A stretch of DNA of 64,000 nucleotides from a virus, in IMG/VR virus record IMGVR_UViG_3300027816_000055, one strand, 5' to 3'. Below the pieces are notes generated by a model that had not been told where the DNA came from, did no database searches, and worked only from the letters and a program-made list of their open reading frames with translations. How positions within the stretch are numbered: the stretch's first letter is position 1; each line of letters begins with the position of its first letter. This document shows positions 1-64,000 of this stretch, in pieces. The translations under genes and the position numbers were made by a program.

Positions 1-338
1 TTGATTGCATCACATGTGGCTTCTTTTGCAAATCGGATCGCATTTTTTACAGCTTCTTCTTTTGAAATTTCATATGCTCCCTGTGGCATGTCTCCGACAA
101 TAAATGTATTTGGAGCACCGCGACGAACTGCTTTAGCAAAACTAATCATTTCATCCATAGTTACTGGATTAGTTGTTTGATAACCCAATTCTACCATTCC
201 ACCAGAGTCTCCAACCAATATCATTTCGATACCAGCATTTTCAACTGCATTTGCAAATGGATAGCTATAGGCAGTAACCCATGTAATAGGTTCACCTGCT
301 TGTTTCATTTTGTTAAAATTAATAATTGATTTTTTCAT
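1..338 (-). CDS. panB: 3-methyl-2-oxobutanoate hydroxymethyltransferase (ketopantoate hydroxymethyltransferase), 5' part; runs off the left edge; absent from ORF track
   Basis: Manual translation from ATG at 338: MKKSIINFNKMKQAGEPITWVTAYSYPFANAVENAGIEMILVGDSGGMVELGYQTTNPVTMDEMISFAKAVRRGAPNTFIVGDMPQGAYEISKEEAVKNAIRF. Contains PanB motifs TAY, LVGDS, VTMDEM, VGDMP. ATG overlaps the TGA of the upstream gene (ATGA). Confidence 0.92.
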   Translation of the reverse strand, partial: MKKSIINFNKMKQAGEPITWVTAYSYPFANAVENAGIEMILVGDSGGMVELGYQTTNPVTMDEMISFAKAVRRGAPNTFIVGDMPQGAYEISKEEAVKNAIRFAKEATCDAI

Positions 339-1090
339 AAATATTTTTCAGCTTTTAGTTCTTCATCTGACAAAAACGGATACATATCGTCCAATCCACA
401 TTGTATTGATTGTCCTGTATTTTTATCTTTCTTAAGCATTAATGTAGGCACAATTTCTTGCTCTTCTTTACATATTACCTCGCATATAATGCCTGTTTTT
501 TTATTTAAGATATTTTTTAAATTTTTTTTCAATTCTTGATTTGAAGTAATTTTACTATACTCCATTTCATATGTTTCTGCAACATTTTTTAATTCAGGAA
601 ACCATAATCCGTGATTGCTATCAGTACCATATACACGCCCTTCATAAAACTTTTTCTGTGTGTTTTTGATGCTTAAATAACCGCTATTATTCCAGACAAA
701 TATTTTGATCGGCAAATTTAAATATTTAATTGTGGCTAATTCTTGTATATTGGTATTGAAACTTCCATCTCCAGTAATCACTACAACGTTTTTTGTAGGA
801 TCTGCTAACTTTACTCCGATAGATGCTGGTAATGCAAATCCCATATCTGCCTGTGCGCCAGATAATACAAATATCTGATTATCAATCATTTTTAAATTTT
901 GACTAGGCACATAAATTGCACTTCCCGCATCGGACACAATTGTATCAGACGCCGACATGACATCATTTAATGTTTCAATAAAGGTATACAAATTTATACC
1001 ATTTGTATCGTCTTTATAAGATTCTTCGTAAATAGGCCATTTATTTTTCCAATATTTACATTTTTCTATCCATTTTTCTTTATTTGTCAT
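335..1090 (-). CDS. ThDP-dependent enzyme, acetolactate-synthase-like, C-terminal (ThDP-binding) half
   Basis: GAQADMGFALPASIG, ITGDGSF...NIQELATI, and NNSGYLSI form the GDG-X(24-27)-NN ThDP motif. Confidence 0.9.
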   Translation of the reverse strand: MTNKEKWIEKCKYWKNKWPIYEESYKDDTNGINLYTFIETLNDVMSASDTIVSDAGSAIYVPSQNLKMIDNQIFVLSGAQADMGFALPASIGVKLADPTKNVVVITGDGSFNTNIQELATIKYLNLPIKIFVWNNSGYLSIKNTQKKFYEGRVYGTDSNHGLWFPELKNVAETYEMEYSKITSNQELKKNLKNILNKKTGIICEVICKEEQEIVPTLMLKKDKNTGQSIQCGLDDMYPFLSDEELKAEKYL

Positions 1091-2096
1091 AGTTTAAAAA
1101 ATAATTTAAATCGGCATTAATATACTTATCAATTTTTATTGTGTTCTTTCTGTGTTCGTTATCATCAATATCGACCATGATTTTATATGAATGTGGGGAA
1201 AATAATTTTTCATCATATCCAGTGTGAGAGCAATTAAGAGAGCATCCTAAAATAAGCAATAAATTACAATTTTGTATTGCAAAATTACCTGCTCGGCTGC
1301 CTTTAATACCGATTGTTCCTAAATGTAATGGATGTCTATGACCTAAAATATCAATTCCCAAATATGAAGTAACTGTAGGAATTTGATGCTTTTCTACGAA
1401 ACGTTTAAATAATTGTTTAGAATTGCTTAATGTTATACCATATCCTGCTAAAATAAGTGGACGATCATACGATTCAATTATTGGAAGTAAATTTTTTATG
1501 GTAATTGACGAGTTGTTCAATGTTGACTCTGGTATAAATGATTTGCATTGTGTTATGTCAATTTCCGCGTGTTGAATATCGCTCGGTATATCTAACCACA
1601 CTGGTCCCATACGTCCCGATAAAGCGATATGAATAGCTTTATCTAATTCGTATGGAACATCAGTTGCATTTTCAACCATTATTGCATATTTTGTCAATGA
1701 CTTGACTGTATCAATGATATTATGTTCTTGAATTCCATATTTTCTAATAGATACGTTTTTTTCTCTGTTAATAAATAAACTAGTTTGTGTTTTTTTAACA
1801 TTTCCAGATAAAAATAAAACGGGTAAGCTATCTTGCCATGCATCCAACAATGATGTAATACAATTGGTTCCACCACATCCGGTTGTAGGATTAACTACTG
1901 ATAATTTGTTTGTTACTTTACTCTCACCAACGGCAGCATGTCCTGCTCCTTGTTCATTATGAAAACAAATATAACTTATTTGTTTTTCTTTAATAAATCC
2001 GTCATTAAGCCCTGCTGCTCCACCACCCATTAATCCATATACGTATTTAATTCCAATTTTTGCCAAACGTTGTGCTATATAGTCTGATACTCTCAT
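1080..2096 (-). CDS. ThDP-dependent enzyme, acetolactate-synthase-like, N-terminal and central (FAD) domains
   Basis: VYGLMGG, FHNEQGAGHAAVG (catalytic Glu), TTGCGGTNCITSLLDAWQDSLPV, GRMGPVWLDIPSD, RAGNFAIQNCNLLLILG. Confidence 0.9.
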   Translation of the reverse strand: MRVSDYIAQRLAKIGIKYVYGLMGGGAAGLNDGFIKEKQISYICFHNEQGAGHAAVGESKVTNKLSVVNPTTGCGGTNCITSLLDAWQDSLPVLFLSGNVKKTQTSLFINREKNVSIRKYGIQEHNIIDTVKSLTKYAIMVENATDVPYELDKAIHIALSGRMGPVWLDIPSDIQHAEIDITQCKSFIPESTLNNSSITIKNLLPIIESYDRPLILAGYGITLSNSKQLFKRFVEKHQIPTVTSYLGIDILGHRHPLHLGTIGIKGSRAGNFAIQNCNLLLILGCSLNCSHTGYDEKLFSPHSYKIMVDIDDNEHRKNTIKIDKYINADLNYFLNYDK

Positions 2097-2105
2097 AAAT
2101 TATAA

Positions 2106-3065
2106 TTACCAAATAAAATTATTTCTATAATAAGATACAATATCTTTTATTTCTACATCAAAATTACATTTTGGTGTCCATCCTAAATTACGTAATTTAA
2201 AATCATTTAACGCGTATCTTACATCCTGACCTGCGCGATGAAAACAAAAATCGATGTATTCCTCTTTATAATTAGGTTGAAATTCTTGAAAATACGCAGT
2301 TATAATTTTTTCAACCGTTATTATATTAGATTGTTCAAATCCACCAGCAATATTATAAATTTCATTTTTTACACCAGCGTCTATGATTGTAATAATACCG
2401 TCTGCTGTATCTTTTGCATGTAACCAATTACGAATTGGTGTTCCATTATTATGCAAAGGAATTTTTCTATTAAGCTTTAAAAACTTACATGTCTTCGGAA
2501 TCAATTTTTCAACATATTGACCGATACCATAATTATTCGTAGGTCTTACAATAACATATGGAATTCCATATGTTCGTGCCCATGCTATTATTAATTGGTC
2601 AGCCGCTGCTTTTGTAGCACTATATGGATTGCTCGGTTTTAAAATATCTGTTTCAATATGTTCTCCATCAACAATATCTCCATATACTTCATCTGTGCTG
2701 AATTGAATTAATGTAGGAGTAATATGACCAGTACTTTTATAGTGCTTTAACAATTCGAGAATATTATATACTCCATCAATATTTGAATGAATGAAATCGT
2801 CGCTTTTACGTATTGAATTATCAACGTGCGTTTCTGCGGCAACATTAATAAAATAATCACAGTCAATTAGACGATCTATATTACAGATATCTTGTTTTTC
2901 AAAATGAAAACGGTCTGTTGATTCGAATTCTTTAATTAAATTTGGATCAGCTGCATATGTAATTTTATCAATTCCTTTTACATACCATCCTTTATTTAAA
3001 CATGCACGGGTTACATATGAACCGATAAATCCTAAACATCCTGTTATATAAACTATTTTAGACAT
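2106..3065 (-). CDS. rfbB: dTDP/NDP-glucose 4,6-dehydratase (RmlB-like extended SDR)
   Basis: ITGCLGFIGS, DKITYA, AAETHVDNSI, STDEVYG, NPYSATK, RAGQDVRYA. Start set at ATG 3065, which follows the upstream stop as TAA-T-ATG. Confidence 0.92.
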   Translation of the reverse strand: MSKIVYITGCLGFIGSYVTRACLNKGWYVKGIDKITYAADPNLIKEFESTDRFHFEKQDICNIDRLIDCDYFINVAAETHVDNSIRKSDDFIHSNIDGVYNILELLKHYKSTGHITPTLIQFSTDEVYGDIVDGEHIETDILKPSNPYSATKAAADQLIIAWARTYGIPYVIVRPTNNYGIGQYVEKLIPKTCKFLKLNRKIPLHNNGTPIRNWLHAKDTADGIITIIDAGVKNEIYNIAGGFEQSNIITVEKIITAYFQEFQPNYKEEYIDFCFHRAGQDVRYALNDFKLRNLGWTPKCNFDVEIKDIVSYYRNNFIW

Positions 3066-3066
3066 A

Positions 3067-4377
3067 TTATATTGTTTTAAAAAATTTTTCAATAATCGTT
3101 TGAATATACATAATTTGTTCAGACGATATTACTGGACTTGTTCCTAAAAAGAAACTATCCGTCGTGACTTTTCTAGCATTAGGATATTTGTTAATAACAT
3201 CCTGTTTATCCATAATTCCAGAATAAGCTGGTTGTAGCATAATATTACCCGCAAAATATGGGCGGGTTTGAATTTTGTTATCTTCCAAATAATTAATAAT
3301 ATCTTTTCTTTTAAAATTATTATTGTTTTTAATTGTCAATGGAAATGCAAACCAACTAGGATCTGCATGTTCTGTTGCTTTTGGTAGAATGAAAAACTCT
3401 TCGTATGGTTTGAATATATCAAACAATTGTTTAAAGTTTGATTTACGTCTAGCATGTATTTCCGGCAGCTTTTTAATTTGTTCTAAACCAATTGATGCTT
3501 GTAATTCAATTGGCTTTAAATTATATCCAATTTCGTCATACACATATTTGTGATCAAATATTTCATCTGGTAATTCTGGTAGCCAATTACTAAATCGATT
3601 TCCACAGCTTCCGTTTTTTAGTTTATTTGCTTTTAAGCCCACACAATAACATCCGCGACCCCATTCACGAAAACTACGTGTAACTATTTCTTGTATTTTT
3701 GTATTACATGCTACAAATCCACCTTCACCCATCGTCATGTGATGCGCTGGATAAAAACTACAACTAGCTAACTCACCGAAACTGCCAAGTGGCTTGTTAT
3801 TATATGTTGATCCAAGTGCATCGCAACAATCCTCTAACAAAATTAAATTATATTGTTTTATGATTTCCATCAATCGATTCATGTTCGGCGGATTACCTAA
3901 AACGTGTGCAAATGTTATAACTTTTGCGCCTTTTTTTGCTTGTTCTTCTACTTGATCAAGATTTAAATTTAATGTGTCCAAGTCAATATCAACAAATAAA
4001 GGTTCGAATCCAACTTGAAAAATTGGATTTAATGTTGTAGGAAACCCAGCAATTGGGGTAATTACTTTTGTTCCTTTTGGTAAATTGTATAATCTTTTTG
4101 ATGTCATTGCTAACATCATCAATAAATTAGAACTACTTCCACTATTTGTTAATATTCCATATTCTTTACCTACTAATAATGGAAATTTATTTTCAAATGT
4201 GATTGCATCTTGCCCTAATACTAACCATTCATTCAACAATGAATTAATTGCAGCAATATATTCTTTCTCGTCGAAAAATGGTCCTGCATATTGCACCCAA
4301 TCTTTACCAGCTTCCCATTTTTTAGATGCGTGTTTTTCATTAATATATTCTTTAATTTTATTTAAAATTTCTATCAT
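3067..4377 (-). CDS. rfbH: CDP-4-keto-6-deoxyglucose 3-dehydrase-like PLP/PMP enzyme (RfbH/DdhC family)
   Basis: SFYPAHHMTMGEGG with His in place of the aminotransferase Lys; SFREWGRGCYC...CGNRF Cys cluster; FDHKYVYDEIGYNLK. Start is ATG 4377 or 4383. Confidence 0.88.
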   Translation of the reverse strand: MIEILNKIKEYINEKHASKKWEAGKDWVQYAGPFFDEKEYIAAINSLLNEWLVLGQDAITFENKFPLLVGKEYGILTNSGSSSNLLMMLAMTSKRLYNLPKGTKVITPIAGFPTTLNPIFQVGFEPLFVDIDLDTLNLNLDQVEEQAKKGAKVITFAHVLGNPPNMNRLMEIIKQYNLILLEDCCDALGSTYNNKPLGSFGELASCSFYPAHHMTMGEGGFVACNTKIQEIVTRSFREWGRGCYCVGLKANKLKNGSCGNRFSNWLPELPDEIFDHKYVYDEIGYNLKPIELQASIGLEQIKKLPEIHARRKSNFKQLFDIFKPYEEFFILPKATEHADPSWFAFPLTIKNNNNFKRKDIINYLEDNKIQTRPYFAGNIMLQPAYSGIMDKQDVINKYPNARKVTTDSFFLGTSPVISSEQIMYIQTIIEKFFKTI

Positions 4378-4383
4378 TTCCAT

Positions 4384-4412
4384 AATATAATACGTTAGAT
4401 TCAATATGTCAA
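4384..4412 (-). promoter_or_regulatory. sigma70-type promoter TTGACA-17-TATATT, 6 nt upstream of ATG 4377
   Basis: Minus strand reads TTGACA tattgaatctaacgtat TATATT atggaa ATG. Confidence 0.75.
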
Positions 4413-4421
4413 TCTATAAAT

Positions 4422-5465
4422 TTATATCGTATTTTTTATATTTTCAATCATATATTCAATTTCATTTATTTTCCAAGGATAATTATTATCGTCTGTTTGT
4501 TTTTCACTTGATATAATCTCTCCGAAATCTTCAATTGTTACGAGATTTGATTTGCTTAATGAAGCAAATTCTTTACATTTTGGAGTAAGCCACCAATTCA
4601 TTTTTGGATGTTCTATCAAATAATGTGTTGTATGCTTACTTGAAAATAGAATACCGATCACGGATGCACTTGATTGTTGTACTATTGTTTTATATGATTT
4701 AAAAATTTGAATTTTTTGTGCCATATTAAAATCCATTAACTCAATAATATCATAATTGTTACGTTTAAAGCCATCGATAAGATCAAGTTCATTTATTAAT
4801 ATTCTATTATGATACCATCCACGTTTAATAGTATCCTGTCTTGAAATATACACAGATTTATTTAAATAATTTTCATTAATTGGAATATTATCTATAACCT
4901 TTCTCATCATTTTATAAATAATATTATATCCAAATGGTTGTGGAAAATTATAAAATGAATTTGGTACTATTAAATTTTTAAATTTATATCGTTTATCATG
5001 GTCGATAACATAAATATTAATATTTGGATAATACAATTGCATCCACTCTTTTATAAAAGTTGCGCGGCCTGTATTATGATATAACTCAGCGGGAATGTAT
5101 AATTTAATATTCGTCTGTTTTATCAATTCATCGTAATAATGACATTTACCAAAAAAACAAAAGAAAAAATGAATATAATTTAGTCCAGCAGGATCTTGTA
5201 ATAAAAACGACGGTTCATCAACTAACACGTCATAGGATTCATTACTATTAACAATATTGTTGTCATATAGTAATCTATGATCACCAATCATTTGTGTATG
5301 TTTGTCGATGCCACCTATTACTTTCTTGTGATTATGAAATACTTCTAAATTACAGTCCTCACCTCTCGGGTGCAAAATATAAATATTCTTATATTCAATG
5401 CAAAACTCACGGTTTTTGTTTATAGTTGATTCGGGAATATCGAAAAAAAGAATACGTGAACTCAT
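4422..5465 (-). CDS. glycosyltransferase, GT61/DUF563-like
   Basis: YISRQD...RILINE...MAQKIQIF...IVQQSSASVIGILFS resembles the GT61 C-terminal pattern. Confidence 0.65.
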   Translation of the reverse strand: MSSRILFFDIPESTINKNREFCIEYKNIYILHPRGEDCNLEVFHNHKKVIGGIDKHTQMIGDHRLLYDNNIVNSNESYDVLVDEPSFLLQDPAGLNYIHFFFCFFGKCHYYDELIKQTNIKLYIPAELYHNTGRATFIKEWMQLYYPNINIYVIDHDKRYKFKNLIVPNSFYNFPQPFGYNIIYKMMRKVIDNIPINENYLNKSVYISRQDTIKRGWYHNRILINELDLIDGFKRNNYDIIELMDFNMAQKIQIFKSYKTIVQQSSASVIGILFSSKHTTHYLIEHPKMNWWLTPKCKEFASLSKSNLVTIEDFGEIISSEKQTDDNNYPWKINEIEYMIENIKNTI

Positions 5466-7324
5466 ATTAAATAATGTATTAAATTGTAATAATCTTCACA
5501 CTTTGCATCATTATGCAGTGGTATTAATGTGAATAATAAACTCGCCGTCAATGCTTTCAAATGCTTTAATTGTTCTGTTCCATGCAACTCTACAAAACAC
5601 TTTTCAAAATAAGAAATTAATGGAGAACAATATGAAAAAGATATTGGTTTTGAATTTAAAATAAAATCATATCCAATTAGAGATTGATATATTTTTGCAT
5701 AATCATAAAAAGAATCGCCGTAAATTGTATATGTATTTCCTAACTTTCCGCGCATATCTATAAATTGTAAACTATTATTTTTTACAAATATATTTGAAAA
5801 TACACAATCTCCATGAATTAATGATAAATTACCTCCATTCATTTTTTCATAATTAAAAAGTTTTTCTTTAAGAGAATTGAAAACAATGTTTGAATTTTTA
5901 AATTTAGTGTAATTATAATTATCAAATCTGGATATCAGTTTATTGTAATAATTATCATAAATATTGTTGTTAAACTGATCTGGAACAATTGAGTGTAGTT
6001 GCTTTAGTGATTTGAATAACAAATCGATATGAGTGGTTGTAAGCTCTTTGTGAGCATACATTGTAGAAAACAATGTTCCATCAATCTTTTCAATTTCTAA
6101 TTCGTTTTCACCATTTGTTGAGATTAACTTTGGAAATAGATGTGAAACTATATTTGGTATATTTTTGTAATAATAAATTTCACCACTCAACGATTTTGTT
6201 GATGTTTTAACAATGCTATTTTCTTTAACTTGAATTTGATTATAAGAACGAGGAGTAACTGAATTAATGTAAAATCCGGTAGATTTTTCAAGATTTGCAC
6301 GGGCATTGATTGCTAAATCATCAATATAAAAATCTGCATGCGGCTTTCCAAAACATAATTCATCGTACTGTATGTTATATTTTTCTAGTGTATTAAAAGT
6401 AATAATTCCCACGTCCTTTAAAATTTTAGACACATTTCCACTATAAGTTCTCATTCGCCGTGCCGTGTAAATTATAATATAATGACCTTGGTTTTTCAAA
6501 TGATTAAGAAAGTCAATATTTTTTTGTATTGGCTCAACCGTTGTATAATCATCTGTTTTTTGAGGATATGTAACTAATGTATTATCCAAATCAAAACAAA
6601 AGCGTAATTGTTTTTGTGTAGAATTTTGGCTGCAAAAATCCATTACTTGTAATGGAGTGCCCAAACATACATAATTATTTTTTTCAATATATTTTCCGAC
6701 AACATATTGTTTATCTTCAATCATCTTTTGATATACATGTGAAATGTAAATTTCGTTCAATGTCTGATCACATTTCATTGCGTATGATTGAAATAATTTC
6801 GCATTTTTAAATACATAACAACCAATATTTGCGTTGTCTGAAATCTTTACTTTTTCTTTGATATCAATAATTTGATTTTCGTTTAGTTTAATATAACTGA
6901 ATAGTGGAGTTGGTGTCTTATCGATTGTATAATAAATTTCATTATTTGAAGAATCTCTATCAAATTTGTTGTTTTTGATAAATGAATCTCCATCATGAAT
7001 AATTATTTTTTCATCCAAAATATGGTCGGGTAGTTTAGACAATCCGTACAAAATTGTTTCCACAGGTCCAGAAGTTTGATACGGCAACTTGATGAAATTA
7101 AACTTTATATTTTTATATTCTTTTTGAAGAATGTCTTGAAAGTTATAATGATCTAAAATATAATTATATATAATAGTAACACAATCATCAGTTGAAATAT
7201 TTAACGAATCAATGACCCATGTAATGATTGGCTTTCCCAAGACATTTGTTAATATTTTTGGAAAATGGTAGTCTTCAGATTTGAATCTTTCTCCTTTTCC
7301 ACCTAACGGTATAACAATATTCAT
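5462..7324 (-). CDS. three-domain enzyme: nucleotidyltransferase + HAD phosphatase + APH/choline-kinase-like domain
   Basis: MNIVIPLGGKGERF (NTP transferase); FCFDLDNTL...TAR...GKPHADFYIDD (HAD); IHGDCVFSNI...FIDMRG (kinase). Start set at ATG 7324 (TAA-T-ATG). Confidence 0.85.
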   Translation of the reverse strand: MNIVIPLGGKGERFKSEDYHFPKILTNVLGKPIITWVIDSLNISTDDCVTIIYNYILDHYNFQDILQKEYKNIKFNFIKLPYQTSGPVETILYGLSKLPDHILDEKIIIHDGDSFIKNNKFDRDSSNNEIYYTIDKTPTPLFSYIKLNENQIIDIKEKVKISDNANIGCYVFKNAKLFQSYAMKCDQTLNEIYISHVYQKMIEDKQYVVGKYIEKNNYVCLGTPLQVMDFCSQNSTQKQLRFCFDLDNTLVTYPQKTDDYTTVEPIQKNIDFLNHLKNQGHYIIIYTARRMRTYSGNVSKILKDVGIITFNTLEKYNIQYDELCFGKPHADFYIDDLAINARANLEKSTGFYINSVTPRSYNQIQVKENSIVKTSTKSLSGEIYYYKNIPNIVSHLFPKLISTNGENELEIEKIDGTLFSTMYAHKELTTTHIDLLFKSLKQLHSIVPDQFNNNIYDNYYNKLISRFDNYNYTKFKNSNIVFNSLKEKLFNYEKMNGGNLSLIHGDCVFSNIFVKNNSLQFIDMRGKLGNTYTIYGDSFYDYAKIYQSLIGYDFILNSKPISFSYCSPLISYFEKCFVELHGTEQLKHLKALTASLLFTLIPLHNDAKCEDYYNLIHYLI

Positions 7325-7325
7325 A

Positions 7326-8000
7326 TTATAATTTAAATCCAAAATTTTCTTCTTGTGAAAAAATTGCATTATATTTCAAATTGGTCGCAATTTGTTTTTC
7401 AATAGTTTTATTGTGATGTAATGCAAATTCGTATTCATATGGCAAGTGGCTATATGTTTTTGCACCTTCAATTTTTTCATGCAATCTACGCTCCCATTTC
7501 ATATATGAAACATTTTTAAAAAGACGCCCTTGCGGATCTGGCCAATTAACAATCAATCTGTTTTCAAATGGAGTTAATCTCCAACCCCATTGTTTTGCAT
7601 TATCTGGATTTACACCTATAAAATCATTAATACGAGGAATCCAATATAAATCTATATCAGGATTTGTGTCTAATATAAGTTTGATGTTTTCCAATAAAAA
7701 TATAGATGGTAATTCATCAGCATCAATTTGGAATATGTATTTTCCTTTACACAATGATTTACCATAATTTTTATGTTCGCTATAGTTTTTATTTAGCGCA
7801 TGTTTATGTAACTGAAAAAAGCCGCCACCTGTATTTACTGCGTCTTGCAATATTTGAACAGTGGCGGCATCATCACTATAATCATCAAGTATTATACATT
7901 CGCCGTCGTCTTTGTATTTAAAAAGACGTTCCAATAAAGGTTTTATTTGCATACCTTCATTCTTGCATGTTACTAAATATGATACAAATGGTAATGACAT
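7326..8000 (-). CDS. glycosyltransferase family 2
   Basis: SYLVTCKNE, ILDDYSDD, YIFQIDADE, RLHEKIEG. Start set at ATG 8000. Confidence 0.85.
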   Translation of the reverse strand: MSLPFVSYLVTCKNEGMQIKPLLERLFKYKDDGECIILDDYSDDAATVQILQDAVNTGGGFFQLHKHALNKNYSEHKNYGKSLCKGKYIFQIDADELPSIFLLENIKLILDTNPDIDLYWIPRINDFIGVNPDNAKQWGWRLTPFENRLIVNWPDPQGRLFKNVSYMKWERRLHEKIEGAKTYSHLPYEYEFALHHNKTIEKQIATNLKYNAIFSQEENFGFKL

Positions 8001-8001
8001 A

Positions 8002-8556
8002 TTATGTATTAGTATATACCCAACAATATTCTTGACTATGTAGTTTGCTTCGGTTTTCGTAAAAAAACTCATTTACCGCCTGTTCTACCCCATAATGGCC
8101 ATCATAATAATCGTGTCCGGCAATAATTCCATTTTTCTTTAGTTTTGGGAACCAAGCATGTAAATCTTCTTTAACACACTCGTAATCATGACATGCATCG
8201 ATAAAAATGAAATCAAGACTTTCATTTTGAAACAGTTTAGATGCATTCACAGAATAATCTTTAATAATGTTAAGATTGTCTTTTAATTTCTCTTTAATTG
8301 GTTCGATATTTTTACAAAACAGATCGTATGACGGATACCCATTTGGATTATTAAGATCCACATCCGTCCATGTATCAATAAGATTTAGTTTAATATTTTT
8401 GTTTCGATTAATAATTTCCACACCAATAAAGCATGCGCTTTGCCCACAATCACATCCAATTTCTACAAATTCCGCATTATCAAATCGTGTTACCATTTCA
8501 AAATATAATGCAGGAAACGTAAATGCACCTCTTACATTTTTATAATAATGTTCCAT
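8002..8556 (-). CDS. class I SAM-dependent methyltransferase (Methyltransf_24-like)
   Basis: FVEIGCDCGQS, DFIFIDACHDYECVKED, GIIAGHDY. Confidence 0.85.
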   Translation of the reverse strand: MEHYYKNVRGAFTFPALYFEMVTRFDNAEFVEIGCDCGQSACFIGVEIINRNKNIKLNLIDTWTDVDLNNPNGYPSYDLFCKNIEPIKEKLKDNLNIIKDYSVNASKLFQNESLDFIFIDACHDYECVKEDLHAWFPKLKKNGIIAGHDYYDGHYGVEQAVNEFFYENRSKLHSQEYCWVYTNT

Positions 8557-8561
8557 AGTAT

Positions 8562-9863
8562 TTATTTATTCAATTTAGGTAATTTAAGTTTTGGTAATAC
8601 AATTTTCTTTTCAATTGCAAATTCTGGAACATATTTGTCTAAATATGCATGTAAAATTTTATCAGTTGCTTCCATACTAAATCTTTCCATATTTTCAATG
8701 CGTAGCTTTTCCGCATTCTCTTTGATAGATGGCGCCGGACTGTAAAATATTGTCTTGAATCGTTCTTCAGCAAGACCGTAAGCAACAGAGAACCAACTAC
8801 TTTCTTTAATAAGCCATTGATTAGAAGATGCTGGATCAACCTGCTTTATGGTTCCTTGCAATAACTGTGCATACTTCGGGTTCAAGAAATCAAGATGACC
8901 ACTCCAATTACTTGCCAATATTGGTTTGCCGCTCAAACTTGCAAGTAATAATGGATGTCCATATCCTTCACCGTGTGTAAAACTAACATGTGCTTTAACT
9001 TTTTCATGATTAAACAATGCATTCATTTCTACATCATTAAGTTCACCATGCAAAAGATATACATTTGGTAAATCACCACCAACTTCTTTTTTAATAGCGG
9101 CAATACGTGCCAAACATGCATCTCTATCAGCGATAGAAAAATTAACACCGCTTGTTTTTAAGATCAAACAAGGACGTTCACCTTTTCTGTCTTTGAAAGT
9201 ATTACAGAAGGACTTGATTAAATTACCAATGTCTTTACGATCATTATATAATCCATTTGAGCTTGTCCATTGACCAACAAACAAAAATGCAAAAGTTTCA
9301 GGAATATTGCTTAATGCGGCTTCTACGGTTGCAACTTTTTCATCTGTTTTCTTAAATACTTTGATGTCTGCACCCCAAGGGGTAACTTCCATAGGCTTAT
9401 TTACTACTAATGGTTCATTACGACCATCTGGCAAAGTCTTGACAAAGTTTGCTTTTTGAAATACTTCTTTTGAAAATGTACTAGTTACAAAGTTAACATT
9501 CATTTTATTTAATCCTTCAATCCACTCACCCGGTGGGATCGTTGTTTCAATACCGGCAGTCATACCAATATTGTATTTAGCAGGAGTTTGAAATTCATTT
9601 GGAATTGTCATTTGAATGAATACTTCTGGTTGTTTTTGTAAAGGGGATCGTAAAATACGATTTCCTAATTCTATTGCTTCATGATCATTCGGATCAATAT
9701 CCGCAACGTTTAGTTTACGCGGAGTTCCACCCCATGGAGTCGGCACAACAAGTAGATCAAATTTGTTATATCTTAACAAACTTTTACCAACTGCCATTGC
9801 CCATTCACCGTAACCACTGCGAGTAAAAATAGGACTTTGAAATACACAAACTGGTTTGCTCAT
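8562..9863 (-). CDS. GT-B glycosyltransferase (GT4-like)
   Basis: TRSGYG, MTAGIETT, FLFVGQW...DRKDIG, FTHGEGYGHPLLLA. Confidence 0.8.
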   Translation of the reverse strand: MSKPVCVFQSPIFTRSGYGEWAMAVGKSLLRYNKFDLLVVPTPWGGTPRKLNVADIDPNDHEAIELGNRILRSPLQKQPEVFIQMTIPNEFQTPAKYNIGMTAGIETTIPPGEWIEGLNKMNVNFVTSTFSKEVFQKANFVKTLPDGRNEPLVVNKPMEVTPWGADIKVFKKTDEKVATVEAALSNIPETFAFLFVGQWTSSNGLYNDRKDIGNLIKSFCNTFKDRKGERPCLILKTSGVNFSIADRDACLARIAAIKKEVGGDLPNVYLLHGELNDVEMNALFNHEKVKAHVSFTHGEGYGHPLLLASLSGKPILASNWSGHLDFLNPKYAQLLQGTIKQVDPASSNQWLIKESSWFSVAYGLAEERFKTIFYSPAPSIKENAEKLRIENMERFSMEATDKILHAYLDKYVPEFAIEKKIVLPKLKLPKLNK

Positions 9864-10573
9864 AGATTATTTTCTCTTTCTTTCATTAAATCACTATACT
9901 TCTTTTCTGGAGTATACACAGGATTTTTTTTGTAATTTTTAATCATATCAACCAATGTTTCATCGGGAACAATTGGAGTAGATGTTACATCAGTGCTGCC
10001 AAAACCACCTTCGCCACGTTGTGTTTTATCTAGTGCATCCACCAAATAAAACTCAGCATGTTCAACTTTGGTAATTTTCAATTGACAAATTTTGTCACCT
10101 TTCTTGTAGATCTTATCAAGATTAGGTTTTCCTGCAACATATTGATACAAAGGCGCACCATCATTTGCAAGTTTAGTGTTAATCAGATAATCTTCTGGTT
10201 GCCAAATATATTTGAAACGTACAAGAATTTCGCCACGATAATCCGCATCAATTAATCCAATACCATTTGCAAGTACAAGATTGTATTTGCTAACACTACT
10301 ACGAGGCATAGCCAATACATCGTAATCAATATTTAATGGACTTGATGTACCTCCAGTCCATACGTTATCTTTTTGAACAGCAATTCGAAGATTAGTTTTG
10401 TACTGAATGTAATCTATACTTTCATATACATTTTTTGATTCTCCGTGTAGTTTACCTACTATTTCAGGATCACTAGTTGCAACAATATCATAACCAGTAG
10501 ATCGTTCGGTTGCCGCGTCTGGCAACGCGGCAACATTATTATATGTTTCGTTTTTTAATACTTCAATTTTCAT
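9860..10573 (-). CDS. dut: trimeric dUTPase with internal insertion and C-terminal extension
   Basis: STGYDI, MPRSS, GLIDADYRGEI, KGDKICQ, RGEGGFGST (motifs I-V). Confidence 0.93.
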   Translation of the reverse strand: MKIEVLKNETYNNVAALPDAATERSTGYDIVATSDPEIVGKLHGESKNVYESIDYIQYKTNLRIAVQKDNVWTGGTSSPLNIDYDVLAMPRSSVSKYNLVLANGIGLIDADYRGEILVRFKYIWQPEDYLINTKLANDGAPLYQYVAGKPNLDKIYKKGDKICQLKITKVEHAEFYLVDALDKTQRGEGGFGSTDVTSTPIVPDETLVDMIKNYKKNPVYTPEKKYSDLMKERENNL

Positions 10574-10581
10574 GGATTGAT

Positions 10582-10610
10582 ATCCTATTGTATAAAAAAT
10601 ATCGTGTCAA
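10582..10610 (-). promoter_or_regulatory. sigma70-type promoter TTGACA-17-TAGGAT, 8 nt upstream of dut ATG
   Basis: Minus strand reads TTGACA cgatattttttatacaa TAGGAT atcaatcc ATG. Confidence 0.72.
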
Positions 10611-10614
10611 TTTT

Positions 10615-11619
10615 TTATTGTGCGGTCTTAAATAGAGCCGTGATGTCAGCCTCAATTTTTGATTTGTCAAACGTAGGAATCGGGACACCAATTTTATTAA
10701 ATGGTTGTTCCTGACCAATGAATCGTTCTGGCTTAAATACATTAAATGCTGGTGGTGGAGTAAAATGATTAATAGTGTAATCCATTGCTTTGATAAATTG
10801 ATTGCACATATTTTTGCTATTTAATCCACCTTCATTCATAGCCCAACGACGGCCTTCTAATCCAGCTAATTTTCTTTTTTCTGAACCGGCAAGATACCAA
10901 TACATAATTGCTTCGCCAGCATCTTCCCAAGTACAAATATCATCGAAAATATAAGGCGTTGGCGGACTGCCTTGAATTGAACGAGAAGCAGGATACACTG
11001 GTTTTGCCCAAATGCCGTGTTTCTTGTATTTACCTGTATTATTGGTTCCGAATTCAGCAGTAAATTCTACAGGATTTCCATTATCATCCAATTGACCGAT
11101 TTGATCTTGCAATCCACCTGTTACATTTACAATAACTGGTGTGCCGCACATAATGCTTTCAGAAATACTCAAACCAAAGCCTTCATTACTGCTGATAAGA
11201 ATAGTTACGTCTGCAATATTATACATTGCACACATATCCTCTGGACTCATACGACTTTCGTCAATAATTACTTTGTAGTTTGGACACAATGCCTGAATGA
11301 CGGCTGGTAGATCTGTTCCCGCATCTTGAATTGCTTCAGTGTGCAATACTAATACACATTTAGATGCTTGTTCCGGTGTTAAATTATCACAAAATGCTCT
11401 AAAAGCTAAAATAGTGTTACTTGTTTTTTTACGTTGAACATTTCTACTATTGTGAAATAAAACAAAATTATATTGGTTTTCACCAAACAACATTTTCTTT
11501 TTATCACGAATACGTTTTTCATTTTCATCTAATGGTTTGAATGTATCACTATCAATACCATGAGGTACATAATGAAGCAAATGTTTGTCTACAACTTGAT
11601 TATTTATTTTAAATGGCAT
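10615..11619 (-). CDS. GT-B glycosyltransferase (GT4-like), C-terminal half of a split gene
   Basis: HYVPHGID, HNSRNVQRKK, SSNEGFGLSISESIMCGTPVIVNVTGG. Confidence 0.85.
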   Translation of the reverse strand: MPFKINNQVVDKHLLHYVPHGIDSDTFKPLDENEKRIRDKKKMLFGENQYNFVLFHNSRNVQRKKTSNTILAFRAFCDNLTPEQASKCVLVLHTEAIQDAGTDLPAVIQALCPNYKVIIDESRMSPEDMCAMYNIADVTILISSNEGFGLSISESIMCGTPVIVNVTGGLQDQIGQLDDNGNPVEFTAEFGTNNTGKYKKHGIWAKPVYPASRSIQGSPPTPYIFDDICTWEDAGEAIMYWYLAGSEKRKLAGLEGRRWAMNEGGLNSKNMCNQFIKAMDYTINHFTPPPAFNVFKPERFIGQEQPFNKIGVPIPTFDKSKIEADITALFKTAQ

Positions 11620-11623
11620 AATA

Positions 11624-11630
11624 CTCCTTA
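11624..11630 (-). promoter_or_regulatory. Shine-Dalgarno site TAAGGAG overlapping the upstream stop codon
   Basis: Minus strand reads TAAGGAG tatt ATG; one of very few SD-like sites seen in the window. Confidence 0.7.
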
Positions 11631-12173
11631 ATATTTTATTAAATTACCGTTATTGTCATAATATCCGTCTACTGCAATACAATTTTCTGGACGCAATACC
11701 CATTTATTGATGTTGTCGGTTTGCTTACTAATAGCAAACAACGCATCGCAACTTTCATACGCCTGTTTATTCCACATTGGATATGGAAGATCGTCCCAAA
11801 TATCCAAATAAGTCAATGGAATTTTTCTACGAATTTGGTTTTCAATTGCATACAGCCAACCCCAATAACGAGGATCAGTAAAGTGCATAACGGCATCTGG
11901 TTTTTCTGCCTCCATAACAGCAAAAAGCATATTTTCATTACCATATCCATCGGTGGGATATAGTCGAACATATGCATCTTTAATTTTTAATTGATCATTG
12001 GTTGCTTGTGACAAATCTATAACTTTACCATTTTCAGGATGTTTGACCGCTCCTGCAATCTGCACCCAATTATAATGGTGTGCAGTACCCAAAATCAATT
12101 CACGACTCATAGTTGCAATACCACTATGCATGCGCAAATCATCACTCAACAATAGAATTTTCTTTTTTTGCAT
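11628..12173 (-). CDS. GT-B glycosyltransferase, N-terminal half of a split gene
   Basis: KILLLSDDLRMHSGIATM, DAVMHFTDPRYW, WDDLPYP, ISKQT. Lacks the C-terminal EGFG domain, which is in the next ORF. Confidence 0.8.
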   Translation of the reverse strand: MQKKKILLLSDDLRMHSGIATMSRELILGTAHHYNWVQIAGAVKHPENGKVIDLSQATNDQLKIKDAYVRLYPTDGYGNENMLFAVMEAEKPDAVMHFTDPRYWGWLYAIENQIRRKIPLTYLDIWDDLPYPMWNKQAYESCDALFAISKQTDNINKWVLRPENCIAVDGYYDNNGNLIKY

Positions 12174-12174
12174 A

Positions 12175-12414
12175 TTAAAGAACCTCCTTGTTAGTGGAGC
12201 CGGTAATATTTAGTACCGCAATTTGCGCCGGCTCGCTAAGTTGTGGAATGTTAAAATTGTAAATTTGAGTGCGAAATTTATCATCATTCAAATACAAATA
12301 CATGCATCTATTAACTAAATCCTGTAAATAAAACTTGTTTTTTACATTCGTGATTTTAAAAGATTCATATAACTGTTTGTCTACCTTGACGGTAGTAATA
12401 CTATTGCTTTTCAT
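12175..12414 (-). CDS. small putative DNA-binding protein (ribbon-helix-helix-like)
   Basis: TTVKVDKQLYESFK...LQDLVNRCMYLYL fits a beta-strand plus two-helix pattern. Confidence 0.4.
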   Translation of the reverse strand: MKSNSITTVKVDKQLYESFKITNVKNKFYLQDLVNRCMYLYLNDDKFRTQIYNFNIPQLSEPAQIAVLNITGSTNKEVL

Positions 12415-12438
12415 AAACGTAATACTGTATATCTACAT

Positions 12439-12454
12439 ATACGTATATACGTAT
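12439..12454. promoter_or_regulatory. perfect 16-bp palindrome ATACGTATATACGTAT, candidate operator
   Basis: Self-complementary and intergenic, about 25 nt upstream of the RHH-like gene. Confidence 0.5.
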
Positions 12455-12476
12455 TTACGAATCTATTTATTTTATT

Positions 12477-13406
12477 TTAGAGAATTTCTTGCTCAATTTT
12501 ATCTGCTTTACCATCACACGTTGATTTGTAATGGGCACAATATTTGCAATTCTTTTTTGCTTTGCCGGGTATTTTTGGATAAGTGATGTCCATATTGTAT
12601 GCGCCTTCGGGTGTAAAGCATTCCTGTACAAACTTGATAAATCCACCTAAAGCATCAGAAATAGCTGCTTGTGTATGCGTTGGAGTAAATGTTTGAATGC
12701 GGCTTTGTGGAAAAGATACATTTTCATAAAGCTTACGCTTTAAAATAAAGAACTCTACTTCAATATCACTCAGACTTACATTAAACTTTTTGCTGTAAAA
12801 AGCTTTATACAGAAGAATCTGACTGTATTTTGCTTCATCTTCTTTCATGTAATTATTCCAACCAACAGCGGCAGTCTTAAAATCGTAAATCTTATACTTG
12901 CCCGTTTCTTTATCTTTTAGCACAAGATCGATAAATGCGATAAAATTTACATTATGTAGTATTTCCATGTCCAGTGGAACTTCAACTCCTATAAATTCAT
13001 ATTTTTTACTTGGAAAGTATTTCATACGATTGGCCGTGTTTAGAATTGTTCTAATAATATTGGCACCATCGTCAATAAATTCCGCTAGTTCTTCTTCAGT
13101 GGGAACATACTTGTCTTTTTCCTTTTCCAATTCTTGGTGCAATTTATCTTTGAATAATTGAAAAACGTTCAATTCACCTGCTTCAGCTACTCCTTTGGTA
13201 TACAAAGTTTCAATATAGGTTTGAATTGCATGATGCATTGCAGTTCCAAAGAAAATGCTAAGATTGAAATCTGTTTTTCGCATTCCTTTAGCATAGTTCA
13301 AATACCAACTGTGGGGACATTTGAACCACATACTATATTGTGAAAAACTTACCTTTTTCTTTTTTACTTCAGTGATTTCTTGTGTTTGTTTTGTTTCATC
13401 AGACAT
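12477..13406 (-). CDS. PD-(D/E)XK exonuclease, Cas4/RecB-like, with probable [4Fe-4S] cysteines
   Basis: SFSQY...KCP, FGTAMH, GVEVPL, FIDLV, YDFKT, QILLY, and C-terminal CKYCAHYKSTC. Confidence 0.85.
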   Translation of the reverse strand: MSDETKQTQEITEVKKKKVSFSQYSMWFKCPHSWYLNYAKGMRKTDFNLSIFFGTAMHHAIQTYIETLYTKGVAEAGELNVFQLFKDKLHQELEKEKDKYVPTEEELAEFIDDGANIIRTILNTANRMKYFPSKKYEFIGVEVPLDMEILHNVNFIAFIDLVLKDKETGKYKIYDFKTAAVGWNNYMKEDEAKYSQILLYKAFYSKKFNVSLSDIEVEFFILKRKLYENVSFPQSRIQTFTPTHTQAAISDALGGFIKFVQECFTPEGAYNMDITYPKIPGKAKKNCKYCAHYKSTCDGKADKIEQEIL

Positions 13407-13413
13407 ATGTATA

Positions 13414-13442
13414 ACCATACAGCAGAAAACTCGCTGTGTCTA
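13414..13442 (-). promoter_or_regulatory. sigma70-type promoter TAGACA-17-TATGGT, 7 nt upstream of ATG 13406
   Basis: Minus strand reads TAGACA cagcgagttttctgctg TATGGT tatacat ATG; the spacer is an imperfect inverted repeat. Confidence 0.6.
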
Positions 13443-13448
13443 GTTATT

Positions 13449-14207
13449 ATGAAACACGCCTTTATTTTATTTTTATTGACATTTTGTTTGTCTGTTGCAG
13501 CATTGGCAGACGGAAAATTTTATGTTGTATCAAGCACAACAAGTACTTTGGACAACATTACAAATAATAAATTAACAACATCAGCATTGGTTGTAAAACA
13601 AACGTATGATTGTAAAGATGCGATTTATACAATTTCAAATACAAACAATGAGAGTATAGTAGCTTTTAGTACAGATGTAATCGTTAAATTGAATGACAAT
13701 AGTAAACTTAGTATAGATTCATTTGATCAATCATTTAACAATATAAATGAATTGCCGGATATTGCAACGTATACTACATCAAATTTAAATTTAAGCTTAT
13801 TTGGATCTGCTCAAGTGAATGTAAAATCGGAATTTACTGAAGAAAATCCAATGATTGTTTCTACTTCGATGGCAAGTATTGTAATTAAAAGTGGCAAATT
13901 TATAATTCGAAGCGAAGAAAAAAGTTTATTATTTATTGTCTTGGAAGGAGAAGCAACTGTAATGGATAGTATTAGCAAGTATACTCAGGTTGTAAAAGAA
14001 AAAAATATGTTGGTTGTGATTCCTGCACCAAAATTACAAGGCCGCACAGCGGAACATATGAAAAAACAAAATATGTTTAGCCTTAAATCATTGGATGATA
14101 CAGATAATAAAGAATTGAGTGCAGAATTGACAACATTAAATGAAATACAATCAAATATTAAATTTATCGTTGTTAACAAAGATGTAGTTGGTGTTAAAAT
14201 ACGTTGA
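13449..14207 (+). CDS. exported protein with signal peptide and FecR-like domain
   Basis: MKHAFILFLLTFCLSVAALA-DG (A-L-A cleavage site); TSMASIVIKSGKFIIR...FIVLEGEATV resembles the FecR TxxAxIxVRGTxF...VLEGxV motif. Confidence 0.6.
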   Translation: MKHAFILFLLTFCLSVAALADGKFYVVSSTTSTLDNITNNKLTTSALVVKQTYDCKDAIYTISNTNNESIVAFSTDVIVKLNDNSKLSIDSFDQSFNNINELPDIATYTTSNLNLSLFGSAQVNVKSEFTEENPMIVSTSMASIVIKSGKFIIRSEEKSLLFIVLEGEATVMDSISKYTQVVKEKNMLVVIPAPKLQGRTAEHMKKQNMFSLKSLDDTDNKELSAELTTLNEIQSNIKFIVVNKDVVGVKIR

Positions 14208-14232
14208 CTACTTTCCTTTTCTGTGGTAGTTT
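14204..14232 (+). promoter_or_regulatory. sigma70-type promoter TTGACT-17-TAGTTT with extended -10 TG, 6 nt upstream of ATG 14239
   Basis: Reads TTGACT actttccttttctgTGg TAGTTT gatagc ATG. Confidence 0.72.
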
Positions 14233-14238
14233 GATAGC

Positions 14239-14550
14239 ATGAGATTGGAAGAATTCAAGTCACTGACAGAAGACGAAATCGAAATGTTGTGGTATGCCGT
14301 CAACAAAACTACTCCACCTGTATTGGCTGGTGTGGAATTGGAGCCATCTGTATTTTGCGCCATCAAACCACATGCTATTCGATCTAGAGTGGATCAAATT
14401 GAATTGGCTGTTAAAGACGAATATAAGTCGATTTATGAGTCGTTGCGACAAAAATTAAATATGGCACCAATTGTTCCCCCGGTTCCACCCGTTTCGTCGT
14501 CTGTCGAGACCCCGAACGACACTCCCAATCCTGATTCAACGTCGGTGTAA
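14239..14550 (+). CDS. hypothetical protein with Pro-rich C-terminal tail
   Basis: Clean ORF between the promoter and polB, ending PIVPPVPPVSSSVETPNDTPNPDSTSV. Confidence 0.6.
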   Translation: MRLEEFKSLTEDEIEMLWYAVNKTTPPVLAGVELEPSVFCAIKPHAIRSRVDQIELAVKDEYKSIYESLRQKLNMAPIVPPVPPVSSSVETPNDTPNPDSTSV

Positions 14551-14559
14551 TATACAATT

Positions 14560-17091
14560 ATGTATCAAAATATATTCGTAGATAAAAAAACAAACACTGT
14601 TCATCTATGGGATGATGAAGGTGGTTATCAAAATATACCTTTTCAAAACTATGCATTTCGTAAGCGTCCCGGTGGACGTTATCGTAGTATTTATGGTGAC
14701 GAACTAGAACGAGTCACATTTTTTAATCCTAGAGATCCATCACTTTTTGGCTCGGATATTCCAATTGAAACCAAAATTTTAATTGACTTGTACGAGTCCA
14801 GTGATGATGTATCCAAAGGACATCGTATTGGTTGCATCGATATTGAAACGGACAGCGAAGGTGGGTTTCCAACCGTTGAAAAGGGCGATAAAGAAATCAC
14901 TGCAATTGCATTATATGATTATGTAGGCGGCAAATATATTGCATTTCTACTTGATAAAGACAATCGGGTAAAAACCAATTCTATTGATGGTATAGAAATT
15001 ATTTCTAGTGACAACGAATATAATCTATTGAGCAAGTTCCTAAACAAATGGAATGAACTCGGATTTACCATTGTTACAGGTTGGAATATTGATGGATTTG
15101 ATATGCCTTATCTGTATAATCGTATTACGAATGTAATGGGAAAAGAGCATTCAAAGCGATTGAGTCCCATTGATATTTGTTATATCAACGATTGGAGCAA
15201 ACGGTTGGTGATAGCGGGTATTAGTTGTTTGGATTATCTTGAATTGTTCAAGAAATATTCAGACAAGCGTGAACCTTCGTATGCACTTGATCCAATTGGC
15301 CGCAAATTTGTCGGTATTGGTAAGGTGGAATTTGAAGGAAGTCTTGATCATTTGTATAAGACTGATTTGGAAAAGTATATTCGTTACAATATCAACGACG
15401 TAAAAATTGTTGTTGAGATTGATAAACTCAAACAATATATTGAATTGGCCCGTAAAATTTGTCACACAGGTCATGTTCCATATGAAAACTTTGCATGGAG
15501 CAGTCGATACCTAGAAGGTGCAATATTGACATATTTGCGCCGTAATGGTGGTCTTATTGCTCCAAATAAACCAATGGAGGGCAAGGAAGAATATGAGCAG
15601 CGTTTGGAAGCTAACGAAGAAGGATTTGAAGGTGCATATGTGAAAGATCCAATTCCGGGTCGGTACGAATATGTATTTGACTTGGACTTGACCAGTATGT
15701 ATCCAAAAATCATGATTAGTCTCAATATTAGTCCAGAAACGAAAGTTGGTAAGATTGATAGTTGGGATGTAGAAGCGTATCTTTCCGGCAAACTTGAAAA
15801 AGTATTTATTGCGGGCAATCCATATACTATGGATGAATTTCATAAATTGTTGACTCAGCAAAACTTGAGTGTTTCGAGCAACGGTTGCTTGTACAAATTG
15901 GATAAGAAAGGTGTTATTCCATCGATTCTATCCAAGTGGTTTGATGAACGTGTTGAGATGCGTAAATTGGAAAAGAAGTATGCTAAAGAAAACAACAAAG
16001 AAATGTATCAATTTTATAATCAACGTCAGTTGGTACAAAAGATTATGTTGAACAGTGCTTATGGTGTGCTTGGATTGCCAATTTTTAGATTTTACGATAA
16101 AGACAATGCAGAAGCTGTTACGAAGAGTGGTGTAACCATTATTCAAACGGCAGGTAAAGCAATCAATCAATATTATCAGGATATTCTAAAAGATGACGGT
16201 GATTATGTCATCTACACTGATACAGACAGTTGCTTTGCAAGCGCATTGCCTATTATTGAACGAACCATGCCAGAAATTGATGTTAACAACGAAGAGTTAA
16301 TGATCAAAACAACATTGAAAATTTGTTCAGAGGTACAGACGTTTGTTAATAAAATCTTTGATGTAATGGCACAACGAGCCTTTCATTTGAAACATCATGA
16401 ATTTGAAGCAAAACAAGAAGTTATTGCCAAGAGTTCATTTTGGCTGGCTAAGAAACGTTATACACAGTTCATTATTAATAAAAATGGTGTTGAATGTGAT
16501 GAACTAGAAATCAAAGGTATCGACGTAGTTCGTACAAGTTTTCCAATTCGATTCAGAAAATTTATGAATGACTTTTTGATTGACATTCTTAAAAAGACTG
16601 ACATGAAGATCATCAATCAGAAAATTTATGAGTTTGAATTGACATTGAACGACGTGCCGATCATTGAACTTGCAAAAAACACAAGTATCAAGTTTGTAAG
16701 TATGGATAAAGGTAAAAATTATGATCCTAATAATCGTGTACCTTTTAATTTTATATTGGGTACTCCTGCTCAAGTAAAAGCTGGTCTTGCTTACAATGAT
16801 TTGCTTGAGTTTTGGAAACTTGACACTAAATATCCAAAACTGATGCATGGACAAAAAATCAAGTGGGTGTATTTAATTGAGAATGACTATGGTATTGATG
16901 CATTGGCTATGAAAGCTGACGGCACCGATCCTAAAGAAATTCTTGATTTTATTGAGAAATACATTGATCGTAAATTGATGTATCAAAAAGAACTCAAAAG
17001 CAAATTAGAAGACTTTTACAACGTATTGAAGTGGAATTATCCAGATCAATACAGCATGAACACAATGAATATTATATTTGATTGTGAGTAA
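14560..17091 (+). CDS. polB: family B DNA polymerase (T4 gp43-like) with 3'-5' exonuclease
   Basis: CIDIET, GWNIDGFD, YNINDV (Exo I-III); DLDLTSMYP, KIMLNSAYG, YTDTDS, KKRY. Confidence 0.97.
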   Translation: MYQNIFVDKKTNTVHLWDDEGGYQNIPFQNYAFRKRPGGRYRSIYGDELERVTFFNPRDPSLFGSDIPIETKILIDLYESSDDVSKGHRIGCIDIETDSEGGFPTVEKGDKEITAIALYDYVGGKYIAFLLDKDNRVKTNSIDGIEIISSDNEYNLLSKFLNKWNELGFTIVTGWNIDGFDMPYLYNRITNVMGKEHSKRLSPIDICYINDWSKRLVIAGISCLDYLELFKKYSDKREPSYALDPIGRKFVGIGKVEFEGSLDHLYKTDLEKYIRYNINDVKIVVEIDKLKQYIELARKICHTGHVPYENFAWSSRYLEGAILTYLRRNGGLIAPNKPMEGKEEYEQRLEANEEGFEGAYVKDPIPGRYEYVFDLDLTSMYPKIMISLNISPETKVGKIDSWDVEAYLSGKLEKVFIAGNPYTMDEFHKLLTQQNLSVSSNGCLYKLDKKGVIPSILSKWFDERVEMRKLEKKYAKENNKEMYQFYNQRQLVQKIMLNSAYGVLGLPIFRFYDKDNAEAVTKSGVTIIQTAGKAINQYYQDILKDDGDYVIYTDTDSCFASALPIIERTMPEIDVNNEELMIKTTLKICSEVQTFVNKIFDVMAQRAFHLKHHEFEAKQEVIAKSSFWLAKKRYTQFIINKNGVECDELEIKGIDVVRTSFPIRFRKFMNDFLIDILKKTDMKIINQKIYEFELTLNDVPIIELAKNTSIKFVSMDKGKNYDPNNRVPFNFILGTPAQVKAGLAYNDLLEFWKLDTKYPKLMHGQKIKWVYLIENDYGIDALAMKADGTDPKEILDFIEKYIDRKLMYQKELKSKLEDFYNVLKWNYPDQYSMNTMNIIFDCE

Positions 17092-17097
17092 ATAAAC

Positions 17098-17126
17098 TGG
17101 ACAACCTACAACTGCTCGGCTATAGT
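17098..17126 (+). promoter_or_regulatory. sigma70-type promoter TGGACA-17-TATAGT for the clamp/clamp-loader genes
   Basis: Reads TGGACA acctacaactgctcggc TATAGT. Confidence 0.6.
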
Positions 17127-17160
17127 GTGGCGTAACTTATAACCGAGCAGTTTTTCTTTT
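17110..17160 (+). terminator. intrinsic-terminator-like hairpin with T-tract, overlapping the promoter
   Basis: aactgctcggctata (17110-17124) pairs with tataaccgagcagtt (17138-17152) at 14 of 15 positions, followed by tttctttt and then ATG 17161. Confidence 0.65.
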
Positions 17161-17931
17161 ATGATTAAATCTACATTAGAATCGATGATTAAGAAGTATT
17201 ATCTTGCAAATTTTATGGAAACTTCAATTTGGAAGGTACTGAATGATAAAAAGCAGCTACGAATGGCAGCGTGTACTCCAAATTATGTACTGAGCGTAGT
17301 AGTTGAACTAAATAATTTTGAAGAAATTCCAACAACCGAGTTTGCAGTAAATGATACCACCAAGCTATTGAAGATGTTGAATGCACTGGATGCGGATATC
17401 AAATTGTCCGTCAAACAAGACAACAATGGCAAAATTTACAATATTGTAGTAAATTCTGGTAATATTGAGATGGAATATGTAACCGCTGATATTAATGTAT
17501 TGCGAGCAAATGAAGTGGTAAAGACCATCAAGAAGGTCAATGAACCTCCGTTTGAAGTAGAAATCGTGCTTGATAGAGACTTTATTGACACTTATATTGC
17601 TAGTACAACTGCATTGTCCGATAGCGAGAATGTAGTATTTCAAATGAACAAGGATAATAAACTTGAAATGGTATTCGGCCATATTCAAGGTGCAAACAAG
17701 TCATTAAACACTTCAAAAATTAAATATTTGCCTAAAACTGCAAATGGGAAAGATACACTTCCATCGTCACTTGGTTTTAGTTCTGAGTATTTGAAGCAAA
17801 TTTTGGTAGCAAATAAAGATGCTACCGATACAATTCTCAAATTGGGTGTTACTAAGCCTATGGCAACTGCTCAATTTACAAGCGGCGACATCATTGCAAC
17901 CTATCACGTAACCGGTCTTACTGTTAAATAA
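17161..17931 (+). CDS. DNA polymerase sliding clamp (T4 gp45-like)
   Basis: 256 aa, lies between polB and the clamp loader; EFAVNDTTKLLKML...EYVTAD pattern. Confidence 0.75.
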   Translation: MIKSTLESMIKKYYLANFMETSIWKVLNDKKQLRMAACTPNYVLSVVVELNNFEEIPTTEFAVNDTTKLLKMLNALDADIKLSVKQDNNGKIYNIVVNSGNIEMEYVTADINVLRANEVVKTIKKVNEPPFEVEIVLDRDFIDTYIASTTALSDSENVVFQMNKDNKLEMVFGHIQGANKSLNTSKIKYLPKTANGKDTLPSSLGFSSEYLKQILVANKDATDTILKLGVTKPMATAQFTSGDIIATYHVTGLTVK

Positions 17932-17934
17932 TAT

Positions 17935-18861
17935 ATGACTACACAAGAACATCATACTATCTGGCCTGAAAAATATCGTCCTTCATCTTTGGATGAATAT
18001 GTAAGTAATCCAAATTTGATTGCTACAATTCGTAAATTTATTGATTCAAAGAACATCCCACATCTGTTATTTCATGGCACTGCGGGAACCGGCAAGACAA
18101 CCTTGGCAAAGCTGATTATCAAGAATGTTGAGTGCGATGCAATGTATATTAACGCATCGGACGAAAACAATGTTGATAACGTTCGTACAAAAATTAAAGA
18201 TTTTGCCTCAAATGTTGGATTTTCTGAATTGAAGATCATTATTTTGGACGAAGCAGATTATCTCACACACAATTCACAGGCGGCATTACGTAACATTATG
18301 GAGACGTATGCATTGACTACACGATTCATTCTAACCTGTAACTATATTGAAAAGATTAGTGAGCCATTGTATTCACGTTGTCAGTGTTTTGAAATTAGTC
18401 CTCTGCAAAAGAAAGATGTGGCAATCCATCTAAAAAATGTGTTGCATGCCGAAAACATACAGCACACAATGGAAGATTTGGGTTATATTGTTAACACATA
18501 TTATCCTGATATTCGTAAAGTGTTAAATTTTGCACAACAGAGCGTGTTGAATGGTGAGATTAAAATCGCAGAATTAAATTCGTCTTCATACAATACTAAA
18601 AATCAGCTTGTTGAGATTTTGAAGTCGGAATCCAACGCTGCCACCGGATTCAATAAAATTAGACAGTTGATTGCAGATAGTGGTATTCGTCACTATGAAG
18701 AATTGTATCAAACTTTATTTGATCGTGTTGATGATTATGCACCAAAACAGCAATCGGCAGCGATTTTGGTTGTGGCAGAGTATTTGTATCAAAGCAGCAT
18801 GATTGTGAATAAAGAAATTGCCTTCATGGCGTGTATTGCAAAACTTCTAGAAATACTATGA
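17935..18861 (+). CDS. clamp loader ATPase (T4 gp44 / RFC small-subunit-like)
   Basis: WPEKYRP, LLFHGTAGTGKTT, INASD, ILDEADYLT, SRC motif. Confidence 0.95.
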   Translation: MTTQEHHTIWPEKYRPSSLDEYVSNPNLIATIRKFIDSKNIPHLLFHGTAGTGKTTLAKLIIKNVECDAMYINASDENNVDNVRTKIKDFASNVGFSELKIIILDEADYLTHNSQAALRNIMETYALTTRFILTCNYIEKISEPLYSRCQCFEISPLQKKDVAIHLKNVLHAENIQHTMEDLGYIVNTYYPDIRKVLNFAQQSVLNGEIKIAELNSSSYNTKNQLVEILKSESNAATGFNKIRQLIADSGIRHYEELYQTLFDRVDDYAPKQQSAAILVVAEYLYQSSMIVNKEIAFMACIAKLLEIL

Positions 18862-19058
18862 AAATGGATAAAAAACTAACTGAGATAGTATCGTATTTTT
18901 CAAAATACGCATGGTATGATAATGCATACGCTACCACATATAAAAATGAATATGTAATCATCGTAAAAAAATATCCTTATAGCGACGATCACTTATTCAG
19001 TGAATACGAAAAAAATAAAAAAGTTAGAATTAGAACACACGTATTGGGAGGAAAATGA
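18858..19058 (+). CDS. hypothetical protein
   Basis: ATGA-coupled to both neighbours. Confidence 0.5.
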   Translation: MKMDKKLTEIVSYFSKYAWYDNAYATTYKNEYVIIVKKYPYSDDHLFSEYEKNKKVRIRTHVLGGK

Positions 19059-19594
19059 ATATTTTAAATAAAACCAAGGTTTATCTTGCAGGCAATCTTG
19101 AAAATGCAAATTCAAGCACTAATACATGGAGAGATTATGTTAAAAATGAATTAAATTCGTTAAATATAACATTTCTTTCTCCGTTAGAGCGAATGTTTAC
19201 AGATGATATGCCTGAAGATGAAAGTAATCAGCGCACAGTAAAAATGCTACGTGCAAATGGGGAATTTGATGTCTTGCATGAGCATATGAAGAAAATAATT
19301 CGTAAAGATTTGCGATTGGTTGATGTATCGGATTTTTTCATCTTTAATTTTGATATAAAAAATCCTACATATGGTACAATGCATGAACTTGTATTGGCAA
19401 GTCAGCAACGCAAACCTGTTTTTATTAGTGTAGGTGATAAACGCCAGTGTCCACTATGGATTATGGGATTATTTAACCACAAGTACATTTACAACAATGT
19501 AGAAGAAATAGTTGATGTATTGAAAAGAATTGATAGTGGTGAAATTGAAATTAATAACAGTCGTTGGAGATTATTGAAGCCTGAATTTCGATAA
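19055..19594 (+). CDS. nucleoside 2-deoxyribosyltransferase-like / nucleotide N-glycosidase-like protein
   Basis: KVYLAG...WRD...FLSP...DLRLVDVSD...TYGTMHELVLA...KPVF. Confidence 0.75.
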   Translation: MNILNKTKVYLAGNLENANSSTNTWRDYVKNELNSLNITFLSPLERMFTDDMPEDESNQRTVKMLRANGEFDVLHEHMKKIIRKDLRLVDVSDFFIFNFDIKNPTYGTMHELVLASQQRKPVFISVGDKRQCPLWIMGLFNHKYIYNNVEEIVDVLKRIDSGEIEINNSRWRLLKPEFR

Positions 19595-19603
19595 ATATAT
19601 TAA

Positions 19604-19623
19604 ACGGATTATCAATGATCCGT
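19604..19623 (+). terminator. small hairpin at the end of the replication operon
   Basis: ACGGAT-tatcaatg-ATCCGT; only a weak T-tract follows. Confidence 0.35.
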
Positions 19624-19645
19624 ATATTTATAAGAAATTGTTATA

Positions 19646-21700
19646 ATGGATACGTCAAAATTTAATCTATTACCAGAGAGAATATTATCAATTCCAGATA
19701 AAAGAATTGCATATATAAGCGCAATTGGCACAAGTGGATATGCTACTGCGGCAAAGGGGTATATTTACAATCATGTAAAAAACAAAGACTATGTGCAATG
19801 GTTACAATATGACATTGCTAGTACAACGCCATTAAATGAAAATACTAATTTTGATTTATATATATCCAAATCAAAAAAAGTAATACTGTCAACTCCATCC
19901 ACAATTATAGTTCATTCCATACCTTTAGTATGGAATGAACTTATTTCTAACAGTAAATTTAACATTACTGATAAAACACAGATTATTGGAAGAACCGTTT
20001 GGGAGTTTGAAAAAGTACATCCTGATTGGATTGATAGTATTAATAACAGTGTTGTAACTCATGTTAGCGTTCCCACTGAATGGAATAAAAATATATTTTT
20101 AAAGGCAGGTATATTTAAGCCTATTATTGTTGAACCGCATATATTTGTTGACTTTCAAAATCAATTATATACGATTGAACACTTACTAAAGAAAAGTGTA
20201 GTTTTAATAAAATCTGACATTAAATTGTTAAATATAAAAGATTATTATAAATTCTATTGTATAGAACAATTGACAGATAGAAAGAATTTAATTGCAACAT
20301 TGCATTCTTATTGTAAAGCATTTAAATCAACTGACAAAGTTGCACTATTTTTAAAAACATTTAGATCAAATTATTCAATACAAGAACAAGTCGAGTGTGC
20401 TAAATATTTAAATGAATTATCTGCTCAATATCCCGATCACGCACCTATTGTATATATTAAAGAACAATTAAATCATGATGAAGTACACAGTATGCATTAT
20501 CATTTTGATTGTTATGTAAGTTTAACTCACACTGAAGGATTTGGTCTTAGCATTTATGACGCATATAAACACAATAAAAATCTTATTGTAACTGGATATG
20601 GAGGTCACGTTGAATATTTAGGAGAAAATTATTCGGGATTGGTCAGATATAACACATCCCCAGTAAATTCATACATAACTCAAAAACATTATTTAAATGA
20701 AGATTATGTATGGGCTAATGCTGATGAAAATCATGCAATTGAACTGATGCAGAACGCGTATCAGAATGGAATGGAATCAGAAAAATATTGTGTATCAAAT
20801 TTTACATTAAATAATAATTCCATACCAATTCAAATTCAAAATTCAAATGTTAAGTTGTTAAACTTACCATATGATGCAAATAATTTTTATTTTAATCCAG
20901 CAATATTTAAATTTAATAATAATAAATATTTGATGACTAGATATTGCCATATTGATGAAGATAAAATTCCACATAACACGTTAAAATTATTTAACTTAAA
21001 TGAAGGAATAAAAGAAATTCCGTTAAAAATTAAAGATGAAGTTCAAGACGAACAATATGAAGATCCAAGAGTATTAATTCATCAAAATAAAATTTATGTG
21101 GGATGTGCAAATTATCAATTACATGTTTCTGAAAAGATACATCAAAAAATATTAGTATTTGATAGTGCGTTTAATCATATTGAAAATATTCATCCTGTAT
21201 ATGACGGTAATTCATCTAATTGTTTAAGTAATACTCGTTCCCAAAAAAATTGGACATATTTTGTACATGATGATAAAATTCTATGTGTGTATCAAATGCA
21301 TCCACACACAGTTATAGAATTTGATAACACCGGTCGTATATTGACTGAATACAAAACTTTTGTTGATATTACTAAAACATGGCGCTTTGGAGAACCGCGC
21401 ATGGGCAGTAATCCAATTCTGAAAGATGGTATATACTATAATTTCTTTCATAGTAGCGTTCCTTGGAAAAATCCTAAACGACAATATTTTATGGGATATT
21501 ATACATTTGAAGCTAAACCTCCATTTAAAATTATTGAAATCTCAAAGGAGCCTATTATTTGGGGAAATGAATCGGATTTTAGATTTTTACCAAATTTTAA
21601 TCCAATTGTTGTATTTCCATGTGGAGCTATTTATGAAGATAATAGTTTTTATGTTAGTTTTGGATTTAATGACGAAAAGACAGGAATTATAAAATTATGA
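19646..21700 (+). CDS. fusion of GT4-like glycosyltransferase and five-bladed beta-propeller glycoside hydrolase/phosphorylase (GH130-like)
   Basis: N-half has GRTVWE, RKNL, SLTHTEGFGLSIYDA; C-half has FYFNPAI, YEDPRV, QKNW, VVFPCGAI, YVSFGFND. Confidence 0.78.
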   Translation: MDTSKFNLLPERILSIPDKRIAYISAIGTSGYATAAKGYIYNHVKNKDYVQWLQYDIASTTPLNENTNFDLYISKSKKVILSTPSTIIVHSIPLVWNELISNSKFNITDKTQIIGRTVWEFEKVHPDWIDSINNSVVTHVSVPTEWNKNIFLKAGIFKPIIVEPHIFVDFQNQLYTIEHLLKKSVVLIKSDIKLLNIKDYYKFYCIEQLTDRKNLIATLHSYCKAFKSTDKVALFLKTFRSNYSIQEQVECAKYLNELSAQYPDHAPIVYIKEQLNHDEVHSMHYHFDCYVSLTHTEGFGLSIYDAYKHNKNLIVTGYGGHVEYLGENYSGLVRYNTSPVNSYITQKHYLNEDYVWANADENHAIELMQNAYQNGMESEKYCVSNFTLNNNSIPIQIQNSNVKLLNLPYDANNFYFNPAIFKFNNNKYLMTRYCHIDEDKIPHNTLKLFNLNEGIKEIPLKIKDEVQDEQYEDPRVLIHQNKIYVGCANYQLHVSEKIHQKILVFDSAFNHIENIHPVYDGNSSNCLSNTRSQKNWTYFVHDDKILCVYQMHPHTVIEFDNTGRILTEYKTFVDITKTWRFGEPRMGSNPILKDGIYYNFFHSSVPWKNPKRQYFMGYYTFEAKPPFKIIEISKEPIIWGNESDFRFLPNFNPIVVFPCGAIYEDNSFYVSFGFNDEKTGIIKL

Positions 21701-22902
21701 TCGCCGATTTTATTCTTGGAATAATTACATACAATCGATATGACTATTTAGATGACCTATTAAACACTTTGCAAGATCAATCAATCTTGCCTAAAGAAAT
21801 AATCATATCTGATAACGGAATTGGATATACATTGAAAAAAAATATAAACATACCCGTTACTATTATTAAAAATGCGTATAACTATGGAACGTGTAGAGCA
21901 CTAAATCAAATAATAAAAATTGCATCGGGTCAAACGATAATGTTTATATGCGATGATATCTATTTTACATCAAATGATTCATTAAAAAGTATATATGATA
22001 AATTTAATAAAAATCTAAAAGAAGATAATATACATTTAATATGGTGTAATCATTGGGCAGCTTTCATCGCTTCACCAGCTTGGATTGAAAAAACCGGATA
22101 TTTTGATGAGAATATATGGCCATGTTATTTTGAAGATTCTGATATGGTTGAAAGAATTAGAAAAAAACAAAATAATAATATATCTCATAATTGTATCGGA
22201 TTTAAATCGGTTAGAATGATAAACAATTTTGAAGAAACAGAAGTACTCGGTAATAAACGGGGCACTGCGGAGCCACTGATAACAACTAAATTTTCAGATT
22301 TCAAAGATCGTAACTTATTTTATTTTTTGTATAAGTGGAAAAATACATTTAATCTAAATGAAGATATGCATTTGAATACAAAACATTTTTATGTGGAACA
22401 ATCCGATGTAGATTTGTTTGATTTTGAAAGACAATATCTTAATAATCAAATCTCTTCAGTAAATATACACAATCCACAAAACAATGCCGTTGGTTTTTTT
22501 GATGAAATAATCGATCTTAAAAAATATAATATTCAAAATATTATCGAGTATAAAACTGATAGAGCATATATTTCTAGAATTTTACTACATCTTAAACCAC
22601 TTCAGTTCACAACAATACGAGATGAACCACAATTACAACATGATATTTTACATCACTTAAATTATTTATTTAATTATAAAATTAACATTATATTCAAAGA
22701 TAGTAAAATATTAGACGATATTAATTATGAAAATTATGATTTATTAGTATTAAACAATCAACAAGTTCCATCAAATATCAAAGATATAAAATATATTTTA
22801 TATTTTTCAAATAATGACAATTTAATTATAAGCAATTACAAAAAAACAATAATTAAAAAAAATGTAAATAACACATACATGATATTTTTTGAAAAAATAT
22901 GA
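21697..22902 (+). CDS. glycosyltransferase family 2 with C-terminal extension
   Basis: IITYNR, IISDNG, FICDD, GYFDENIWPCYFEDSD. Confidence 0.8.
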   Translation: MIADFILGIITYNRYDYLDDLLNTLQDQSILPKEIIISDNGIGYTLKKNINIPVTIIKNAYNYGTCRALNQIIKIASGQTIMFICDDIYFTSNDSLKSIYDKFNKNLKEDNIHLIWCNHWAAFIASPAWIEKTGYFDENIWPCYFEDSDMVERIRKKQNNNISHNCIGFKSVRMINNFEETEVLGNKRGTAEPLITTKFSDFKDRNLFYFLYKWKNTFNLNEDMHLNTKHFYVEQSDVDLFDFERQYLNNQISSVNIHNPQNNAVGFFDEIIDLKKYNIQNIIEYKTDRAYISRILLHLKPLQFTTIRDEPQLQHDILHHLNYLFNYKINIIFKDSKILDDINYENYDLLVLNNQQVPSNIKDIKYILYFSNNDNLIISNYKKTIIKKNVNNTYMIFFEKI

Positions 22903-23813
22903 ATATCGGATATTTCTTCATGAATGCAAACAGCATCGGCGACACTGTTGCTGGTGCTCGACTATTTTTTGCATTATATCACTACGCACAGTTAAAACAA
23001 TTAAGAAAGATTGCAATATTGCATATTGCAAATCAAATAGAGTTGAAACTTACGTGCGAAGGCCAGATTGATTCAACATGGGCAATTTATACAGAACTAC
23101 TGACATTGTATAAAAAAGCGAATATTTTGGATGATTTTACATATATTTGCGGTATATCCGATGAAATAAAAGATAATCCGTCAAGTAGACAAAAGATAGA
23201 AGACACGATTAAACATTATTTCTCTAAAAGAAATGCGTCAATTGAATGTATGTTAGATAATAAACTAGAACTTTGGAATCATTTCCATTCTATTATTAGT
23301 AGTGATGCTATAATTAAATTTTATCAAGAGCGATTTGCTTTCTTGAAAGAGGATATCACAGAAAATTATAATATAGTGCAGTATTGTAGTCATCATTATT
23401 CACCGCATCACGTTGATAAATTTGCAAAATGTCATAAACGAATATCATTCTCAAATTTAACAAATTGGATTGAATCAAATAATATAATTGTTAATAAATT
23501 TGTTGGCAGCACTATAGATTATGATTTGACACAACGCTGTATTGAAAAGCTTCAGCCATTATATCCAAACAAAATATTCATAAATATGTGCGGCGATCTT
23601 TATTTAGAAGACACATTTAAACAAATATACAACGCTTCCAATGTTTTATCAACCGAAAGCTTTGCCGGACTATTGGGTGGTGTATTTAATAAACCTAGTA
23701 TTATTTATTTTAGACATGAACTAGTACAAACACTACTTAACTTTAAAAGTGGTCTAGATTTATTTCCTAATTTAACTATGAAATTAGATAATGTTTTAAC
23801 AGAGAATGATTGA
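22899..23813 (+). CDS. putative glycosyltransferase, GT9-like
   Basis: C-terminal INMCGDLYLEDTFKQIYNASNVLSTESFAGLLGGVFNKPSI resembles the GT9 NLxGxTSL...DS...AAA..xPTV motif. Confidence 0.5.
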   Translation: MNIGYFFMNANSIGDTVAGARLFFALYHYAQLKQLRKIAILHIANQIELKLTCEGQIDSTWAIYTELLTLYKKANILDDFTYICGISDEIKDNPSSRQKIEDTIKHYFSKRNASIECMLDNKLELWNHFHSIISSDAIIKFYQERFAFLKEDITENYNIVQYCSHHYSPHHVDKFAKCHKRISFSNLTNWIESNNIIVNKFVGSTIDYDLTQRCIEKLQPLYPNKIFINMCGDLYLEDTFKQIYNASNVLSTESFAGLLGGVFNKPSIIYFRHELVQTLLNFKSGLDLFPNLTMKLDNVLTEND

Positions 23814-24423
23814 TAATTATATACAATTAAACAATAAACTTATAAAACAAAATATTGTAAATAAAATTACAAAAGAATATTTTGATTATTATAATAAAAT
23901 TAGAACATCTAGTTTACAGATAAGCTATTTGCGTCTTGGATTTTTACTTGGAAATTTAAACTTTATTCCAAAATCATTATTGGATGTTGGATATGGTAAT
24001 GGTGATTTTTTAACAGTTAGTGCCGATATAATAGAAAACTGTTATGGATATGATGTATCAAACTATCCGGCACCAAATAAAATTAAAAAGATAAATTCAT
24101 TGTATGAAAATACATTTGATGTCGTAACGTTGTTTGACGTATTAGAGCATTTTGATGATGTATACGATATAAAAAATATTAAAACGAAATATTATCTAAT
24201 ATCAGTACCAGAATGTCATTATTTTTCTGACGATTGGTTTTTTAATTGGAAGCACCGAAAACCAAATGAACATATATGGCATTTTAACAAAACTTCGTTA
24301 GAAAACTTTATGAATGAAATAAATTTTGATCTAGTAAAATATTCAAATATAGAAGATGTCATTCGTAAACCAGTGGATGGTAATACAAATATTTTAACCG
24401 GATTATTTAAAAATAAGTTATGA
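23806..24423 (+). CDS. class I SAM-dependent methyltransferase
   Basis: LLDVGYGNG, DVVTLFDVLEHF, EHIWHF. Confidence 0.85.
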   Translation: MIDNYIQLNNKLIKQNIVNKITKEYFDYYNKIRTSSLQISYLRLGFLLGNLNFIPKSLLDVGYGNGDFLTVSADIIENCYGYDVSNYPAPNKIKKINSLYENTFDVVTLFDVLEHFDDVYDIKNIKTKYYLISVPECHYFSDDWFFNWKHRKPNEHIWHFNKTSLENFMNEINFDLVKYSNIEDVIRKPVDGNTNILTGLFKNKL

Positions 24424-25028
24424 TAAATTATAATTTAGTAAAAGGTATAGAAGGGTGGTGTAGCACTGAAAAAATGACAAAAATGACAAGTCTTATATTA
24501 GCTACCAAACCACAACGTGTAGTAGAAATAGGTGTTTTTTATGGAAAATCTTTAATATGTCAAGCATTGGCAATGAAGAAAAACAAAATCGGAAAAATAT
24601 ATGGAATTGATTCATGGAATCCAATAGATTGCTTAATGCATATGACAAATGAAAATGACATTAAATGGTGGAGTTCATTAAACTATGACATGATTTATGA
24701 TCAATGTATAACGAATATAAGAGAATCTGAAACAGAACATTTCGTACATATTTTAAAAGATAATTCGATGAATGTCGCTAATAATATAAATTTTCCTATA
24801 GACATCCTTCATATTGATGGAAATCACGAAGCATTATCAGCGTGTCAAAACGTTTCATTATATGTACCAAAAATAAAATCTGGTGGATTTTTATGGTTTA
24901 ATGACGCCGATTGGGAACAAAGTAAAAAAGCAATCGAATTAATAGAACAAAACTTTAAATTACAATTAATTGATAAAGCCAAATCGGATGATATTAATAA
25001 TCATTGTAACCTATATATTAAATTATAA
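24420..25028 (+). CDS. class I SAM-dependent methyltransferase (Methyltransf_24-like)
   Basis: VVEIGVFYGKS, IDILHIDGNHE, GGFLWFND. Confidence 0.85.
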   Translation: MINYNLVKGIEGWCSTEKMTKMTSLILATKPQRVVEIGVFYGKSLICQALAMKKNKIGKIYGIDSWNPIDCLMHMTNENDIKWWSSLNYDMIYDQCITNIRESETEHFVHILKDNSMNVANNINFPIDILHIDGNHEALSACQNVSLYVPKIKSGGFLWFNDADWEQSKKAIELIEQNFKLQLIDKAKSDDINNHCNLYIKL

Positions 25029-25900
25029 TGAATAATTACATTACAAAAATAACAGCGGGATATCCATATAACGATTTTAATTTTTATATTGGTGATGAAA
25101 CTGGAAAAGCATGGTATGATGATGTTGTTATTTACAAAACAACAGATCCATATCCAGTTCATGTGAGTTTGAAAAAAAATGAAAATTACAAATCATATAT
25201 TTCTTTTGAATTAATTTTATGTACTTTGTTTTTTTATAATAAAATAAATTTCAAAGATCATTTGTATGCAAATAAAAACACAAATAATTATTTAATTGAC
25301 CTTTATCAAAAACTCAATAATATTGATAATACGTACAATAAACTGGATACAATTATTGATGTTGGAGCACATCATGGATTCTATTCATTAAATTATTCAT
25401 CAATTTCTAAAAAGGTAATTGCAATCGAACCGTATATAAAAAATTTTGCAATACTACAAAAAAATCTTGAAATTAATAATATAAATAATATTTTTGCATA
25501 CAATTATTATATTACAAATCAAAGAAATAATTTATCATTTACTAATTTGGATAAATTTAAATTTTGCAATGAAAATTTTGAAAGTTGTGATTGTATAACT
25601 AAAACACTAGATGATTTATTGCCATATTGTTCTAATAATATGTTAATTAAATTAGACACTGAAGGAGAAGAAGTAAAAATTTTAGAGCAATCACAACAAG
25701 TAATAAAACAATACAAACCTAATTTTTTAATTGAGTTACACTCAACGTGTCTTGAAGATTTGAATGATATTAAAAAGTATATTCCTGTTAAAAATTATGA
25801 GATTGTAAAAATTAACAAATATACATTTTATCCCGAATTATCAACTGAAAATGACAATTATAATAATTGTGGATATCTATTTTGCCGAGCATTAATATGA
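25028..25900 (+). CDS. FkbM-family methyltransferase
   Basis: IDVGAHHGFYS, AIEP, TLDD, LIKLDTEGEE, IELH. Confidence 0.88.
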   Translation: MNNYITKITAGYPYNDFNFYIGDETGKAWYDDVVIYKTTDPYPVHVSLKKNENYKSYISFELILCTLFFYNKINFKDHLYANKNTNNYLIDLYQKLNNIDNTYNKLDTIIDVGAHHGFYSLNYSSISKKVIAIEPYIKNFAILQKNLEINNINNIFAYNYYITNQRNNLSFTNLDKFKFCNENFESCDCITKTLDDLLPYCSNNMLIKLDTEGEEVKILEQSQQVIKQYKPNFLIELHSTCLEDLNDIKKYIPVKNYEIVKINKYTFYPELSTENDNYNNCGYLFCRALI

Positions 25901-26580
25901 ACAAATTACCAAAAATATTCTGTTTAACTTTAAAAAGCACCCCAAAGCGAAAAGAATACGCTGAATCCCATTTTAAAAAACATAATGTTGATGTTGAATT
26001 TTTTGAAGGATTCGATGGTCCATTATCCGGATTAAGAACAACAATACCATTTACGGAACACGACAAAGAGATATTTATAAGACAAGGTCGTATCGGATGT
26101 ATTTTATCTCATTATATGTTATGGAAAACAATATGGCACAGCTCATATGATGAAGTTTTAATTCTAGAAGATGACGCACAACTGGTAGATAATTTCACCG
26201 AAAAATTCCTAGAAATAAAATCCAGATTGCCGAATGATTGGCAATATGTGTTTGTTGGACATTGTTGTTTACCACAAATGGAACACAATACTATTATATC
26301 AGATGGAATAATATATCCAATACATCCCCCGATGTGTACACATGCTTATATGATTAAAAAATCAAGTATACCAACACTGATAGATACCAATAGTCAAATC
26401 CAAGCGGCAGTTGATGTTCAAATACAATTAAAATCATTAAAACAATTAAAACATTACGTTTTAAATCCTCCATTAGTAAATCAAATGTCGTTACTTCAGC
26501 AACAAAATCCTGAATTATTTGATAACAATGATAAAACATTTGCATCTTTAACATTGGATGCAAATTTTGAATCATACTAA
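25897..26580 (+). CDS. glycosyltransferase family 25
   Basis: IFCLTLKSTPKR, FFEGFDG, GRIGCILSHYMLW, LILEDDA, CTHAYMI. Start set at ATG 25897 (ATGA coupling). Confidence 0.88.
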   Translation: MNKLPKIFCLTLKSTPKRKEYAESHFKKHNVDVEFFEGFDGPLSGLRTTIPFTEHDKEIFIRQGRIGCILSHYMLWKTIWHSSYDEVLILEDDAQLVDNFTEKFLEIKSRLPNDWQYVFVGHCCLPQMEHNTIISDGIIYPIHPPMCTHAYMIKKSSIPTLIDTNSQIQAAVDVQIQLKSLKQLKHYVLNPPLVNQMSLLQQQNPELFDNNDKTFASLTLDANFESY

Positions 26581-26657
26581 AACTATTCACTTTAGATTCA
26601 ACATTCTATGACAAGTCATTTGAATCTTTTTCTAATTTAAATAAAAAGTATTTTTTA

Positions 26658-27365
26658 CTATCCTATAATATTAATATTTTTAATACCAGTAGCATGTGCA
26701 TTCAAATGCAATAATTTTACTGGATTTTTATTCTCCTTTTCATAAATAAATGGAGGATGTGTATATCCTGAATGTAATAATTTGCAAGGATTATTTAAAA
26801 TGTATTTATTAAAATGAGACTCGTCATGCCATATAGCGATATAATTATTTTTTAAATCTTTATTAATATTTTCATTCAATTCCATAGTCATTTTAATAAA
26901 AGATTGTGCATTCGATCCAAAAAAACAAGCCTGACAATATTTTCCATATAGCATATCCGTAACTTCTACATATGCGGTTGAATTTATATTTGTTTCATAT
27001 GTTCCGGTAGAATTTTCTAAATAAAAGTGTTTTGCCGCAACAATTTCATTATTAACGGGTAATATTTCTTCTGTGATAGTGGTATGTACCAACATATCGC
27101 AATCAATATAATAAATATAATCAAATGTTTGTAATAGACTTGATATACTATTAAAATAAAAAAATCTCATTAAAGTGGTAATTGGCCATGGTAAACAATT
27201 GATTTTAATAGTGTTTGTATTTATATAATTTATATCTTTATCTGTAAATACAAATAAAGTTTTATCGTGATCTGGTAGAAACTTTAAAAATATACTTCTG
27301 TGCAATGGTTCTAAAAATGAAATATATTTATCAGTTGCAATCGTTAATATTGCTATTTTTGCCAT
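26658..27365 (-). CDS. glycosyltransferase family 6 (ABO / alpha-1,3-Gal(NAc) transferase-like)
   Basis: IAILTIATDKY, WPITTLMRF, YYIDCDM, ETNINSTAYV, IWHDESHFNKY. Confidence 0.9.
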   Translation of the reverse strand: MAKIAILTIATDKYISFLEPLHRSIFLKFLPDHDKTLFVFTDKDINYINTNTIKINCLPWPITTLMRFFYFNSISSLLQTFDYIYYIDCDMLVHTTITEEILPVNNEIVAAKHFYLENSTGTYETNINSTAYVEVTDMLYGKYCQACFFGSNAQSFIKMTMELNENINKDLKNNYIAIWHDESHFNKYILNNPCKLLHSGYTHPPFIYEKENKNPVKLLHLNAHATGIKNINIIG

Positions 27366-28084
27366 AATTTAAAATTGTTTAATTGTGATTTGTAAGTATC
27401 ATAATACCATCCAGTGAAATGATAAATATATCCTTCCATAGTTTTTGAATTTAATGGCGGATCAATATAATTCCATTCTTTAGAAATATGTATCAGTTTA
27501 TCATTCAAATAATACATAGTAGTATAGTTTAACAATGCCTGTTCAACTTGATGAATTCGTGGATACGGATCTTGTATCAACGACAATGCTTTGATCATAT
27601 GATCGAATAAATACAAATGTTTTTGTGGAGTAAATAAGAACATTCCAGCATTAAAAAAATTATCGTTGTATATTTGATACTCTAAATTGACATTTAATAC
27701 GCGTTTACATTCGTTATACCAAGGTCTACAAAGTTGATTGTTTTTGAAATCCTGTTTGATTTCATCTGAAAGAAATGTCTGCTGCATGTCTTTGACAACA
27801 TAAAAATAATCCGTGTCGTTGAAAATATCAAAGGGATTTGGTGAATCGTGTTTTATCAACACATCAGTATCAAGATACATACATCTATCAAAATTTAATG
27901 TTTGATATGGTAAGTATAATTTTGTAAACATATCATGAAATCTACTTGGTTGAAGTGGAGTTTCTATGCGTAGATATTTACAATTCCAATTTGCACATGC
28001 ACATTTAATACTTTCTTCAACATTTGAAGAAACGATATGTGGATTATTTTTTGTATTAAATGATACAATACAATTCATAAACAT
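27353..28084 (-). CDS. glycosyltransferase family 8-like
   Basis: MYLDTDVLI, FNAGMFLF, EQALLNY, WNY, IYHF. Confidence 0.8.
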   Translation of the reverse strand: MFMNCIVSFNTKNNPHIVSSNVEESIKCACANWNCKYLRIETPLQPSRFHDMFTKLYLPYQTLNFDRCMYLDTDVLIKHDSPNPFDIFNDTDYFYVVKDMQQTFLSDEIKQDFKNNQLCRPWYNECKRVLNVNLEYQIYNDNFFNAGMFLFTPQKHLYLFDHMIKALSLIQDPYPRIHQVEQALLNYTTMYYLNDKLIHISKEWNYIDPPLNSKTMEGYIYHFTGWYYDTYKSQLNNFKLWQK

Positions 28085-28088
28085 ATAT

Positions 28089-28785
28089 ATGCATATGACT
28101 ATTGAAGATTGGAAATTTTTAGTAGATACTGAAATATCTCATTGGAATAATGTATTTTATAAATATACCACAGATACAAATTCATATTTACATCAATATG
28201 TAAAAACTAGATTATACATAGAATTACCGGTTCATAGAAATGTTCAATTGTTGATAGATTCAATAAAAAAAAAATAAAATAACAATTTTGGATGTAGGAT
28301 CTGGTCCTTTTCCTTTTTTGGGAAGAACGTCCACAAAAAATATACAACTAACTGCGGTAGATTATTTAGCAGAAAGTTATTATAAATTGTATAATCAGTA
28401 TAATGTTTATCCTCCAACGATTCCAATCGCATTGGATGCATCGGAATTATCTTTGAATTTTCAACACAATTCATTTGATATTGTTTATGCTAGAAATAGT
28501 ATTGATCATACATATAATCCAATAAAATGTATTCAGGAAATGGTGAATGTTTCCAATAAATATGTTATTCTTGAACACAAAATAAATGAAGGTATTGTTG
28601 AAAATTATCACGGATTGCACAATTGGAATTTTTTCATTAAAAACTCTAAATTTTATATTAGTAATAAATGCGGCGATGAAATTTGTGTTAATGATTTATT
28701 ACCAACATCGACAATTAATTGTCAGTTAACTATTGAAGAAGAAGAAAAAATTACCGATTGGTTAGTGGTTATTATTGAAAAATAA
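28089..28785 (+). pseudogene. SAM methyltransferase split by a frameshift in an A10 tract (28265-28274)
   Basis: The 5' frame ends ATA AAA AAA AAA TAA. The +1 frame continues AAT AAA ATA ACA ATT TTG GAT GTA GGA TCT GGT. Removing one A gives ...DSIKKNKITILDVGSGP...FDIVYARNSIDH. Confidence 0.85.
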
Positions 28786-28798
28786 TATTTAAATCTAT

Positions 28799-29731
28799 AT
28801 GAAACTTTTATTTGTTGTACATCGCACGTATCCTTACAATGGAGGATCGGAATATAATATTAAATTAATTAGTGAAGCGATGGCTAAAGAAAAATATCAA
28901 GTAACCGTTTTGACTGATTGCAGTCAGGGAAATTATGGAAATGTCACAGTTATTAATGATAGAAACGAATTATTTTCATGCCAATATGATTGGATAATCA
29001 TTCACGGAAATGATATGCCAATTCAAGATTATGCATTATTAAATATTAAAAAAATCAAAGCAAAAACTTTATACTGGATAATTAAACCATCTGATAGCGA
29101 AAGTGCAATAAATGGTTTTAAACACGCGACGGCAATAGGATGGGGCACATCATATGATTTTAATCATGCTTTAAAATATAATTGTGCAGCAAAAGCTAAA
29201 CATATCAGATATTCTGTCGATTTGAATGATTGTTTTGGAACAAAATCAACACATAATGATTTCGTTTTTTTAAGTTCCGGGGGATTTGGTGCTCATAAAG
29301 GATTTTGTGATTTAATTGATATATTTACAGAGTTAAACGTACCAAATACTAAATTGATTTTAACAGGATATATAGGTGATCCTCCTATTTCAACGAATAA
29401 AAATATAGAAGTTTTTAAAATAAATAATCGATTGGATTATTTAAATATACTTGCAAATGCGGATGTATACATAATGAATAGTTATAGTGAGGGATTTGGA
29501 TTGGTTTTATTAGATGCAATGATCAACAAAATTCCATGGATTAGTAGAGATATCGCAGGAGCGACTGATATGAAACAATACGGAAACATCTATTCATCCA
29601 ATCAAGAATTAAAAAAATTAATTTTAAATTATAAACACGATCAAAATAAAATTGAGGCAGCATATGACTATATTTTAAATGAAAAAACAATTAATTGTAT
29701 GGTAAAAGATTTTTATTCTATACTAAACTGA
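28799..29731 (+). CDS. GT4-like glycosyltransferase
   Basis: YNGGSE, SSGGFGAHKGF, MNSYSEGFGLVLLDAM. Confidence 0.85.
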   Translation: MKLLFVVHRTYPYNGGSEYNIKLISEAMAKEKYQVTVLTDCSQGNYGNVTVINDRNELFSCQYDWIIIHGNDMPIQDYALLNIKKIKAKTLYWIIKPSDSESAINGFKHATAIGWGTSYDFNHALKYNCAAKAKHIRYSVDLNDCFGTKSTHNDFVFLSSGGFGAHKGFCDLIDIFTELNVPNTKLILTGYIGDPPISTNKNIEVFKINNRLDYLNILANADVYIMNSYSEGFGLVLLDAMINKIPWISRDIAGATDMKQYGNIYSSNQELKKLILNYKHDQNKIEAAYDYILNEKTINCMVKDFYSILN

Positions 29732-29747
29732 TTTAATATTTATATAT

Positions 29748-30224
29748 ATGCCAAAATTAAAAGAAAACGAAATGGGCGATAGAATGATGACGGGATTACC
29801 CTATTCACAAGGTGGTGGATTGGGTACTACTGGTGTAGATACTATTAATAGTCCAGATATCAGTCAGAAACCAGAAAAATTTAAATATCCACAAACCGCT
29901 ACAAGTGCAAGTGATATTACTACACCCACCCCTGACCAATATGATAATACATCACCCGAAGGTAGCGAAAATTTTAAAAATGATGTAGATGCTATTAAAA
30001 ACGTCGTAACACCAGATGAAGTATTGACAGGTATGCAATATGAACTGAAACAAATGGTATTCAAACGTAAAGATATTGCAAAACAACTGGTCGTATCCAA
30101 TTTAAAGAAAGATCCAAAGTTCTATAGTAAATTGCATATGATGCAAGTCGATGAAAACGGAGTTCGTCAAGAAGCCATTAGTGATATTATTCGTGAAATG
30201 AAAAAAAGAAAGCGTTATCTATGA
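29748..30224 (+). CDS. phage protein with degenerate DUF5661-like motif
   Basis: EVLTGMQYE...AKQLVVSNLKKDPKFYSKL resembles the motif in the next gene. Confidence 0.5.
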   Translation: MPKLKENEMGDRMMTGLPYSQGGGLGTTGVDTINSPDISQKPEKFKYPQTATSASDITTPTPDQYDNTSPEGSENFKNDVDAIKNVVTPDEVLTGMQYELKQMVFKRKDIAKQLVVSNLKKDPKFYSKLHMMQVDENGVRQEAISDIIREMKKRKRYL

Positions 30225-31321
30225 AAATTACAGGCAAACATCCTACTAAGCTTAATGATCCTATAATTAAACATCCTGCTATGCATGGAAATAGATGGCA
30301 AATAGATCCAACCGCTGAACCTCATACTAGTTTTGATAAATTATCCAAACATCAAGTGGATGAATTTGCTGTAAACAATATGGACACATGGACTGATACT
30401 AATCATAATGACGTAGATATTGGCTACAATGAATTTTATGAAGAGTTAACAGGGGGAGTTGGTGATGCAACTGCTCCACATGATGTTGATCCAATTGAAT
30501 TGGCATTGGGGCAAACTGTAGAAATGGAACATACAACAGATCCAAACGTTGCCACCGAAATTGCATTGGATCATTTGAGTGAAGATCCAAAATATTATAC
30601 CAAACTCAAAAAAGCAGGATTGGCAAAAGAGTTAGATCAAATTGGAACATCAACAGGATTTGGTGATCCAGATCATTCAATTAATCATGAAAAGCTAGTA
30701 GGGTCCAATAAAACAGCAATCGCTGGAAACAATATTGCAGGGAAAATCGGTAATACACCCGATGATCATGTCAATAAAGTTAATGACAAAATTTCTAGTG
30801 ATAATAAAAACTTAAATCAAATGAATAATGATGATTTTACAGTAGATGTAAATATCGAAGAACCTTCTTTGGAGGAAGATAGATGTACTGATATTGCAAA
30901 AAGAAAATACAAAAAATGGCCAAGTGCATATGCCAGTGGTGCTGTTGTTCGTTGTCGAAAAGGTAAAATATGGAAAAAGACTCAGGAAGAAATTGAACAG
31001 ATCAAAAAAGAATTAGAAGAAGATTTCTCAAAAGAAAAAAAACAAGGATTGCATGGCTGGTTTGCCCGTCGTGGCGGTAAAGGAGGCAAAGGTTGGGTAG
31101 ATTGTAATACATGCCGCAAAGATCCTGAAACCGGAACTAAAAAATGCAAAACTTGCGGAAGACAATCCGGAGAAAAACGAAGTAAATATCCTGCGTGCCG
31201 ACCTACACCTAGTCAATGCACAAAAAAAGGAACCAGTCATAAAAAGGGTCCAAGTACGGTTTCATGGAAGAATGAAGTATCATTGACAGAAATTGCTAAA
31301 CGATTGTTAAGTGATGAATAA
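30221..31321 (+). CDS. modular phage protein: DUF5661-like domain plus basic Cys-rich modules
   Basis: ELALGQTVEMEHTTDPNVATEIALDHLSEDPKYYTKL; KWPSAYASGAVVRCRKG; GWVDCNTC...CKTCGR...KYPACRPTPSQC. Confidence 0.65.
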   Translation: MKITGKHPTKLNDPIIKHPAMHGNRWQIDPTAEPHTSFDKLSKHQVDEFAVNNMDTWTDTNHNDVDIGYNEFYEELTGGVGDATAPHDVDPIELALGQTVEMEHTTDPNVATEIALDHLSEDPKYYTKLKKAGLAKELDQIGTSTGFGDPDHSINHEKLVGSNKTAIAGNNIAGKIGNTPDDHVNKVNDKISSDNKNLNQMNNDDFTVDVNIEEPSLEEDRCTDIAKRKYKKWPSAYASGAVVRCRKGKIWKKTQEEIEQIKKELEEDFSKEKKQGLHGWFARRGGKGGKGWVDCNTCRKDPETGTKKCKTCGRQSGEKRSKYPACRPTPSQCTKKGTSHKKGPSTVSWKNEVSLTEIAKRLLSDE

Positions 31322-31766
31322 AATTTATTTATCTAAATATGCAAAATTATTATTACGGGAATCATTAGAAGATATTCCTGAATTGCCCGATTTCTTTATA
31401 GATAAAGCCACAGGAAAAGAAGTAAAAATTCCTAAAAACCGTTTGGTTTCTACTGCACGTTATTCTGGTATCAATCCGCAACTCGCAGATCGAATACATC
31501 GGTTATGCATTCACAATTTACGAAATCCGTCTGAAATAACAAAAAAAGGAATCGAATCAGCATATATGTATATCGTTTCTAAAAATCCTGAAATTAACGC
31601 GATTCGTATAAATATATCAGATTATGATCCGCTTCGTAGTCCAATGCATGATATTGTGCATGGAGTAGCATCTGGTATTGAACCTTATAATATTTCGTAT
31701 TTTGTGCAAAATTTAAAAGGTTATGGAAAAAAAGGAGATAGTTCTAAAGGATATATAACAACATGA
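31314..31766 (+). CDS. hypothetical protein
   Basis: ORF overlapping both neighbours in the operon. Confidence 0.55.
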   Translation: MNKIYLSKYAKLLLRESLEDIPELPDFFIDKATGKEVKIPKNRLVSTARYSGINPQLADRIHRLCIHNLRNPSEITKKGIESAYMYIVSKNPEINAIRINISDYDPLRSPMHDIVHGVASGIEPYNISYFVQNLKGYGKKGDSSKGYITT

Positions 31767-32095
31767 ACGATACCGAATCATATCCAACTGCTGATTTTAA
31801 TCAATTGTTATTGAGAAAAATGCAACAACCAGTTGCTAGTGTACCGCATGAATTTGATCCATATCAAGCATTGTTAAAAAGAAAAAAACAACAGGACAGT
31901 GGAGAATTGCCACCTATCAAAAATATCAATCCCGATGACTTGTATGAGCTACAACAATTCTGTCAAACACACGGTATTGTCGGATTCAATTGTGGTAAAA
32001 TGAATCCAAGAGCAGCATTACAAATGTTAAAATCACGTATGGGAATTAAAGAAAATCCCGCCACTTCTGTCCAGAAAAAAATATTATTAGGTTAA
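31763..32095 (+). CDS. hypothetical protein
   Basis: ATGA-coupled; last plus-strand gene, convergent with the fibre genes. Confidence 0.6.
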   Translation: MNDTESYPTADFNQLLLRKMQQPVASVPHEFDPYQALLKRKKQQDSGELPPIKNINPDDLYELQQFCQTHGIVGFNCGKMNPRAALQMLKSRMGIKENPATSVQKKILLG

Positions 32096-32961
32096 CTCCA
32101 ACGGGCCTTTGGTATTCTAGTCCATATGTTGTTTGTATAGATATAAACATAATGATCATCAAATCTCATTTCTCCGGGCATGCCACTATCTGTACTATTT
32201 GTTGGAGCACTTCCGCTATTAGTTAATGAAAAATATACCACACTTGCTGTATTTGCTGTGACTACATTAAGTGAACTGGTTTGTACTACTGTTAAATTAC
32301 TTGCGGTGGCAACACTACCGCTAAAATAACTACTTGTCATTGAACTGGTAGATCCACTTGCTAACGCATCACTAACAAATTGACCAATATATTGATATAC
32401 AGTTGCATAAACTCGGTTTGATGGTACCGTTGATCCCGAGAATTGCAATACACCGGTTTTATAATCAAATGCATAGTTGCTTGCTGTCCAATTCGTAAAC
32501 GTACTACCATTGGCTGATGTAAACAAAGCAATATTATAGCCCGGTGGATTACCATTGTTACTAGCATCTGCTGTTTGATTTGCAATGGTAGTTACACCAT
32601 ATTTTGGACTGATAAAATTTGTTTGTTGTCCATTGACAATCAATTGACTACCAGTACCAGAAACACTCCCCGTTGGACTCATAAAAAACCAAACACTATT
32701 TGCAGGTGATGTATCATTTGCTACTGTCAATGGAAATTTAAACCAGTATTTTAAAACACCTGTTGTTTGTGTCGTTCCCGCAGTTGCGCTTGAACTAAAT
32801 GGCAAACTTGCGCTTGGAATTAATGCAGTTTGTGACCAGATTTCATCGGCTCCCATTTGAATAGTAGAAGTAAATGCTTCTTGAGAGTCCGATAAATCGG
32901 TAGTTGTATAACGTCGTCCTACCAATAATCTTGCTGCTTTTGTTAGAAGGTCAAATGCCAT
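32092..32961 (-). CDS. Ser/Thr-rich virion structural (fibre-like) protein
   Basis: S/T/G-rich beta-type sequence, FDYKTGVLQF, and the C-terminal GEMRFDDHYVYIYTNNIWTR motif common in fibre tips. Confidence 0.6.
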   Translation of the reverse strand: MAFDLLTKAARLLVGRRYTTTDLSDSQEAFTSTIQMGADEIWSQTALIPSASLPFSSSATAGTTQTTGVLKYWFKFPLTVANDTSPANSVWFFMSPTGSVSGTGSQLIVNGQQTNFISPKYGVTTIANQTADASNNGNPPGYNIALFTSANGSTFTNWTASNYAFDYKTGVLQFSGSTVPSNRVYATVYQYIGQFVSDALASGSTSSMTSSYFSGSVATASNLTVVQTSSLNVVTANTASVVYFSLTNSGSAPTNSTDSGMPGEMRFDDHYVYIYTNNIWTRIPKARWS

Positions 32962-32962
32962 G

Positions 32963-35900
32963 TTATGAAAGTTTTTCTATTTTAATGCTTGTAATTGGAG
33001 TTGGACTTCCGTTGTAACGAATTAGTAAATAAATTTCATCCTGTGCCGTATTAGTGTTATCCAATATTGCACCGTCAGCAGCTCTTGTTGGAAATATAAA
33101 TATACCACTTGAGTTACTTGCACCTGTGCCGTTGTTTCCGTATAAATCAATATTTGATCCAAATGGATTTACACCACTTGTACTTAAGTTGGAAGGTGCT
33201 ACACTAGATGATATTACGTTGGTTGATAAATTATTTACATCATACAAACGGCATCGAGCATAAACATTACTATTTGCGCTTTCAAATAAAATAGCCATTG
33301 CCACACTATTTGATGCAGTAGAATCCCAATTTACCAATGAAGTATTTCCCGTGAGTGTAATTTGTAATTTATTAACAACGACATTACTCTTGAATCTACG
33401 TACATAATATTTGTATGTTGTACCATATCCACTTGGATACCAATAACCATTTGAGCCACCCGGATTTACTAAAAATCCGGGTTTGACTTGTAAAGATGAC
33501 GTAGCCAATACAGAAGCACTGTTAAACGATGATCCGCTCATATTTAACATATTGTCAGCTAATACGATGCGATTTGCTTCGTCCAGCAACTGTTCTGTAA
33601 TTGCACCCGGATTCAATGATTGTGAACCAAACGTTAAAGATGATGTCACGTAGCCTTCTGGTCTTCCAAAATACAATAAACTACCACTTGAAGCTGGTGT
33701 ACCAAATGATCCTGCTGTGTGAACATTGTATGTTTGGGATCCTACGACAGTTCCGCTGCCTGCTCTATTGTATGTAGTTGTAGATACGGCGAAGGTTGAA
33801 AATGACGAACCTGAACTTGCAGCATTGCTACCTGTTCCACCCGCATTTAGAGTCAAATCAAATACAACAACATCACTTTCAAACGGATAACTACCAACGG
33901 TGCGAGTGGTAACATAATCTGATGATTTTACAACACCCGCAGTTTGAATAGTTGGATTTGTAGTTAATGACGAGCTATTTGGAGTAACAAACCCAAGGGT
34001 GGCATTTGTAAAAGATACACTTGACACGATTCCATTATAATATAATGGATTAAATGCTCCGCTTGATGTTATAGTATAGCGATAACTAGATCCGCTTGTT
34101 AAATATGGTGCTCCACTCAAACTTCTTGTGACAGCACTAATATAACTACCGGAACTACTTGGTGAAGTAATAGTTTGGGTAAATGAGCCATCCGTTAACG
34201 GTGTATAATAATAAGTTACTGTGGATGGAGTATAAACTCTATATGCTGAACTACCAGAACTAATACCAATACTTGCACTAAACACATAGATACCACTGCT
34301 GCTAATGTTTGATAATGCAATACTATTGGTTAAATTAGAACCAGTGAAATTACTGAAATATCCATCTTGATAAACAGGAGGAATAACTGCTATATTTGCT
34401 GATGGCACTGTATTAAGTGCAATTGGCGTGGCAATTGACGGTGTTAAATTAGTTGTCGATTGACTTAGAATAATCGATGCAGAATTATTTGTATAATTAA
34501 TTGTGCCGGCACTACTTGATGCAAATGTTAATCTAAAAGATCCGCTAAGATTTACTTGTGTAATATTATTACTAGTTAATGGCCCCAATCCAAATGCACT
34601 GCTACCTAAACTTGAACTTACAGTTGTACTACCACCAACAGTGCTTGCATAACTTATATATGCAGCACCACTATTAAATGTATAACCACTAAAAATTGTC
34701 GATCCAATTGTTGCCCATCCAAGCGGCTGCAAATATAAAATATTTGAGTTGGTACTTCCAGATGGAACTCTACCATTAATAGTTACAGTAGAACCAAATC
34801 CAGTGTTTGTACCAGTTACTCCGCTAAAAGTTCGTGTATTTGGACTTGGTATCGGATAACTTGCGCTAAACGCTCCTGCAAAAAATCTAACGATATCTGA
34901 TACATTTGTATTAGAGTTCCAAGTACTAAAATAAGATCCTGTCATACTATCGCCCCATGGATAATTATCAGCCGGCGTTCCAACATTTATGTTTGATCCA
35001 GAATAACGACCGTAAAAATTAAAACTTCCACTATTATTTTGTACATTTATAATGCTCTGTGTTTGAATTAACAATAAAGGTACATTCGATACACTTGAAC
35101 TTATAAAATTATCGGTCGCAGCAACAAATGTTTGTGTATTTGGACTTGAAATGAGATTTCCATTTACATTTAAATTTGAAATATATGATGCTGTTAGCGC
35201 ATAACTTGAACTTAAATTGTAACTTGATGAAACCACATTGTTTGCCCAACTGCTTGTAATCGGATATGTGCTTCCTGTTATTAAATTTGTTCCACCCGTG
35301 CTACTTGATATAAACAAACTTGAAGTCGCTACGCATAGATTTTTATTAACATTATCCCAAGTTACTACGTAATCTACATCGTTAATATTAGTTGCTGGTG
35401 AGCAATCAAAATTATTTACTTTTATACTACCGGTAAAATTAGCTTCCGATGATACATTTAAAACACCAACTGTAATTGTTGATGTATCAAAGTTATTAAT
35501 AGGACTACTACTGCCGCTTGGATCAAATGCTTGAATTGTTCTTAAATTTGAGTACACAATGTTTGAATTTGCATCAAACAATTCTGCTTTAATATCAAAC
35601 AATTCATTTGGTTGATCAACCGGAAATGGAACTCGGATTGTATATGAAGCATAATTAAATCCATCAATTTTTTCTTGTTGAAGGGAAATATTGTTTATAA
35701 TTAAACTATTAAATTTTCTCGGTACAATTACAATCGTTCCAAATAAATCATTTAATGGAGTAAACTTAAATTTTAATGTATTATTAAAATTTCTAGATAT
35801 AACAGCATCCGCGACCTGAATATTTCCTAACAATACGCCATATACTTCATTATAATTTTTTTCTTTTTTATTATTTGGATACGATCCTATTAAATAAATT

Positions 35901-37309
35901 GACAAATCCATCGAATCTGTCGCATTTTTTTCTAATAAATTACAATTAAAACTTAAAATATAATTTGTTTTTCCTAATAATTTAATAAAATTACAATCAT
36001 ACGCCGCTCCTCTTTGATCTAAATATTCATATTTATCATATGGAATATATGTTGCATCACGATAAGATCCAGTGGTATCTAGTTTTACAATAATATAACC
36101 ATCGTTTATAGAAGATCCCGTGATTTTTAGTCCATTGATATAGTACTGTGAGTCTTCAAATAATTGAAAACTATTAGAGCTTGTAAACCAAAATTTATTA
36201 ATAAAATCCTGCGAATAAAAGTTACCTAAATTTTGATAACTCTTTATAGGAACATTATAATTTTTTAAATATTCAAATTGATTAAATGATTCATCAACGA
36301 CAGTGGTATAGTCTTCGGGTACATTTAAACTTCTTTTATATAATTTATGCCGTGTAACAGTTCCACTAAAAGTATCAATATTTCTATACGTAACTTCGGC
36401 AATTGAATTTTTTTTGTATCTAACATTTCCAGAAAAATCAACACTTTCCGTCAAATAGCTTGCTGTTGTAAAATATACTGGATTATAGTCATACTCTGAA
36501 TATAAAATTTCATATGTTCCGTCTATAATTTCTGTGACAGAATTTTTATTATTTGCTGAATTTTTATAAATAAAAGGTGAGTCTAATTGTAAAGTCGTTG
36601 AATTAATTACATTTTTAATTAAAATTGATGACGTTGCATTTACATTCTGCTCCTGTCCTGTCAATGTGTTTTTAATTTTACTGACATATAGGGTCGCATA
36701 AAAATTTTTAAAACTTGAAGAAAATACAGAATTTGTAGCAATTAATTGATAGTCTGTATATGACTTATTATATTTATTGTCCTCAACATTAAAATTAACA
36801 ATTGGATATCCCGCTTTTGTGTAAAATGAGCCGGTGGCGGTTTTTGGATTTGCCTCATTTAAATTTGTTTTTGTAACAAATGTCAACAATGGTGTTACTT
36901 CTATCTGAGGCGTTGAATAAAATGCTACGTTACTATTATTAATTACAGAATTATTAATATATATATTTGTTGAATATCTTACTACTTTATTTTTAAAAGT
37001 ACCAACAATATACAATTTTCCTATACCAGTTGGGTTTTTTTGATAAACATGGAATGAATATATATTTTTTTGACTCTTATTTACAATATCTACATCTGTC
37101 GCTTTTTCATAGTATAGCTCTATACCATTTGCATCATAAGCCTCAATCTTGATATCATTAGGTGGATTATTGATTATAATACTATTTTTACCTAATCCAA
37201 AATTGCTATCAAATCCGGAAATTAAAAAATATGTAGACGACATCAATGAATTGTCGTCTACATCTACTTTAAGTCGGCTTAAGCTCTTACCAGTCTGGAA
37301 TTGTGACAT
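32963..37309 (-). CDS. large virion structural protein with very Ser/Thr-rich C-terminal half (tail fibre-like)
   Basis: About 1450 aa; SSWANNVVSSSYNLSSSYALTASY hinge followed by about 800 aa dominated by S/T/G. Start set at MSQFQ (37309). Confidence 0.65.
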   Translation of the reverse strand: MSQFQTGKSLSRLKVDVDDNSLMSSTYFLISGFDSNFGLGKNSIIINNPPNDIKIEAYDANGIELYYEKATDVDIVNKSQKNIYSFHVYQKNPTGIGKLYIVGTFKNKVVRYSTNIYINNSVINNSNVAFYSTPQIEVTPLLTFVTKTNLNEANPKTATGSFYTKAGYPIVNFNVEDNKYNKSYTDYQLIATNSVFSSSFKNFYATLYVSKIKNTLTGQEQNVNATSSILIKNVINSTTLQLDSPFIYKNSANNKNSVTEIIDGTYEILYSEYDYNPVYFTTASYLTESVDFSGNVRYKKNSIAEVTYRNIDTFSGTVTRHKLYKRSLNVPEDYTTVVDESFNQFEYLKNYNVPIKSYQNLGNFYSQDFINKFWFTSSNSFQLFEDSQYYINGLKITGSSINDGYIIVKLDTTGSYRDATYIPYDKYEYLDQRGAAYDCNFIKLLGKTNYILSFNCNLLEKNATDSMDLSIYLIGSYPNNKKEKNYNEVYGVLLGNIQVADAVISRNFNNTLKFKFTPLNDLFGTIVIVPRKFNSLIINNISLQQEKIDGFNYASYTIRVPFPVDQPNELFDIKAELFDANSNIVYSNLRTIQAFDPSGSSSPINNFDTSTITVGVLNVSSEANFTGSIKVNNFDCSPATNINDVDYVVTWDNVNKNLCVATSSLFISSSTGGTNLITGSTYPITSSWANNVVSSSYNLSSSYALTASYISNLNVNGNLISSPNTQTFVAATDNFISSSVSNVPLLLIQTQSIINVQNNSGSFNFYGRYSGSNINVGTPADNYPWGDSMTGSYFSTWNSNTNVSDIVRFFAGAFSASYPIPSPNTRTFSGVTGTNTGFGSTVTINGRVPSGSTNSNILYLQPLGWATIGSTIFSGYTFNSGAAYISYASTVGGSTTVSSSLGSSAFGLGPLTSNNITQVNLSGSFRLTFASSSAGTINYTNNSASIILSQSTTNLTPSIATPIALNTVPSANIAVIPPVYQDGYFSNFTGSNLTNSIALSNISSSGIYVFSASIGISSGSSAYRVYTPSTVTYYYTPLTDGSFTQTITSPSSSGSYISAVTRSLSGAPYLTSGSSYRYTITSSGAFNPLYYNGIVSSVSFTNATLGFVTPNSSSLTTNPTIQTAGVVKSSDYVTTRTVGSYPFESDVVVFDLTLNAGGTGSNAASSGSSFSTFAVSTTTYNRAGSGTVVGSQTYNVHTAGSFGTPASSGSLLYFGRPEGYVTSSLTFGSQSLNPGAITEQLLDEANRIVLADNMLNMSGSSFNSASVLATSSLQVKPGFLVNPGGSNGYWYPSGYGTTYKYYVRRFKSNVVVNKLQITLTGNTSLVNWDSTASNSVAMAILFESANSNVYARCRLYDVNNLSTNVISSSVAPSNLSTSGVNPFGSNIDLYGNNGTGASNSSGIFIFPTRAADGAILDNTNTAQDEIYLLIRYNGSPTPITSIKIEKLS

Positions 37310-37337
37310 ACATATATAAATATATGTCATTTAGAGT

Positions 37338-40300
37338 TTATACGGCCATAATTTTAGAAAATCCACGCTCTTTCTTGATTTCTAATTGCTTATCAACCAT
37401 ATCTTTCATAGCATCCAAATGACTTACAACCCATACAAAATCAAATGTATTGCGGAAGTACGACAATAGAGATGACATTGAATTGAGATTCTCTTTATCA
37501 GCACATCCAAATCCTTCATCAATTGCTATGAAATTAGGACGCGGCAAATTGGAGATATTTATTAATGCTACACGTATTGCAAGAGATAACACAAACTTTT
37601 CCAAACCGCTACCCATTTCAATTGGCCATTTCTTTCCATCATAATTGATATGACCAATAACATTCTTTCCATCGGTTGTTAAATTGACAGTGAATTCAAC
37701 AATTTGATGTAAAATATTATTAATTTCCGATTCTATTGTCGGTAACGCTTTGCTAATAAGATTGTATGGAATGCCGTCGCGACTGATTGCCATCATGTAA
37801 TATGTGTATGCATGTTGTTGCAATTCCCATATTTTTGCATTTTTAATTTGTTCTTCATAATTGGCTTTTTGTTCGTTTGCCAACATCAATTTTCCATTCA
37901 AATCTGAAATTTTACGAGTTGCTGTCTTTATTAGACTATCTAATTTATTAATATTGTCTTTTATTATTTTTATTTTTTCGTTTGTATTCTTATTAGACTC
38001 AATTGCATCTTTTTGTTTATAATACAAGGTAATGTCTTGTTCTAGAGTCAGAAGTTGATTCTCAAACTGAACAAGTTTTGTGGAATTTTTCAAAAACTCC
38101 GAGTTAGCATAATTATATTTTCTTTCCAGATCAGATTTTCTCTGAATAAGTTCATTGACTTTTTGGTTTTTTTCAACAACATCAGAAACCAAATTAATAT
38201 CATCAATTAGATTATCTTTACGAAGGGTTAATGATTCAATTTCTATCTGAATCTTGTTGTATTCCTCACCTGTTTTATTGATGTGATCTGCGTGTTTTTT
38301 GTTTGCTTTTACGCAAAAAGAACAATGCGGATCATACTCCATATTACTTCCAAAACTAGATAATATTGATTTTTTGGATGCTTTTTCTATGGTTTTCTTG
38401 TCAATTTCATTTTGAATCTTTTGAAGATCGCGATTCAAATTATCATAATGAGTTGTATTAGTTTTTAGTTTAATCAGATCAAACTTGTTTAATTCAATGT
38501 CAATTGCATCAATGACATGTTTTAACTTTTCAACCAATTGTTTAATCGATATATTATTTTCTGCCAAGGTATTTTTTTCAGAAATTATCTTCTTTTGAGT
38601 AGACTCCAACAAAATAATATTAGTCGGAGCATTGCCAATATTTATAATATTGGCCATTTCTTCCATTAATCTTTCATTTTCATATTTAAATTTAGATTCG
38701 ACTTTATCTAATTCAATATTTTCAGTCTCAAGATTTTTCTTTAATACAACAATTTCCTGAATTCTCTGTTCAAGTAATTTTGGATAATCGGTTTTATTAT
38801 AATTTTTAAGGAGTGTAGTAATTTCTTTGCTTTCAGACTTGGCAATTTGATCCAATTGATCGTATACTGTAATTCCCATGAATTTGGCGATCAAATCTTT
38901 ACGATCTGCCTGCCCCATATCAATGAAATTACCTACGCTATTATTTTGAATGCTTAATACAGTTAGTAGAAAATCATCGTATGTACCAATATAATCACGT
39001 ATAACATCATTTGTATTACGTCGTGCCTCGCCATTTAAATCGATCATTTTGTTGTCTTTATCTAATTGATAAAATTTTACATCAACTTTGACATTTCCTT
39101 TTTTGTCCTGAACACCAACTCGTTCAATAAAATAATCAACTCCCTCAATTTCAAAATTAAATTTGCAATTGAAGCTCATTTTTTGTGTATTCAAAACATG
39201 AACCGCTTTAAATGCACGATCACATTTATCAAACAAACAGTACGATAATGCAGACAAAATACTACTCTTACCGCTTGCATTTGCAGCAAATAATCCAATT
39301 AATCCTTTGAGTGTAGTAAAGTCAATCACATTGCCTTCTCCATAAGAGAACATATTTTCAAACTCAAACCGCTTTGGCTTCCAACGAATATTACGAGGAA
39401 CAAGTTCTTTTTCTAGCTTACCATTGACATCTTTATTGATTTCAAAAATCTGATCAATCAATTCTTCAGTCATTACTTCGCGTTTCTTTTCTAACAAAAA
39501 CTCTTTGATCAATTGATTTTGATAATCAACATTTGATGCAATACTGATAAGATTGATATTTGTAGTATCAATGATATTTTTCTTTTCTTCATCTGTGTTG
39601 ATTTTATCATATGTAATTTCAATTAATTCATGCTTTTTGCTCATTTTTGCCATCAAAGATTTTACTTCTGACGGAATTGTTTCTTTACATTTTGCTCTTA
39701 ATGTAACTTTTTTAGGCATGCTGCTTACATCAGTCAGCAATTTACCCTTTTCAATTTCTACGGTAAAAAATCCGTAGTCATTTGGCAATTCTACATGTGT
39801 ATATTCATGATGTTTAATGTCCCATATTACATATCCGTGTTTCTCTAAAGCTTCACCATGATTCTGTTGAATCATAGATCCCGCGTATAGAATAACAGGT
39901 TTATTATAATTGACACTATGTTCTTGAAGTCTCTGAAATTTATGAATATCTCCCAACAAAACAATATCATGACCGTCAAAACTATCATTTGATACTGTTT
40001 TACTCACCACTCTATATCCAACATCAGTGGTAGCACCTTGAACAGGACCATGAAATAATGCGATTCGTGAATCAGTCTCGTTAATTAGTTTTTTAGGAAT
40101 GTTAGCCGCAGGAATATACTTTGTATAATCATCAAATACAGAATAATGATTGAATAACAAATTTCCCAACACAAACAAGCCACTTTCTTTAAGATAAAAT
40201 AGGTGTGGGTGGTTCAATGGTTCAACTACTGAAGTTAAACTATCCAATCTAGTTTTATTGTTTAATGTTGCATCGTGATTGCCTGAAATAAGAATGGTTG

Positions 40301-40553
40301 TACGTTTATCAGCAATTGTCTTCAGAAAATCACTGGCTAATTTAAGCGATTCTGGAACCAAGTCAGTTTTATTATGAAATAAATCTCCTAGAATTGCAAC
40401 AACGGTTGTTTCTGGAGTTTTATCTATCTCTTTATAAAATTTTTCAAATACTTCACGATATTCTTCATGTCGCTTTAACAGACGAATGTGAATGTCCGCC
40501 ACATGAACTATGTGAGTAAATTTTTTTACATTTGTATTTAAATACTTTGTCAT
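37338..40553 (-). CDS. fused SbcD/Mre11 (gp47-like) nuclease and SbcC/Rad50 (gp46-like) SMC ATPase
   Basis: HVADIH, ILGDLFH, SGNHD, LGDIH (phosphoesterase); AANASGKSS (Walker A), CSFC (zinc hook), MGSGLE (signature), IAIDEGFG (Walker B), VVSH. Confidence 0.93.
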   Translation of the reverse strand: MTKYLNTNVKKFTHIVHVADIHIRLLKRHEEYREVFEKFYKEIDKTPETTVVAILGDLFHNKTDLVPESLKLASDFLKTIADKRTTILISGNHDATLNNKTRLDSLTSVVEPLNHPHLFYLKESGLFVLGNLLFNHYSVFDDYTKYIPAANIPKKLINETDSRIALFHGPVQGATTDVGYRVVSKTVSNDSFDGHDIVLLGDIHKFQRLQEHSVNYNKPVILYAGSMIQQNHGEALEKHGYVIWDIKHHEYTHVELPNDYGFFTVEIEKGKLLTDVSSMPKKVTLRAKCKETIPSEVKSLMAKMSKKHELIEITYDKINTDEEKKNIIDTTNINLISIASNVDYQNQLIKEFLLEKKREVMTEELIDQIFEINKDVNGKLEKELVPRNIRWKPKRFEFENMFSYGEGNVIDFTTLKGLIGLFAANASGKSSILSALSYCLFDKCDRAFKAVHVLNTQKMSFNCKFNFEIEGVDYFIERVGVQDKKGNVKVDVKFYQLDKDNKMIDLNGEARRNTNDVIRDYIGTYDDFLLTVLSIQNNSVGNFIDMGQADRKDLIAKFMGITVYDQLDQIAKSESKEITTLLKNYNKTDYPKLLEQRIQEIVVLKKNLETENIELDKVESKFKYENERLMEEMANIINIGNAPTNIILLESTQKKIISEKNTLAENNISIKQLVEKLKHVIDAIDIELNKFDLIKLKTNTTHYDNLNRDLQKIQNEIDKKTIEKASKKSILSSFGSNMEYDPHCSFCVKANKKHADHINKTGEEYNKIQIEIESLTLRKDNLIDDINLVSDVVEKNQKVNELIQRKSDLERKYNYANSEFLKNSTKLVQFENQLLTLEQDITLYYKQKDAIESNKNTNEKIKIIKDNINKLDSLIKTATRKISDLNGKLMLANEQKANYEEQIKNAKIWELQQHAYTYYMMAISRDGIPYNLISKALPTIESEINNILHQIVEFTVNLTTDGKNVIGHINYDGKKWPIEMGSGLEKFVLSLAIRVALINISNLPRPNFIAIDEGFGCADKENLNSMSSLLSYFRNTFDFVWVVSHLDAMKDMVDKQLEIKKERGFSKIMAV

Positions 40554-41488
40554 ATTAATTTCATTTTAATCAGATTGTCAAATTCAATGATGGGAGATTT
40601 ATTGATGATTTCCCATGTTTTATCAAATCCCAATAGTGATGGATCCTTTTCTTCCAGTTTAACCCAAGCAGTAGGAATATGGTTACGTACCAGATACTCG
40701 CATAATTTTACTGTGTCAGCGTAAGCATCATTATCTAACAATACATTTACTCTAGGTACGTCGCTTTCAAGCAAACGAGCTTTGAGTTTCTTGGACATAT
40801 TCTTTCCAAATAATGGAATAACATTTCTACGAACAGATATGGCATCAAATTGTCCTTCAACCAAAGTGATAGGTTCATCAAAATTGATTAACAGTTCATT
40901 TCCAATGATATTTTTAGAAAAATTACATAGCTTATATTTGTGTCCTGATAATCCCAAATAATCACGGGCGGAAAAGAAATTCAACTTACCATCAACGTCA
41001 TATGATGGTATGATAATACGGTGTTGATAATAACCAGTGTCACAATATCCAATATTGTATCGTAGAATATCATATTTTGTTATGTTACGCGCAAGTACAT
41101 AATTGAGCGCCATTTTATAATGGCGTGTATTTGAAGGAATCGCAAGTGGTTTGAATTCATCCGGCAATCTATTAATTGCAGTTACTTCCTGTAAGTCATC
41201 AAAATTTATTTTCCATTCAGAGCCATCGGAACGCATCTGTTCGACTTCTCCCAGTATTGCATAATACTCCGACGAAGCTTGCATTTTCTTAAATAAGGAG
41301 CGAAAACTAAGCCCTCTGAAATTACAGACCCAACAATTATATTTGCCTGTTGTAAGACTAACTTCTAGTTTACGTTTATAATGTTTGCAATGAGGACAGT
41401 AATAAACTGCGTCTGTTCCTTTACGGATTTTTGCTGTCTGATTAAACAGTTTGTTGAGTGCTACCAAAATTGTCTCTTGTCTTAGCAT
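40550..41488 (-). CDS. DNA primase-like protein (zinc finger + TOPRIM)
   Basis: CPHC...YNCWVC; HRIIIPSYD...FFSARD; LVEGQFDA; LLDNDA. Confidence 0.85.
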   Translation of the reverse strand: MLRQETILVALNKLFNQTAKIRKGTDAVYYCPHCKHYKRKLEVSLTTGKYNCWVCNFRGLSFRSLFKKMQASSEYYAILGEVEQMRSDGSEWKINFDDLQEVTAINRLPDEFKPLAIPSNTRHYKMALNYVLARNITKYDILRYNIGYCDTGYYQHRIIIPSYDVDGKLNFFSARDYLGLSGHKYKLCNFSKNIIGNELLINFDEPITLVEGQFDAISVRRNVIPLFGKNMSKKLKARLLESDVPRVNVLLDNDAYADTVKLCEYLVRNHIPTAWVKLEEKDPSLLGFDKTWEIINKSPIIEFDNLIKMKLI

Positions 41489-42098
41489 GATTATTTTGAA
41501 TCACTGTATCAGAATGATTTGCTTCGATCAAGTTTTTATCTTCAGAAAGTTTTTTCCATGGATTTGCTTCTATCGCCACAGCCAATTTCATCAATTTGAT
41601 CATGTCAAATTCAGATTCTGTGGAGTTATTGCCTTTATTTTGTTCACTATTCATATTGGGAACTTCCAGTGCAGGTTCTTGTGCCGACTGTGGTTTTGGT
41701 ATAAACCCAATTGCGTTTCTTGAAATTATTGCTTGCATCAAATACATTGAATAATCATCAAAATTTTTTTGATAATATTCATATGCATCAACAATATTAT
41801 TATATTGCTCATCCGTTAATTTAATTCTCAATATATTTTTAGACTCGCCACAGCCAAATGACGGAGTTTGTAAAATCATGCAAATCAAATTAGACAATAA
41901 TTTTCTGTCATGTTGGTGTCTAATAATAAAATAACGATTATGAGATTCTTGCAATTCAACAAAATCAGCGTCTGAAAGATTGTATTTTTCATATAATCTT
42001 TGAAGTTTGATCTTTGCAGACTCCGCTTCACCACCAACACCATGATCCGCTAATTTTTTTACCTTGCGTACTAATTCCAATATGGTTTTTTTATCCAT
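41442..42098 (-). CDS. DUF2786-like domain protein
   Basis: LVRKVKKLADHGVGGEAESAKIKLQRLYEKYNLS matches the KI.KLL.LA...EA..A......LM.KY.I pattern. Confidence 0.65.
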   Translation of the reverse strand: MDKKTILELVRKVKKLADHGVGGEAESAKIKLQRLYEKYNLSDADFVELQESHNRYFIIRHQHDRKLLSNLICMILQTPSFGCGESKNILRIKLTDEQYNNIVDAYEYYQKNFDDYSMYLMQAIISRNAIGFIPKPQSAQEPALEVPNMNSEQNKGNNSTESEFDMIKLMKLAVAIEANPWKKLSEDKNLIEANHSDTVIQNNHAKTRDNFGSTQQTV

Positions 42099-42099
42099 A

Positions 42100-42597
42100 T
42101 CAATACATAGAAGTTACTATTGCATCATACATATCAAAATTACGATCATCCCAATTACCATTTTTCTTTGTTTTGTCCCATTTTGCTAATGGCATTTTGG
42201 CTTCAAGTTGCATTTTGACAAAATCTTTTGACTTTATTCCTTTAATACGACATTTTCCAAACGCCTTTTTACGCATTGTATTGACACTAACTAAATTAAC
42301 AGGTATTTTCCAATATTCACTTATAATATATTCAAATAATGCATTGAATCTAGCAAGTTTAATAATAACTTGTTGGCTTGTGAATCCACCTGCAAATCCA
42401 CTCAAAGCAGCTTCTAGATTGATTTTGTCTACTTTGTTTATAAGCGGATGTTTTTTCAGTGTGTCGATAACCAAAAATGCCTTTTCTTTGTTGGTGGATA
42501 ATTTACTTATGTCAATAAATCCACAATCTTGTACTGCATTTTGGTCAAAAAAAGACCACCCTACGGTGGTCGTGCTTGCATCAAATCCTAATGTCAT
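42100..42597 (-). CDS. RuvC-like Holliday junction resolvase
   Basis: MTLGFDASTTTVGWS, INLEAALSG, DMYDAIV. Start set at ATG 42597. Confidence 0.75.
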   Translation of the reverse strand: MTLGFDASTTTVGWSFFDQNAVQDCGFIDISKLSTNKEKAFLVIDTLKKHPLINKVDKINLEAALSGFAGGFTSQQVIIKLARFNALFEYIISEYWKIPVNLVSVNTMRKKAFGKCRIKGIKSKDFVKMQLEAKMPLAKWDKTKKNGNWDDRNFDMYDAIVTSMY

Positions 42598-42619
42598 ATA
42601 ACCATAAATAGTATAAAAC

Positions 42620-42916
42620 TTATGGTTTATATTTTTTATTTGATAATCCTTGAGTATATTGAGATAATTGCTTAGAAGTACTGTTTCTGCGATCTGGTAC
42701 ATCAGCCAAGCTTGATAAGCCGGTAGGCATTTTTACTCTAAATCCACCTTTATCAATACTATATTTCTGACCTTGAATAGACGGTTCAACTGACGGTGCC
42801 ACAGTATCCTCCGCCGTTACAATATTTTTTGCATCAAACGCTCCTCCAGCTTTTTGCTTATTGTATCTACTTTCTAAATCAGTGATTAAAGAATCTCTAT
42901 TGATTGGGTTGGGCAT
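42620..42916 (-). CDS. hypothetical protein
   Basis: Clean ORF preceded by TATTTATA. Confidence 0.6.
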   Translation of the reverse strand: MPNPINRDSLITDLESRYNKQKAGGAFDAKNIVTAEDTVAPSVEPSIQGQKYSIDKGGFRVKMPTGLSSLADVPDRRNSTSKQLSQYTQGLSNKKYKP

Positions 42917-42943
42917 ATTTTATCTTTCTTTTTATAAATATTG

Positions 42944-43828
42944 TTAAATATCCCATTTAACCAAAATATTTAGTGGTAATTCACCACTATTTTTAATTGG
43001 CATTCCTAATTTTGCTACACCTACCAATTCCGCTCCGCTATACAAACCAATCGTGGTAATAAATGGAGCCAAATAAGAACCAGTTTTATCTAGCGAAGAA
43101 CTATAATCAAAATTAAAAAATTCAGTATTAATCTTACCATGACCATACTTTCCGGTTTTTTCGTCCAAGTATCTTACGATTGATTCTGTGCTTTTACGAA
43201 TTGATCGAATGTCGGCATATTTAAAAATTACATCTTTTGTCAATGTATTTGTAAAGTATTTAAACATTAAATATGCATCCGTGATTTGAATTTTACTGTT
43301 TCCATCAACATCGAAACTGTTGTATATAGATTCTAAATAATTAATATAAGGAACATGATATGAAGAATCTTTACTTTGTAAATTATATTTTTCTGAGTAA
43401 TATGTGTACCAATCAATGTCATCATCTGTGAAAAAGTTAGACAAATAATTATACCATTGGTAATCATTATTTACTTTTAAACTAATATATCTTAAAATTA
43501 AATCTAAATCAACATATGTAAAATAATTATTTTTATCAATATCAAATTCAAATACATTTGGAATCAATGCACTTGGATTTGTACTGTAATTGAATTCACC
43601 CGGTTCTATTCTGCACAGTACTTGTTTTTCATATAATGTCTGCTGACTTTTATACGTAATATTGTATTTTGGTAATGTTAAATTAGATCTATCTTTCAAT
43701 AATTCATCAAATACAGAACCGCTGTTTGAAAAAATAATTTTTCCATTACGATAAAAAACATTTCCAACAACATGATCATTGACCAAATTATTTAAATCGT
43801 AAATATATGCAGATCCACTTGTTATCAT
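42944..43828 (-). CDS. virion structural protein (C-half paralog of 45869-46963) with dockerin/EF-hand-like pair
   Basis: GNVFYRNG, EFNYSTNPS, FITTIGLY...VAKL shared with 45869-46963; DIDKNNYFTYVDLDLILRY and DVDGNSKIQITDAYLMFKY. Confidence 0.7.
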   Translation of the reverse strand: MITSGSAYIYDLNNLVNDHVVGNVFYRNGKIIFSNSGSVFDELLKDRSNLTLPKYNITYKSQQTLYEKQVLCRIEPGEFNYSTNPSALIPNVFEFDIDKNNYFTYVDLDLILRYISLKVNNDYQWYNYLSNFFTDDDIDWYTYYSEKYNLQSKDSSYHVPYINYLESIYNSFDVDGNSKIQITDAYLMFKYFTNTLTKDVIFKYADIRSIRKSTESIVRYLDEKTGKYGHGKINTEFFNFDYSSSLDKTGSYLAPFITTIGLYSGAELVGVAKLGMPIKNSGELPLNILVKWDI

Positions 43829-43831
43829 AAT

Positions 43832-45241
43832 TTAAGCTTTTTCAATTACAGGAGATCCTATAATTATTGAAGTGTCATATAACGCAGCATCATATCCATA
43901 AACACTATATGATTCTCCGTATATTTTGTTTTTTGTTAAAGTTGTAATTGGATTCCAGAACGATTCAGTTGTCTTTTGATAAACTACAACCTGCCCTAAA
44001 ATATTGTATTCATGATCATTCGGATTACAATCATATTTTTTATATAATGTATTTTCAACATACGATTGCGAAAATGGCCAGTTTGTTTTTAATGAAGTTA
44101 TTACAGAAGATGTGTTATACATTTCTACATCCCATCCAAAGTAGTTGGTTTTTAATAACTCATCCGTTCCATATTCTTTTTGAATTAAACTCCAATAAAT
44201 TCCTGTGTCAGTACAGTCTTCATAAAAATAAACTGCACCTCGTTGATGAAATATGTCAGATCCGTCGTATTGAAAATAATTTATATCAGTTGGAGATCCA
44301 ACCATGATTGATTTTCCATAGATTGCGACCGAACGACCGTAACTAGATGAATTGGCTGATGACGTAACATACGGCGGCCAATTATTGTTAATCGTTTGCA
44401 GCGATTGTGTTAATTCTAGTGATCTATTTTCTGATAATATAGCTCCTTCCTTCCAATATCCGCTTGAAGAATTATAATTGAAAATATAAACATTTCCAGT
44501 CAGTGGTGATTTATTACCAACAATAATGTTATACGATCCACTTTGATCTATTTTTACCACACTTCCAAATTTACTATTATTAGTAGTATTACTTCCAGTT
44601 AACGTTTGATAATACGTCCATGTGCCAGAGATATTTTTATATAAATACACAGCACCTTGGCTTGCAGAAATATTACTTGCACCTATTGCTAATATATCAT
44701 TATATAATGACACAGATTCACCAAATGATGTATTAACGTCATATGAAGATTCAAATGTATTAATAATGGTTGTAACAAAACTTGCAGTTTGTGTAATTGA
44801 ACCAGATAAAGAAAAAATATCAACACTAGAACCAGTTAAAGTTGTTGTCGCATTGTCTGATACTTTATAATAGAATAGAGAATCACCAATTGCTAACGTA
44901 GTATTGTATAACGCTACGGATTGTCCAAATCTACTTGCGGTAAAGACTAAATAATCATATTCATACAAAAATTGAGAGCTTGTAACTACATTTGATCCCG
45001 TGTCTGTTGCCAAAATTTCCGGGGTTTCTGATGCCAAATAGATATCAGGAGTCCATACTTTTTTAATAGTATCTTTATGCTTATATGAATCTGAAATATT
45101 ATTATACTGAAGTACTTCAACGCTGCCTGTCGCAAATACAGATGATGAATATGCAAATATTGACGGATTCGCAATAGCAACATATGTTTTATTGGTCGCT
45201 ACTGAGTATCCATAATTTGCATTATCAATATTAAAACTCAT
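43832..45241 (-). CDS. FG-GAP repeat beta-propeller protein (virion-associated)
   Basis: Repeats RFGQSVAL, SFGESVSL...IGA..GAVYLY, KFGSVVKI, SYGRSVAI...RGAVYFY, YFGWDVEM. Confidence 0.8.
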   Translation of the reverse strand: MSFNIDNANYGYSVATNKTYVAIANPSIFAYSSSVFATGSVEVLQYNNISDSYKHKDTIKKVWTPDIYLASETPEILATDTGSNVVTSSQFLYEYDYLVFTASRFGQSVALYNTTLAIGDSLFYYKVSDNATTTLTGSSVDIFSLSGSITQTASFVTTIINTFESSYDVNTSFGESVSLYNDILAIGASNISASQGAVYLYKNISGTWTYYQTLTGSNTTNNSKFGSVVKIDQSGSYNIIVGNKSPLTGNVYIFNYNSSSGYWKEGAILSENRSLELTQSLQTINNNWPPYVTSSANSSSYGRSVAIYGKSIMVGSPTDINYFQYDGSDIFHQRGAVYFYEDCTDTGIYWSLIQKEYGTDELLKTNYFGWDVEMYNTSSVITSLKTNWPFSQSYVENTLYKKYDCNPNDHEYNILGQVVVYQKTTESFWNPITTLTKNKIYGESYSVYGYDAALYDTSIIIGSPVIEKA

Positions 45242-45867
45242 AGGGTAGATTCGAATGTAACTTTTTGAAATGTAGAAAAATAAATACCATCTAAAATTAA
45301 ATTAGTATTACCATCATCGATTATAGTGTAATCAATTTCTCCAAGATTGTCCTGAATTAACACTGAATTTGGTATAATTTTTTCACCAAATTGATTTTTA
45401 GATAACGTAAACACATCTACCGTATCAGTCAATAAACGGTAATTTGAATTTAAATTAATATTTTCTAATCCCCATATTTGAGTAGGATTATCATATGTGT
45501 TATAAAATAATTGTTTATTTACAGCGTATACAACACTCATGAAAGTGCCGTCTGAATTGACTGGCTGTGAACCTGAATTATAATAAGGACTAGTAATTGG
45601 AAAATAAGTTCCACTTCCACTTATGCCACGTTGATATTTTAGAGTTAATTGTGAATCTTGTTGTTGCAATGCTAAATTACAATAACTATTTGTTATTGGA
45701 GCAGACAGTCCATCTTGATAGTCGATATAAATATGAGATATCGATCCAGATTCTGAGCCAGACATCCACAAAATAAGATCTTCATCTTCTATATTTTGTA
45801 AGTTCCATGTTTTGGCTGCAATAAATGGAGTGACTTGAATATCATCTCTATTTAAACTTTTAATCAT
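45238..45867 (-). CDS. virion structural protein (N-half paralog)
   Basis: VFTLSKNQFGEKIIPNSV...DDGNTNL is comparable to VISFSTTRYKDRVDEGQL...IDD in 45869-46963; baseplate context. Confidence 0.55.
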   Translation of the reverse strand: MIKSLNRDDIQVTPFIAAKTWNLQNIEDEDLILWMSGSESGSISHIYIDYQDGLSAPITNSYCNLALQQQDSQLTLKYQRGISGSGTYFPITSPYYNSGSQPVNSDGTFMSVVYAVNKQLFYNTYDNPTQIWGLENINLNSNYRLLTDTVDVFTLSKNQFGEKIIPNSVLIQDNLGEIDYTIIDDGNTNLILDGIYFSTFQKVTFESTL

Positions 45868-45868
45868 G

Positions 45869-46963
45869 TTAGAAATCTAGTCTTACACGTACTAATAATT
45901 CGCTGTCAAAGCTCTTTTGAACTGGTTGACTTAGTTTTGCAACAGCTACCAATTCGTTAGATGAATCATATAATCCAATAGTTGTTGGATATGCCTTTGG
46001 ATCAGTTAAAAATTCAGTAATTTTAATTGTTCCTTTAGTATTACCATCGGTTCCGTCACTAACATAAGTTGGATTGTTACTATAATTAAAGTCTTGATTT
46101 TTTACACGAACGAAATACTGTCTAGATGGTAAAAATTCAGATTTACGAACCTTCATTACAGAAGTTTGAGCTTTAACTAAAGCACCATACAAATATTGTT
46201 GATTTATTTTATAGTTTCCTGTATTTGACTCGTTTACCGTAATACCCACTTGATTTTTGATTGCATCCGCATTCAACACAATCACGCCTGTTTTTGGATA
46301 AAACAAACCAATCGATTGATATGCTACTACATTGCCGGTTTTATATGGATTAGGAACACCATCAACAACGCTTCCACTGATGATATTGTATACGTCTTGT
46401 TGAGTTTTAATTACCGATGAATCATCGATAAATGTTAATTTATCGACACTTCCACTCAAAGTAAATTCAAGTTGTCCTTCATCAACACGATCTTTGTAAC
46501 GTGTTGTAGAAAAGCTAATAACAAAAATTGATGATCCTGTGACTACGGTGGTGGCATCAATTGGTGCATTACCAGTTGTATAACTGCCTGTTTTAAAACT
46601 AAAATATTGATCATCAGGATTTAACAAATAATTTTTGTATTGTGAGTATATCGCTTTGGTTGGATTTGCTAAACTACTTGTGTTCGCATCACCAGATCCA
46701 GAATTGTTATAATTACCATATGCAATAGAAAAATGAACTTGTGCATTGATATCTGTTGTTGGATTAGCGTTGTATACATCAAAATAATACAATCCACTCT
46801 TTACATCAGTGGCTCCATTAGATCCGGTTATTTGCGTTTGAGTAGAAGATGTAAACAACGCTGATTGTGAATGAGCATAGTTACCATCCAGCCAAAATCC
46901 AGATGAGACTCTGTTTGTTCTTCCCAAAACAATATCGGTGTCAGAAAATTGATTAAATATCAT
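45869..46963 (-). CDS. virion structural protein (baseplate/tail-associated)
   Basis: GLFYPKTGVIVL, QYFVRVKNQDFNYSNNPTY, YPTTIGLYDSSNELVAVAKLSQP. Confidence 0.65.
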   Translation of the reverse strand: MIFNQFSDTDIVLGRTNRVSSGFWLDGNYAHSQSALFTSSTQTQITGSNGATDVKSGLYYFDVYNANPTTDINAQVHFSIAYGNYNNSGSGDANTSSLANPTKAIYSQYKNYLLNPDDQYFSFKTGSYTTGNAPIDATTVVTGSSIFVISFSTTRYKDRVDEGQLEFTLSGSVDKLTFIDDSSVIKTQQDVYNIISGSVVDGVPNPYKTGNVVAYQSIGLFYPKTGVIVLNADAIKNQVGITVNESNTGNYKINQQYLYGALVKAQTSVMKVRKSEFLPSRQYFVRVKNQDFNYSNNPTYVSDGTDGNTKGTIKITEFLTDPKAYPTTIGLYDSSNELVAVAKLSQPVQKSFDSELLVRVRLDF

Positions 46964-46970
46964 AATATTA

Positions 46971-47600
46971 TTATACGGTTACTTTTACTGGAATAGTAAG
47001 ACTGCCACCACTTTCATTACCAATAATTGTAATGGTCGATGTAGTAGTTACAGTTAAAGCTGAATTTGGCACAAATTTAAATTGTATACCAATAACAACT
47101 TGAGAGCTTTCTGTTACGGCATCACCAGCAAAACTCGGAATTGTACTAGATACACTATTTAAACTATTTACTTGGGTTACAATTAAAGTTCCGATATTTT
47201 TATTACCCAAAATTGCAGTATATCCTAGTGTTGTATTGTAAGTAGGATTTGTGCTTGGTGAGATGATAACATCGGCTGCATATGCCCGTGGAATATCAAT
47301 AGAGGATTGTGCAACACTAATAACAGGAATCGCAGTGACACCTGCTGGTAATGTGACTAGTTTATATTTCATTAATTGCGATTCGTCGCTAAATGGTTCC
47401 AAAACAGGAGTATTTCGTAATGCCAAATCATAATAAGCACTACCAAGTGGATGATTTGATTGATAAAGATTATAATCAATTTCATCATCGGCCAAAGCAA
47501 ATGAAGTTATGTTCAAATTACCATTTTTTGCAAGCAACTCTCGTCCTTTTTTTGTCAAGGTTGCAGTTACGGTTAATGTATTGTTATCTAAATATGCCAT
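46971..47600 (-). CDS. virion structural protein (tail-collar/baseplate-like N-terminus)
   Basis: TLTKKGRELLAK...ITSFALADDEIDY resembles the fibre-attachment LT..G...LA..ITxFAxGD motif. Confidence 0.6.
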   Translation of the reverse strand: MAYLDNNTLTVTATLTKKGRELLAKNGNLNITSFALADDEIDYNLYQSNHPLGSAYYDLALRNTPVLEPFSDESQLMKYKLVTLPAGVTAIPVISVAQSSIDIPRAYAADVIISPSTNPTYNTTLGYTAILGNKNIGTLIVTQVNSLNSVSSTIPSFAGDAVTESSQVVIGIQFKFVPNSALTVTTTSTITIIGNESGGSLTIPVKVTV

Positions 47601-47644
47601 ATTACTTATAAGTATGTTTGTTCTGCACTATTTTCATTTAAATA

Positions 47645-50600
47645 TTAACTAGTTGTCAAAGAAATTTGATTTATATCTCTATTTACACTAGAAATCTCCA
47701 CGGGCAAACTACCATCTGGAATGCCGAGATCATTGACGGTTGTATATATAGTTTGTTGTGATTTGATAAACAGTGACGAACTTATTGATTTATTTTCCAA
47801 TTTAATTACACTAAAACTAGTCAATGGACGATTCAATGTTGACAAATGACCTTTTGGATAGGAGACAGTGTCTATTGAATCCGCACTTGCAGTTTCACTT
47901 CCGCTCAAATTAAAATTGTATGTTAGAAATTCTTTGCTTGAACTGACATCATTTATAATCAACAATTGATTATTTGTAGACTTATATGTTCTGTAATTTT
48001 GCAAGGATCCAGTACGATCTCTATCTATATAATTACCATTGATTACAAACACGCTACGACGCTTTAATACGTCTGCATCTGAAATATAATTACTAATATA
48101 GTTATTTAAATGTCCCGTTGTTTCATGTCCGTTTTTAGCAATATTTGATGAAATTTCGGAAGGTAACATCGAAATATTAGATCCGGATACATTGTATGCT
48201 TTGTTATATGCAGTTACATTAAAATCATTTATTACACCGCTATCAATTGGTCTATGTTGATATTTGCTACGCTCCAGAATACTTGGCTCAATTAAAATAC
48301 CATCAATAACTTTTGCTCTTGCCGGAAACAATTGTTTTGCGGTTGTAAAGAAAGAACCATCAAAATAATTTTTGTAAAGTGTCAAAAATTCTTGATACAA
48401 TACCTTTTCAGCAAGATTATTCGTATTGTATTGATTACGCAAAATACGCAACGAATCATATTGATCTGTGTATAATTCAACAGGACTTCCAATTTGATTC
48501 ATCAGATCATAATTACCCAAAAAGTTTGTGATGTCATCATCTCTAACTTTAAACGGAGCAATATACACTCCTATTAAATTAGAATCTTGTGTTACGGTGT
48601 TTGATACAACGCTACGTTCATTTGGCATCAACCGTGCAACTACATTTTCAGTTACCTTATTGATTTTTAAATTTTTATATTTGTTTGGACCTGCGTTATC
48701 AAGTTTTATATTCTGACGAGTATTGATTTCATCAAATTGATAAGGAAATACTGAAGTTGAAATTTCAGAACAATTTACAGTTGTTGTAGTCGTTTGTAAA
48801 AAGTTATAAACAGATGACGTTACAGTGCTATAATATTTATTTGCATTACTTAATTTATATATTCCAGAAGAGGTATATAAATTCACTGGATAATCAATAC
48901 TGTATCTATAATATAAATCACTATATGTTGCGGATGCGCTGTAGTTATTATATGCGTCAAAATTTCTTGCATGATCTAAAAATGACTCGTCTGTTAATTC
49001 AGAAGACCATACATTAATTTTATCAATATTACCGTGAAAATTGTTTGATGCAGTGTAATTACCAACGTATATTGTGCTGCTTGAATAGAACAAATCTGCA
49101 AACGTAGATGCTATAACCAATGATTTAGTTCTGTCAAATATTAATCGATCATCCTCTACTGACACAACTCTAAATTCTAAATATGATGGATTTCCCACAC
49201 CGACATCAAATTGATCTGATGCAGATTTTACTTTCAAAAGAACGCTATATATTTTTCCATTAAAAATAGGAATATCATCAATCACTAAATCAGTATTTTG
49301 AAATGATGCAATAATTTTTCCACACTTATCTTTTACATCTTTAACTATACGAATATTCCAATCATTGTTATAATTTGTCATTAAATACACAGGAATATTC
49401 TGTGTGAAAGAATATTCTGGATCTACTCTAAATTTAAATTCGATTGTTTTTAAAGTTGCTGGCACTGGAACCAATACCGATTCATTATTTCCTTTATATT
49501 TAGTAAAATAATATTTTTGATCAAACACATAAGAAGATTCATCTTCTTGTGAAACATTATTGCCTCCAAACTCTTTAATATTAAGTAAACTATGTGGTAT
49601 ACCATAAATGTTTGCAAGCAAACGCACACATTCTTCAGTTCCTTTTGTTTTGTATAATATAGGAAGATTGTGTAAAATACGATTCCAAATTGTTTTTAAC
49701 TTTTCATCGTCTGATACACTATTGCTACCAGTCAGATAGGTATTTGCAATTGTAGAACTATCAAATGAACTGATTGGCTTCCAACCAAATTGCTCAAGTA
49801 AAGTATTAGCAAATGAAGAAAGATATGAAGACGAAACATTTGTCAAAACAGAATCATCTGTTGGAAATTCTACATTATCAACATATTGTAATGTCGGAAA
49901 TTTTTTGTAATATAAATAGATATTATCAAAATGATGTCCGATCATCGACAAAAAGATTAAATAATCTGAATTATCACTGTCAACTACAACATATTCAGGT
50001 GTGTTGTTAATTAAACTATCAGAATTATTTTTATCATATTCAATAGCCTCATTAATATATGTTTTCAACGCATCACCTGCAAGACTTGCAGACGGCAATG
50101 AATTTAAATAAACATCATAACCATCAAATCCATTATAAATTGTATCAATTTGACCCTGTGTAATATTATAATCCACCGAATACGAACTACTAATTGCTAC
50201 TGACGCACTAACTGATGCACTGGCATACTGTGTTAGTTTGTTTTTCAATGTATTTATCTTCGACAATTTATTCAAAAACAAATTTATTCTCAATTCTGCT
50301 GATGAAAACAAAATAAATTCAGAAAAATCACTATAATTAATATTTAATTCAGTTAATTTTTTATAAAATTGTATTTGTGTTGTTTGAGTGGTGGATAGTT
50401 TTAAATCATTACTTGATTGATAATCAACCGGTTTTGATTTGTAATCATCAACTTTAACTTTAAAATTTGGTCCTGCAATTTTGAAACGTCGTTTTACAAC
50501 AGGAGCATTTAAAATTAATTTTTGTATCATTGGCTGCAATGATATATTGCTAATCCAACAAAGATCTCGCAGACCGATTGACTTTGGCAAATAGTCTAAT

Positions 50601-51730
50601 AACTTTACTATAATATTAATCGTTCCGTTTTCAACATATCCGTCATAATTTAAAATTGGCAAAAAATTATTATTACCAAAATTTAAAGTATTTTGTAAAT
50701 AACTAAAATATTTGTTTTGATAATCAATATTAATCTGATTAATTACATTTTTTATGAAATTATCATAAAAAATATTAGTAATGAAATTGGTAATTAATGC
50801 TTGATTAACTACGTTGGTTCCAAAAAATGTATTTACTTTACGCAAACGGATTTCAGTTGCTTTATTAATAATATACTGAAATTTTGTTTGTAATTGTGCC
50901 GCCGATTCTACATTTTTATAATATGTATACAACCAATTTTTTAAATATCCAACAATACCATCAAATACATCATATATAATCTGATTATCATTGCCTTGAA
51001 TTGGTTTTGTAAAACCAATGTATGTTTCATTTAAAAAATTAATTACATCCAAATCTGTGCGAAAACCAAAAGTAGTTTTCATGATTTGAAATGTTTGCTT
51101 GTTATTTTTTATTAATTCTTCTGATTGTGAATAAATTTGATATGAATCCAATTGTTGCACCAATACAGGAACGATATCACGAATTAAAAATTTTTTTGTA
51201 GCGAATGCTTGTATTTCTAAATTTATTAATACTTGTAATTCATCGTTCGGATCGATTTTAAAAGATGGTATTAGTTGTAATTCTTTTCTTGAAACTGAAA
51301 TATTTTTTATGATCAACGGATAAGTTGCATCACCGATGTTACGCACACTATTATATGAAACAACATGATTTCCGTTTACAATATTACTAGAACTCAAATG
51401 TGCGAGAGTATCAAATAAAATATTACGATCATATGAAACTATATATCCACTATTATATTGTTTATAATTATAAGTTAACACATTTTGATCTACGTCTTTA
51501 TATGTTTTGCTAATAACATTATAAACCGGATTTACAGGAACATTTTTCAATAGTTGCAAATTTCCGTCTATATCATATACCGAAAACTCAATAATATCTT
51601 GTTCAGATGTGCCGAAATATTTATCAATAACAGACCCTGATAAAACTGTGTCCAAATCTGATTGATCGTAAAACGATCCAGAATTTACACTGTCAATGTT
51701 AGTTGATATTGTTTTGTATGGAAATGCCAT
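47645..51730 (-). CDS. large baseplate wedge/tail structural protein
   Basis: 1361 aa in the baseplate cluster; MIGHHFDNI, YKTKGTEECVRLLANIYGIP...IKEFGG (gp7/P2-gpI-like segment). Confidence 0.6.
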   Translation of the reverse strand: MAFPYKTISTNIDSVNSGSFYDQSDLDTVLSGSVIDKYFGTSEQDIIEFSVYDIDGNLQLLKNVPVNPVYNVISKTYKDVDQNVLTYNYKQYNSGYIVSYDRNILFDTLAHLSSSNIVNGNHVVSYNSVRNIGDATYPLIIKNISVSRKELQLIPSFKIDPNDELQVLINLEIQAFATKKFLIRDIVPVLVQQLDSYQIYSQSEELIKNNKQTFQIMKTTFGFRTDLDVINFLNETYIGFTKPIQGNDNQIIYDVFDGIVGYLKNWLYTYYKNVESAAQLQTKFQYIINKATEIRLRKVNTFFGTNVVNQALITNFITNIFYDNFIKNVINQINIDYQNKYFSYLQNTLNFGNNNFLPILNYDGYVENGTINIIVKLLDYLPKSIGLRDLCWISNISLQPMIQKLILNAPVVKRRFKIAGPNFKVKVDDYKSKPVDYQSSNDLKLSTTQTTQIQFYKKLTELNINYSDFSEFILFSSAELRINLFLNKLSKINTLKNKLTQYASASVSASVAISSSYSVDYNITQGQIDTIYNGFDGYDVYLNSLPSASLAGDALKTYINEAIEYDKNNSDSLINNTPEYVVVDSDNSDYLIFLSMIGHHFDNIYLYYKKFPTLQYVDNVEFPTDDSVLTNVSSSYLSSFANTLLEQFGWKPISSFDSSTIANTYLTGSNSVSDDEKLKTIWNRILHNLPILYKTKGTEECVRLLANIYGIPHSLLNIKEFGGNNVSQEDESSYVFDQKYYFTKYKGNNESVLVPVPATLKTIEFKFRVDPEYSFTQNIPVYLMTNYNNDWNIRIVKDVKDKCGKIIASFQNTDLVIDDIPIFNGKIYSVLLKVKSASDQFDVGVGNPSYLEFRVVSVEDDRLIFDRTKSLVIASTFADLFYSSSTIYVGNYTASNNFHGNIDKINVWSSELTDESFLDHARNFDAYNNYSASATYSDLYYRYSIDYPVNLYTSSGIYKLSNANKYYSTVTSSVYNFLQTTTTTVNCSEISTSVFPYQFDEINTRQNIKLDNAGPNKYKNLKINKVTENVVARLMPNERSVVSNTVTQDSNLIGVYIAPFKVRDDDITNFLGNYDLMNQIGSPVELYTDQYDSLRILRNQYNTNNLAEKVLYQEFLTLYKNYFDGSFFTTAKQLFPARAKVIDGILIEPSILERSKYQHRPIDSGVINDFNVTAYNKAYNVSGSNISMLPSEISSNIAKNGHETTGHLNNYISNYISDADVLKRRSVFVINGNYIDRDRTGSLQNYRTYKSTNNQLLIINDVSSSKEFLTYNFNLSGSETASADSIDTVSYPKGHLSTLNRPLTSFSVIKLENKSISSSLFIKSQQTIYTTVNDLGIPDGSLPVEISSVNRDINQISLTTS

Positions 51731-51733
51731 AAA

Positions 51734-52168
51734 TTATTTTTTTAAATATGGAAAACTGTCAGAGAAATCATCTGCTGTTTTTCCTTCATTTAATTTGATA
51801 CGTAAATTTATAATTACATCTTTAGATGCATCAATAACCGCACTGGCGCTATTTTGATTGTCAGCCGCAATAACAGCATTTAATTGGTTTCTTAAAGTTT
51901 CATTTTCTTGAATCAATTGATTTGTATTATTATCAATATTAACGACAGGTATTATAGTTGTGGGAATTGAAAATTCTTTTATTTCCACATCATATAACAT
52001 CTTAATTTGTTCATTATTATATAAATAATTTTGAAATGCAAATTCAATATATCGTTCATTAACATCAATCGGGTCTATAGATAAATTAATATTGCCAACA
52101 TCATCTAAATTATTATTAAATGTGCCATCAACCAAAAATTGAGTTATTTCTTTGTCAAATGATTTCAT
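51734..52168 (-). CDS. hypothetical protein with coiled coil
   Basis: ORF within the structural operon. Confidence 0.55.
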   Translation of the reverse strand: MKSFDKEITQFLVDGTFNNNLDDVGNINLSIDPIDVNERYIEFAFQNYLYNNEQIKMLYDVEIKEFSIPTTIIPVVNIDNNTNQLIQENETLRNQLNAVIAADNQNSASAVIDASKDVIINLRIKLNEGKTADDFSDSFPYLKK

Positions 52169-53742
52169 CTAGTTACTTTAAATATATATCCATTATCAAA
52201 TATTTGCTCTTCATTATTTGTAACAACTTTAACTAAAATTCTATAGAATCTTTCCTGTGCAAACGAAGTTGTGTCCAATATAAAATAATGCATGTTACCA
52301 TCACAACTTAATTTTGTAGCATCATCAAAATCAACAATAGTTTGTTCACTTTCATTATCTTTTATACAATAATATGAACTTGTAGGCAATAAACTTGATG
52401 TTAAAAATTGATTCATTTGATAACCTTTAACAAAATTTTTCAATGGATTTTTTGGACGAGCATATACATCTACTCTAGGAATTGCGCCAAATTTATAATT
52501 TTTACTCAAGTTACGAAGCACCACAGTAAACGGATTACTTTCAGTTACAGCAGATAAACTACCTGTAACATAACTACTATCGTCCCATTGTACGTCCAAA
52601 TACGGTGTATAAATAGTGTTAGTGTCTCTACTAAAGAATTTAAAAGTACCCTTTGTTGTTTCTGCCTGCGATAATTCCAATGACGTTAATACTATCAATC
52701 CTTCATTTGGAACACATCCACAAATCCATGATTTAGCAATAGTTGATACATCGATGCCAAGATTACTCTTTTCATAATTAAAATTTTGACGAGCAATCAA
52801 ACTATTGCTCGCAGAAATTGTACTACAATATCCACTAGAAGCCGATGAATAAGAAGCAGGAACATTATAATACCACGTTCCTCCACCTTTATTAAAAGAT
52901 TCAGATGCGTATGACGCTGTATTTAAATAATCTACAAATTTATATGTTGAACTTGAAACGACTGGATACCAATAACTACCAGAATCTCCCGAAAAATCTC
53001 TATAATACCAACTTGCGCCGAGCGTAGAACCCCCTGTTTCATAATATCCATCTCCCATTTCCCAACTTTGGCTTACTGGATATGCATACATTGAATAAGA
53101 CAATGGAATTTCCGATGCTTCTACAATTTCCATTTTTAATGTAAATTTTAAAGATCCAGTCTTTGCTATCGTACCATCAGCAATTGATTTAGAAATTGAG
53201 GAAACATCAAATTTTAATAATGCTCTACTCAATGATGGTATATTTTCAAACGTTGTCGTAGGACTATAAAAACTGCCAGTGCCCAGTGCAACTCCTTGGA
53301 TTAAACCAACAAAACTATTTACAGATCCGCTTGCATTGCAGATAATACCGTACCAATTACCACTTAAACTACCACTTAAACTACCACTCAAATGACCTGT
53401 TTGATTAGATACACTAGAAGTCGTAGTGATTCCATTAATACTACCCGTTATTTTTCCAGTAAATAATAACGTTCCTTGTACGTCCGCACTTGACGAAATG
53501 ACGAGTGATGAATTGCTATCTGATCCACTAAGATAGCCGCTCACCTGACCATTAAATAAATATAAACTTGACTCGGACGCGTAACTTTGCGAAATACTTG
53601 CGGTTTGATAAACTGTGACGGTACGATATAATTGTGTATTTGCTTTTACTTCTAAAATTTCATCTAATCCCAAGTTTTTACTCAGGTAATTAGTTTCGTT
53701 AGTAATATATGTATCTTTAGATGGATAAATAAAATGGTGCAT
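52165..53742 (-). CDS. virion structural protein with Ser/Gly-rich insert
   Basis: FIYPSKDTYI, RALLKFD, FFSRDTNTIYTPYLDVQWDD; adjacent to the gp6-like gene. Confidence 0.6.
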   Translation of the reverse strand: MHHFIYPSKDTYITNETNYLSKNLGLDEILEVKANTQLYRTVTVYQTASISQSYASESSLYLFNGQVSGYLSGSDSNSSLVISSSADVQGTLLFTGKITGSINGITTTSSVSNQTGHLSGSLSGSLSGNWYGIICNASGSVNSFVGLIQGVALGTGSFYSPTTTFENIPSLSRALLKFDVSSISKSIADGTIAKTGSLKFTLKMEIVEASEIPLSYSMYAYPVSQSWEMGDGYYETGGSTLGASWYYRDFSGDSGSYWYPVVSSSTYKFVDYLNTASYASESFNKGGGTWYYNVPASYSSASSGYCSTISASNSLIARQNFNYEKSNLGIDVSTIAKSWICGCVPNEGLIVLTSLELSQAETTKGTFKFFSRDTNTIYTPYLDVQWDDSSYVTGSLSAVTESNPFTVVLRNLSKNYKFGAIPRVDVYARPKNPLKNFVKGYQMNQFLTSSLLPTSSYYCIKDNESEQTIVDFDDATKLSCDGNMHYFILDTTSFAQERFYRILVKVVTNNEEQIFDNGYIFKVTR

Positions 53743-53743
53743 A

Positions 53744-55723
53744 TTATATTACGGCTCCTTTAACATCATTATCTGGATATTTTAGTTCAAAAACAGATGG
53801 ATCTAGTGATGGGTAAACAATTTTATTCAATGTTGCTTGGTCCAAGTTATATTCATGCGGTGAGTAATCACCGTCATTCATTGTTAAATTTTTAAACTTG
53901 ATTTCTACCACAGATTGAACACCTTCTACTTTTGCAATCTCAAGTTCCAATTGACTAATATTAATTGGTTGATTAAAAGTCCATTTATCAATAACAAAAA
54001 AATCTTTTACTTTTTGAATACATATATTCAAAACATCACGCTTATTATAGTTGTTAAATACAGATATTTTAAAGTCTACACCAAAATTAATAATATATCC
54101 ATCGATAATGTTGATACCATCTGTTAAAAGTTTATATTTTTCTAAATATTTACGTAAATTGTATAATAGTGCTTCATTAATGCTAGTCAAATTTTTATTT
54201 GAATTGTAACTTAACACATACAAATTGATGCTAAACGGATTGGAAATATCGTAGTTTACTTTACGAAAATAATTGGATACAGCATCATTCAATAATGTAA
54301 CTTGATCTATATTATCACTAAACCCACTTACATATTTATTGATATTTACATTTAAATTTGAATTAGAAACAACGTAAGCTTTTGCAATTGTTCCAAATCT
54401 AGGCGGAAGATTATAAATTCTAGAAGTATAATCGTCTGTTGTGACTGCTCTGTTCTGTGAAGCAAAATACGCAAGTGCATTTTGACGAATTTCGTCTACA
54501 CTTTCGGAATCTGCGCCGCCAGTCGCAGGCACTGGATTAGTTACACGCAGAGAATTTTTAACAGTTTGCATTAATGCCAATTGTGAAGGTGTCAATCCAC
54601 TTGTATCCGTGGCAAATTCCACTGAGACAATTGTTTTAATGTCATCCGAGGCACAATTACTCAATACACCGCCACCTACAATATATTTGATAGTGAGTGT
54701 AGTATTTGCAGGTGCTTGACCCATACTGTTTGTGTTTAACAATTTACTACTGTCATACGAAATATTTAAATTAGTAATGTTTTGTAGTCCAATGCCGACC
54801 AATTCTTGAGACGGATAAATGATTTCGTCAGACAAACTCTCAGTTCCGGGACCAAATTGTAAATATGTTACATTATTTGCATTTGTATTGACTGTAAATT
54901 TACGTGAAGTTATAAATGATTTCAGTAATTTTGGCACTTCGCTATTATATTGAAATAATACTCCATCGTTTACACTCGTATTTTCTTCTTCTGAAAAAAT
55001 TAAATCTTGAGCCAAATAATCTACTTGATACCATCTATTATTGTCACTGTCTCTTACCTCCAATACATCAATGACATTATTTTCATTTAGCGGAATATTT
55101 AAAAACGCTTGTGCATTATTTAAATTAAAACTTGCTACAACAATTCTACCTGCAATTGCACGTATTGATTTTTTTAATAAAAAGAATTGTGGTACTCCAT
55201 AATCATCGCGAGAATATACAGTTGATTCTCTTGGTGAATTTTTTGTGTCCACGGCAAAATTTACTGGATCCGTAGTTAAGTAATTTACTCCCGCGCTATT
55301 AACTAGTTGCATATATTCGCGCAAAGATAATGCATATGTATTGTCAGGTACATATTCTCCTGCGCTATTTTTGATTGATGGAACCAGTTGATAGATATCA
55401 ATTGTAGTAACTGCGGCTTTGGTTGGTTTGGTTTTATAACCAAGATAATTTGCCAACGCAATAACATTTTTGCGCTCGCCGGCATAATTTAACAAACTTT
55501 CTTTTAATTGATAATCACCATAGTAGGAAAGAACATCTCCAACATATGCAGCTTGTTCAATAAACATTGTTCCCGGCGAAGCAGTATTAAAGTCCTTGTA
55601 TGTATTTGGAAAATATGTCTGTGCATATTGAATTAATGCATCTCGAAAAGAATTGAAATCTTTATTAATATACTTCAAATCTTTTTTTCCGGTATTAAAT
55701 TGTTTTTGAATGATGTCAGCCAT
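53744..55723 (-). CDS. baseplate wedge subunit (T4 gp6 / baseplate J-like)
   Basis: YINKDFNSFRDALIQYAQTYFP...SPGTMFIEQAAYVGDVLSYY; ATGGADSESVDEIR; RAVTTDDY. Confidence 0.9.
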   Translation of the reverse strand: MADIIQKQFNTGKKDLKYINKDFNSFRDALIQYAQTYFPNTYKDFNTASPGTMFIEQAAYVGDVLSYYGDYQLKESLLNYAGERKNVIALANYLGYKTKPTKAAVTTIDIYQLVPSIKNSAGEYVPDNTYALSLREYMQLVNSAGVNYLTTDPVNFAVDTKNSPRESTVYSRDDYGVPQFFLLKKSIRAIAGRIVVASFNLNNAQAFLNIPLNENNVIDVLEVRDSDNNRWYQVDYLAQDLIFSEEENTSVNDGVLFQYNSEVPKLLKSFITSRKFTVNTNANNVTYLQFGPGTESLSDEIIYPSQELVGIGLQNITNLNISYDSSKLLNTNSMGQAPANTTLTIKYIVGGGVLSNCASDDIKTIVSVEFATDTSGLTPSQLALMQTVKNSLRVTNPVPATGGADSESVDEIRQNALAYFASQNRAVTTDDYTSRIYNLPPRFGTIAKAYVVSNSNLNVNINKYVSGFSDNIDQVTLLNDAVSNYFRKVNYDISNPFSINLYVLSYNSNKNLTSINEALLYNLRKYLEKYKLLTDGINIIDGYIINFGVDFKISVFNNYNKRDVLNICIQKVKDFFVIDKWTFNQPINISQLELEIAKVEGVQSVVEIKFKNLTMNDGDYSPHEYNLDQATLNKIVYPSLDPSVFELKYPDNDVKGAVI

Positions 55724-55726
55724 ACA

Positions 55727-56122
55727 TTATAAATTATTAGACGTAAATTCCATAGACACAGAATCTGTTTGTTGATTAACACTAAATATAATTTTTAGAT
55801 ATACTTTATAAGTATCAGTGAGCATGTTTTTTTCACTATTCGATATATTTAAATTTATATTTTCTACTGTTACACCCGGTATCCACATATTTATTTTGTT
55901 TTCAATAATACGTTTTATTAAATCGGGGGTATTTTGCAAATTTTGCTCAAACAATGCTTCTTGTAATCCAGAAGAAAATTGAGGTTGCATTCTTCGTTCA
56001 CCACTATTGGTACGTAAAAGATTAATAATGTTACTTTTGATCTGTGTCATTGTATCATATGACTGATCAAAATATCCATTATTTCCTCTAGTTAAAGGTA
56101 ATACTAGTCCAATAGGTTTCAT
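55727..56122 (-). CDS. baseplate wedge / sheath initiator (T4 gp25-like)
   Basis: QIKSNIINLLRTNSGERRMQPQFSSGL...LFE; directly upstream of the gp6-like gene. Confidence 0.88.
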   Translation of the reverse strand: MKPIGLVLPLTRGNNGYFDQSYDTMTQIKSNIINLLRTNSGERRMQPQFSSGLQEALFEQNLQNTPDLIKRIIENKINMWIPGVTVENINLNISNSEKNMLTDTYKVYLKIIFSVNQQTDSVSMEFTSNNL

Positions 56123-56124
56123 AA

Positions 56125-56664
56125 TTAATCAATTGTACTAAAGTCATTTGGTACGCCGCCCTCAATACTTAGTCCGCCAATGCTGCCTCCACCAAACGGT
56201 CCTTGTTTTTTCTTTACATCGACTGCTTTCATCAATTTACGATAATCTTTAAATACGCCAAGTTCAGCTTGCGCTTTAGTTGTCTCATTTAAAACTGGAG
56301 ATACGGGTGCCTGAATATTCAATGGTTGTGTACCTTGTTTAAAGTTTATTTGTTGCATTTGACTACCAAATGAAACGTCTTGTGGAACACCATCTTCTGT
56401 TTCATTCAACACTTGGTTTAATAATGGATTGTTAGTAAATTTCTTTGGTTGTTTTGGTTTCGGTGCCGCTGGAATTGGACTTCCCGCCATCTCATTTTTT
56501 AAGCTTTCAAAAAAATCTTCGTTATTGGTTTCAATCAATTTTGGTTTGACAGACTTACCAGATAATGCTTCAGCAACAATCTGAGGCACCAACACAGGTA
56601 ATGATTTTTTAATTTCTTCTTGCACAATTGCTCGTACTAATTGTTTGAATTGTTCTGCTTTCAT
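56125..56664 (-). CDS. hypothetical protein (possible head-internal protein)
   Basis: MKAEQFKQLVRAIVQEE..., repeated VLNET, PAAPKPK linker. Confidence 0.55.
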   Translation of the reverse strand: MKAEQFKQLVRAIVQEEIKKSLPVLVPQIVAEALSGKSVKPKLIETNNEDFFESLKNEMAGSPIPAAPKPKQPKKFTNNPLLNQVLNETEDGVPQDVSFGSQMQQINFKQGTQPLNIQAPVSPVLNETTKAQAELGVFKDYRKLMKAVDVKKKQGPFGGGSIGGLSIEGGVPNDFSTID

Positions 56665-56699
56665 AAGATTATATAATAACTATCGTGAATACAATGGTT

Positions 56700-58298
56700 T
56701 TATTTATTTAATTTTCTACTATTTTTACCGAAAAATCCTCCCGGCACACCATTTCCATTACGTGTATTAATAGAAACTGGCTCGACTTTACTATCTGTAT
56801 TTACTGGCTTTACTCCATTTGCACCCGGTGCATATCCACCACCAGTAACAAATACTCTTCTACTTAACAATGGTTCCAACCGAGATTGCAATGCCTCCAA
56901 TTGGACAATTTGAACTGGTTTTTGTGTTTGATTTGGTTCAGCACCTCCAGCATCTGGATGGCTATGATTATACCAATGAGTATGCGCTTTTAACCATTCA
57001 CACAAATCGTACAACCAATCAAGTGTTGTTTGTCCCAATAATACAGGTTCATTGGTTTGATCATACTGCCCTAAATAAATCGCAGGACTATTGATGACAG
57101 TTTTTTTGTTGGTAGTAATAACAATTTGATCATGTGCATCTAATGTGTATTCGCTATCTGTAACAATACCATATCGTTTTTTACTGTAATGAAAAGTTTC
57201 TTCAAATCTACTACTAAAAATTAGTCGATCTGTTTGTATAACAATTTGATCCCCTGTGTATTTTGGTTTTGTAAATTCGGTGGCATCCTTTGGAGAAAAC
57301 AATGGCTGTTCTTCATTTATTTCTTTACAAAATATTGTTTTATACACTGTGGTTTTCCATCCACTTTCTGTTAATCCCGACGTAATATGTATACTACTAC
57401 CATCGTTATTAATGTCTTCTTCTATAATACCACCGGCATTTTTTTCCAAATTTGTTATTTTTGGAATAGGATTTAACAACGGATGTAGTGGTCTATCTCG
57501 TTTTTCATCACCAAGTGGGCGTTGACGATTTCTAATCAATATCATTGGATTGCCCGTATTTTTATAATCTGGATATCTTGGATCGCCTATATCATTTTTT
57601 CGTAAAGCATCATATGATGAAAAACGAATAGATTGCCCATGACGACTTTCAATCGTAAGATCACCTTCAAATTTACGCACGGCACGTATTTTATTATTTG
57701 CATTAAAATAAGCACCCATTCTTCCACTATTATTTGCGTTTTTTACAGAAATCGGCCCTGTATATGATATTGGTCCCTCAATTGGAATGCTTTTGTTAAT
57801 ATTTTGAAAATCATCTTGTCGATTGCCAGAAGTATTACCTTCTGTTTTTTCAACATTAAAATTAACATTATTATTAACAAATCCATTAATATTCAACTTA
57901 CGAAAATAATACCACTCATTTCTATATTTTGCTACCGTTACAATTTCATTTAACAATGGATACTCAATCAACCCAGTCGAATGTGCTGGTTTTGCCCAAG
58001 ATAATGATTCTTTAGGTAAATTGATTTGTGAATGTAGTAATCTAAAACAAACACGACCAATATAGCTATAATTTTTATCTTTTGGATTAGCCGGTTCGTC
58101 TTTATAATTATCGGGCCATTGATTTACAATAAGATTTTTAATTTCTGGATGTGTTTCATCATAAATTACATCAAGTACAACAGCTTCTTCGAATTCATAA
58201 AATTCTGAAAGTTGTGCAAACGAATCGTTTGTGCGAAATCCAGCCTCATGAATTCTAGAACTATTACCAATATCACGTTTTATGTTCCAATATGACAT
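56700..58298 (-). CDS. baseplate hub/central spike protein (gp5/VgrG-tip-like)
   Basis: GQSIRFSS, beta-rich C-terminal repeats, HTHWYNHSHP (HxH metal-binding spike tip). Start set at ATG 58298. Confidence 0.6.
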   Translation of the reverse strand: MSYWNIKRDIGNSSRIHEAGFRTNDSFAQLSEFYEFEEAVVLDVIYDETHPEIKNLIVNQWPDNYKDEPANPKDKNYSYIGRVCFRLLHSQINLPKESLSWAKPAHSTGLIEYPLLNEIVTVAKYRNEWYYFRKLNINGFVNNNVNFNVEKTEGNTSGNRQDDFQNINKSIPIEGPISYTGPISVKNANNSGRMGAYFNANNKIRAVRKFEGDLTIESRHGQSIRFSSYDALRKNDIGDPRYPDYKNTGNPMILIRNRQRPLGDEKRDRPLHPLLNPIPKITNLEKNAGGIIEEDINNDGSSIHITSGLTESGWKTTVYKTIFCKEINEEQPLFSPKDATEFTKPKYTGDQIVIQTDRLIFSSRFEETFHYSKKRYGIVTDSEYTLDAHDQIVITTNKKTVINSPAIYLGQYDQTNEPVLLGQTTLDWLYDLCEWLKAHTHWYNHSHPDAGGAEPNQTQKPVQIVQLEALQSRLEPLLSRRVFVTGGGYAPGANGVKPVNTDSKVEPVSINTRNGNGVPGGFFGKNSRKLNK

Positions 58299-58299
58299 A

Positions 58300-58668
58300 T
58301 TATTTGTCCTTATTTGGTAAAGGTTTAGTAACTTCCTTTGCAATTGTATTCGCTTCCTCCATCAATTGTTTGCGTTCTTCTTCACTTAATCCGAACGCAC
58401 CCTCACCTTCTTTTCCAGCACTATTAGAAGCCAATCTTTGAACAATTGCAGCCAATTTTACCAACTGTTCGTCATTTTTAACAGTGACATCAAGATACTC
58501 TTTTATCAATGGAATAATAATAATAGCATCATTTGGCGTTTTGACCATGATACGAAGATCATCAATTAGTTTCTGAATAGTATCATTACGATCTTCGCTG
58601 TTCACCACAATATCCTTCAACAAAGAAGAAAATTTCTTTCCTTTATAAATTTCAAATTCAAAGTCCAT
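58300..58668 (-). CDS. hypothetical helical protein
   Basis: Clean ORF preceded by TATTTATT. Confidence 0.6.
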   Translation of the reverse strand: MDFEFEIYKGKKFSSLLKDIVVNSEDRNDTIQKLIDDLRIMVKTPNDAIIIIPLIKEYLDVTVKNDEQLVKLAAIVQRLASNSAGKEGEGAFGLSEEERKQLMEEANTIAKEVTKPLPNKDK

Positions 58669-58680
58669 AATTAATAAATA

Positions 58681-59607
58681 TTACATTTTATAAGTATTAG
58701 TTTGTAAAATACCATTATTTATGTAAGATTTGGTAATATTGGTTTGATACTGCTTCATCTTATTAATTACTTTGGTAATTTGTTGGGTTTTACATGAGCT
58801 AATTTCTCTAATGTAAAGATATAACGCTTTCTTATTAAAAGCATCAATTCGATCACTGTTTCGAAACAATTCAATAACAGCATTCGCAATATTTAAATCT
58901 TTTTGTTTGGTAAAAATTTTACCAACATGCTTTTCCCAATAATCAATCATCATTTTCATAAATTCTGACATTTCAGTGTTCTTATAATATGAATCTTCAA
59001 CTTGTAGACATACTGTGGTTTCGCTTGGTGTGTCGCTAATGTCTACATTTTGTTTGAAACGTTTATAATTATTATTATTATGAAAAATTAAATAGTGCTT
59101 CGCAACAATACTAAAATAACCAAATGCCTTGCCTTTGTCTTGTTGATACTTGTTTAAGTTGGCAACCAAGTGTGCAACCGTTTCTTTCTGAATTTCTAAT
59201 GGAGATGTTTCAAAATAAGTAAACTTAAATGTATTAAATATATTTTCTACCAATTTTTCAAAACTATATTTAATACGCTCGTTGTAAATAGTATTTCGTT
59301 TATCAATATCCTCTTCTTGATTGTATTCAATAACTGCGTTTTCTGTATCTTGTGTAAAATACATGATCGGCGGCTTTTTTGCTTTCTTTTCTTTTACTTG
59401 CAATTCTTCTGCCTCTAAAATGATTTCAGGAACCTCAATTTTAATATTGGGTTCCTTGTTAATTTTCATTTTAGACTTATTTGTCTTTTTTATTGTTTTT
59501 CTAGGCGCTGTCTTGATTTTAGAAACTTTGCCTATTTTTTTGACTTTATTTTTTGGTGCTAGTTTTGACTTTTTTTTATTATTACGCTTCTTTATGGTTT
59601 TTATCAT
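58681..59607 (-). CDS. sigma-70 region-2-like protein (candidate late sigma factor) with Lys-rich N-terminal extension
   Basis: YFTQDTENAVIEYN...EKLVENIF...NLNKYQQDKGKAFGYFSIVAKHYLI resembles sigma region 2 (F.p.kG.af.Yf..va.n.l). Confidence 0.55.
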   Translation of the reverse strand: MIKTIKKRNNKKKSKLAPKNKVKKIGKVSKIKTAPRKTIKKTNKSKMKINKEPNIKIEVPEIILEAEELQVKEKKAKKPPIMYFTQDTENAVIEYNQEEDIDKRNTIYNERIKYSFEKLVENIFNTFKFTYFETSPLEIQKETVAHLVANLNKYQQDKGKAFGYFSIVAKHYLIFHNNNNYKRFKQNVDISDTPSETTVCLQVEDSYYKNTEMSEFMKMMIDYWEKHVGKIFTKQKDLNIANAVIELFRNSDRIDAFNKKALYLYIREISSCKTQQITKVINKMKQYQTNITKSYINNGILQTNTYKM

Positions 59608-59867
59608 AATTGAGATTTTAATTTTTCTATCAGCTTAACAATGTTTGAAAAAACAAAGCCAACATCATCGTCTTTTTCAAACATCTGCTTGTCATCAATC
59701 AATTTTAACTTATTGTAAGTAATATTGATTGCATTTTCAATATCAGAAATCCATTGTTCATACTGTTCATTTTTATCAATGCTACGATTCAACATGGCAC
59801 CAAAATAAACGTTTACTCCAATAGATGTTAGTAATAATACACCTAATATAACAATTGTCAATATCAT
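59604..59867 (-). CDS. small membrane-anchored protein
   Basis: N-terminal hydrophobic helix (ILTIVILGVLLLTSIGVNVYF) followed by a helical soluble part. Confidence 0.65.
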   Translation of the reverse strand: MILTIVILGVLLLTSIGVNVYFGAMLNRSIDKNEQYEQWISDIENAINITYNKLKLIDDKQMFEKDDDVGFVFSNIVKLIEKLKSQL

Positions 59868-59881
59868 ATATTTATTTTATT

Positions 59882-60025
59882 TTACTCTTCTTCGTCATCA
59901 TCTTCCGATGATTGTTCACAAAAATCAGAGAGATAATCAATAGCTTCTTCTACCATTGACCAATCTTCTAATTTATATGCCTGTTTTAGTAATTTTTTTA
60001 CTTCTTGAATATCAGATTCTTCCAT
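59882..60025 (-). CDS. 47-aa acidic protein missed by the ORF track
   Basis: MEESDIQEVKKLLKQAYKLEDWSMVEEAIDYLSDFCEQSSEDDDEEE; fills the intergenic gap on the operon strand. Confidence 0.65.
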   Translation of the reverse strand: MEESDIQEVKKLLKQAYKLEDWSMVEEAIDYLSDFCEQSSEDDDEEE

Positions 60026-60084
60026 ATATAGTTTATTCAACTGTTATCTATATATAACCAATTTTCTGAAAAGCAATAAAATAT

Positions 60085-61077
60085 TTAAAAACTGAAAGGA
60101 TATGGCTTTGAACTTGGTTGGGGAGGTGCAACGACCGGTGTAGGTGTAACCGTCAGTTCTTCTGATTTAATAGTACTAGATTCCGGTATAATATTTGATG
60201 CATCAGATTCTGTCTTCGGCACAGTACTATCAGGTACTACCTCATCGGGTTTATTTGGATCAACAATTAATTTTTCTTTAGATTTACTATCGGTAGACTC
60301 ATTTGAAATTGCAGTATTATAAGCCAATAACAAGCATACTGCCAATGGATCAAATACAGAAATTAATGCTACAATAAACCACTTTACTACTTTATTTATA
60401 TTGACGCCCAATTCATCCGCAACGAATTTAAAAGTTTGCACATCTTTTTTAGATCCACTTTCTAATTTTAGATTTGTGATTTGTTGGTCTAATTGCTGCA
60501 ATTCATCAGTTGATTTTTGAATTTTTCCAGTTTCGGTTTCCAAATCTCGGTCACTCTGTTCGATAAGTTCTTGTGTTTGTTGTTGAACTTGTCTTAATTG
60601 AATAGGATTTCTCGCAATTAAAGTGTTTGTCATACTTTGTGACAAACGCAATTCTTGACTATTACGTAGCTGAGTAACATTTAAAATTCTATTTTTTGAA
60701 GTGGAAATTTTTTCTCTAATTAATATTTTTTGTTCTTCAATTAATTGAATTTTTTGTTCAATTAACTGAGTTTCAAGACTGGATTGTTGATATGCACTAC
60801 TAAGATATCCAAAAATTCCTAACGAAGTAATAATCATCAATACAATAACAGATGTTGTTAAATATAATTTTAAAAATGTTTTTGTTTTATTCCAATAGCG
60901 ATATAAAAAACTAGTCGCGACCAATTTACCAAGTTCCAAAGAACTTGCCATAATCATCGCAGCAATTGCAGATCCACTAAACAACATTCCAATACCAACA
61001 ATACTAAAAAATGCCGCACATGATGCGATAAATAAAGAACTGAATCCTAATAAACGCTCAAAATTGATAAATTTCAT
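60085..61077 (-). CDS. multi-pass membrane protein with long coiled coil
   Basis: Three N-terminal hydrophobic helices (LELGKLVATSFL, SLGIFGYLS), a coiled coil, then FIVALISVFDPLAVCLLLA. Confidence 0.7.
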   Translation of the reverse strand: MKFINFERLLGFSSLFIASCAAFFSIVGIGMLFSGSAIAAMIMASSLELGKLVATSFLYRYWNKTKTFLKLYLTTSVIVLMIITSLGIFGYLSSAYQQSSLETQLIEQKIQLIEEQKILIREKISTSKNRILNVTQLRNSQELRLSQSMTNTLIARNPIQLRQVQQQTQELIEQSDRDLETETGKIQKSTDELQQLDQQITNLKLESGSKKDVQTFKFVADELGVNINKVVKWFIVALISVFDPLAVCLLLAYNTAISNESTDSKSKEKLIVDPNKPDEVVPDSTVPKTESDASNIIPESSTIKSEELTVTPTPVVAPPQPSSKPYPFSF

Positions 61078-61116
61078 AAATAATATATATTAAAAATACA
61101 AAATTTATTATTAAAT

Positions 61117-62052
61117 TTATTCTATAGGATTTGGAGGTAACTGATTATCTAATGTATACTCGCTAATGTATTTATCGGCAAATCGAAGACCTGCATATGC
61201 TTCATAATCTGCTACTGTTCTTATATTACCAAATACATTTGTAATTTTATCAGATGTATTCTCCATTCCAAATAAAATTCTATGTTTCTTGGTTGATTTA
61301 GCATCATGTTCCCACCAAGATTGATTTATATTATTTCCACTTTTGACATTATCATCCCAGTGAGTAGGACGATATGTTCTTTTGTATTGATGCCATGCAA
61401 TTAATTTATGCGGATGATATAGATCATATCCATGTGTAAATCCACGAACAGCAATATTTGTTTCTTCGCCATAAAAATAGTAATCGGGATCATGTGGAAC
61501 TAATTTGCAAAAGTTACCATCTGTAAATGCAAAATGAGCACTGTAAAATCGCGCAGGTATAGGTGCTGTTAATTTATCTATATTCAAAATCGGTTCGGGC
61601 ACAAAAAATAATGGACCCTCATCCATAAATTTGTCTAACCGCATCTGCCATACTTCATGTAAATATTCTTCAGTCAACGCATCATAGTTTGGAAGATATG
61701 TGGTTAATAAAGGGAGATCACTTCCCATATTTTTACATTGTTGATACATTTGTAACAACAAACTATCCCATCCTTTTACGAATCTATGATGACTATCCAA
61801 ATGAAGTGTATATTCTTCATTATTATATTTTTGTTGAATTAAATTACGTGCCCAACAAACTCCTTTACTATCAACATAAGGAATATCAATATATTCTATT
61901 AAATGTTTTATAGGGTCAATAGATTCTAAATCATCATGCTGCCATGCCACGACAATACGTAATTGAGTTGGATCATCAGCTTTTTCAACCAAATCCAAAA
62001 CAGTAGGTATTAATTCGGGATCTCTATAACTCGCTATTTGAACAAAAATCAT
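61117..62052 (-). CDS. GT60-like (Pfam GlcNAc-type) polypeptide/Skp1 alpha-GlcNAc transferase homologue
   Basis: IFVQIASYRDPEL, GVCWARN, LHLDSHHRFVKGWD, LLTTYL, SAHFAF, VPHDP..YFYGEE, RGFTHGYDLYHP. Confidence 0.85.
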   Translation of the reverse strand: MIFVQIASYRDPELIPTVLDLVEKADDPTQLRIVVAWQHDDLESIDPIKHLIEYIDIPYVDSKGVCWARNLIQQKYNNEEYTLHLDSHHRFVKGWDSLLLQMYQQCKNMGSDLPLLTTYLPNYDALTEEYLHEVWQMRLDKFMDEGPLFFVPEPILNIDKLTAPIPARFYSAHFAFTDGNFCKLVPHDPDYYFYGEETNIAVRGFTHGYDLYHPHKLIAWHQYKRTYRPTHWDDNVKSGNNINQSWWEHDAKSTKKHRILFGMENTSDKITNVFGNIRTVADYEAYAGLRFADKYISEYTLDNQLPPNPIE

Positions 62053-62384
62053 GGATATAACGACGACGGATACGCAACAACGGCAGATACATCGCCCGGC
62101 AAAGATTCTATTGTAACATCATAAATAACACTGTTAACAGTTACATTGACAACTGTTGCAGCAACAGTTGCATTTGAAACATATGAATTAACAACAGATA
62201 TCATAGCTGTTTTTGCATCGGCAGAAAGCGATGTGCTTGCGTTAATTTGAGAATTTAAATTTGATTTTACAGTTGCTGCATTCCATGAAAAACTGTAATA
62301 TGAAAAAATTCCAGAACCTGCTCCACCTCCTCCACCTCCACCGCTTGAAGCAGTTATAGCATTCCAATATGCAAAACCAATCAT
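62049..62384 (-). CDS. small S/A/V-rich structural protein with poly-Gly linker
   Basis: MIGFAYWNAITASSGGGGGGGAGSG...; follows the fibre gene. Confidence 0.55.
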   Translation of the reverse strand: MIGFAYWNAITASSGGGGGGGAGSGIFSYYSFSWNAATVKSNLNSQINASTSLSADAKTAMISVVNSYVSNATVAATVVNVTVNSVIYDVTIESLPGDVSAVVAYPSSLYP

Positions 62385-62387
62385 ATA

Positions 62388-63698
62388 TTAATACATGTTT
62401 TGCACAGCAGTTGCATATATCACTGTGTTGTTTGGTGCTGTAGATCCACTTGGTCCCAATGTAGATGTGTTCACGGCAATAAATGTGAAAAAATCTGCTC
62501 TGTTTAAAGTACCGGTTGTAATTGCTGGTTGAACACCATTTCTCCACACAATAGGACAGTCATAATATATACTACCACTATAAAGTGCTCCTTTAAACAT
62601 TAAACTTGCGGTTGGAGTAGTTGCTGCTTGATTAACAACTACATTTAATTGTTGACCACGACTCATTGTTATAGATGCAGTTCCGTGGTTATTCAATTGA
62701 AGAAATCTAGTTGCTGCACTGGAAGCATCCAAGTATAGAGTTTCTTGAGCAGTTGCAATTCCATCGTAGTCTGCGCTTTTTAACGTAACTCCACCATTAA
62801 CTATCAACTCATTTCCAATATAAGTTTTTCCACTGCTACTTACACAAAAAGTTGTGTCAAGGCTACTGCTGCCATAACGAACTTCAATAGCTTTTTGTAT
62901 ATGATATGTTTGAGGATTGCTTACACTACTACCACTGTATACGTTAATTAAGAAACGAGTGTCTGTGTTTGCCGTTCCTGAATCTACACCTACATTAAAT
63001 GTACCATCACGGGATATTGACTGTGCTCCTACCAAAGGCCACATATATATTCCATTACCAGCAATACGCATTGCACGAATTGTACCATTACCATCTGGAT
63101 CATTACCTTGTTTACTTATTAATTGATTTGATCCACTGTATGTTATCAAATCAAGCATGCCTCTTGCGCCTCCTGTATTTTCAGTTCCGCATGCCAATGC
63201 CCATGCGTCTGATGCACTATACATGCTTTGCATACTATATCCACAGTTGAATGTACCACGGGCATTAAAAAATGCCTGTCCGTTTTCAATTGCAATATTT
63301 TTATAACTTGAAACGTATCCTAATGATGCTGTGTAATATATACTTGAATCGCCTAACACCGTCGTACCGGTCCATATAGGTAAATAATTTACAGTTCCGT
63401 TACCGGCTATAATTCCCGCACTACCAGATAAATAACTAGCAGTTAACGCATAACTGGCACTAATAGTATTTCTAGAATAACTTGACGTAATTGCATAACT
63501 TGAGCTAATAGAATTATTTGCCCAACTTGAAGTGCCAATTAAAGATCCTGAAAAACTACCAGTAGACAATAGTGTTTGCAATTGTCCGAGTGTAGCACGA
63601 TATGTTAGTAAACTACTACTTCTGTCAATTGGAAAAAAATCTTCCGTTTTTAACAGCGCCGGAAATGTATTTAATTCGCTTATTTTAATAGTTGACAT
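62388..63698 (-). CDS. tail fibre-like protein
   Basis: N-terminal IKISEL...FFPID; SSWANNSISSSYAITSSY..SASYALTASY; GTVNYLPIWTGTTVLGDS; C-terminal W.NG..PAIT....D.FTF. Confidence 0.7.
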   Translation of the reverse strand: MSTIKISELNTFPALLKTEDFFPIDRSSSLLTYRATLGQLQTLLSTGSFSGSLIGTSSWANNSISSSYAITSSYSRNTISASYALTASYLSGSAGIIAGNGTVNYLPIWTGTTVLGDSSIYYTASLGYVSSYKNIAIENGQAFFNARGTFNCGYSMQSMYSASDAWALACGTENTGGARGMLDLITYSGSNQLISKQGNDPDGNGTIRAMRIAGNGIYMWPLVGAQSISRDGTFNVGVDSGTANTDTRFLINVYSGSSVSNPQTYHIQKAIEVRYGSSSLDTTFCVSSSGKTYIGNELIVNGGVTLKSADYDGIATAQETLYLDASSAATRFLQLNNHGTASITMSRGQQLNVVVNQAATTPTASLMFKGALYSGSIYYDCPIVWRNGVQPAITTGTLNRADFFTFIAVNTSTLGPSGSTAPNNTVIYATAVQNMY

Positions 63699-63701
63699 AG
63701 A

Positions 63702-64000
63702 TTATTTCCAAGTTCTAATTTTAATTTTCCATTTTGTAGGATCTAAATTGACGCGACCGCCAGTTTTTGCATGCGCATATACTCCACCGATCCAATTAGC
63801 CCATGATATACCAACTTGAGTTGAATTTGTCCAAACAGTTGTAATTGGACGTTCATCATCGGCTCCTCCTGAATCATCATGTAATTGTTCAACACTAATT
63901 TCATCATTTACCGCATATCCTTGATCAATTACTTGACATATTAAAGTCACACGCACAAGTGAAGGAGTTGCTGCAAATCCATGGTTTACCGCATAATAAA
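63702..64000 (-). CDS. 3' end of a fibre-like gene running in from the right edge
   Basis: The frame stays open to 64000: ...YYAVNHGFAATPSLVRVTLICQ...WKIKIRTWK. Confidence 0.65.
   Translation of the reverse strand, partial: YYAVNHGFAATPSLVRVTLICQVIDQGYAVNDEISVEQLHDDSGGADDERPITTVWTNSTQVGISWANWIGGVYAHAKTGGRVNLDPTKWKIKIRTWK

Follow-up and report, generated by a model that had tools for sequence, protein, structure and literature searches.

A phage gene cassette pairing a split YerE-like carboligase with a PanB paralogue: a candidate pathway to a carbon-branched 3,6-dideoxyhexose

At the left edge of a 64,000-nucleotide viral stretch (IMG/VR record IMGVR_UViG_3300027816_000055; hereafter the window), five minus-strand genes encode an E1/RfbH-type 3-dehydrase, an RmlB-like 4,6-dehydratase, the N- and C-terminal halves of a ThDP enzyme resembling acetolactate synthase (ALS), and the N-terminus of a PanB. 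We narrowly favour the reading that the phage uses this cassette to make a carbon-branched 3,6-dideoxyhexose, and that PanB would make a 2-oxoacid donor before the ThDP enzyme installs the branch. Judged by gene content and linkage, the panB and 'acetolactate synthase' genes of this phage most likely serve to make a branched deoxysugar, and the usual reading of viral genes of this kind in terms of vitamins or amino acids is therefore probably mistaken. In one ocean virome, the viral 'pantoate transferase' was reported to be more abundant than any other vitamin-related auxiliary gene and was interpreted as a means to boost CoA (PMC8940887). If these are glycan genes, the CoA-boost interpretation and the 'acetolactate synthase' labels in phages would be wrong, and large T4-like phages would produce rare branched deoxysugars of their own.

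Gene array and sugar-nucleotide enzymes

The five predicted ORFs lie within window positions 1-4404. All of them were present with the identities given in a sequence-only reading of this DNA, based on profile and PDB matches, and the tight coupling described there was also found. The two ThDP halves overlap by 11 nt (ATGACAAATAA), panB shares 4 nt with the ThDP C-half, its start overlapping the stop of the C-half (ATGA), and the gap between the RmlB-like gene and the ThDP N-half is 9 nt. One promoter for the five genes, as proposed there, is unproven. A candidate sigma-70-like promoter (4384..4412, minus strand; TTGACA-17-TATATT, 11/12 positions) is located in the short gap before RfbH, but promoter-like matches were not enriched over shuffled sequence (105 vs 93.5 +/- 8.8), so the function of this match is unproven. 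Furthermore, in this uncultured T4-like phage the five genes conclude, at its 3' end, a longer glycan gene array on the same strand. The array runs upstream to about 13.4 kb, and no terminator-like site was found between the five genes and its upstream part.

Directly upstream of RfbH, the array contains a GT61-family glycosyltransferase gene (4422..5465, minus strand; PF04577, E = 5e-10), whose gene order in the window is repeated in viral contig L024. The neighbouring gene encodes a fusion of a sugar-1-phosphate nucleotidyltransferase with a HAD-type phosphatase (5462..7369, minus strand; PF00483 and TIGR01689; PDB 4evw and 1xpj), with about 280 further C-terminal residues without assignment and relatives in L024, L013 and L014. 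Based on these matches, the fusion probably makes the NDP-hexose precursor. The glycan array continues through genes for a GT2 glycosyltransferase, a Methyltransf_24 methyltransferase and a GT1-like protein (7326..9863, minus strand; PF00535, PF13578 and a weak PF00534). Over the whole window, at least 12 glycosyltransferase genes and five methyltransferase genes were counted, which points to a complex phage-made glycan, possibly virion-borne.

The first gene of the cassette (longest ORF 3067..4404, minus strand; likely start ATG 4377) encodes an E1/RfbH/DdhC-type PMP-dependent NDP-4-keto-6-deoxyhexose 3-dehydrase. The ORF passed the NF011936 cut-off (467.7 bits, cut-off 423) and matched the Yersinia E1 (PDB 3bcx) with 349 bits. 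Its Schiff-base Lys is replaced by His (FYPAHHM), and the four-Cys [2Fe-2S] motif is kept (EDCC...GRGCYC...GSC). Among the roughly 50 window ORFs scanned, no ferredoxin-reductase-type domain of an E3 partner (DdhD/RfbI/AscD) was found. The following gene (2106..3092, minus strand) encodes an RmlB-like NDP-hexose 4,6-dehydratase. A CDP-glucose-type identity was rejected for this protein, with 67.7 bits for TIGR02622 vs 294.8 bits for TIGR01181, and the top PDB matches were dTDP-glucose 4,6-dehydratases without exception (best 2hun, 229 bits).

The split ThDP enzyme and the long-form PanB

The N-terminal piece of the ThDP enzyme (1080..2096, minus strand) consists of the PYR and middle domains (TPP_enzyme_N, PF02776; TPP_enzyme_M, PF00205) and has the FHNEQ motif with the catalytic Glu. 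The C-terminal piece (335..1090, minus strand) is the PP domain (TPP_enzyme_C, PF02775) with the ThDP motif GDG...NN (GDGSF...VWNNSGY). As such, the PYR/middle/PP architecture of the decarboxylase superfamily is complete but divided between two polypeptides. The YerE-like and ALS identities were compared by PDB match scores. The N-half matched JanthE best (8rph, 179 bits), followed by PpYerE (5ahk, 166) and E. coli IlvB (6lpi, 141); the C-half also matched JanthE best (128.8 bits), the next match being an ALS (85.8), while PpYerE scored below several true ALS. An identity as acetolactate/acetohydroxyacid synthase was rejected, the halves reaching 191.9 and 126.7 bits for TIGR00118, about 319 together and far below the cut-off of 538.35. 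The match scores lend some support to the YerE-like nature that the earlier reading had suspected, and the protein is a putative ketone-accepting carboligase. In the ThDP tree, the split is common to 23 rows and has a single origin (support 100). The window enzyme is nearest to that of L001 (70% identity, support 96), a contig without PanB, so either a switch of donor took few alterations to the protein, or both enzymes use the same donor.

The panB gene (3..338, minus strand) runs off the left edge and encodes residues 1-112 only (PF02548, 136.9 bits, model positions 2-111). This fragment has every N-terminal signature of a long-form PanB paralogue (W20, E33, GDSGG, TTNPV, GAPNTF, GDMPQ and YE) and shows 60-81% identity to PanB from 19 viral contigs. 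The earlier reading had called for a PanB phylogeny, which sets the long form apart from canonical PanB as a separate clade (support 99); in eight of ten genomes checked, it is a second copy next to the canonical one. It has an insert of about 40 residues and a conserved C-terminal tail. Among the KPHMT catalytic and metal residues, the window fragment covers D44, S45 and D83 only. When full-length relatives were aligned, all E. coli KPHMT catalytic and Mg2+/2-oxoacid residues checked (D45, S46, D84, K112, E114, H136 and E181) were kept, and the full-length PanB of L021 passed TIGR00222 (291 bits, cut-off 207.55). Next to the metal ligands and in the pocket, the long form has invariant substitutions, GDS-G for L/A and DMP-Q for a conserved F, together with L where E. 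coli has I212; such substitutions were never seen in the canonical copies.

Orthology to housekeeping PanB in a pantothenate gene context was considered and failed, as the long form is a separate clade and a second copy with ThDP, SDR and DegT or homoserine/methionine genes as neighbours. In the loci read, panC, panD and panE were never next to it. The window ORFs scanned contained neither panC and panE nor ilvN, ilvC and ilvD domains, four of which (panC, panE, ilvC and ilvD) the sequence-only reading had named as marks of ordinary metabolism. In such ordinary auxiliary metabolism, the ThDP enzyme would be an acetolactate synthase, PanB would boost host pantothenate and CoA, and the sugar genes would be unrelated. 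The Pfam and NCBIfam names agree with this, and viromics papers interpret the viral 'pantoate transferase' in the same way (PMC8940887). However, the low TIGR00118 score, the lack of ilv and pan partners among the ORFs scanned, the strict linkage of the ThDP enzyme with 3-dehydratase and 4,6-dehydratase genes, and the non-housekeeping status of PanB make it the least probable of the explanations weighed here.

Linkage was followed in other contigs. Of 19 viral contigs found with the ThDP N-half, 18 have RfbH, RmlB and the split ThDP enzyme again, where the contig extends far enough. The ThDP enzyme is encoded with 4,6-dehydratase and 3-dehydratase genes in the window, and with these and reductase genes in about 40 viral loci. 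Long-form PanB adjoins the ThDP gene or lies at most two genes away in all 23 viral contigs as well as in the window. Genes for a 3-dehydratase and a short-chain reductase are usually close to the pair, and the ThDP partners are only 26-69% identical to that of the window. In cellular loci, PanB is immediately next to ThDP in 21 of 60. The recurrence in viral contigs indicates that the arrangement is not due to chance, and together with the separate clade it supports the earlier placement of PanB in a sugar pathway and not in pantothenate synthesis. The DegT-family neighbours, almost all with His for Lys, are 3-dehydratases of the E1 or ColD type, so in all cluster types the acceptor would be a 4-keto-3,6-dideoxy sugar.

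O-antigens often contain acylated rare sugars, and the ThDP, PanB and SDR proteins might instead make a free hydroxy-acid or acyloin for O- or N-acyl decoration of a sugar without any C-branch; an acyl decoration was also considered in the sequence-only reading. We consider this highly improbable: in the loci read, the module has no acyl-activating enzyme, carrier protein or acyltransferase alongside it, and the DegT partners are dehydratases and not aminotransferases, leaving no amino group to acylate.

Proposed pathway and position of PanB

Based on the gene content, we infer each chemical step, the order of PanB and the ThDP enzyme, the donor, the nucleotide and the glycan target as follows. 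The NDP-hexose would come first, probably from the upstream nucleotidyltransferase, and the RmlB-like enzyme would convert it to NDP-4-keto-6-deoxyhexose. The C3 oxygen would then be removed by E1/RfbH in a PMP- and [2Fe-2S]-dependent reaction; since no E3 gene was seen, the electrons presumably arrive via host ferredoxin or flavodoxin reductases. In parallel, long-form PanB would hydroxymethylate a free 2-oxoacid, with 5,10-methylene-THF as the one-carbon donor, to give a gamma-hydroxy-2-oxoacid, where conversion of pyruvate to 4-hydroxy-2-oxobutanoate is favoured over that of ketoisovalerate to ketopantoate. The two-piece YerE-like enzyme would decarboxylate this product and attach the acyl-anion equivalent at the sugar's C4 ketone. 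The branch ketone would be reduced by a short SDR, whose gene directly follows PanB in relatives and would be past the window edge here, and the phage's many glycosyltransferases and methyltransferases would use the finished sugar. The E1/RfbH, RmlB and YerE-like genes and their conserved linkage support the branched 3,6-dideoxysugar pathway of the sequence-only reading. Its placement of PanB on a sugar-bound keto branch appears less likely than the formation of a free 2-oxoacid donor before branching.

The loci differ in where PanB is encoded. In relatives, an SDR of about 260 aa, comparable to YerF and ErwF, is encoded directly after PanB (L021-L027, L033-34, L119, L121 and L127) or after the ThDP C-half, and most loci have the order ThDP, PanB, SDR, which suits PanB action after branching equally well. 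PanB is upstream of ThDP in L030, L035, L038 and many bacterial loci. In bacteria without sugar genes, orthologues of long-form PanB are next to homoserine dehydrogenase, MetX and MetY, although in only about five loci; these neighbours point to a free small-molecule substrate close to the keto acid of homoserine. PanB and ThDP give discordant trees, one PanB clade being paired with ThDP enzymes only about 33% mutually identical, which fits a diffusible intermediate. In nine PanB-less cassettes, a class-I aminotransferase adjoins ThDP; as a further way to obtain functionalised 2-oxoacids, PMC9306805 names transamination.

If PanB acted after branching, the YerE-like enzyme would add an acetyl branch from pyruvate, and PanB would hydroxymethylate the sugar-bound methyl ketone. 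Besides the prevailing gene order, the close match of the window ThDP enzyme to that of the PanB-less L001 favours this route, and an alpha-hydroxy ketone could conceivably chelate Mg2+ as a 2-oxoacid does. We know of no PanB with an NDP-sugar as substrate, however, and both the sugar-free loci with orthologous PanB and the loci with PanB upstream of ThDP speak against it. So does the only tested analogue, the erwiniose pathway, in which a helper C-C-forming enzyme acts first: the ErwI aldolase gives 4-hydroxy-2-oxopentanoate, ErwE takes 4-hydroxy-2-oxoacids including 4-hydroxy-2-oxobutanoate but rejects pyruvate, and ErwF reduces the branch afterwards (PMC9306805). Considering also that the 2-oxoacid and Mg2+ residues are all kept in PanB, we regard action after branching as rather unlikely and prefer PanB as the maker of a free donor. 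With pyruvate as the free PanB substrate, the two routes would yield an identical carbon skeleton.

The donor itself could differ if PanB had canonical activity on alpha-ketoisovalerate. Ketopantoate would then be the ThDP donor and the branch would be a bulky 3-hydroxy-2,2-dimethyl-propanoyl group and not C3. This is in line with the TIGR00222 equivalog match of L021 and the complete set of catalytic residues, and MyGE-type enzymes take branched donors (PMC9306805). We find it more doubtful again than PanB action after branching, because the invariant long-form substitutions are absent from canonical copies, one of the two KPHMT variants engineered for other 2-oxoacid substrates is I212A, the genomes retain canonical PanB too, and the sugar-free loci have homoserine/methionine neighbours and not valine/pantothenate ones.

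Returning to pyruvate as the substrate, it is possible, and we propose it tentatively, that long-form PanB is a natural methylene-THF:pyruvate hydroxymethyltransferase yielding 4-hydroxy-2-oxobutanoate, the keto acid of homoserine. To our knowledge, this reaction has so far been found only in engineered 'homoserine cycle' pathways. If the proposal is true, bacterial long-form PanB would supply or draw on the homoserine/methionine node, in keeping with its neighbours homoserine dehydrogenase, MetX, MetY and class-I aminotransferase. In phages and a number of bacteria, its product would become, via a YerE-like enzyme, the C3 side chain of a 4-C-(1,3-dihydroxypropyl)-3,6-dideoxyhexose, a sugar not yet described. 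The cassette as a whole would extend the YerE/ErwE tertiary-alcohol toolbox by a YerE-like enzyme that is split in nature, a partner that forms the donor with THF, and a new sugar, as predicted here.

Comparison with known systems

Long-form PanB shares the fold family, metal ligands and catalytic residues of KPHMT (E. coli 1M3U and M. tuberculosis 1OY0), from which its separate clade, insert, C-terminal tail and invariant pocket substitutions distinguish it. The phage ThDP enzyme has the domain order of the structurally characterised, ketone-accepting JanthE (8rph) and PpYerE (5ahk). Both of these are single chains, however, with low similarity to the phage halves (bit scores 129-179), and the phage enzyme keeps the canonical GDG where JanthE has CDG. 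The yersiniose A system of Yersinia pseudotuberculosis (DdhA-D, YerE and YerF) has in common with this type of phage cassette an E1 3-dehydrase with His and the Fe-S motif, a ThDP enzyme of the ALS-like flavoprotein type and a reductase for the side chain, and PanB-less phage relatives such as L007 and L012-L018 resemble plain yersiniose-type cassettes. In contrast to yersiniose A, panB separates the ThDP gene from that of the reductase, no DdhD/E3 gene was found among the window ORFs scanned, the phage dehydratase is not of the CDP-glucose type and the phage ThDP enzyme is split.

The closest parallels are the acyl-branched sugar clusters of the 'unifying scheme' for erwiniose (Pectobacterium atrosepticum; ErwI/ErwJ aldolase-dehydrogenase, ErwE and ErwF), caryophyllose and gastriose (Steitz et al. 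2022, PMC9306805). The proposed phage pathway is built like those to erwiniose and caryophyllose in bacterial LPS. Like these clusters, the phage cassette has genes for an NDP-4-keto-3,6-dideoxyhexose, its YerE-like enzyme adjoins a C-C-forming enzyme that could give a gamma-hydroxy-2-oxoacid, and in its relatives a reductase is adjacent. In contrast to them, the set is phage-encoded, the 4,6-dehydratase is RmlB-like, and two genes share the ThDP enzyme. A methylene-THF-dependent PanB paralogue also takes the place of the pyruvate aldolase as helper, which would make the added unit C1 (hydroxymethyl). The predicted C3 (or dimethyl-C5) branch is absent from the sugars described in that scheme (PMC9306805).

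A sugar cassette within a longer glycan gene array

The window comes from a T4-like phage, as shown by its genes for a family-B polymerase of the gp43 type (phrog_262, E = 4e-173), SbcCD-like gp46/47 proteins and baseplate wedge proteins. Microcystis phage Mel-JY01 is the closest isolate by polymerase, at 44% identity, and DNA-level comparison with GenBank phages gave short gene-level matches only. Five ORFs of one orientation, on the minus strand, nearly abut or overlap at the left end of the window. They encode an E1/RfbH 3-dehydrase (3067-4404; NF011936, 467.7 bits, cut-off 423), an RmlB-like NDP-hexose 4,6-dehydratase (2106-3092), the PYR and middle domains (1080-2096) and the PP domain (335-1090) of an ALS-like ThDP enzyme, and the first 112 residues of PanB (3-338), which runs off the left end. 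The overlap is 11 nt between the two halves of the ThDP enzyme and 4 nt between the C-half and PanB. In the RfbH protein, the position of the Schiff-base lysine is occupied by His (FYPAHHM) and the cysteines that bind the [2Fe-2S] cluster are retained (EDCC, GRGCYC...GSC), both as in the Yersinia E1 dehydrase. The 4,6-dehydratase scored 294.8 bits with the dTDP-glucose model (TIGR01181) versus 67.7 bits with the CDP-glucose type, and its best PDB matches were RmlB-type without exception. A scan of about 50 window ORFs turned up no E3 reductase.

The sequence-only reading had described five coupled genes under one promoter. The five ORFs, their identities and their overlaps hold, while the single promoter is not shown, since promoter-like matches, including TTGACA-17-TATATT at 4412-4384 just before RfbH, are no more frequent in the window than in shuffled sequence and the same-strand array continues upstream of RfbH with genes for a GT61 enzyme, a 635-residue nucleotidyltransferase-HAD fusion, a GT2 enzyme, a methyltransferase and GT1-type enzymes. 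The five cassette genes are the tail of this longer glycan gene array. The window as a whole is very rich in glycosylation genes. Glycosyltransferases of families GT61, GT2 (two), GT1/GT4-type (five), GT25, GT6 and GT8 are encoded at 4422-31321, and a GT1/GT4-type enzyme is fused to a GH130-like domain (19646-21700). Among the structural genes lies one for a PF11397 GlcNAc-transferase (61117-62052), with about 5.4 kb between it and the baseplate wedge gene. There are five methyltransferases, namely two of Methyltransf_24, one of Methyltransf_23, one FkbM-type and one more at 8002-8556. A 237-residue protein containing only the C-terminal part of the dUTPase fold (9860-10573) and a nucleoside 2-deoxyribosyltransferase-like protein amid the glycan genes (19055-19594) are also encoded. 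Wzx, Wzy and export genes were not seen among the window ORFs scanned. From this gene content, it is a reasonable guess that the phage makes a methylated glycan that would be attached to proteins, perhaps those of the virion.

A two-subunit ThDP enzyme, probably of the YerE type

The summed score of the two ThDP halves on the biosynthetic ALS model was 319 bits versus a cut-off of 538. The top solved relative of both halves was JanthE (8rph; 179 and 129 bits), a characterised YerE-like aldehyde-ketone carboligase (PMC12188165, PMC12247030). PpYerE (5ahk) ranked second for the N-half, above E. coli IlvB, and under some ALS enzymes for the C-half. The placement between YerE and IlvB is based on these PDB rankings, in place of a tree with YerE, ErwE and IlvB references, and the sequence evidence by itself is suggestive of a YerE-like identity but not conclusive. 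The gene context is decisive, and the enzyme is taken to be YerE-like rather than an acetolactate synthase. When viral contigs were searched with the N-half, 19 loci were returned, all of which, except the most distant (L019), carry RfbH and the two-piece ThDP gene, along with the RmlB-like dehydratase wherever the contig extends far enough. An SDR gene lies 3' of the C-half in most of the loci read, and PanB was present in none of the 19.

The break between the two genes falls in the linker that joins the middle domain to the PP domain. Among 58 enzymes placed on a tree, the split form has a single origin in an all-viral clade of 23 members (support 100), consisting of the window enzyme (335-2096) and those of contigs L001-L018, L021-L023 and L027, while every other relative, whether viral or cellular, is fused. 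As every C-half has its own ATG, the overlap varies among relatives (4, 11 or 14 nt) and the split members form one clade, the split represents a true two-subunit form and not a sequencing error. A programmed frameshift that would fuse the halves was rejected on two of these grounds, the separate ATGs and the differing overlaps. The sister of the window enzyme is that of L001, a viral contig without PanB (support 96, 70% identity), a point that tells against the pathway reading given below.

A PanB paralogue linked to the ThDP gene

Close relatives of the window PanB (49-81% identical) were found on 23 viral contigs in two scans, and all 23 carry a ThDP gene near PanB. The two genes directly adjoin in most of the contigs, the exceptions being L039 and L121, with one gene between, and L030, where they are two genes apart. 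This proximity persists even where the partner ThDP enzyme is only 26-35% identical to that of the window. The commonest order is ThDP, PanB and SDR; PanB lies directly upstream of the ThDP gene in L035 and L038 and two genes upstream in L030. Nearly all DegT-family proteins encoded in the PanB clusters have His for Lys, some being E1-like with the Cys motif and others ColD-like without it, and the clusters therefore share 3-deoxygenation of a 4-keto sugar. PanB thus belongs to the sugar module. One virome paper took a viral 'pantoate transferase' as an auxiliary gene of pantothenate metabolism (PMC8940887). The panB of Microcystis phage MaAM05 (L020; MW495066.1, 254-273 kb), considered as a comparator, lies beside panC, sufBCDS and pxpA, a context unlike that of the viral PanB beside ThDP; it is bacterial-looking and was set aside as uninformative. 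A contig of a 'Pacearchaeota' MAG (L086, JBBACR010000014.1) encodes a ThDP enzyme with 97% identity to its counterpart in viral L035 and a PanB that is sister to the L035 one; the contig is probably that of a phage and was placed in the archaeal MAG by binning.

The window PanB is a distinct paralogue of ketopantoate hydroxymethyltransferase (KPHMT), here termed long-form PanB. Its full-length relatives have 298-354 residues, with an insert of roughly 40 residues and a conserved C-terminal tail, and retain every residue that E. coli KPHMT uses for catalysis or metal binding. The substitutions shared by each of 69 members and by none of the canonical copies compared are GDS-G (L or A in canonical copies), DMP-Q (a conserved F in canonical copies), E90, L213 and I215. 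L213 occupies the position of E. coli I212, and I212A is one of two E. coli KPHMT variants engineered for other 2-oxoacid substrates (PMC7611260). The window fragment has all N-terminal signature residues of the long form; its C-terminus and the genes following it are drawn from relatives only, as the window ends within PanB and a 52-mer of the window has no exact match among the viral contigs. In the phylogeny against housekeeping PanB that the sequence-only reading had called for, the long form is a single clade (support 99) to which the canonical PanBs of those genomes do not belong, and 8 of 10 genomes checked have it in addition to a canonical copy.

In a search of 185,579 species genomes, two signature peptides located the long form at 60 loci, spread over very diverse phyla. 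A ThDP gene directly adjoins it in 21 of these, mostly with SDR, DegT and glycosyltransferase genes, and the remaining loci have amino-acid contexts. O-acetylhomoserine sulfhydrylase is a neighbour in five loci (with MetX in three of the five), homoserine dehydrogenase and a class-I aminotransferase in two, and cysteine synthase is another neighbour. Bacterial sugar-free loci with such homoserine/methionine-type neighbours are L050, L053, L079, L088 and L089. The homoserine dehydrogenase, aminotransferase, MetX and sulfhydrylase genes hint at a link to the keto acid of homoserine. On the tree, ThDP-linked and unlinked long-form PanBs are intermingled, with at least nine changes of state, and the family probably carries out one reaction in several contexts. 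A highly conserved protein of about 420 residues is coupled to long-form PanB in eight bacterial loci (L040, L042, L046-L049, L059 and L097; alignment A2). It has the motif KISVF.G.DNP and gave no Pfam or NCBIfam match, and ESM Atlas yielded nothing. AF2 predicts a TIM-barrel (pLDDT 77) that resembles class II aldolases and NAL only weakly, and the fold search likewise returned only weak aldolase-type TIM-barrel matches (TM-scores about 0.34). In a Terriglobia MAG (L098, 8001-8803), long-form PanB adjoins a ThDP gene and is broken after residue 110, the remainder being read in a different frame, due to either a frameshift or an assembly error.

Order of steps and comparison with the erwiniose pathway

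Of the systems characterised so far, the one set out in the 'unifying scheme' for acyl-branched sugars is nearest (PMC9306805). In Pectobacterium, the aldolase ErwI forms 4-hydroxy-2-oxopentanoate, the YerE-like ErwE moves the decarboxylated acyl unit to CDP-4-keto-3,6-dideoxyglucose, and ErwF reduces the branch (PMC9306805). ErwE accepts 4-hydroxy-2-oxobutanoate, -pentanoate and -hexanoate but refuses pyruvate, and the order 'branch first, aldol later' was tested and rejected by the authors (PMC9306805). By analogy, long-form PanB would be the donor-forming enzyme, hydroxymethylating a free 2-oxoacid with methylene-THF, while the RmlB-like and E1 enzymes would supply a 4-keto-3,6-dideoxyhexose acceptor. 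The split YerE-like enzyme would join the two, and the side-chain ketone would be reduced by the SDR encoded after PanB. The sequence-only reading had instead suggested that PanB may act after the ThDP step, on the sugar-bound keto branch. We favor PanB acting first because of the erwiniose precedent (PMC9306805), because the 2-oxoacid/Mg2+ site is intact, because the same PanB orthologues occur without any sugar genes, and because the PanB and ThDP trees disagree, one PanB clade (support 99) being paired with ThDP enzymes that share about 33% identity with one another.

Nine cassettes without PanB give a further hint, as a class-I aminotransferase gene lies directly before the ThDP gene in them (L002-L006 and L008-L011, e.g. 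L003:8845-10014). This protein matches GntC and aspartate aminotransferase best in NCBIfam, in every case with a score under the cut-off, and transamination is the other named route to functionalised 2-oxoacids (PMC9306805), so the aminotransferase may be an alternative supplier of such a donor. Orthology with the bacterial aminotransferase beside long-form PanB is not claimed, the identity being only 23%. L003-L006 also encode, at 15057-18229, a PfkB kinase, a Zn-alcohol dehydrogenase and a further ThDP protein (an E1_dh and transketolase-pyrimidine fusion of 400 residues), which could make up another system for branching or ketol transfer.

As to the substrate of PanB, conversion of pyruvate to 4-hydroxy-2-oxobutanoate is the favored guess, owing to the homoserine/methionine neighbours and the polar changes in the pocket; ketopantoate is also a possible donor for the ThDP enzyme. 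P. putida PanB with a formaldehyde source is reported to have partly rescued a homoserine auxotroph (bioRxiv 10.1101/2025.02.17.638773). If pyruvate is the substrate, PanB acting before or after the ThDP step gives an identical skeleton, 4-C-(3-hydroxypropanoyl) leading to 1,3-dihydroxypropyl. This predicted C3 branch is absent from the C2, C4, C6 and C7 branches described in the branched-sugar papers. Full-text literature searches, in which the in-silico survey of Krug et al. 2024, said to contain more than 200 YerE-like clusters, was not covered, found no paper linking PanB with YerE-type enzymes or branched sugars. Taken together, the cassette would be a phage-borne branched-sugar pathway of the erwiniose type, differing from the erwiniose pathway in that a THF-dependent PanB paralogue would take the role of the aldolase and in that the ThDP enzyme is split.

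Follow-up and report, generated by a model that had tools for sequence, protein, structure and literature searches.

A GT60-family glycosyltransferase encoded directly behind Ser/Thr-rich fibre-like genes in a large phage: a candidate enzyme for O-glycosylation of phage appendage proteins

The gene at positions 61117-62052 (minus strand) of the phage DNA analysed here encodes a clear member of glycosyltransferase family GT60, and this family membership together with the position of the gene right behind two Ser/Thr-rich fibre-like genes suggests that the enzyme probably adds sugar to the phage's own appendage proteins. On balance, comparison of sequences and gene neighbourhoods favours a model in which GT60 would O-glycosylate, in the cytoplasm, the fibre-like proteins encoded upstream of it.

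The stretch of DNA analysed, hereafter the window, is 64,000 nucleotides long (IMG/VR record IMGVR_UViG_3300027816_000055) and derives from a large uncultured freshwater phage. The 311-residue GT60 product matched PF11397 'GlcNAc' (Pfam) at E=1.5e-64 (219.1 bits, the cut-off being 21) and the PHROG family phrog_24687 'glycosyltransferase' at E=4.6e-104; PF11397 was also present in every listed homologue. Alignment of 48 homologues showed residues D86, S87, H88 and H89 to be invariant and the YFYGEE and HPH motifs to be invariant or nearly so. When the AF2 model (pLDDT 93.3) was compared with the PDB by Foldseek, the top 40 or so matches were almost all GT27 polypeptide GalNAc-transferases (best E=5e-10), in agreement with the relationship to these enzymes proposed in a first-pass annotation of the window. 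The TM-score to GT27 structures was approximately 0.57 on the query, at a sequence identity of only 13-16%, and PDB sequence searches with the single sequence and with a profile gave no match. No transmembrane segment was detected in a hydropathy scan. The C-terminal ricin-like lectin domain is absent, the chain stopping approximately 25 residues past the last modelled helix, and the enzyme is a short form without the uncharacterised C-terminal extension of approximately 110 residues present in most viral homologues. The above-threshold PF11397 match, the GT-A fold with an Asp-x-His motif and the lack of a lectin domain mark the product as a GT60 glycosyltransferase; it is predicted to be a soluble, cytoplasmic, metal-dependent GT-A enzyme, and this forms part of the best explanation offered here.

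The GT60 start codon overlaps the stop codon of the ORF at 62049-62384 (ATGA, read from the sequence), and gaps of 3 nt separate this ORF from the gene behind which it lies (62384/62388) and that gene from the next (63698/63702), confirming the coupling to fibre-like genes that the first-pass annotation had described. All three upstream genes are, like GT60, on the minus strand, and a sequence scan revealed no terminator-like site between them and GT60. Scans for sigma-70 promoters, terminators and the T4 late promoter (TATAAATA) produced matches at chance level, and for this reason no transcript map was derived from them. The three genes had been described as Ser/Thr-rich. This holds for the proteins of 111 and 436 residues, each with 24.3% Ser+Thr against a window mean of 14.5%, and for the third gene in its full-length homologues (23-31%), the part visible in the window having 14.3%.

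The gene at 62388-63698 encodes the 436-residue protein, regarded as fibre-like from Foldseek matches and position. It has at least 258 homologues, all viral or metagenomic and without names, and no match was obtained by tblastn against 50,697 phage records. Among relatives its N-terminal two thirds are conserved and its C-terminal third is swapped, many homologues matching the first 67% only, and it diverges more (48-73% identity) than the flanking genes (80-97%). In the AF2 model the Ser-rich stretches 45-94 and 254-290, plus residues 223-235, are of low confidence, and residues 300-436 form a confidently modelled beta domain. Foldseek matches of this model in the PDB comprised a phage capsid spike, tailspikes and T4 gp34, gp9 and gp10, at low TM-scores; 221 matches at E<=1e-3 were found in BFVD, those with names being tail fibres or collagen-repeat proteins. 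The window ends within a second fibre-like gene, assigned by homology, of which the final 98 codons are visible at 63702-64000. Its full-length homologues have 357-406 residues in close relatives (357-374 in the closest) and an N-terminus resembling that of the 436-residue protein, and the visible part is 84% identical to the C-terminus encoded by L004:3533-4651. Its family has exclusively viral members, and structural comparison gave weak leads to Mtd_N and Phage_fiber_2. The small Ser/Thr/Gly-rich ORF of 111 residues, between the fibre-like gene and GT60, has a homologue in the same position in one related locus (L026, 57% identity over the full length) and ORFs of the same cluster at this position in two others (L089 and L090); it is absent from most relatives. 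It gave a weak match to phrog_8482 'attachment protein' (E=0.001) and is a possible acceptor or fibre accessory. No Pfam or PHROG family was assigned to any of the three genes. The 'fibre' label has moderate support from low-TM fold matches and gene position, and the products are putative virion proteins on these same two lines of evidence, a point that weighs against the acceptor model.

Directly downstream of GT60, the gene at 60085-61077 (minus strand) encodes a membrane and coiled-coil protein of 330 residues with three hydrophobic segments (hydropathy scan) and a short Pro/Ser/Thr tail. It is kept 3' of GT60 or Hsp20 in 21 loci and is retained in relatives without GT60. This protein was considered as a GT60 acceptor and rejected, since its tail is Pro-Thr-rich only in other phages, of the Pro-Thr type, and the gene persists where GT60 does not. 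Baseplate genes follow 5 kb downstream of GT60 on the same strand, a gp6-like wedge gene at 53744-55723 and a gp25-like gene at 55727-56122 (PHROG; phrog_6 and phrog_219 at E~1e-17, phrog_43 at E=2.5e-12 over 53744-56122), and these place the GT60 locus at the head of a virion gene block. Linkage of a glycosyltransferase gene to virion-type genes, a feature of phage virion-glycosylation systems, is seen here, with a virion role presumed for the upstream proteins.

Within the window's clade, 24 of the 29 loci with room downstream have kept the order PhoH, fibre-like, fibre-like, GT60. GT60 is cleanly absent from L098, L100, L101 and L123 and broken in L103, and we infer that it is an accessory cassette and no essential assembly factor. 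The fibre-like protein still has 28-30% Ser+Thr in the close relatives among these (L098, L100, L101 and L103), which counts against its being the acceptor. In a 69-kb relative lacking GT60 (G002), synteny with the window is confined to window positions 32-64 kb, and the glycosyltransferase island described below thus falls outside this comparison. GT60 might, as a weaker though credible alternative, be a mobile accessory gene that entered a variable site flanked by the fibre genes and Hsp20, with some other target (a host protein, a distant phage protein or a component of the host envelope) and an adjacency that is merely positional. Its presence, absence and decay at one slot with the fibre-like protein unchanged would suit such a gene, as would the variability of the region after PhoH across relatives.

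A wider survey bears on the choice between these readings. Gene neighbourhoods were mapped by ORFs for 85 GT60 loci from viral metagenomes (best 80 matches per collection), a neighbour being scored as Ser/Thr-rich if it was encoded on the same strand and contained 20% Ser+Thr or more (background 6.6%). Such a protein was found at position -1 of GT60 in 32/85 loci, at -1 or -2 in 49/85 and at +1 in 0/82. Proteins with a Pro-Thr tract ('mucin-like') occupied -1 in 22/85 loci and +1 in 0/82, giving a Fisher odds ratio of 9.3 (p=2e-11), or 7.9 (p=5e-5) when each 75%-identity lineage was represented by a single locus. The upstream Ser/Thr-rich proteins fall into 22 unrelated sequence clusters, and a Pfam tally of 38 of them from other loci yielded only single Ig and InlB-repeat matches, one member each. 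On the GT60 tree the upstream-neighbour trait changes 12 times, compared with approximately 27 times when labels are shuffled. GT60 itself is widespread (at least 568 IMG/VR loci, 6,427 protein clusters and at least 337 bacterial species), and in Burkholderiales a VgrG spike gene was found approximately 3-7 kb from GT60 in 5/5 genomes tested, with a Pro-Thr-tract ORF at the same position on the ORF map. No published description of a GT60/Thr-Pro pairing was found. The synteny of GT60 with fibre genes that the first-pass annotation had proposed to look for is present in part: approximately 40% of viral GT60 loci are without a Ser/Thr-rich neighbour and have RNR, HtrL-type enzymes or DNA polymerase adjoining instead, which counts against the acceptor model and is what a mobile gene would lead one to expect. 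GT60 near DNA polymerase and RNase H in phages XacN1 and RAS14 points the same way. An adjacency due to position alone is less easily reconciled with enrichment that is one-sided (at -1/-2, never at +1) across so many unrelated upstream clusters and several GT60 clades, with the recurrence in bacterial genomes of a pairing with Pro-Thr-tract spike proteins, or with the overlap of the GT60 start codon and the upstream stop codon. Because gene order is kept in the clade, enrichment is one-sided and the fold is that of GalNAc-transferases, these comparisons support a functional connection of GT60 with the product or products of the genes immediately upstream.

In the acceptor model, GT60 would transfer the first sugar, most likely a HexNAc from a UDP-sugar, to the hydroxyl groups of Ser and Thr residues where extended Ser/Thr-rich stretches occur in the fibre-like products of the genes immediately upstream, before or during the joining of these products to the virion. 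The 436-residue protein is the likeliest acceptor among them; the upstream neighbour of approximately 370 residues and perhaps the 111-residue ORF would also be acceptors. The case for a protein acceptor is argued from synteny with Ser/Thr- and Pro-Thr-rich proteins, and the acceptor, the sugar, the virion location and the benefit, which may be protease resistance, fibre stiffness or hydration, or masking, are the parts of the model that we infer. Phage fibres are often Ser/Thr-rich yet not glycosylated, and it counts against the model that the Ser-rich repeats of the window's fibre-like proteins may simply be fibre shaft. Nor do these proteins have Pro-Thr tracts, the feature most strongly associated with GT60 at other loci, which again counts against the model, and the earlier term 'mucin-like' does not apply to them. 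A hydroxyproline route combining a prolyl hydroxylase with GT60 was rejected for the window's clade: Pfam scans detected no 2OG-Fe(II) oxygenase among the window's proteins, and a search with PF13640 for prolyl hydroxylases was positive in one of four complete GT60 phage genomes plus one fragment and negative in the window-clade genome G001.

The first-pass annotation had gone further, proposing that the window's remaining sugar enzymes extend the GT60 glycan. Approximately 12 glycosyltransferases from at least eight families had been counted. Many are indeed encoded, Pfam identifying 10 in seven families (two GT2, three GT4 and one each of GT6, GT8, GT25, GT60 and GT61) plus an extra weak GT4 match at 8562-9863; no GT9 was seen. 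Methyltransferases numbered four, not five, and nucleotide-sugar genes were present as stated, for a 4,6-dehydratase, a DegT aminotransferase, a nucleotidyltransferase and a split ThDP enzyme. The other glycosyltransferases, methyltransferases and rare-sugar pathways lie 30-60 kb from GT60 in a separate gene block without synteny to it, and the usual GT60 partners of other phages (HtrL with FkbM, carbamoyltransferase, DUF5672) are missing from the window; the proposed extension is not supported. That GT60 primes a lipid-carrier-free O-glycan line which these 10-11 other glycosyltransferases, four methyltransferases and rare-sugar pathways build into a methylated heteroglycan on the fibres is considered unlikely. 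The claim that the window encodes no flippase or polymerase stands, no polytopic membrane protein being detected there by hydropathy scan, and the suggested check for wzx, wzy and WecA gave the same answer in complete related genomes. PF01943 and PF00953 (Wzx, WecA/MraY) were absent from the complete related genomes G001 and G005 plus three fragments, and PF02397 and PF04932 (Bac_transf, Wzy_C) from four complete GT60-bearing phage genomes plus one fragment, the lipid-carrier family searches being positive in 9-13 of 14 control genomes. A phage-encoded lipid-carrier glycan pathway was thus not found, for the families tested, in the window or the complete relatives searched, which counts in favour of the acceptor model; host enzymes could serve.

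GT60 and the other glycosyltransferases could instead act on a non-protein glycan, for example by altering the LPS, capsule or cell wall of the infected host, which is rated less likely still. A set of 10-11 glycosyltransferases, four methyltransferases and nucleotide-sugar enzymes in one window would suit such a role, the usual interpretation of comparable sets in cyanomyoviruses is that they serve to modify the cell wall (PMC12801897), and some JGI records title GT60 homologues 'glycosyltransferase involved in cell wall biosynthesis'. The glycosyltransferase island is, however, 30 kb from GT60 in a different gene block, the nearest solved folds of GT60 are peptide-acting enzymes and the substrates of characterised GT60 enzymes are proteins (PMC8724618); nor was a priming transferase, flippase, polymerase or ligase of the tested families present in the window or complete relatives, with the proviso on host enzymes noted above. 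Glycosylation of modified bases of phage DNA as protection from restriction is very improbable, for although phage glycosyltransferases often modify DNA (PMC12619734) and genes for a nucleoside 2-deoxyribosyltransferase-like protein and a dUTPase-domain protein are present in the window, the fold and family of GT60 are those of polypeptide transferases. Its gene neighbours encode proteins rich in Ser/Thr or Pro-Thr and, in bacteria, VgrG spikes, a setting in which DNA modification would make no sense.

A mucin-initiating family of protist type, GT60, is common in large aquatic phages and is repeatedly encoded next to appendage proteins rich in Ser/Thr or Pro-Thr. Should the link hold, there would be a widespread, unstudied tailoring of receptor-binding fibres and type VI spikes, the family, eukaryotic in the literature found, would gain a large prokaryotic and viral branch, and a simple cytoplasmic O-glycosylation tool would become available. 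Were the extended-glycan reading also true, the window would represent a bacteriophage that makes its own glycan coat in a manner similar to chloroviruses and mimiviruses. To our knowledge, only some mycobacteriophages are documented to glycosylate their particles with their own enzymes, XacN1 adding a hint from one staining experiment.

Comparison with known systems places the window's enzyme as follows. Giant viruses resemble the window in having many glycosyltransferases, methyltransferases and nucleotide-sugar genes together, and chlorovirus PBCV-1, as cited in PMC5852040, glycosylates Vp54 with virus-encoded glycosyltransferases and sugar pathways and without ER or Golgi. These viruses are eukaryotic and carry atypical N-linked glycans on a capsid protein, whereas the window's glycosyltransferase island shows no link to GT60 or to a protein acceptor. 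In mycobacteriophages (Freeman et al. 2023, as described in PMC12619734), structural proteins of the phage are glycosylated in the cytoplasm by transferases that the phage itself encodes; there the glycans are on the C-terminal ends of capsid and tail-tube subunits, whereas the window's candidate acceptors are fibre-like. Isolated phages with a GT60 homologue were limited, among 50,697 phage records, to XacN1 (ORF334), Xoo-sp13, CM1 and RAS14, at 39-42% identity, the enzyme of the Xanthomonas jumbo phage XacN1 being 41% identical to that of the window. XacN1 virions contain at least two Schiff-positive (PAS) protein bands, for which the authors suggest phage glycosyltransferases, assigning no GT family and identifying no glycoproteins (PMC5852040); these bands, in a distant phage that carries GT60, count in favour of the acceptor model. 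GT60s of the XacN1 group differ from the short 311-residue enzyme in length (457-478 residues) and in setting: their neighbours are carbamoyltransferase and HtrL-like genes in the vicinity of DNA polymerase, and no fibre gene directly precedes them. The closest solved structures are animal GT27 enzymes (GalNAc-T2, T4, T10 and T12) and Toxoplasma GalNAc-T3, with which the phage enzyme shares an Asp-x-His metal motif of the same form (D86-S87-H88) and from which it differs in lacking a lectin domain and a Golgi anchor. The protist GT60 alpha-GlcNAc-transferases, namely the Dictyostelium and mucin-type Trypanosoma cruzi enzymes, including cytoplasmic Gnt1 acting on Skp1 hydroxyproline, share PF11397 with the phage enzyme and likewise have no ricin-like lectin domain of the animal type (PMC8724618). 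The Skp1 route needs a prolyl hydroxylase, for which the Pfam scans of the window gave no candidate. Gnt1 and the phage GT60 are both soluble, without a membrane anchor, and phage GT60s adjoin Ser/Thr- or Pro-Thr-rich candidate acceptors, the window's enzyme differing in its bacteriophage origin and in the bacterial cytoplasm as its presumed place of action.

The first-pass annotation of the minus-strand gene at 61117-62052 as a GT60 glycosyltransferase was confirmed, its 311-aa product matching Pfam PF11397 ('GlcNAc') at E=1.5e-64 and a PHROG family of glycosyltransferases at E=4.6e-104. Across 48 homologues no variation was seen in the motif D86-S87-H88-H89 or at several further positions. 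The AlphaFold model was confident (pLDDT 93.3), and the top approximately 40 solved structures sharing its fold were almost all GT27 polypeptide GalNAc-transferases, with E-values down to 5e-10 and including GalNAc-T2, T4, T10, T12 and T1, fly PGANT9 and Toxoplasma GalNAc-T3; a sequence search of the PDB found no GT60 structure. GT60 enzymes have been reviewed as protist counterparts of GT27 without the ricin-like domain (PMC8724618). Since a hydropathy scan detected no membrane segment in the phage protein, it would be cytoplasmic. Most viral GT60 homologues are 410–435 aa long (examples being the ORFs L006:5986-7266 and L027:6983-8287 and most of those on related stretches L016-L087) with an extra C-terminal domain of about 110 aa, of unknown kind, which is missing from the approximately 310-aa enzymes of the window's clade. 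Animal GT27 enzymes carry a lectin domain at this same end, and for that reason the additional viral domain could serve in targeting.

The predicted coupling of the GT60 gene to its upstream neighbour was also borne out, its ATG overlapping the TGA of a 111-aa ORF (62049-62384), with gaps of 3 nt separating this ORF from a 436-aa ORF (62388-63698) and the latter from a gene running off the window (63702-64000). The description of these genes as Ser/Thr-rich held for the 111-aa and 436-aa proteins, each with 24.3% Ser+Thr (window mean 14.5%), but not for the 98 codons of the third that fall within the window (14.3%); full-length homologues of the third gene in close relatives have 23–31%. No Pfam or PHROG family was matched by any of the three proteins. 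The 111-aa ORF is at the least a genuine conserved ORF, sharing 57% identity with the ORF at the equivalent position in the related stretch L026, and members of the same cluster are present in L089 and L090. At least 258 homologues of the 436-aa protein were found, all unnamed and of viral or metagenomic origin, and many match its first two thirds only. Among close relatives its identity is 48–73% versus 80–97% for flanking genes, a pattern consistent with a host-range determinant. Confidence in its structural model was confined to a C-terminal beta domain and was low in the Ser-rich segments 45–94 and 254–290 (and in 223–235). Foldseek matches in the PDB comprised a phage capsid spike, tailspikes and T4 gp34, gp9 and gp10, and among viral models there were 221 matches at E<=1e-3, those with names being tail fibres or collagen-repeat proteins. 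As TM-scores were low throughout these spike and fibre matches, labelling the upstream proteins as fibre-like virion appendages is reasonable but unproven.

The best reading of the locus, which we hold to be somewhat probable, is that GT60 would act directly in the cytoplasm, O-glycosylating the fibre-like products of the genes immediately upstream. Its main rival, that GT60 is an accessory gene occupying a variable slot and acting on some other target, is rather unlikely in our estimation. Loci of the window's clade, collected by searching IMG/VR from both the GT60 side and the fibre side, share the order PhoH, a fibre-like gene of about 370 aa, another of about 350–500 aa, GT60, an Hsp20 and/or membrane/coiled-coil gene, and a block towards the baseplate. 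The anticipated GT60-fibre synteny was evident, GT60 being intact in 24 of the 29 loci with room downstream of the fibre-like gene. In L103 (3484-4292) it is broken, with residues 108–147 (about 40) missing and a change of frame, whilst four other loci cleanly lack the gene, its place lying between the fibre-like gene and Hsp20 in L098, L100 and L101, and between the fibre-like and membrane/coiled-coil genes in L123. GT60 at the fibre slot is therefore a conserved but dispensable cassette. The fibre-like protein retains 28–30% Ser+Thr in the close relatives whose GT60 is missing or broken (L098, L100, L101 and L103).

GT60 is widespread in viral metagenomes, having been confirmed in at least 568 IMG/VR stretches and matched at E<=1e-5 by 6,427 protein clusters. 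It is rare in isolates, where the 4 positive entries out of 50,697 were all jumbo phages of Xanthomonas or Stenotrophomonas. Neighbours were surveyed at 85 loci with a recovered GT60 ORF, using simple ORF calls and blastp clusters. A same-strand protein with at least 20% Ser+Thr lay immediately upstream in 32/85 loci and at one of the first two upstream positions in 49/85; such a protein was directly downstream in 0/82, the background being 6.6%. Upstream proteins in more distant clades bear long Pro-Thr/Ser repeats of mucin or linker type, and proteins with Pro-Thr tracts occupied the first, second and third upstream positions in 22/85, 12/82 and 6/80 loci, respectively, and the first downstream position in 0/82. 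This enrichment was significant by Fisher's test (odds ratio 9.3, p=2e-11), also when each 75%-identity GT60 lineage contributed a single locus (odds ratio 7.9, p=5e-5), and the upstream proteins fall into 22 unrelated clusters. In a FastTree phylogeny of 84 GT60 sequences the window belongs to a well-supported clade of 22, in 20 of which the upstream protein is Ser/Thr-rich without Pro-Thr tracts, the remaining two having neither trait by the criteria used. In the other clade the Pro-Thr type is scattered over several distinct positions, of which well-supported branches force at least four, and the upstream trait requires 12 changes on the tree versus about 27 when shuffled. The window locus is a Ser-rich, short-form variant of the GT60/Thr-Pro pairing, and the term 'mucin-like' overstates the case for this phage because its fibres have Ser-rich repeats rather than Pro-Thr tracts. 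Homologues of the membrane/coiled-coil protein encoded directly downstream of GT60 (60085-61077, minus strand, 330 aa) have a Pro-Thr-rich C-terminal tail in loci where upstream proteins also have Pro-Thr tracts (L028, L038, L043, L073 and L077); in the window's clade this tail is acidic and Lys/Glu-rich.

The 64-kb window (G+C about 30%) encodes a T4-type replication and virion gene set, including gp6-like and gp25-like baseplate wedge proteins, a family-B DNA polymerase closest, among isolates, to that of Microcystis phage Mel-JY01 (43.7% identity), a clamp-loader-like ATPase, a primase, a fused SbcCD-like nuclease and a RuvC-like resolvase. Given this gene set and the presence of the exact same 436-aa protein on a 319,024-bp contig, the source is an uncultured jumbo myovirus-type phage. 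The nuclease is a single 1071-aa ORF (37338-40553, minus strand), apparently a fusion of SbcD-like N-terminal and SbcC-like C-terminal parts. Two further Ser/Thr-rich proteins of 289 aa (28%) and 1455 aa (24%) are encoded at 32092-37330 (minus strand), convergent to the end of a glycosyltransferase island, the smaller with weak tail-fibre PHROG matches. A 237-aa ORF (9860-10573, minus strand) has as its best Pfam match the final approximately 40 positions of the dUTPase profile, over residues 156–194 only, so that this match leaves the greater part of the protein unaccounted for.

That other glycosyltransferases of the window extend a GT60-primed glycan is possible but unsupported, and we regard a contribution of the distant island to the same glycan as improbable. 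Pfam identified ten glycosyltransferases, which belong to seven families, and a further weak GT4, where about 12 from at least eight families had been listed, and no GT9 was seen; four of five reported methyltransferases were found but no fifth. Nucleotide-sugar genes were present as proposed, namely a 4,6-dehydratase, a DegT aminotransferase, a nucleotidyltransferase/HAD fusion and a split ThDP enzyme. The last resembles acetolactate synthase and occupies two overlapping minus-strand ORFs (335-2096, N and M domains; 3-338, C domain), followed by a ketopantoate hydroxymethyltransferase-like gene adjacent to the dehydratase and aminotransferase genes, a group which may constitute a branched-sugar pathway. 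A 684-aa protein (19646-21700, plus strand) combines two domains, one of GT4 type and the other like GH130 mannoside phosphorylases, and a possible split glycosyltransferase at 10615-12173 (minus strand) comprises a GT4 C-terminal domain (10615-11619) after an ORF of 181 aa that weakly matches the GT4 N-terminal domain (E=0.07). Frequent partners downstream of GT60 elsewhere, HtrL_YibB/FkbM fusions (55/85 loci), Nol-type carbamoyltransferases and DUF5672, are all absent from the 64-kb window, the only resemblance being that of its GT25 to a GT25-like partner at a few loci (29% identity). Large glycosyltransferase sets in cyanomyoviruses have been interpreted as modifying cell wall or DNA (PMC12801897).

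The reported lack of a flippase or polymerase in the window agreed with a hydropathy scan that found zero polytopic membrane proteins, and a check for wzx, wzy and WecA on complete related genomes found none of the tested families. Wzx and WecA/MraY were absent from two GT60-bearing phages with complete genomes of 296 and 297 kb, of which one is in the window's clade, and Bac_transf and Wzy_C from these and from two further complete genomes (230–233 kb), with lipid-carrier searches positive in 9–13 of 14 control genomes. A Skp1-type hydroxyproline route is not general in GT60 phages, because of four complete genomes searched only one encodes a prolyl hydroxylase domain.

GT60 homologues were also detected in at least 337 of 185,579 bacterial species genomes. 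In five of five Burkholderiales genomes tested (L174, L138, L162, L179 and L153, from Burkholderia, Achromobacter, Paraburkholderia, Ralstonia and Paraherbaspirillum), a gene for VgrG (PF05954), the spike protein of type VI secretion, lies approximately 3–7 kb from GT60, being the best-scoring VgrG match of its own genome in four, and ORF maps place a Pro-Thr-tract ORF at the VgrG position. The Burkholderiales are an independent setting in which GT60 stands beside Pro-Thr-bearing, phage-tail-like proteins. Amongst isolate phages, at least two virion protein bands of XacN1 were Schiff-positive, and its authors reported two glycosyltransferases, one being ORF334, and proposed phage enzymes as the makers; the family of ORF334 was not recognised and the stained bands were not assigned to proteins (PMC5852040). 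Our search of isolate phage records identified ORF334 as a GT60 homologue, and a literature search found no paper connecting GT60 or PF11397 to phages. The XacN1 staining is an experimental hint of virion glycosylation in a GT60-bearing phage. Predicted from its sequence to be cytoplasmic, the phage GT60 would in this respect be like Dictyostelium Gnt1, itself a cytoplasmic enzyme.
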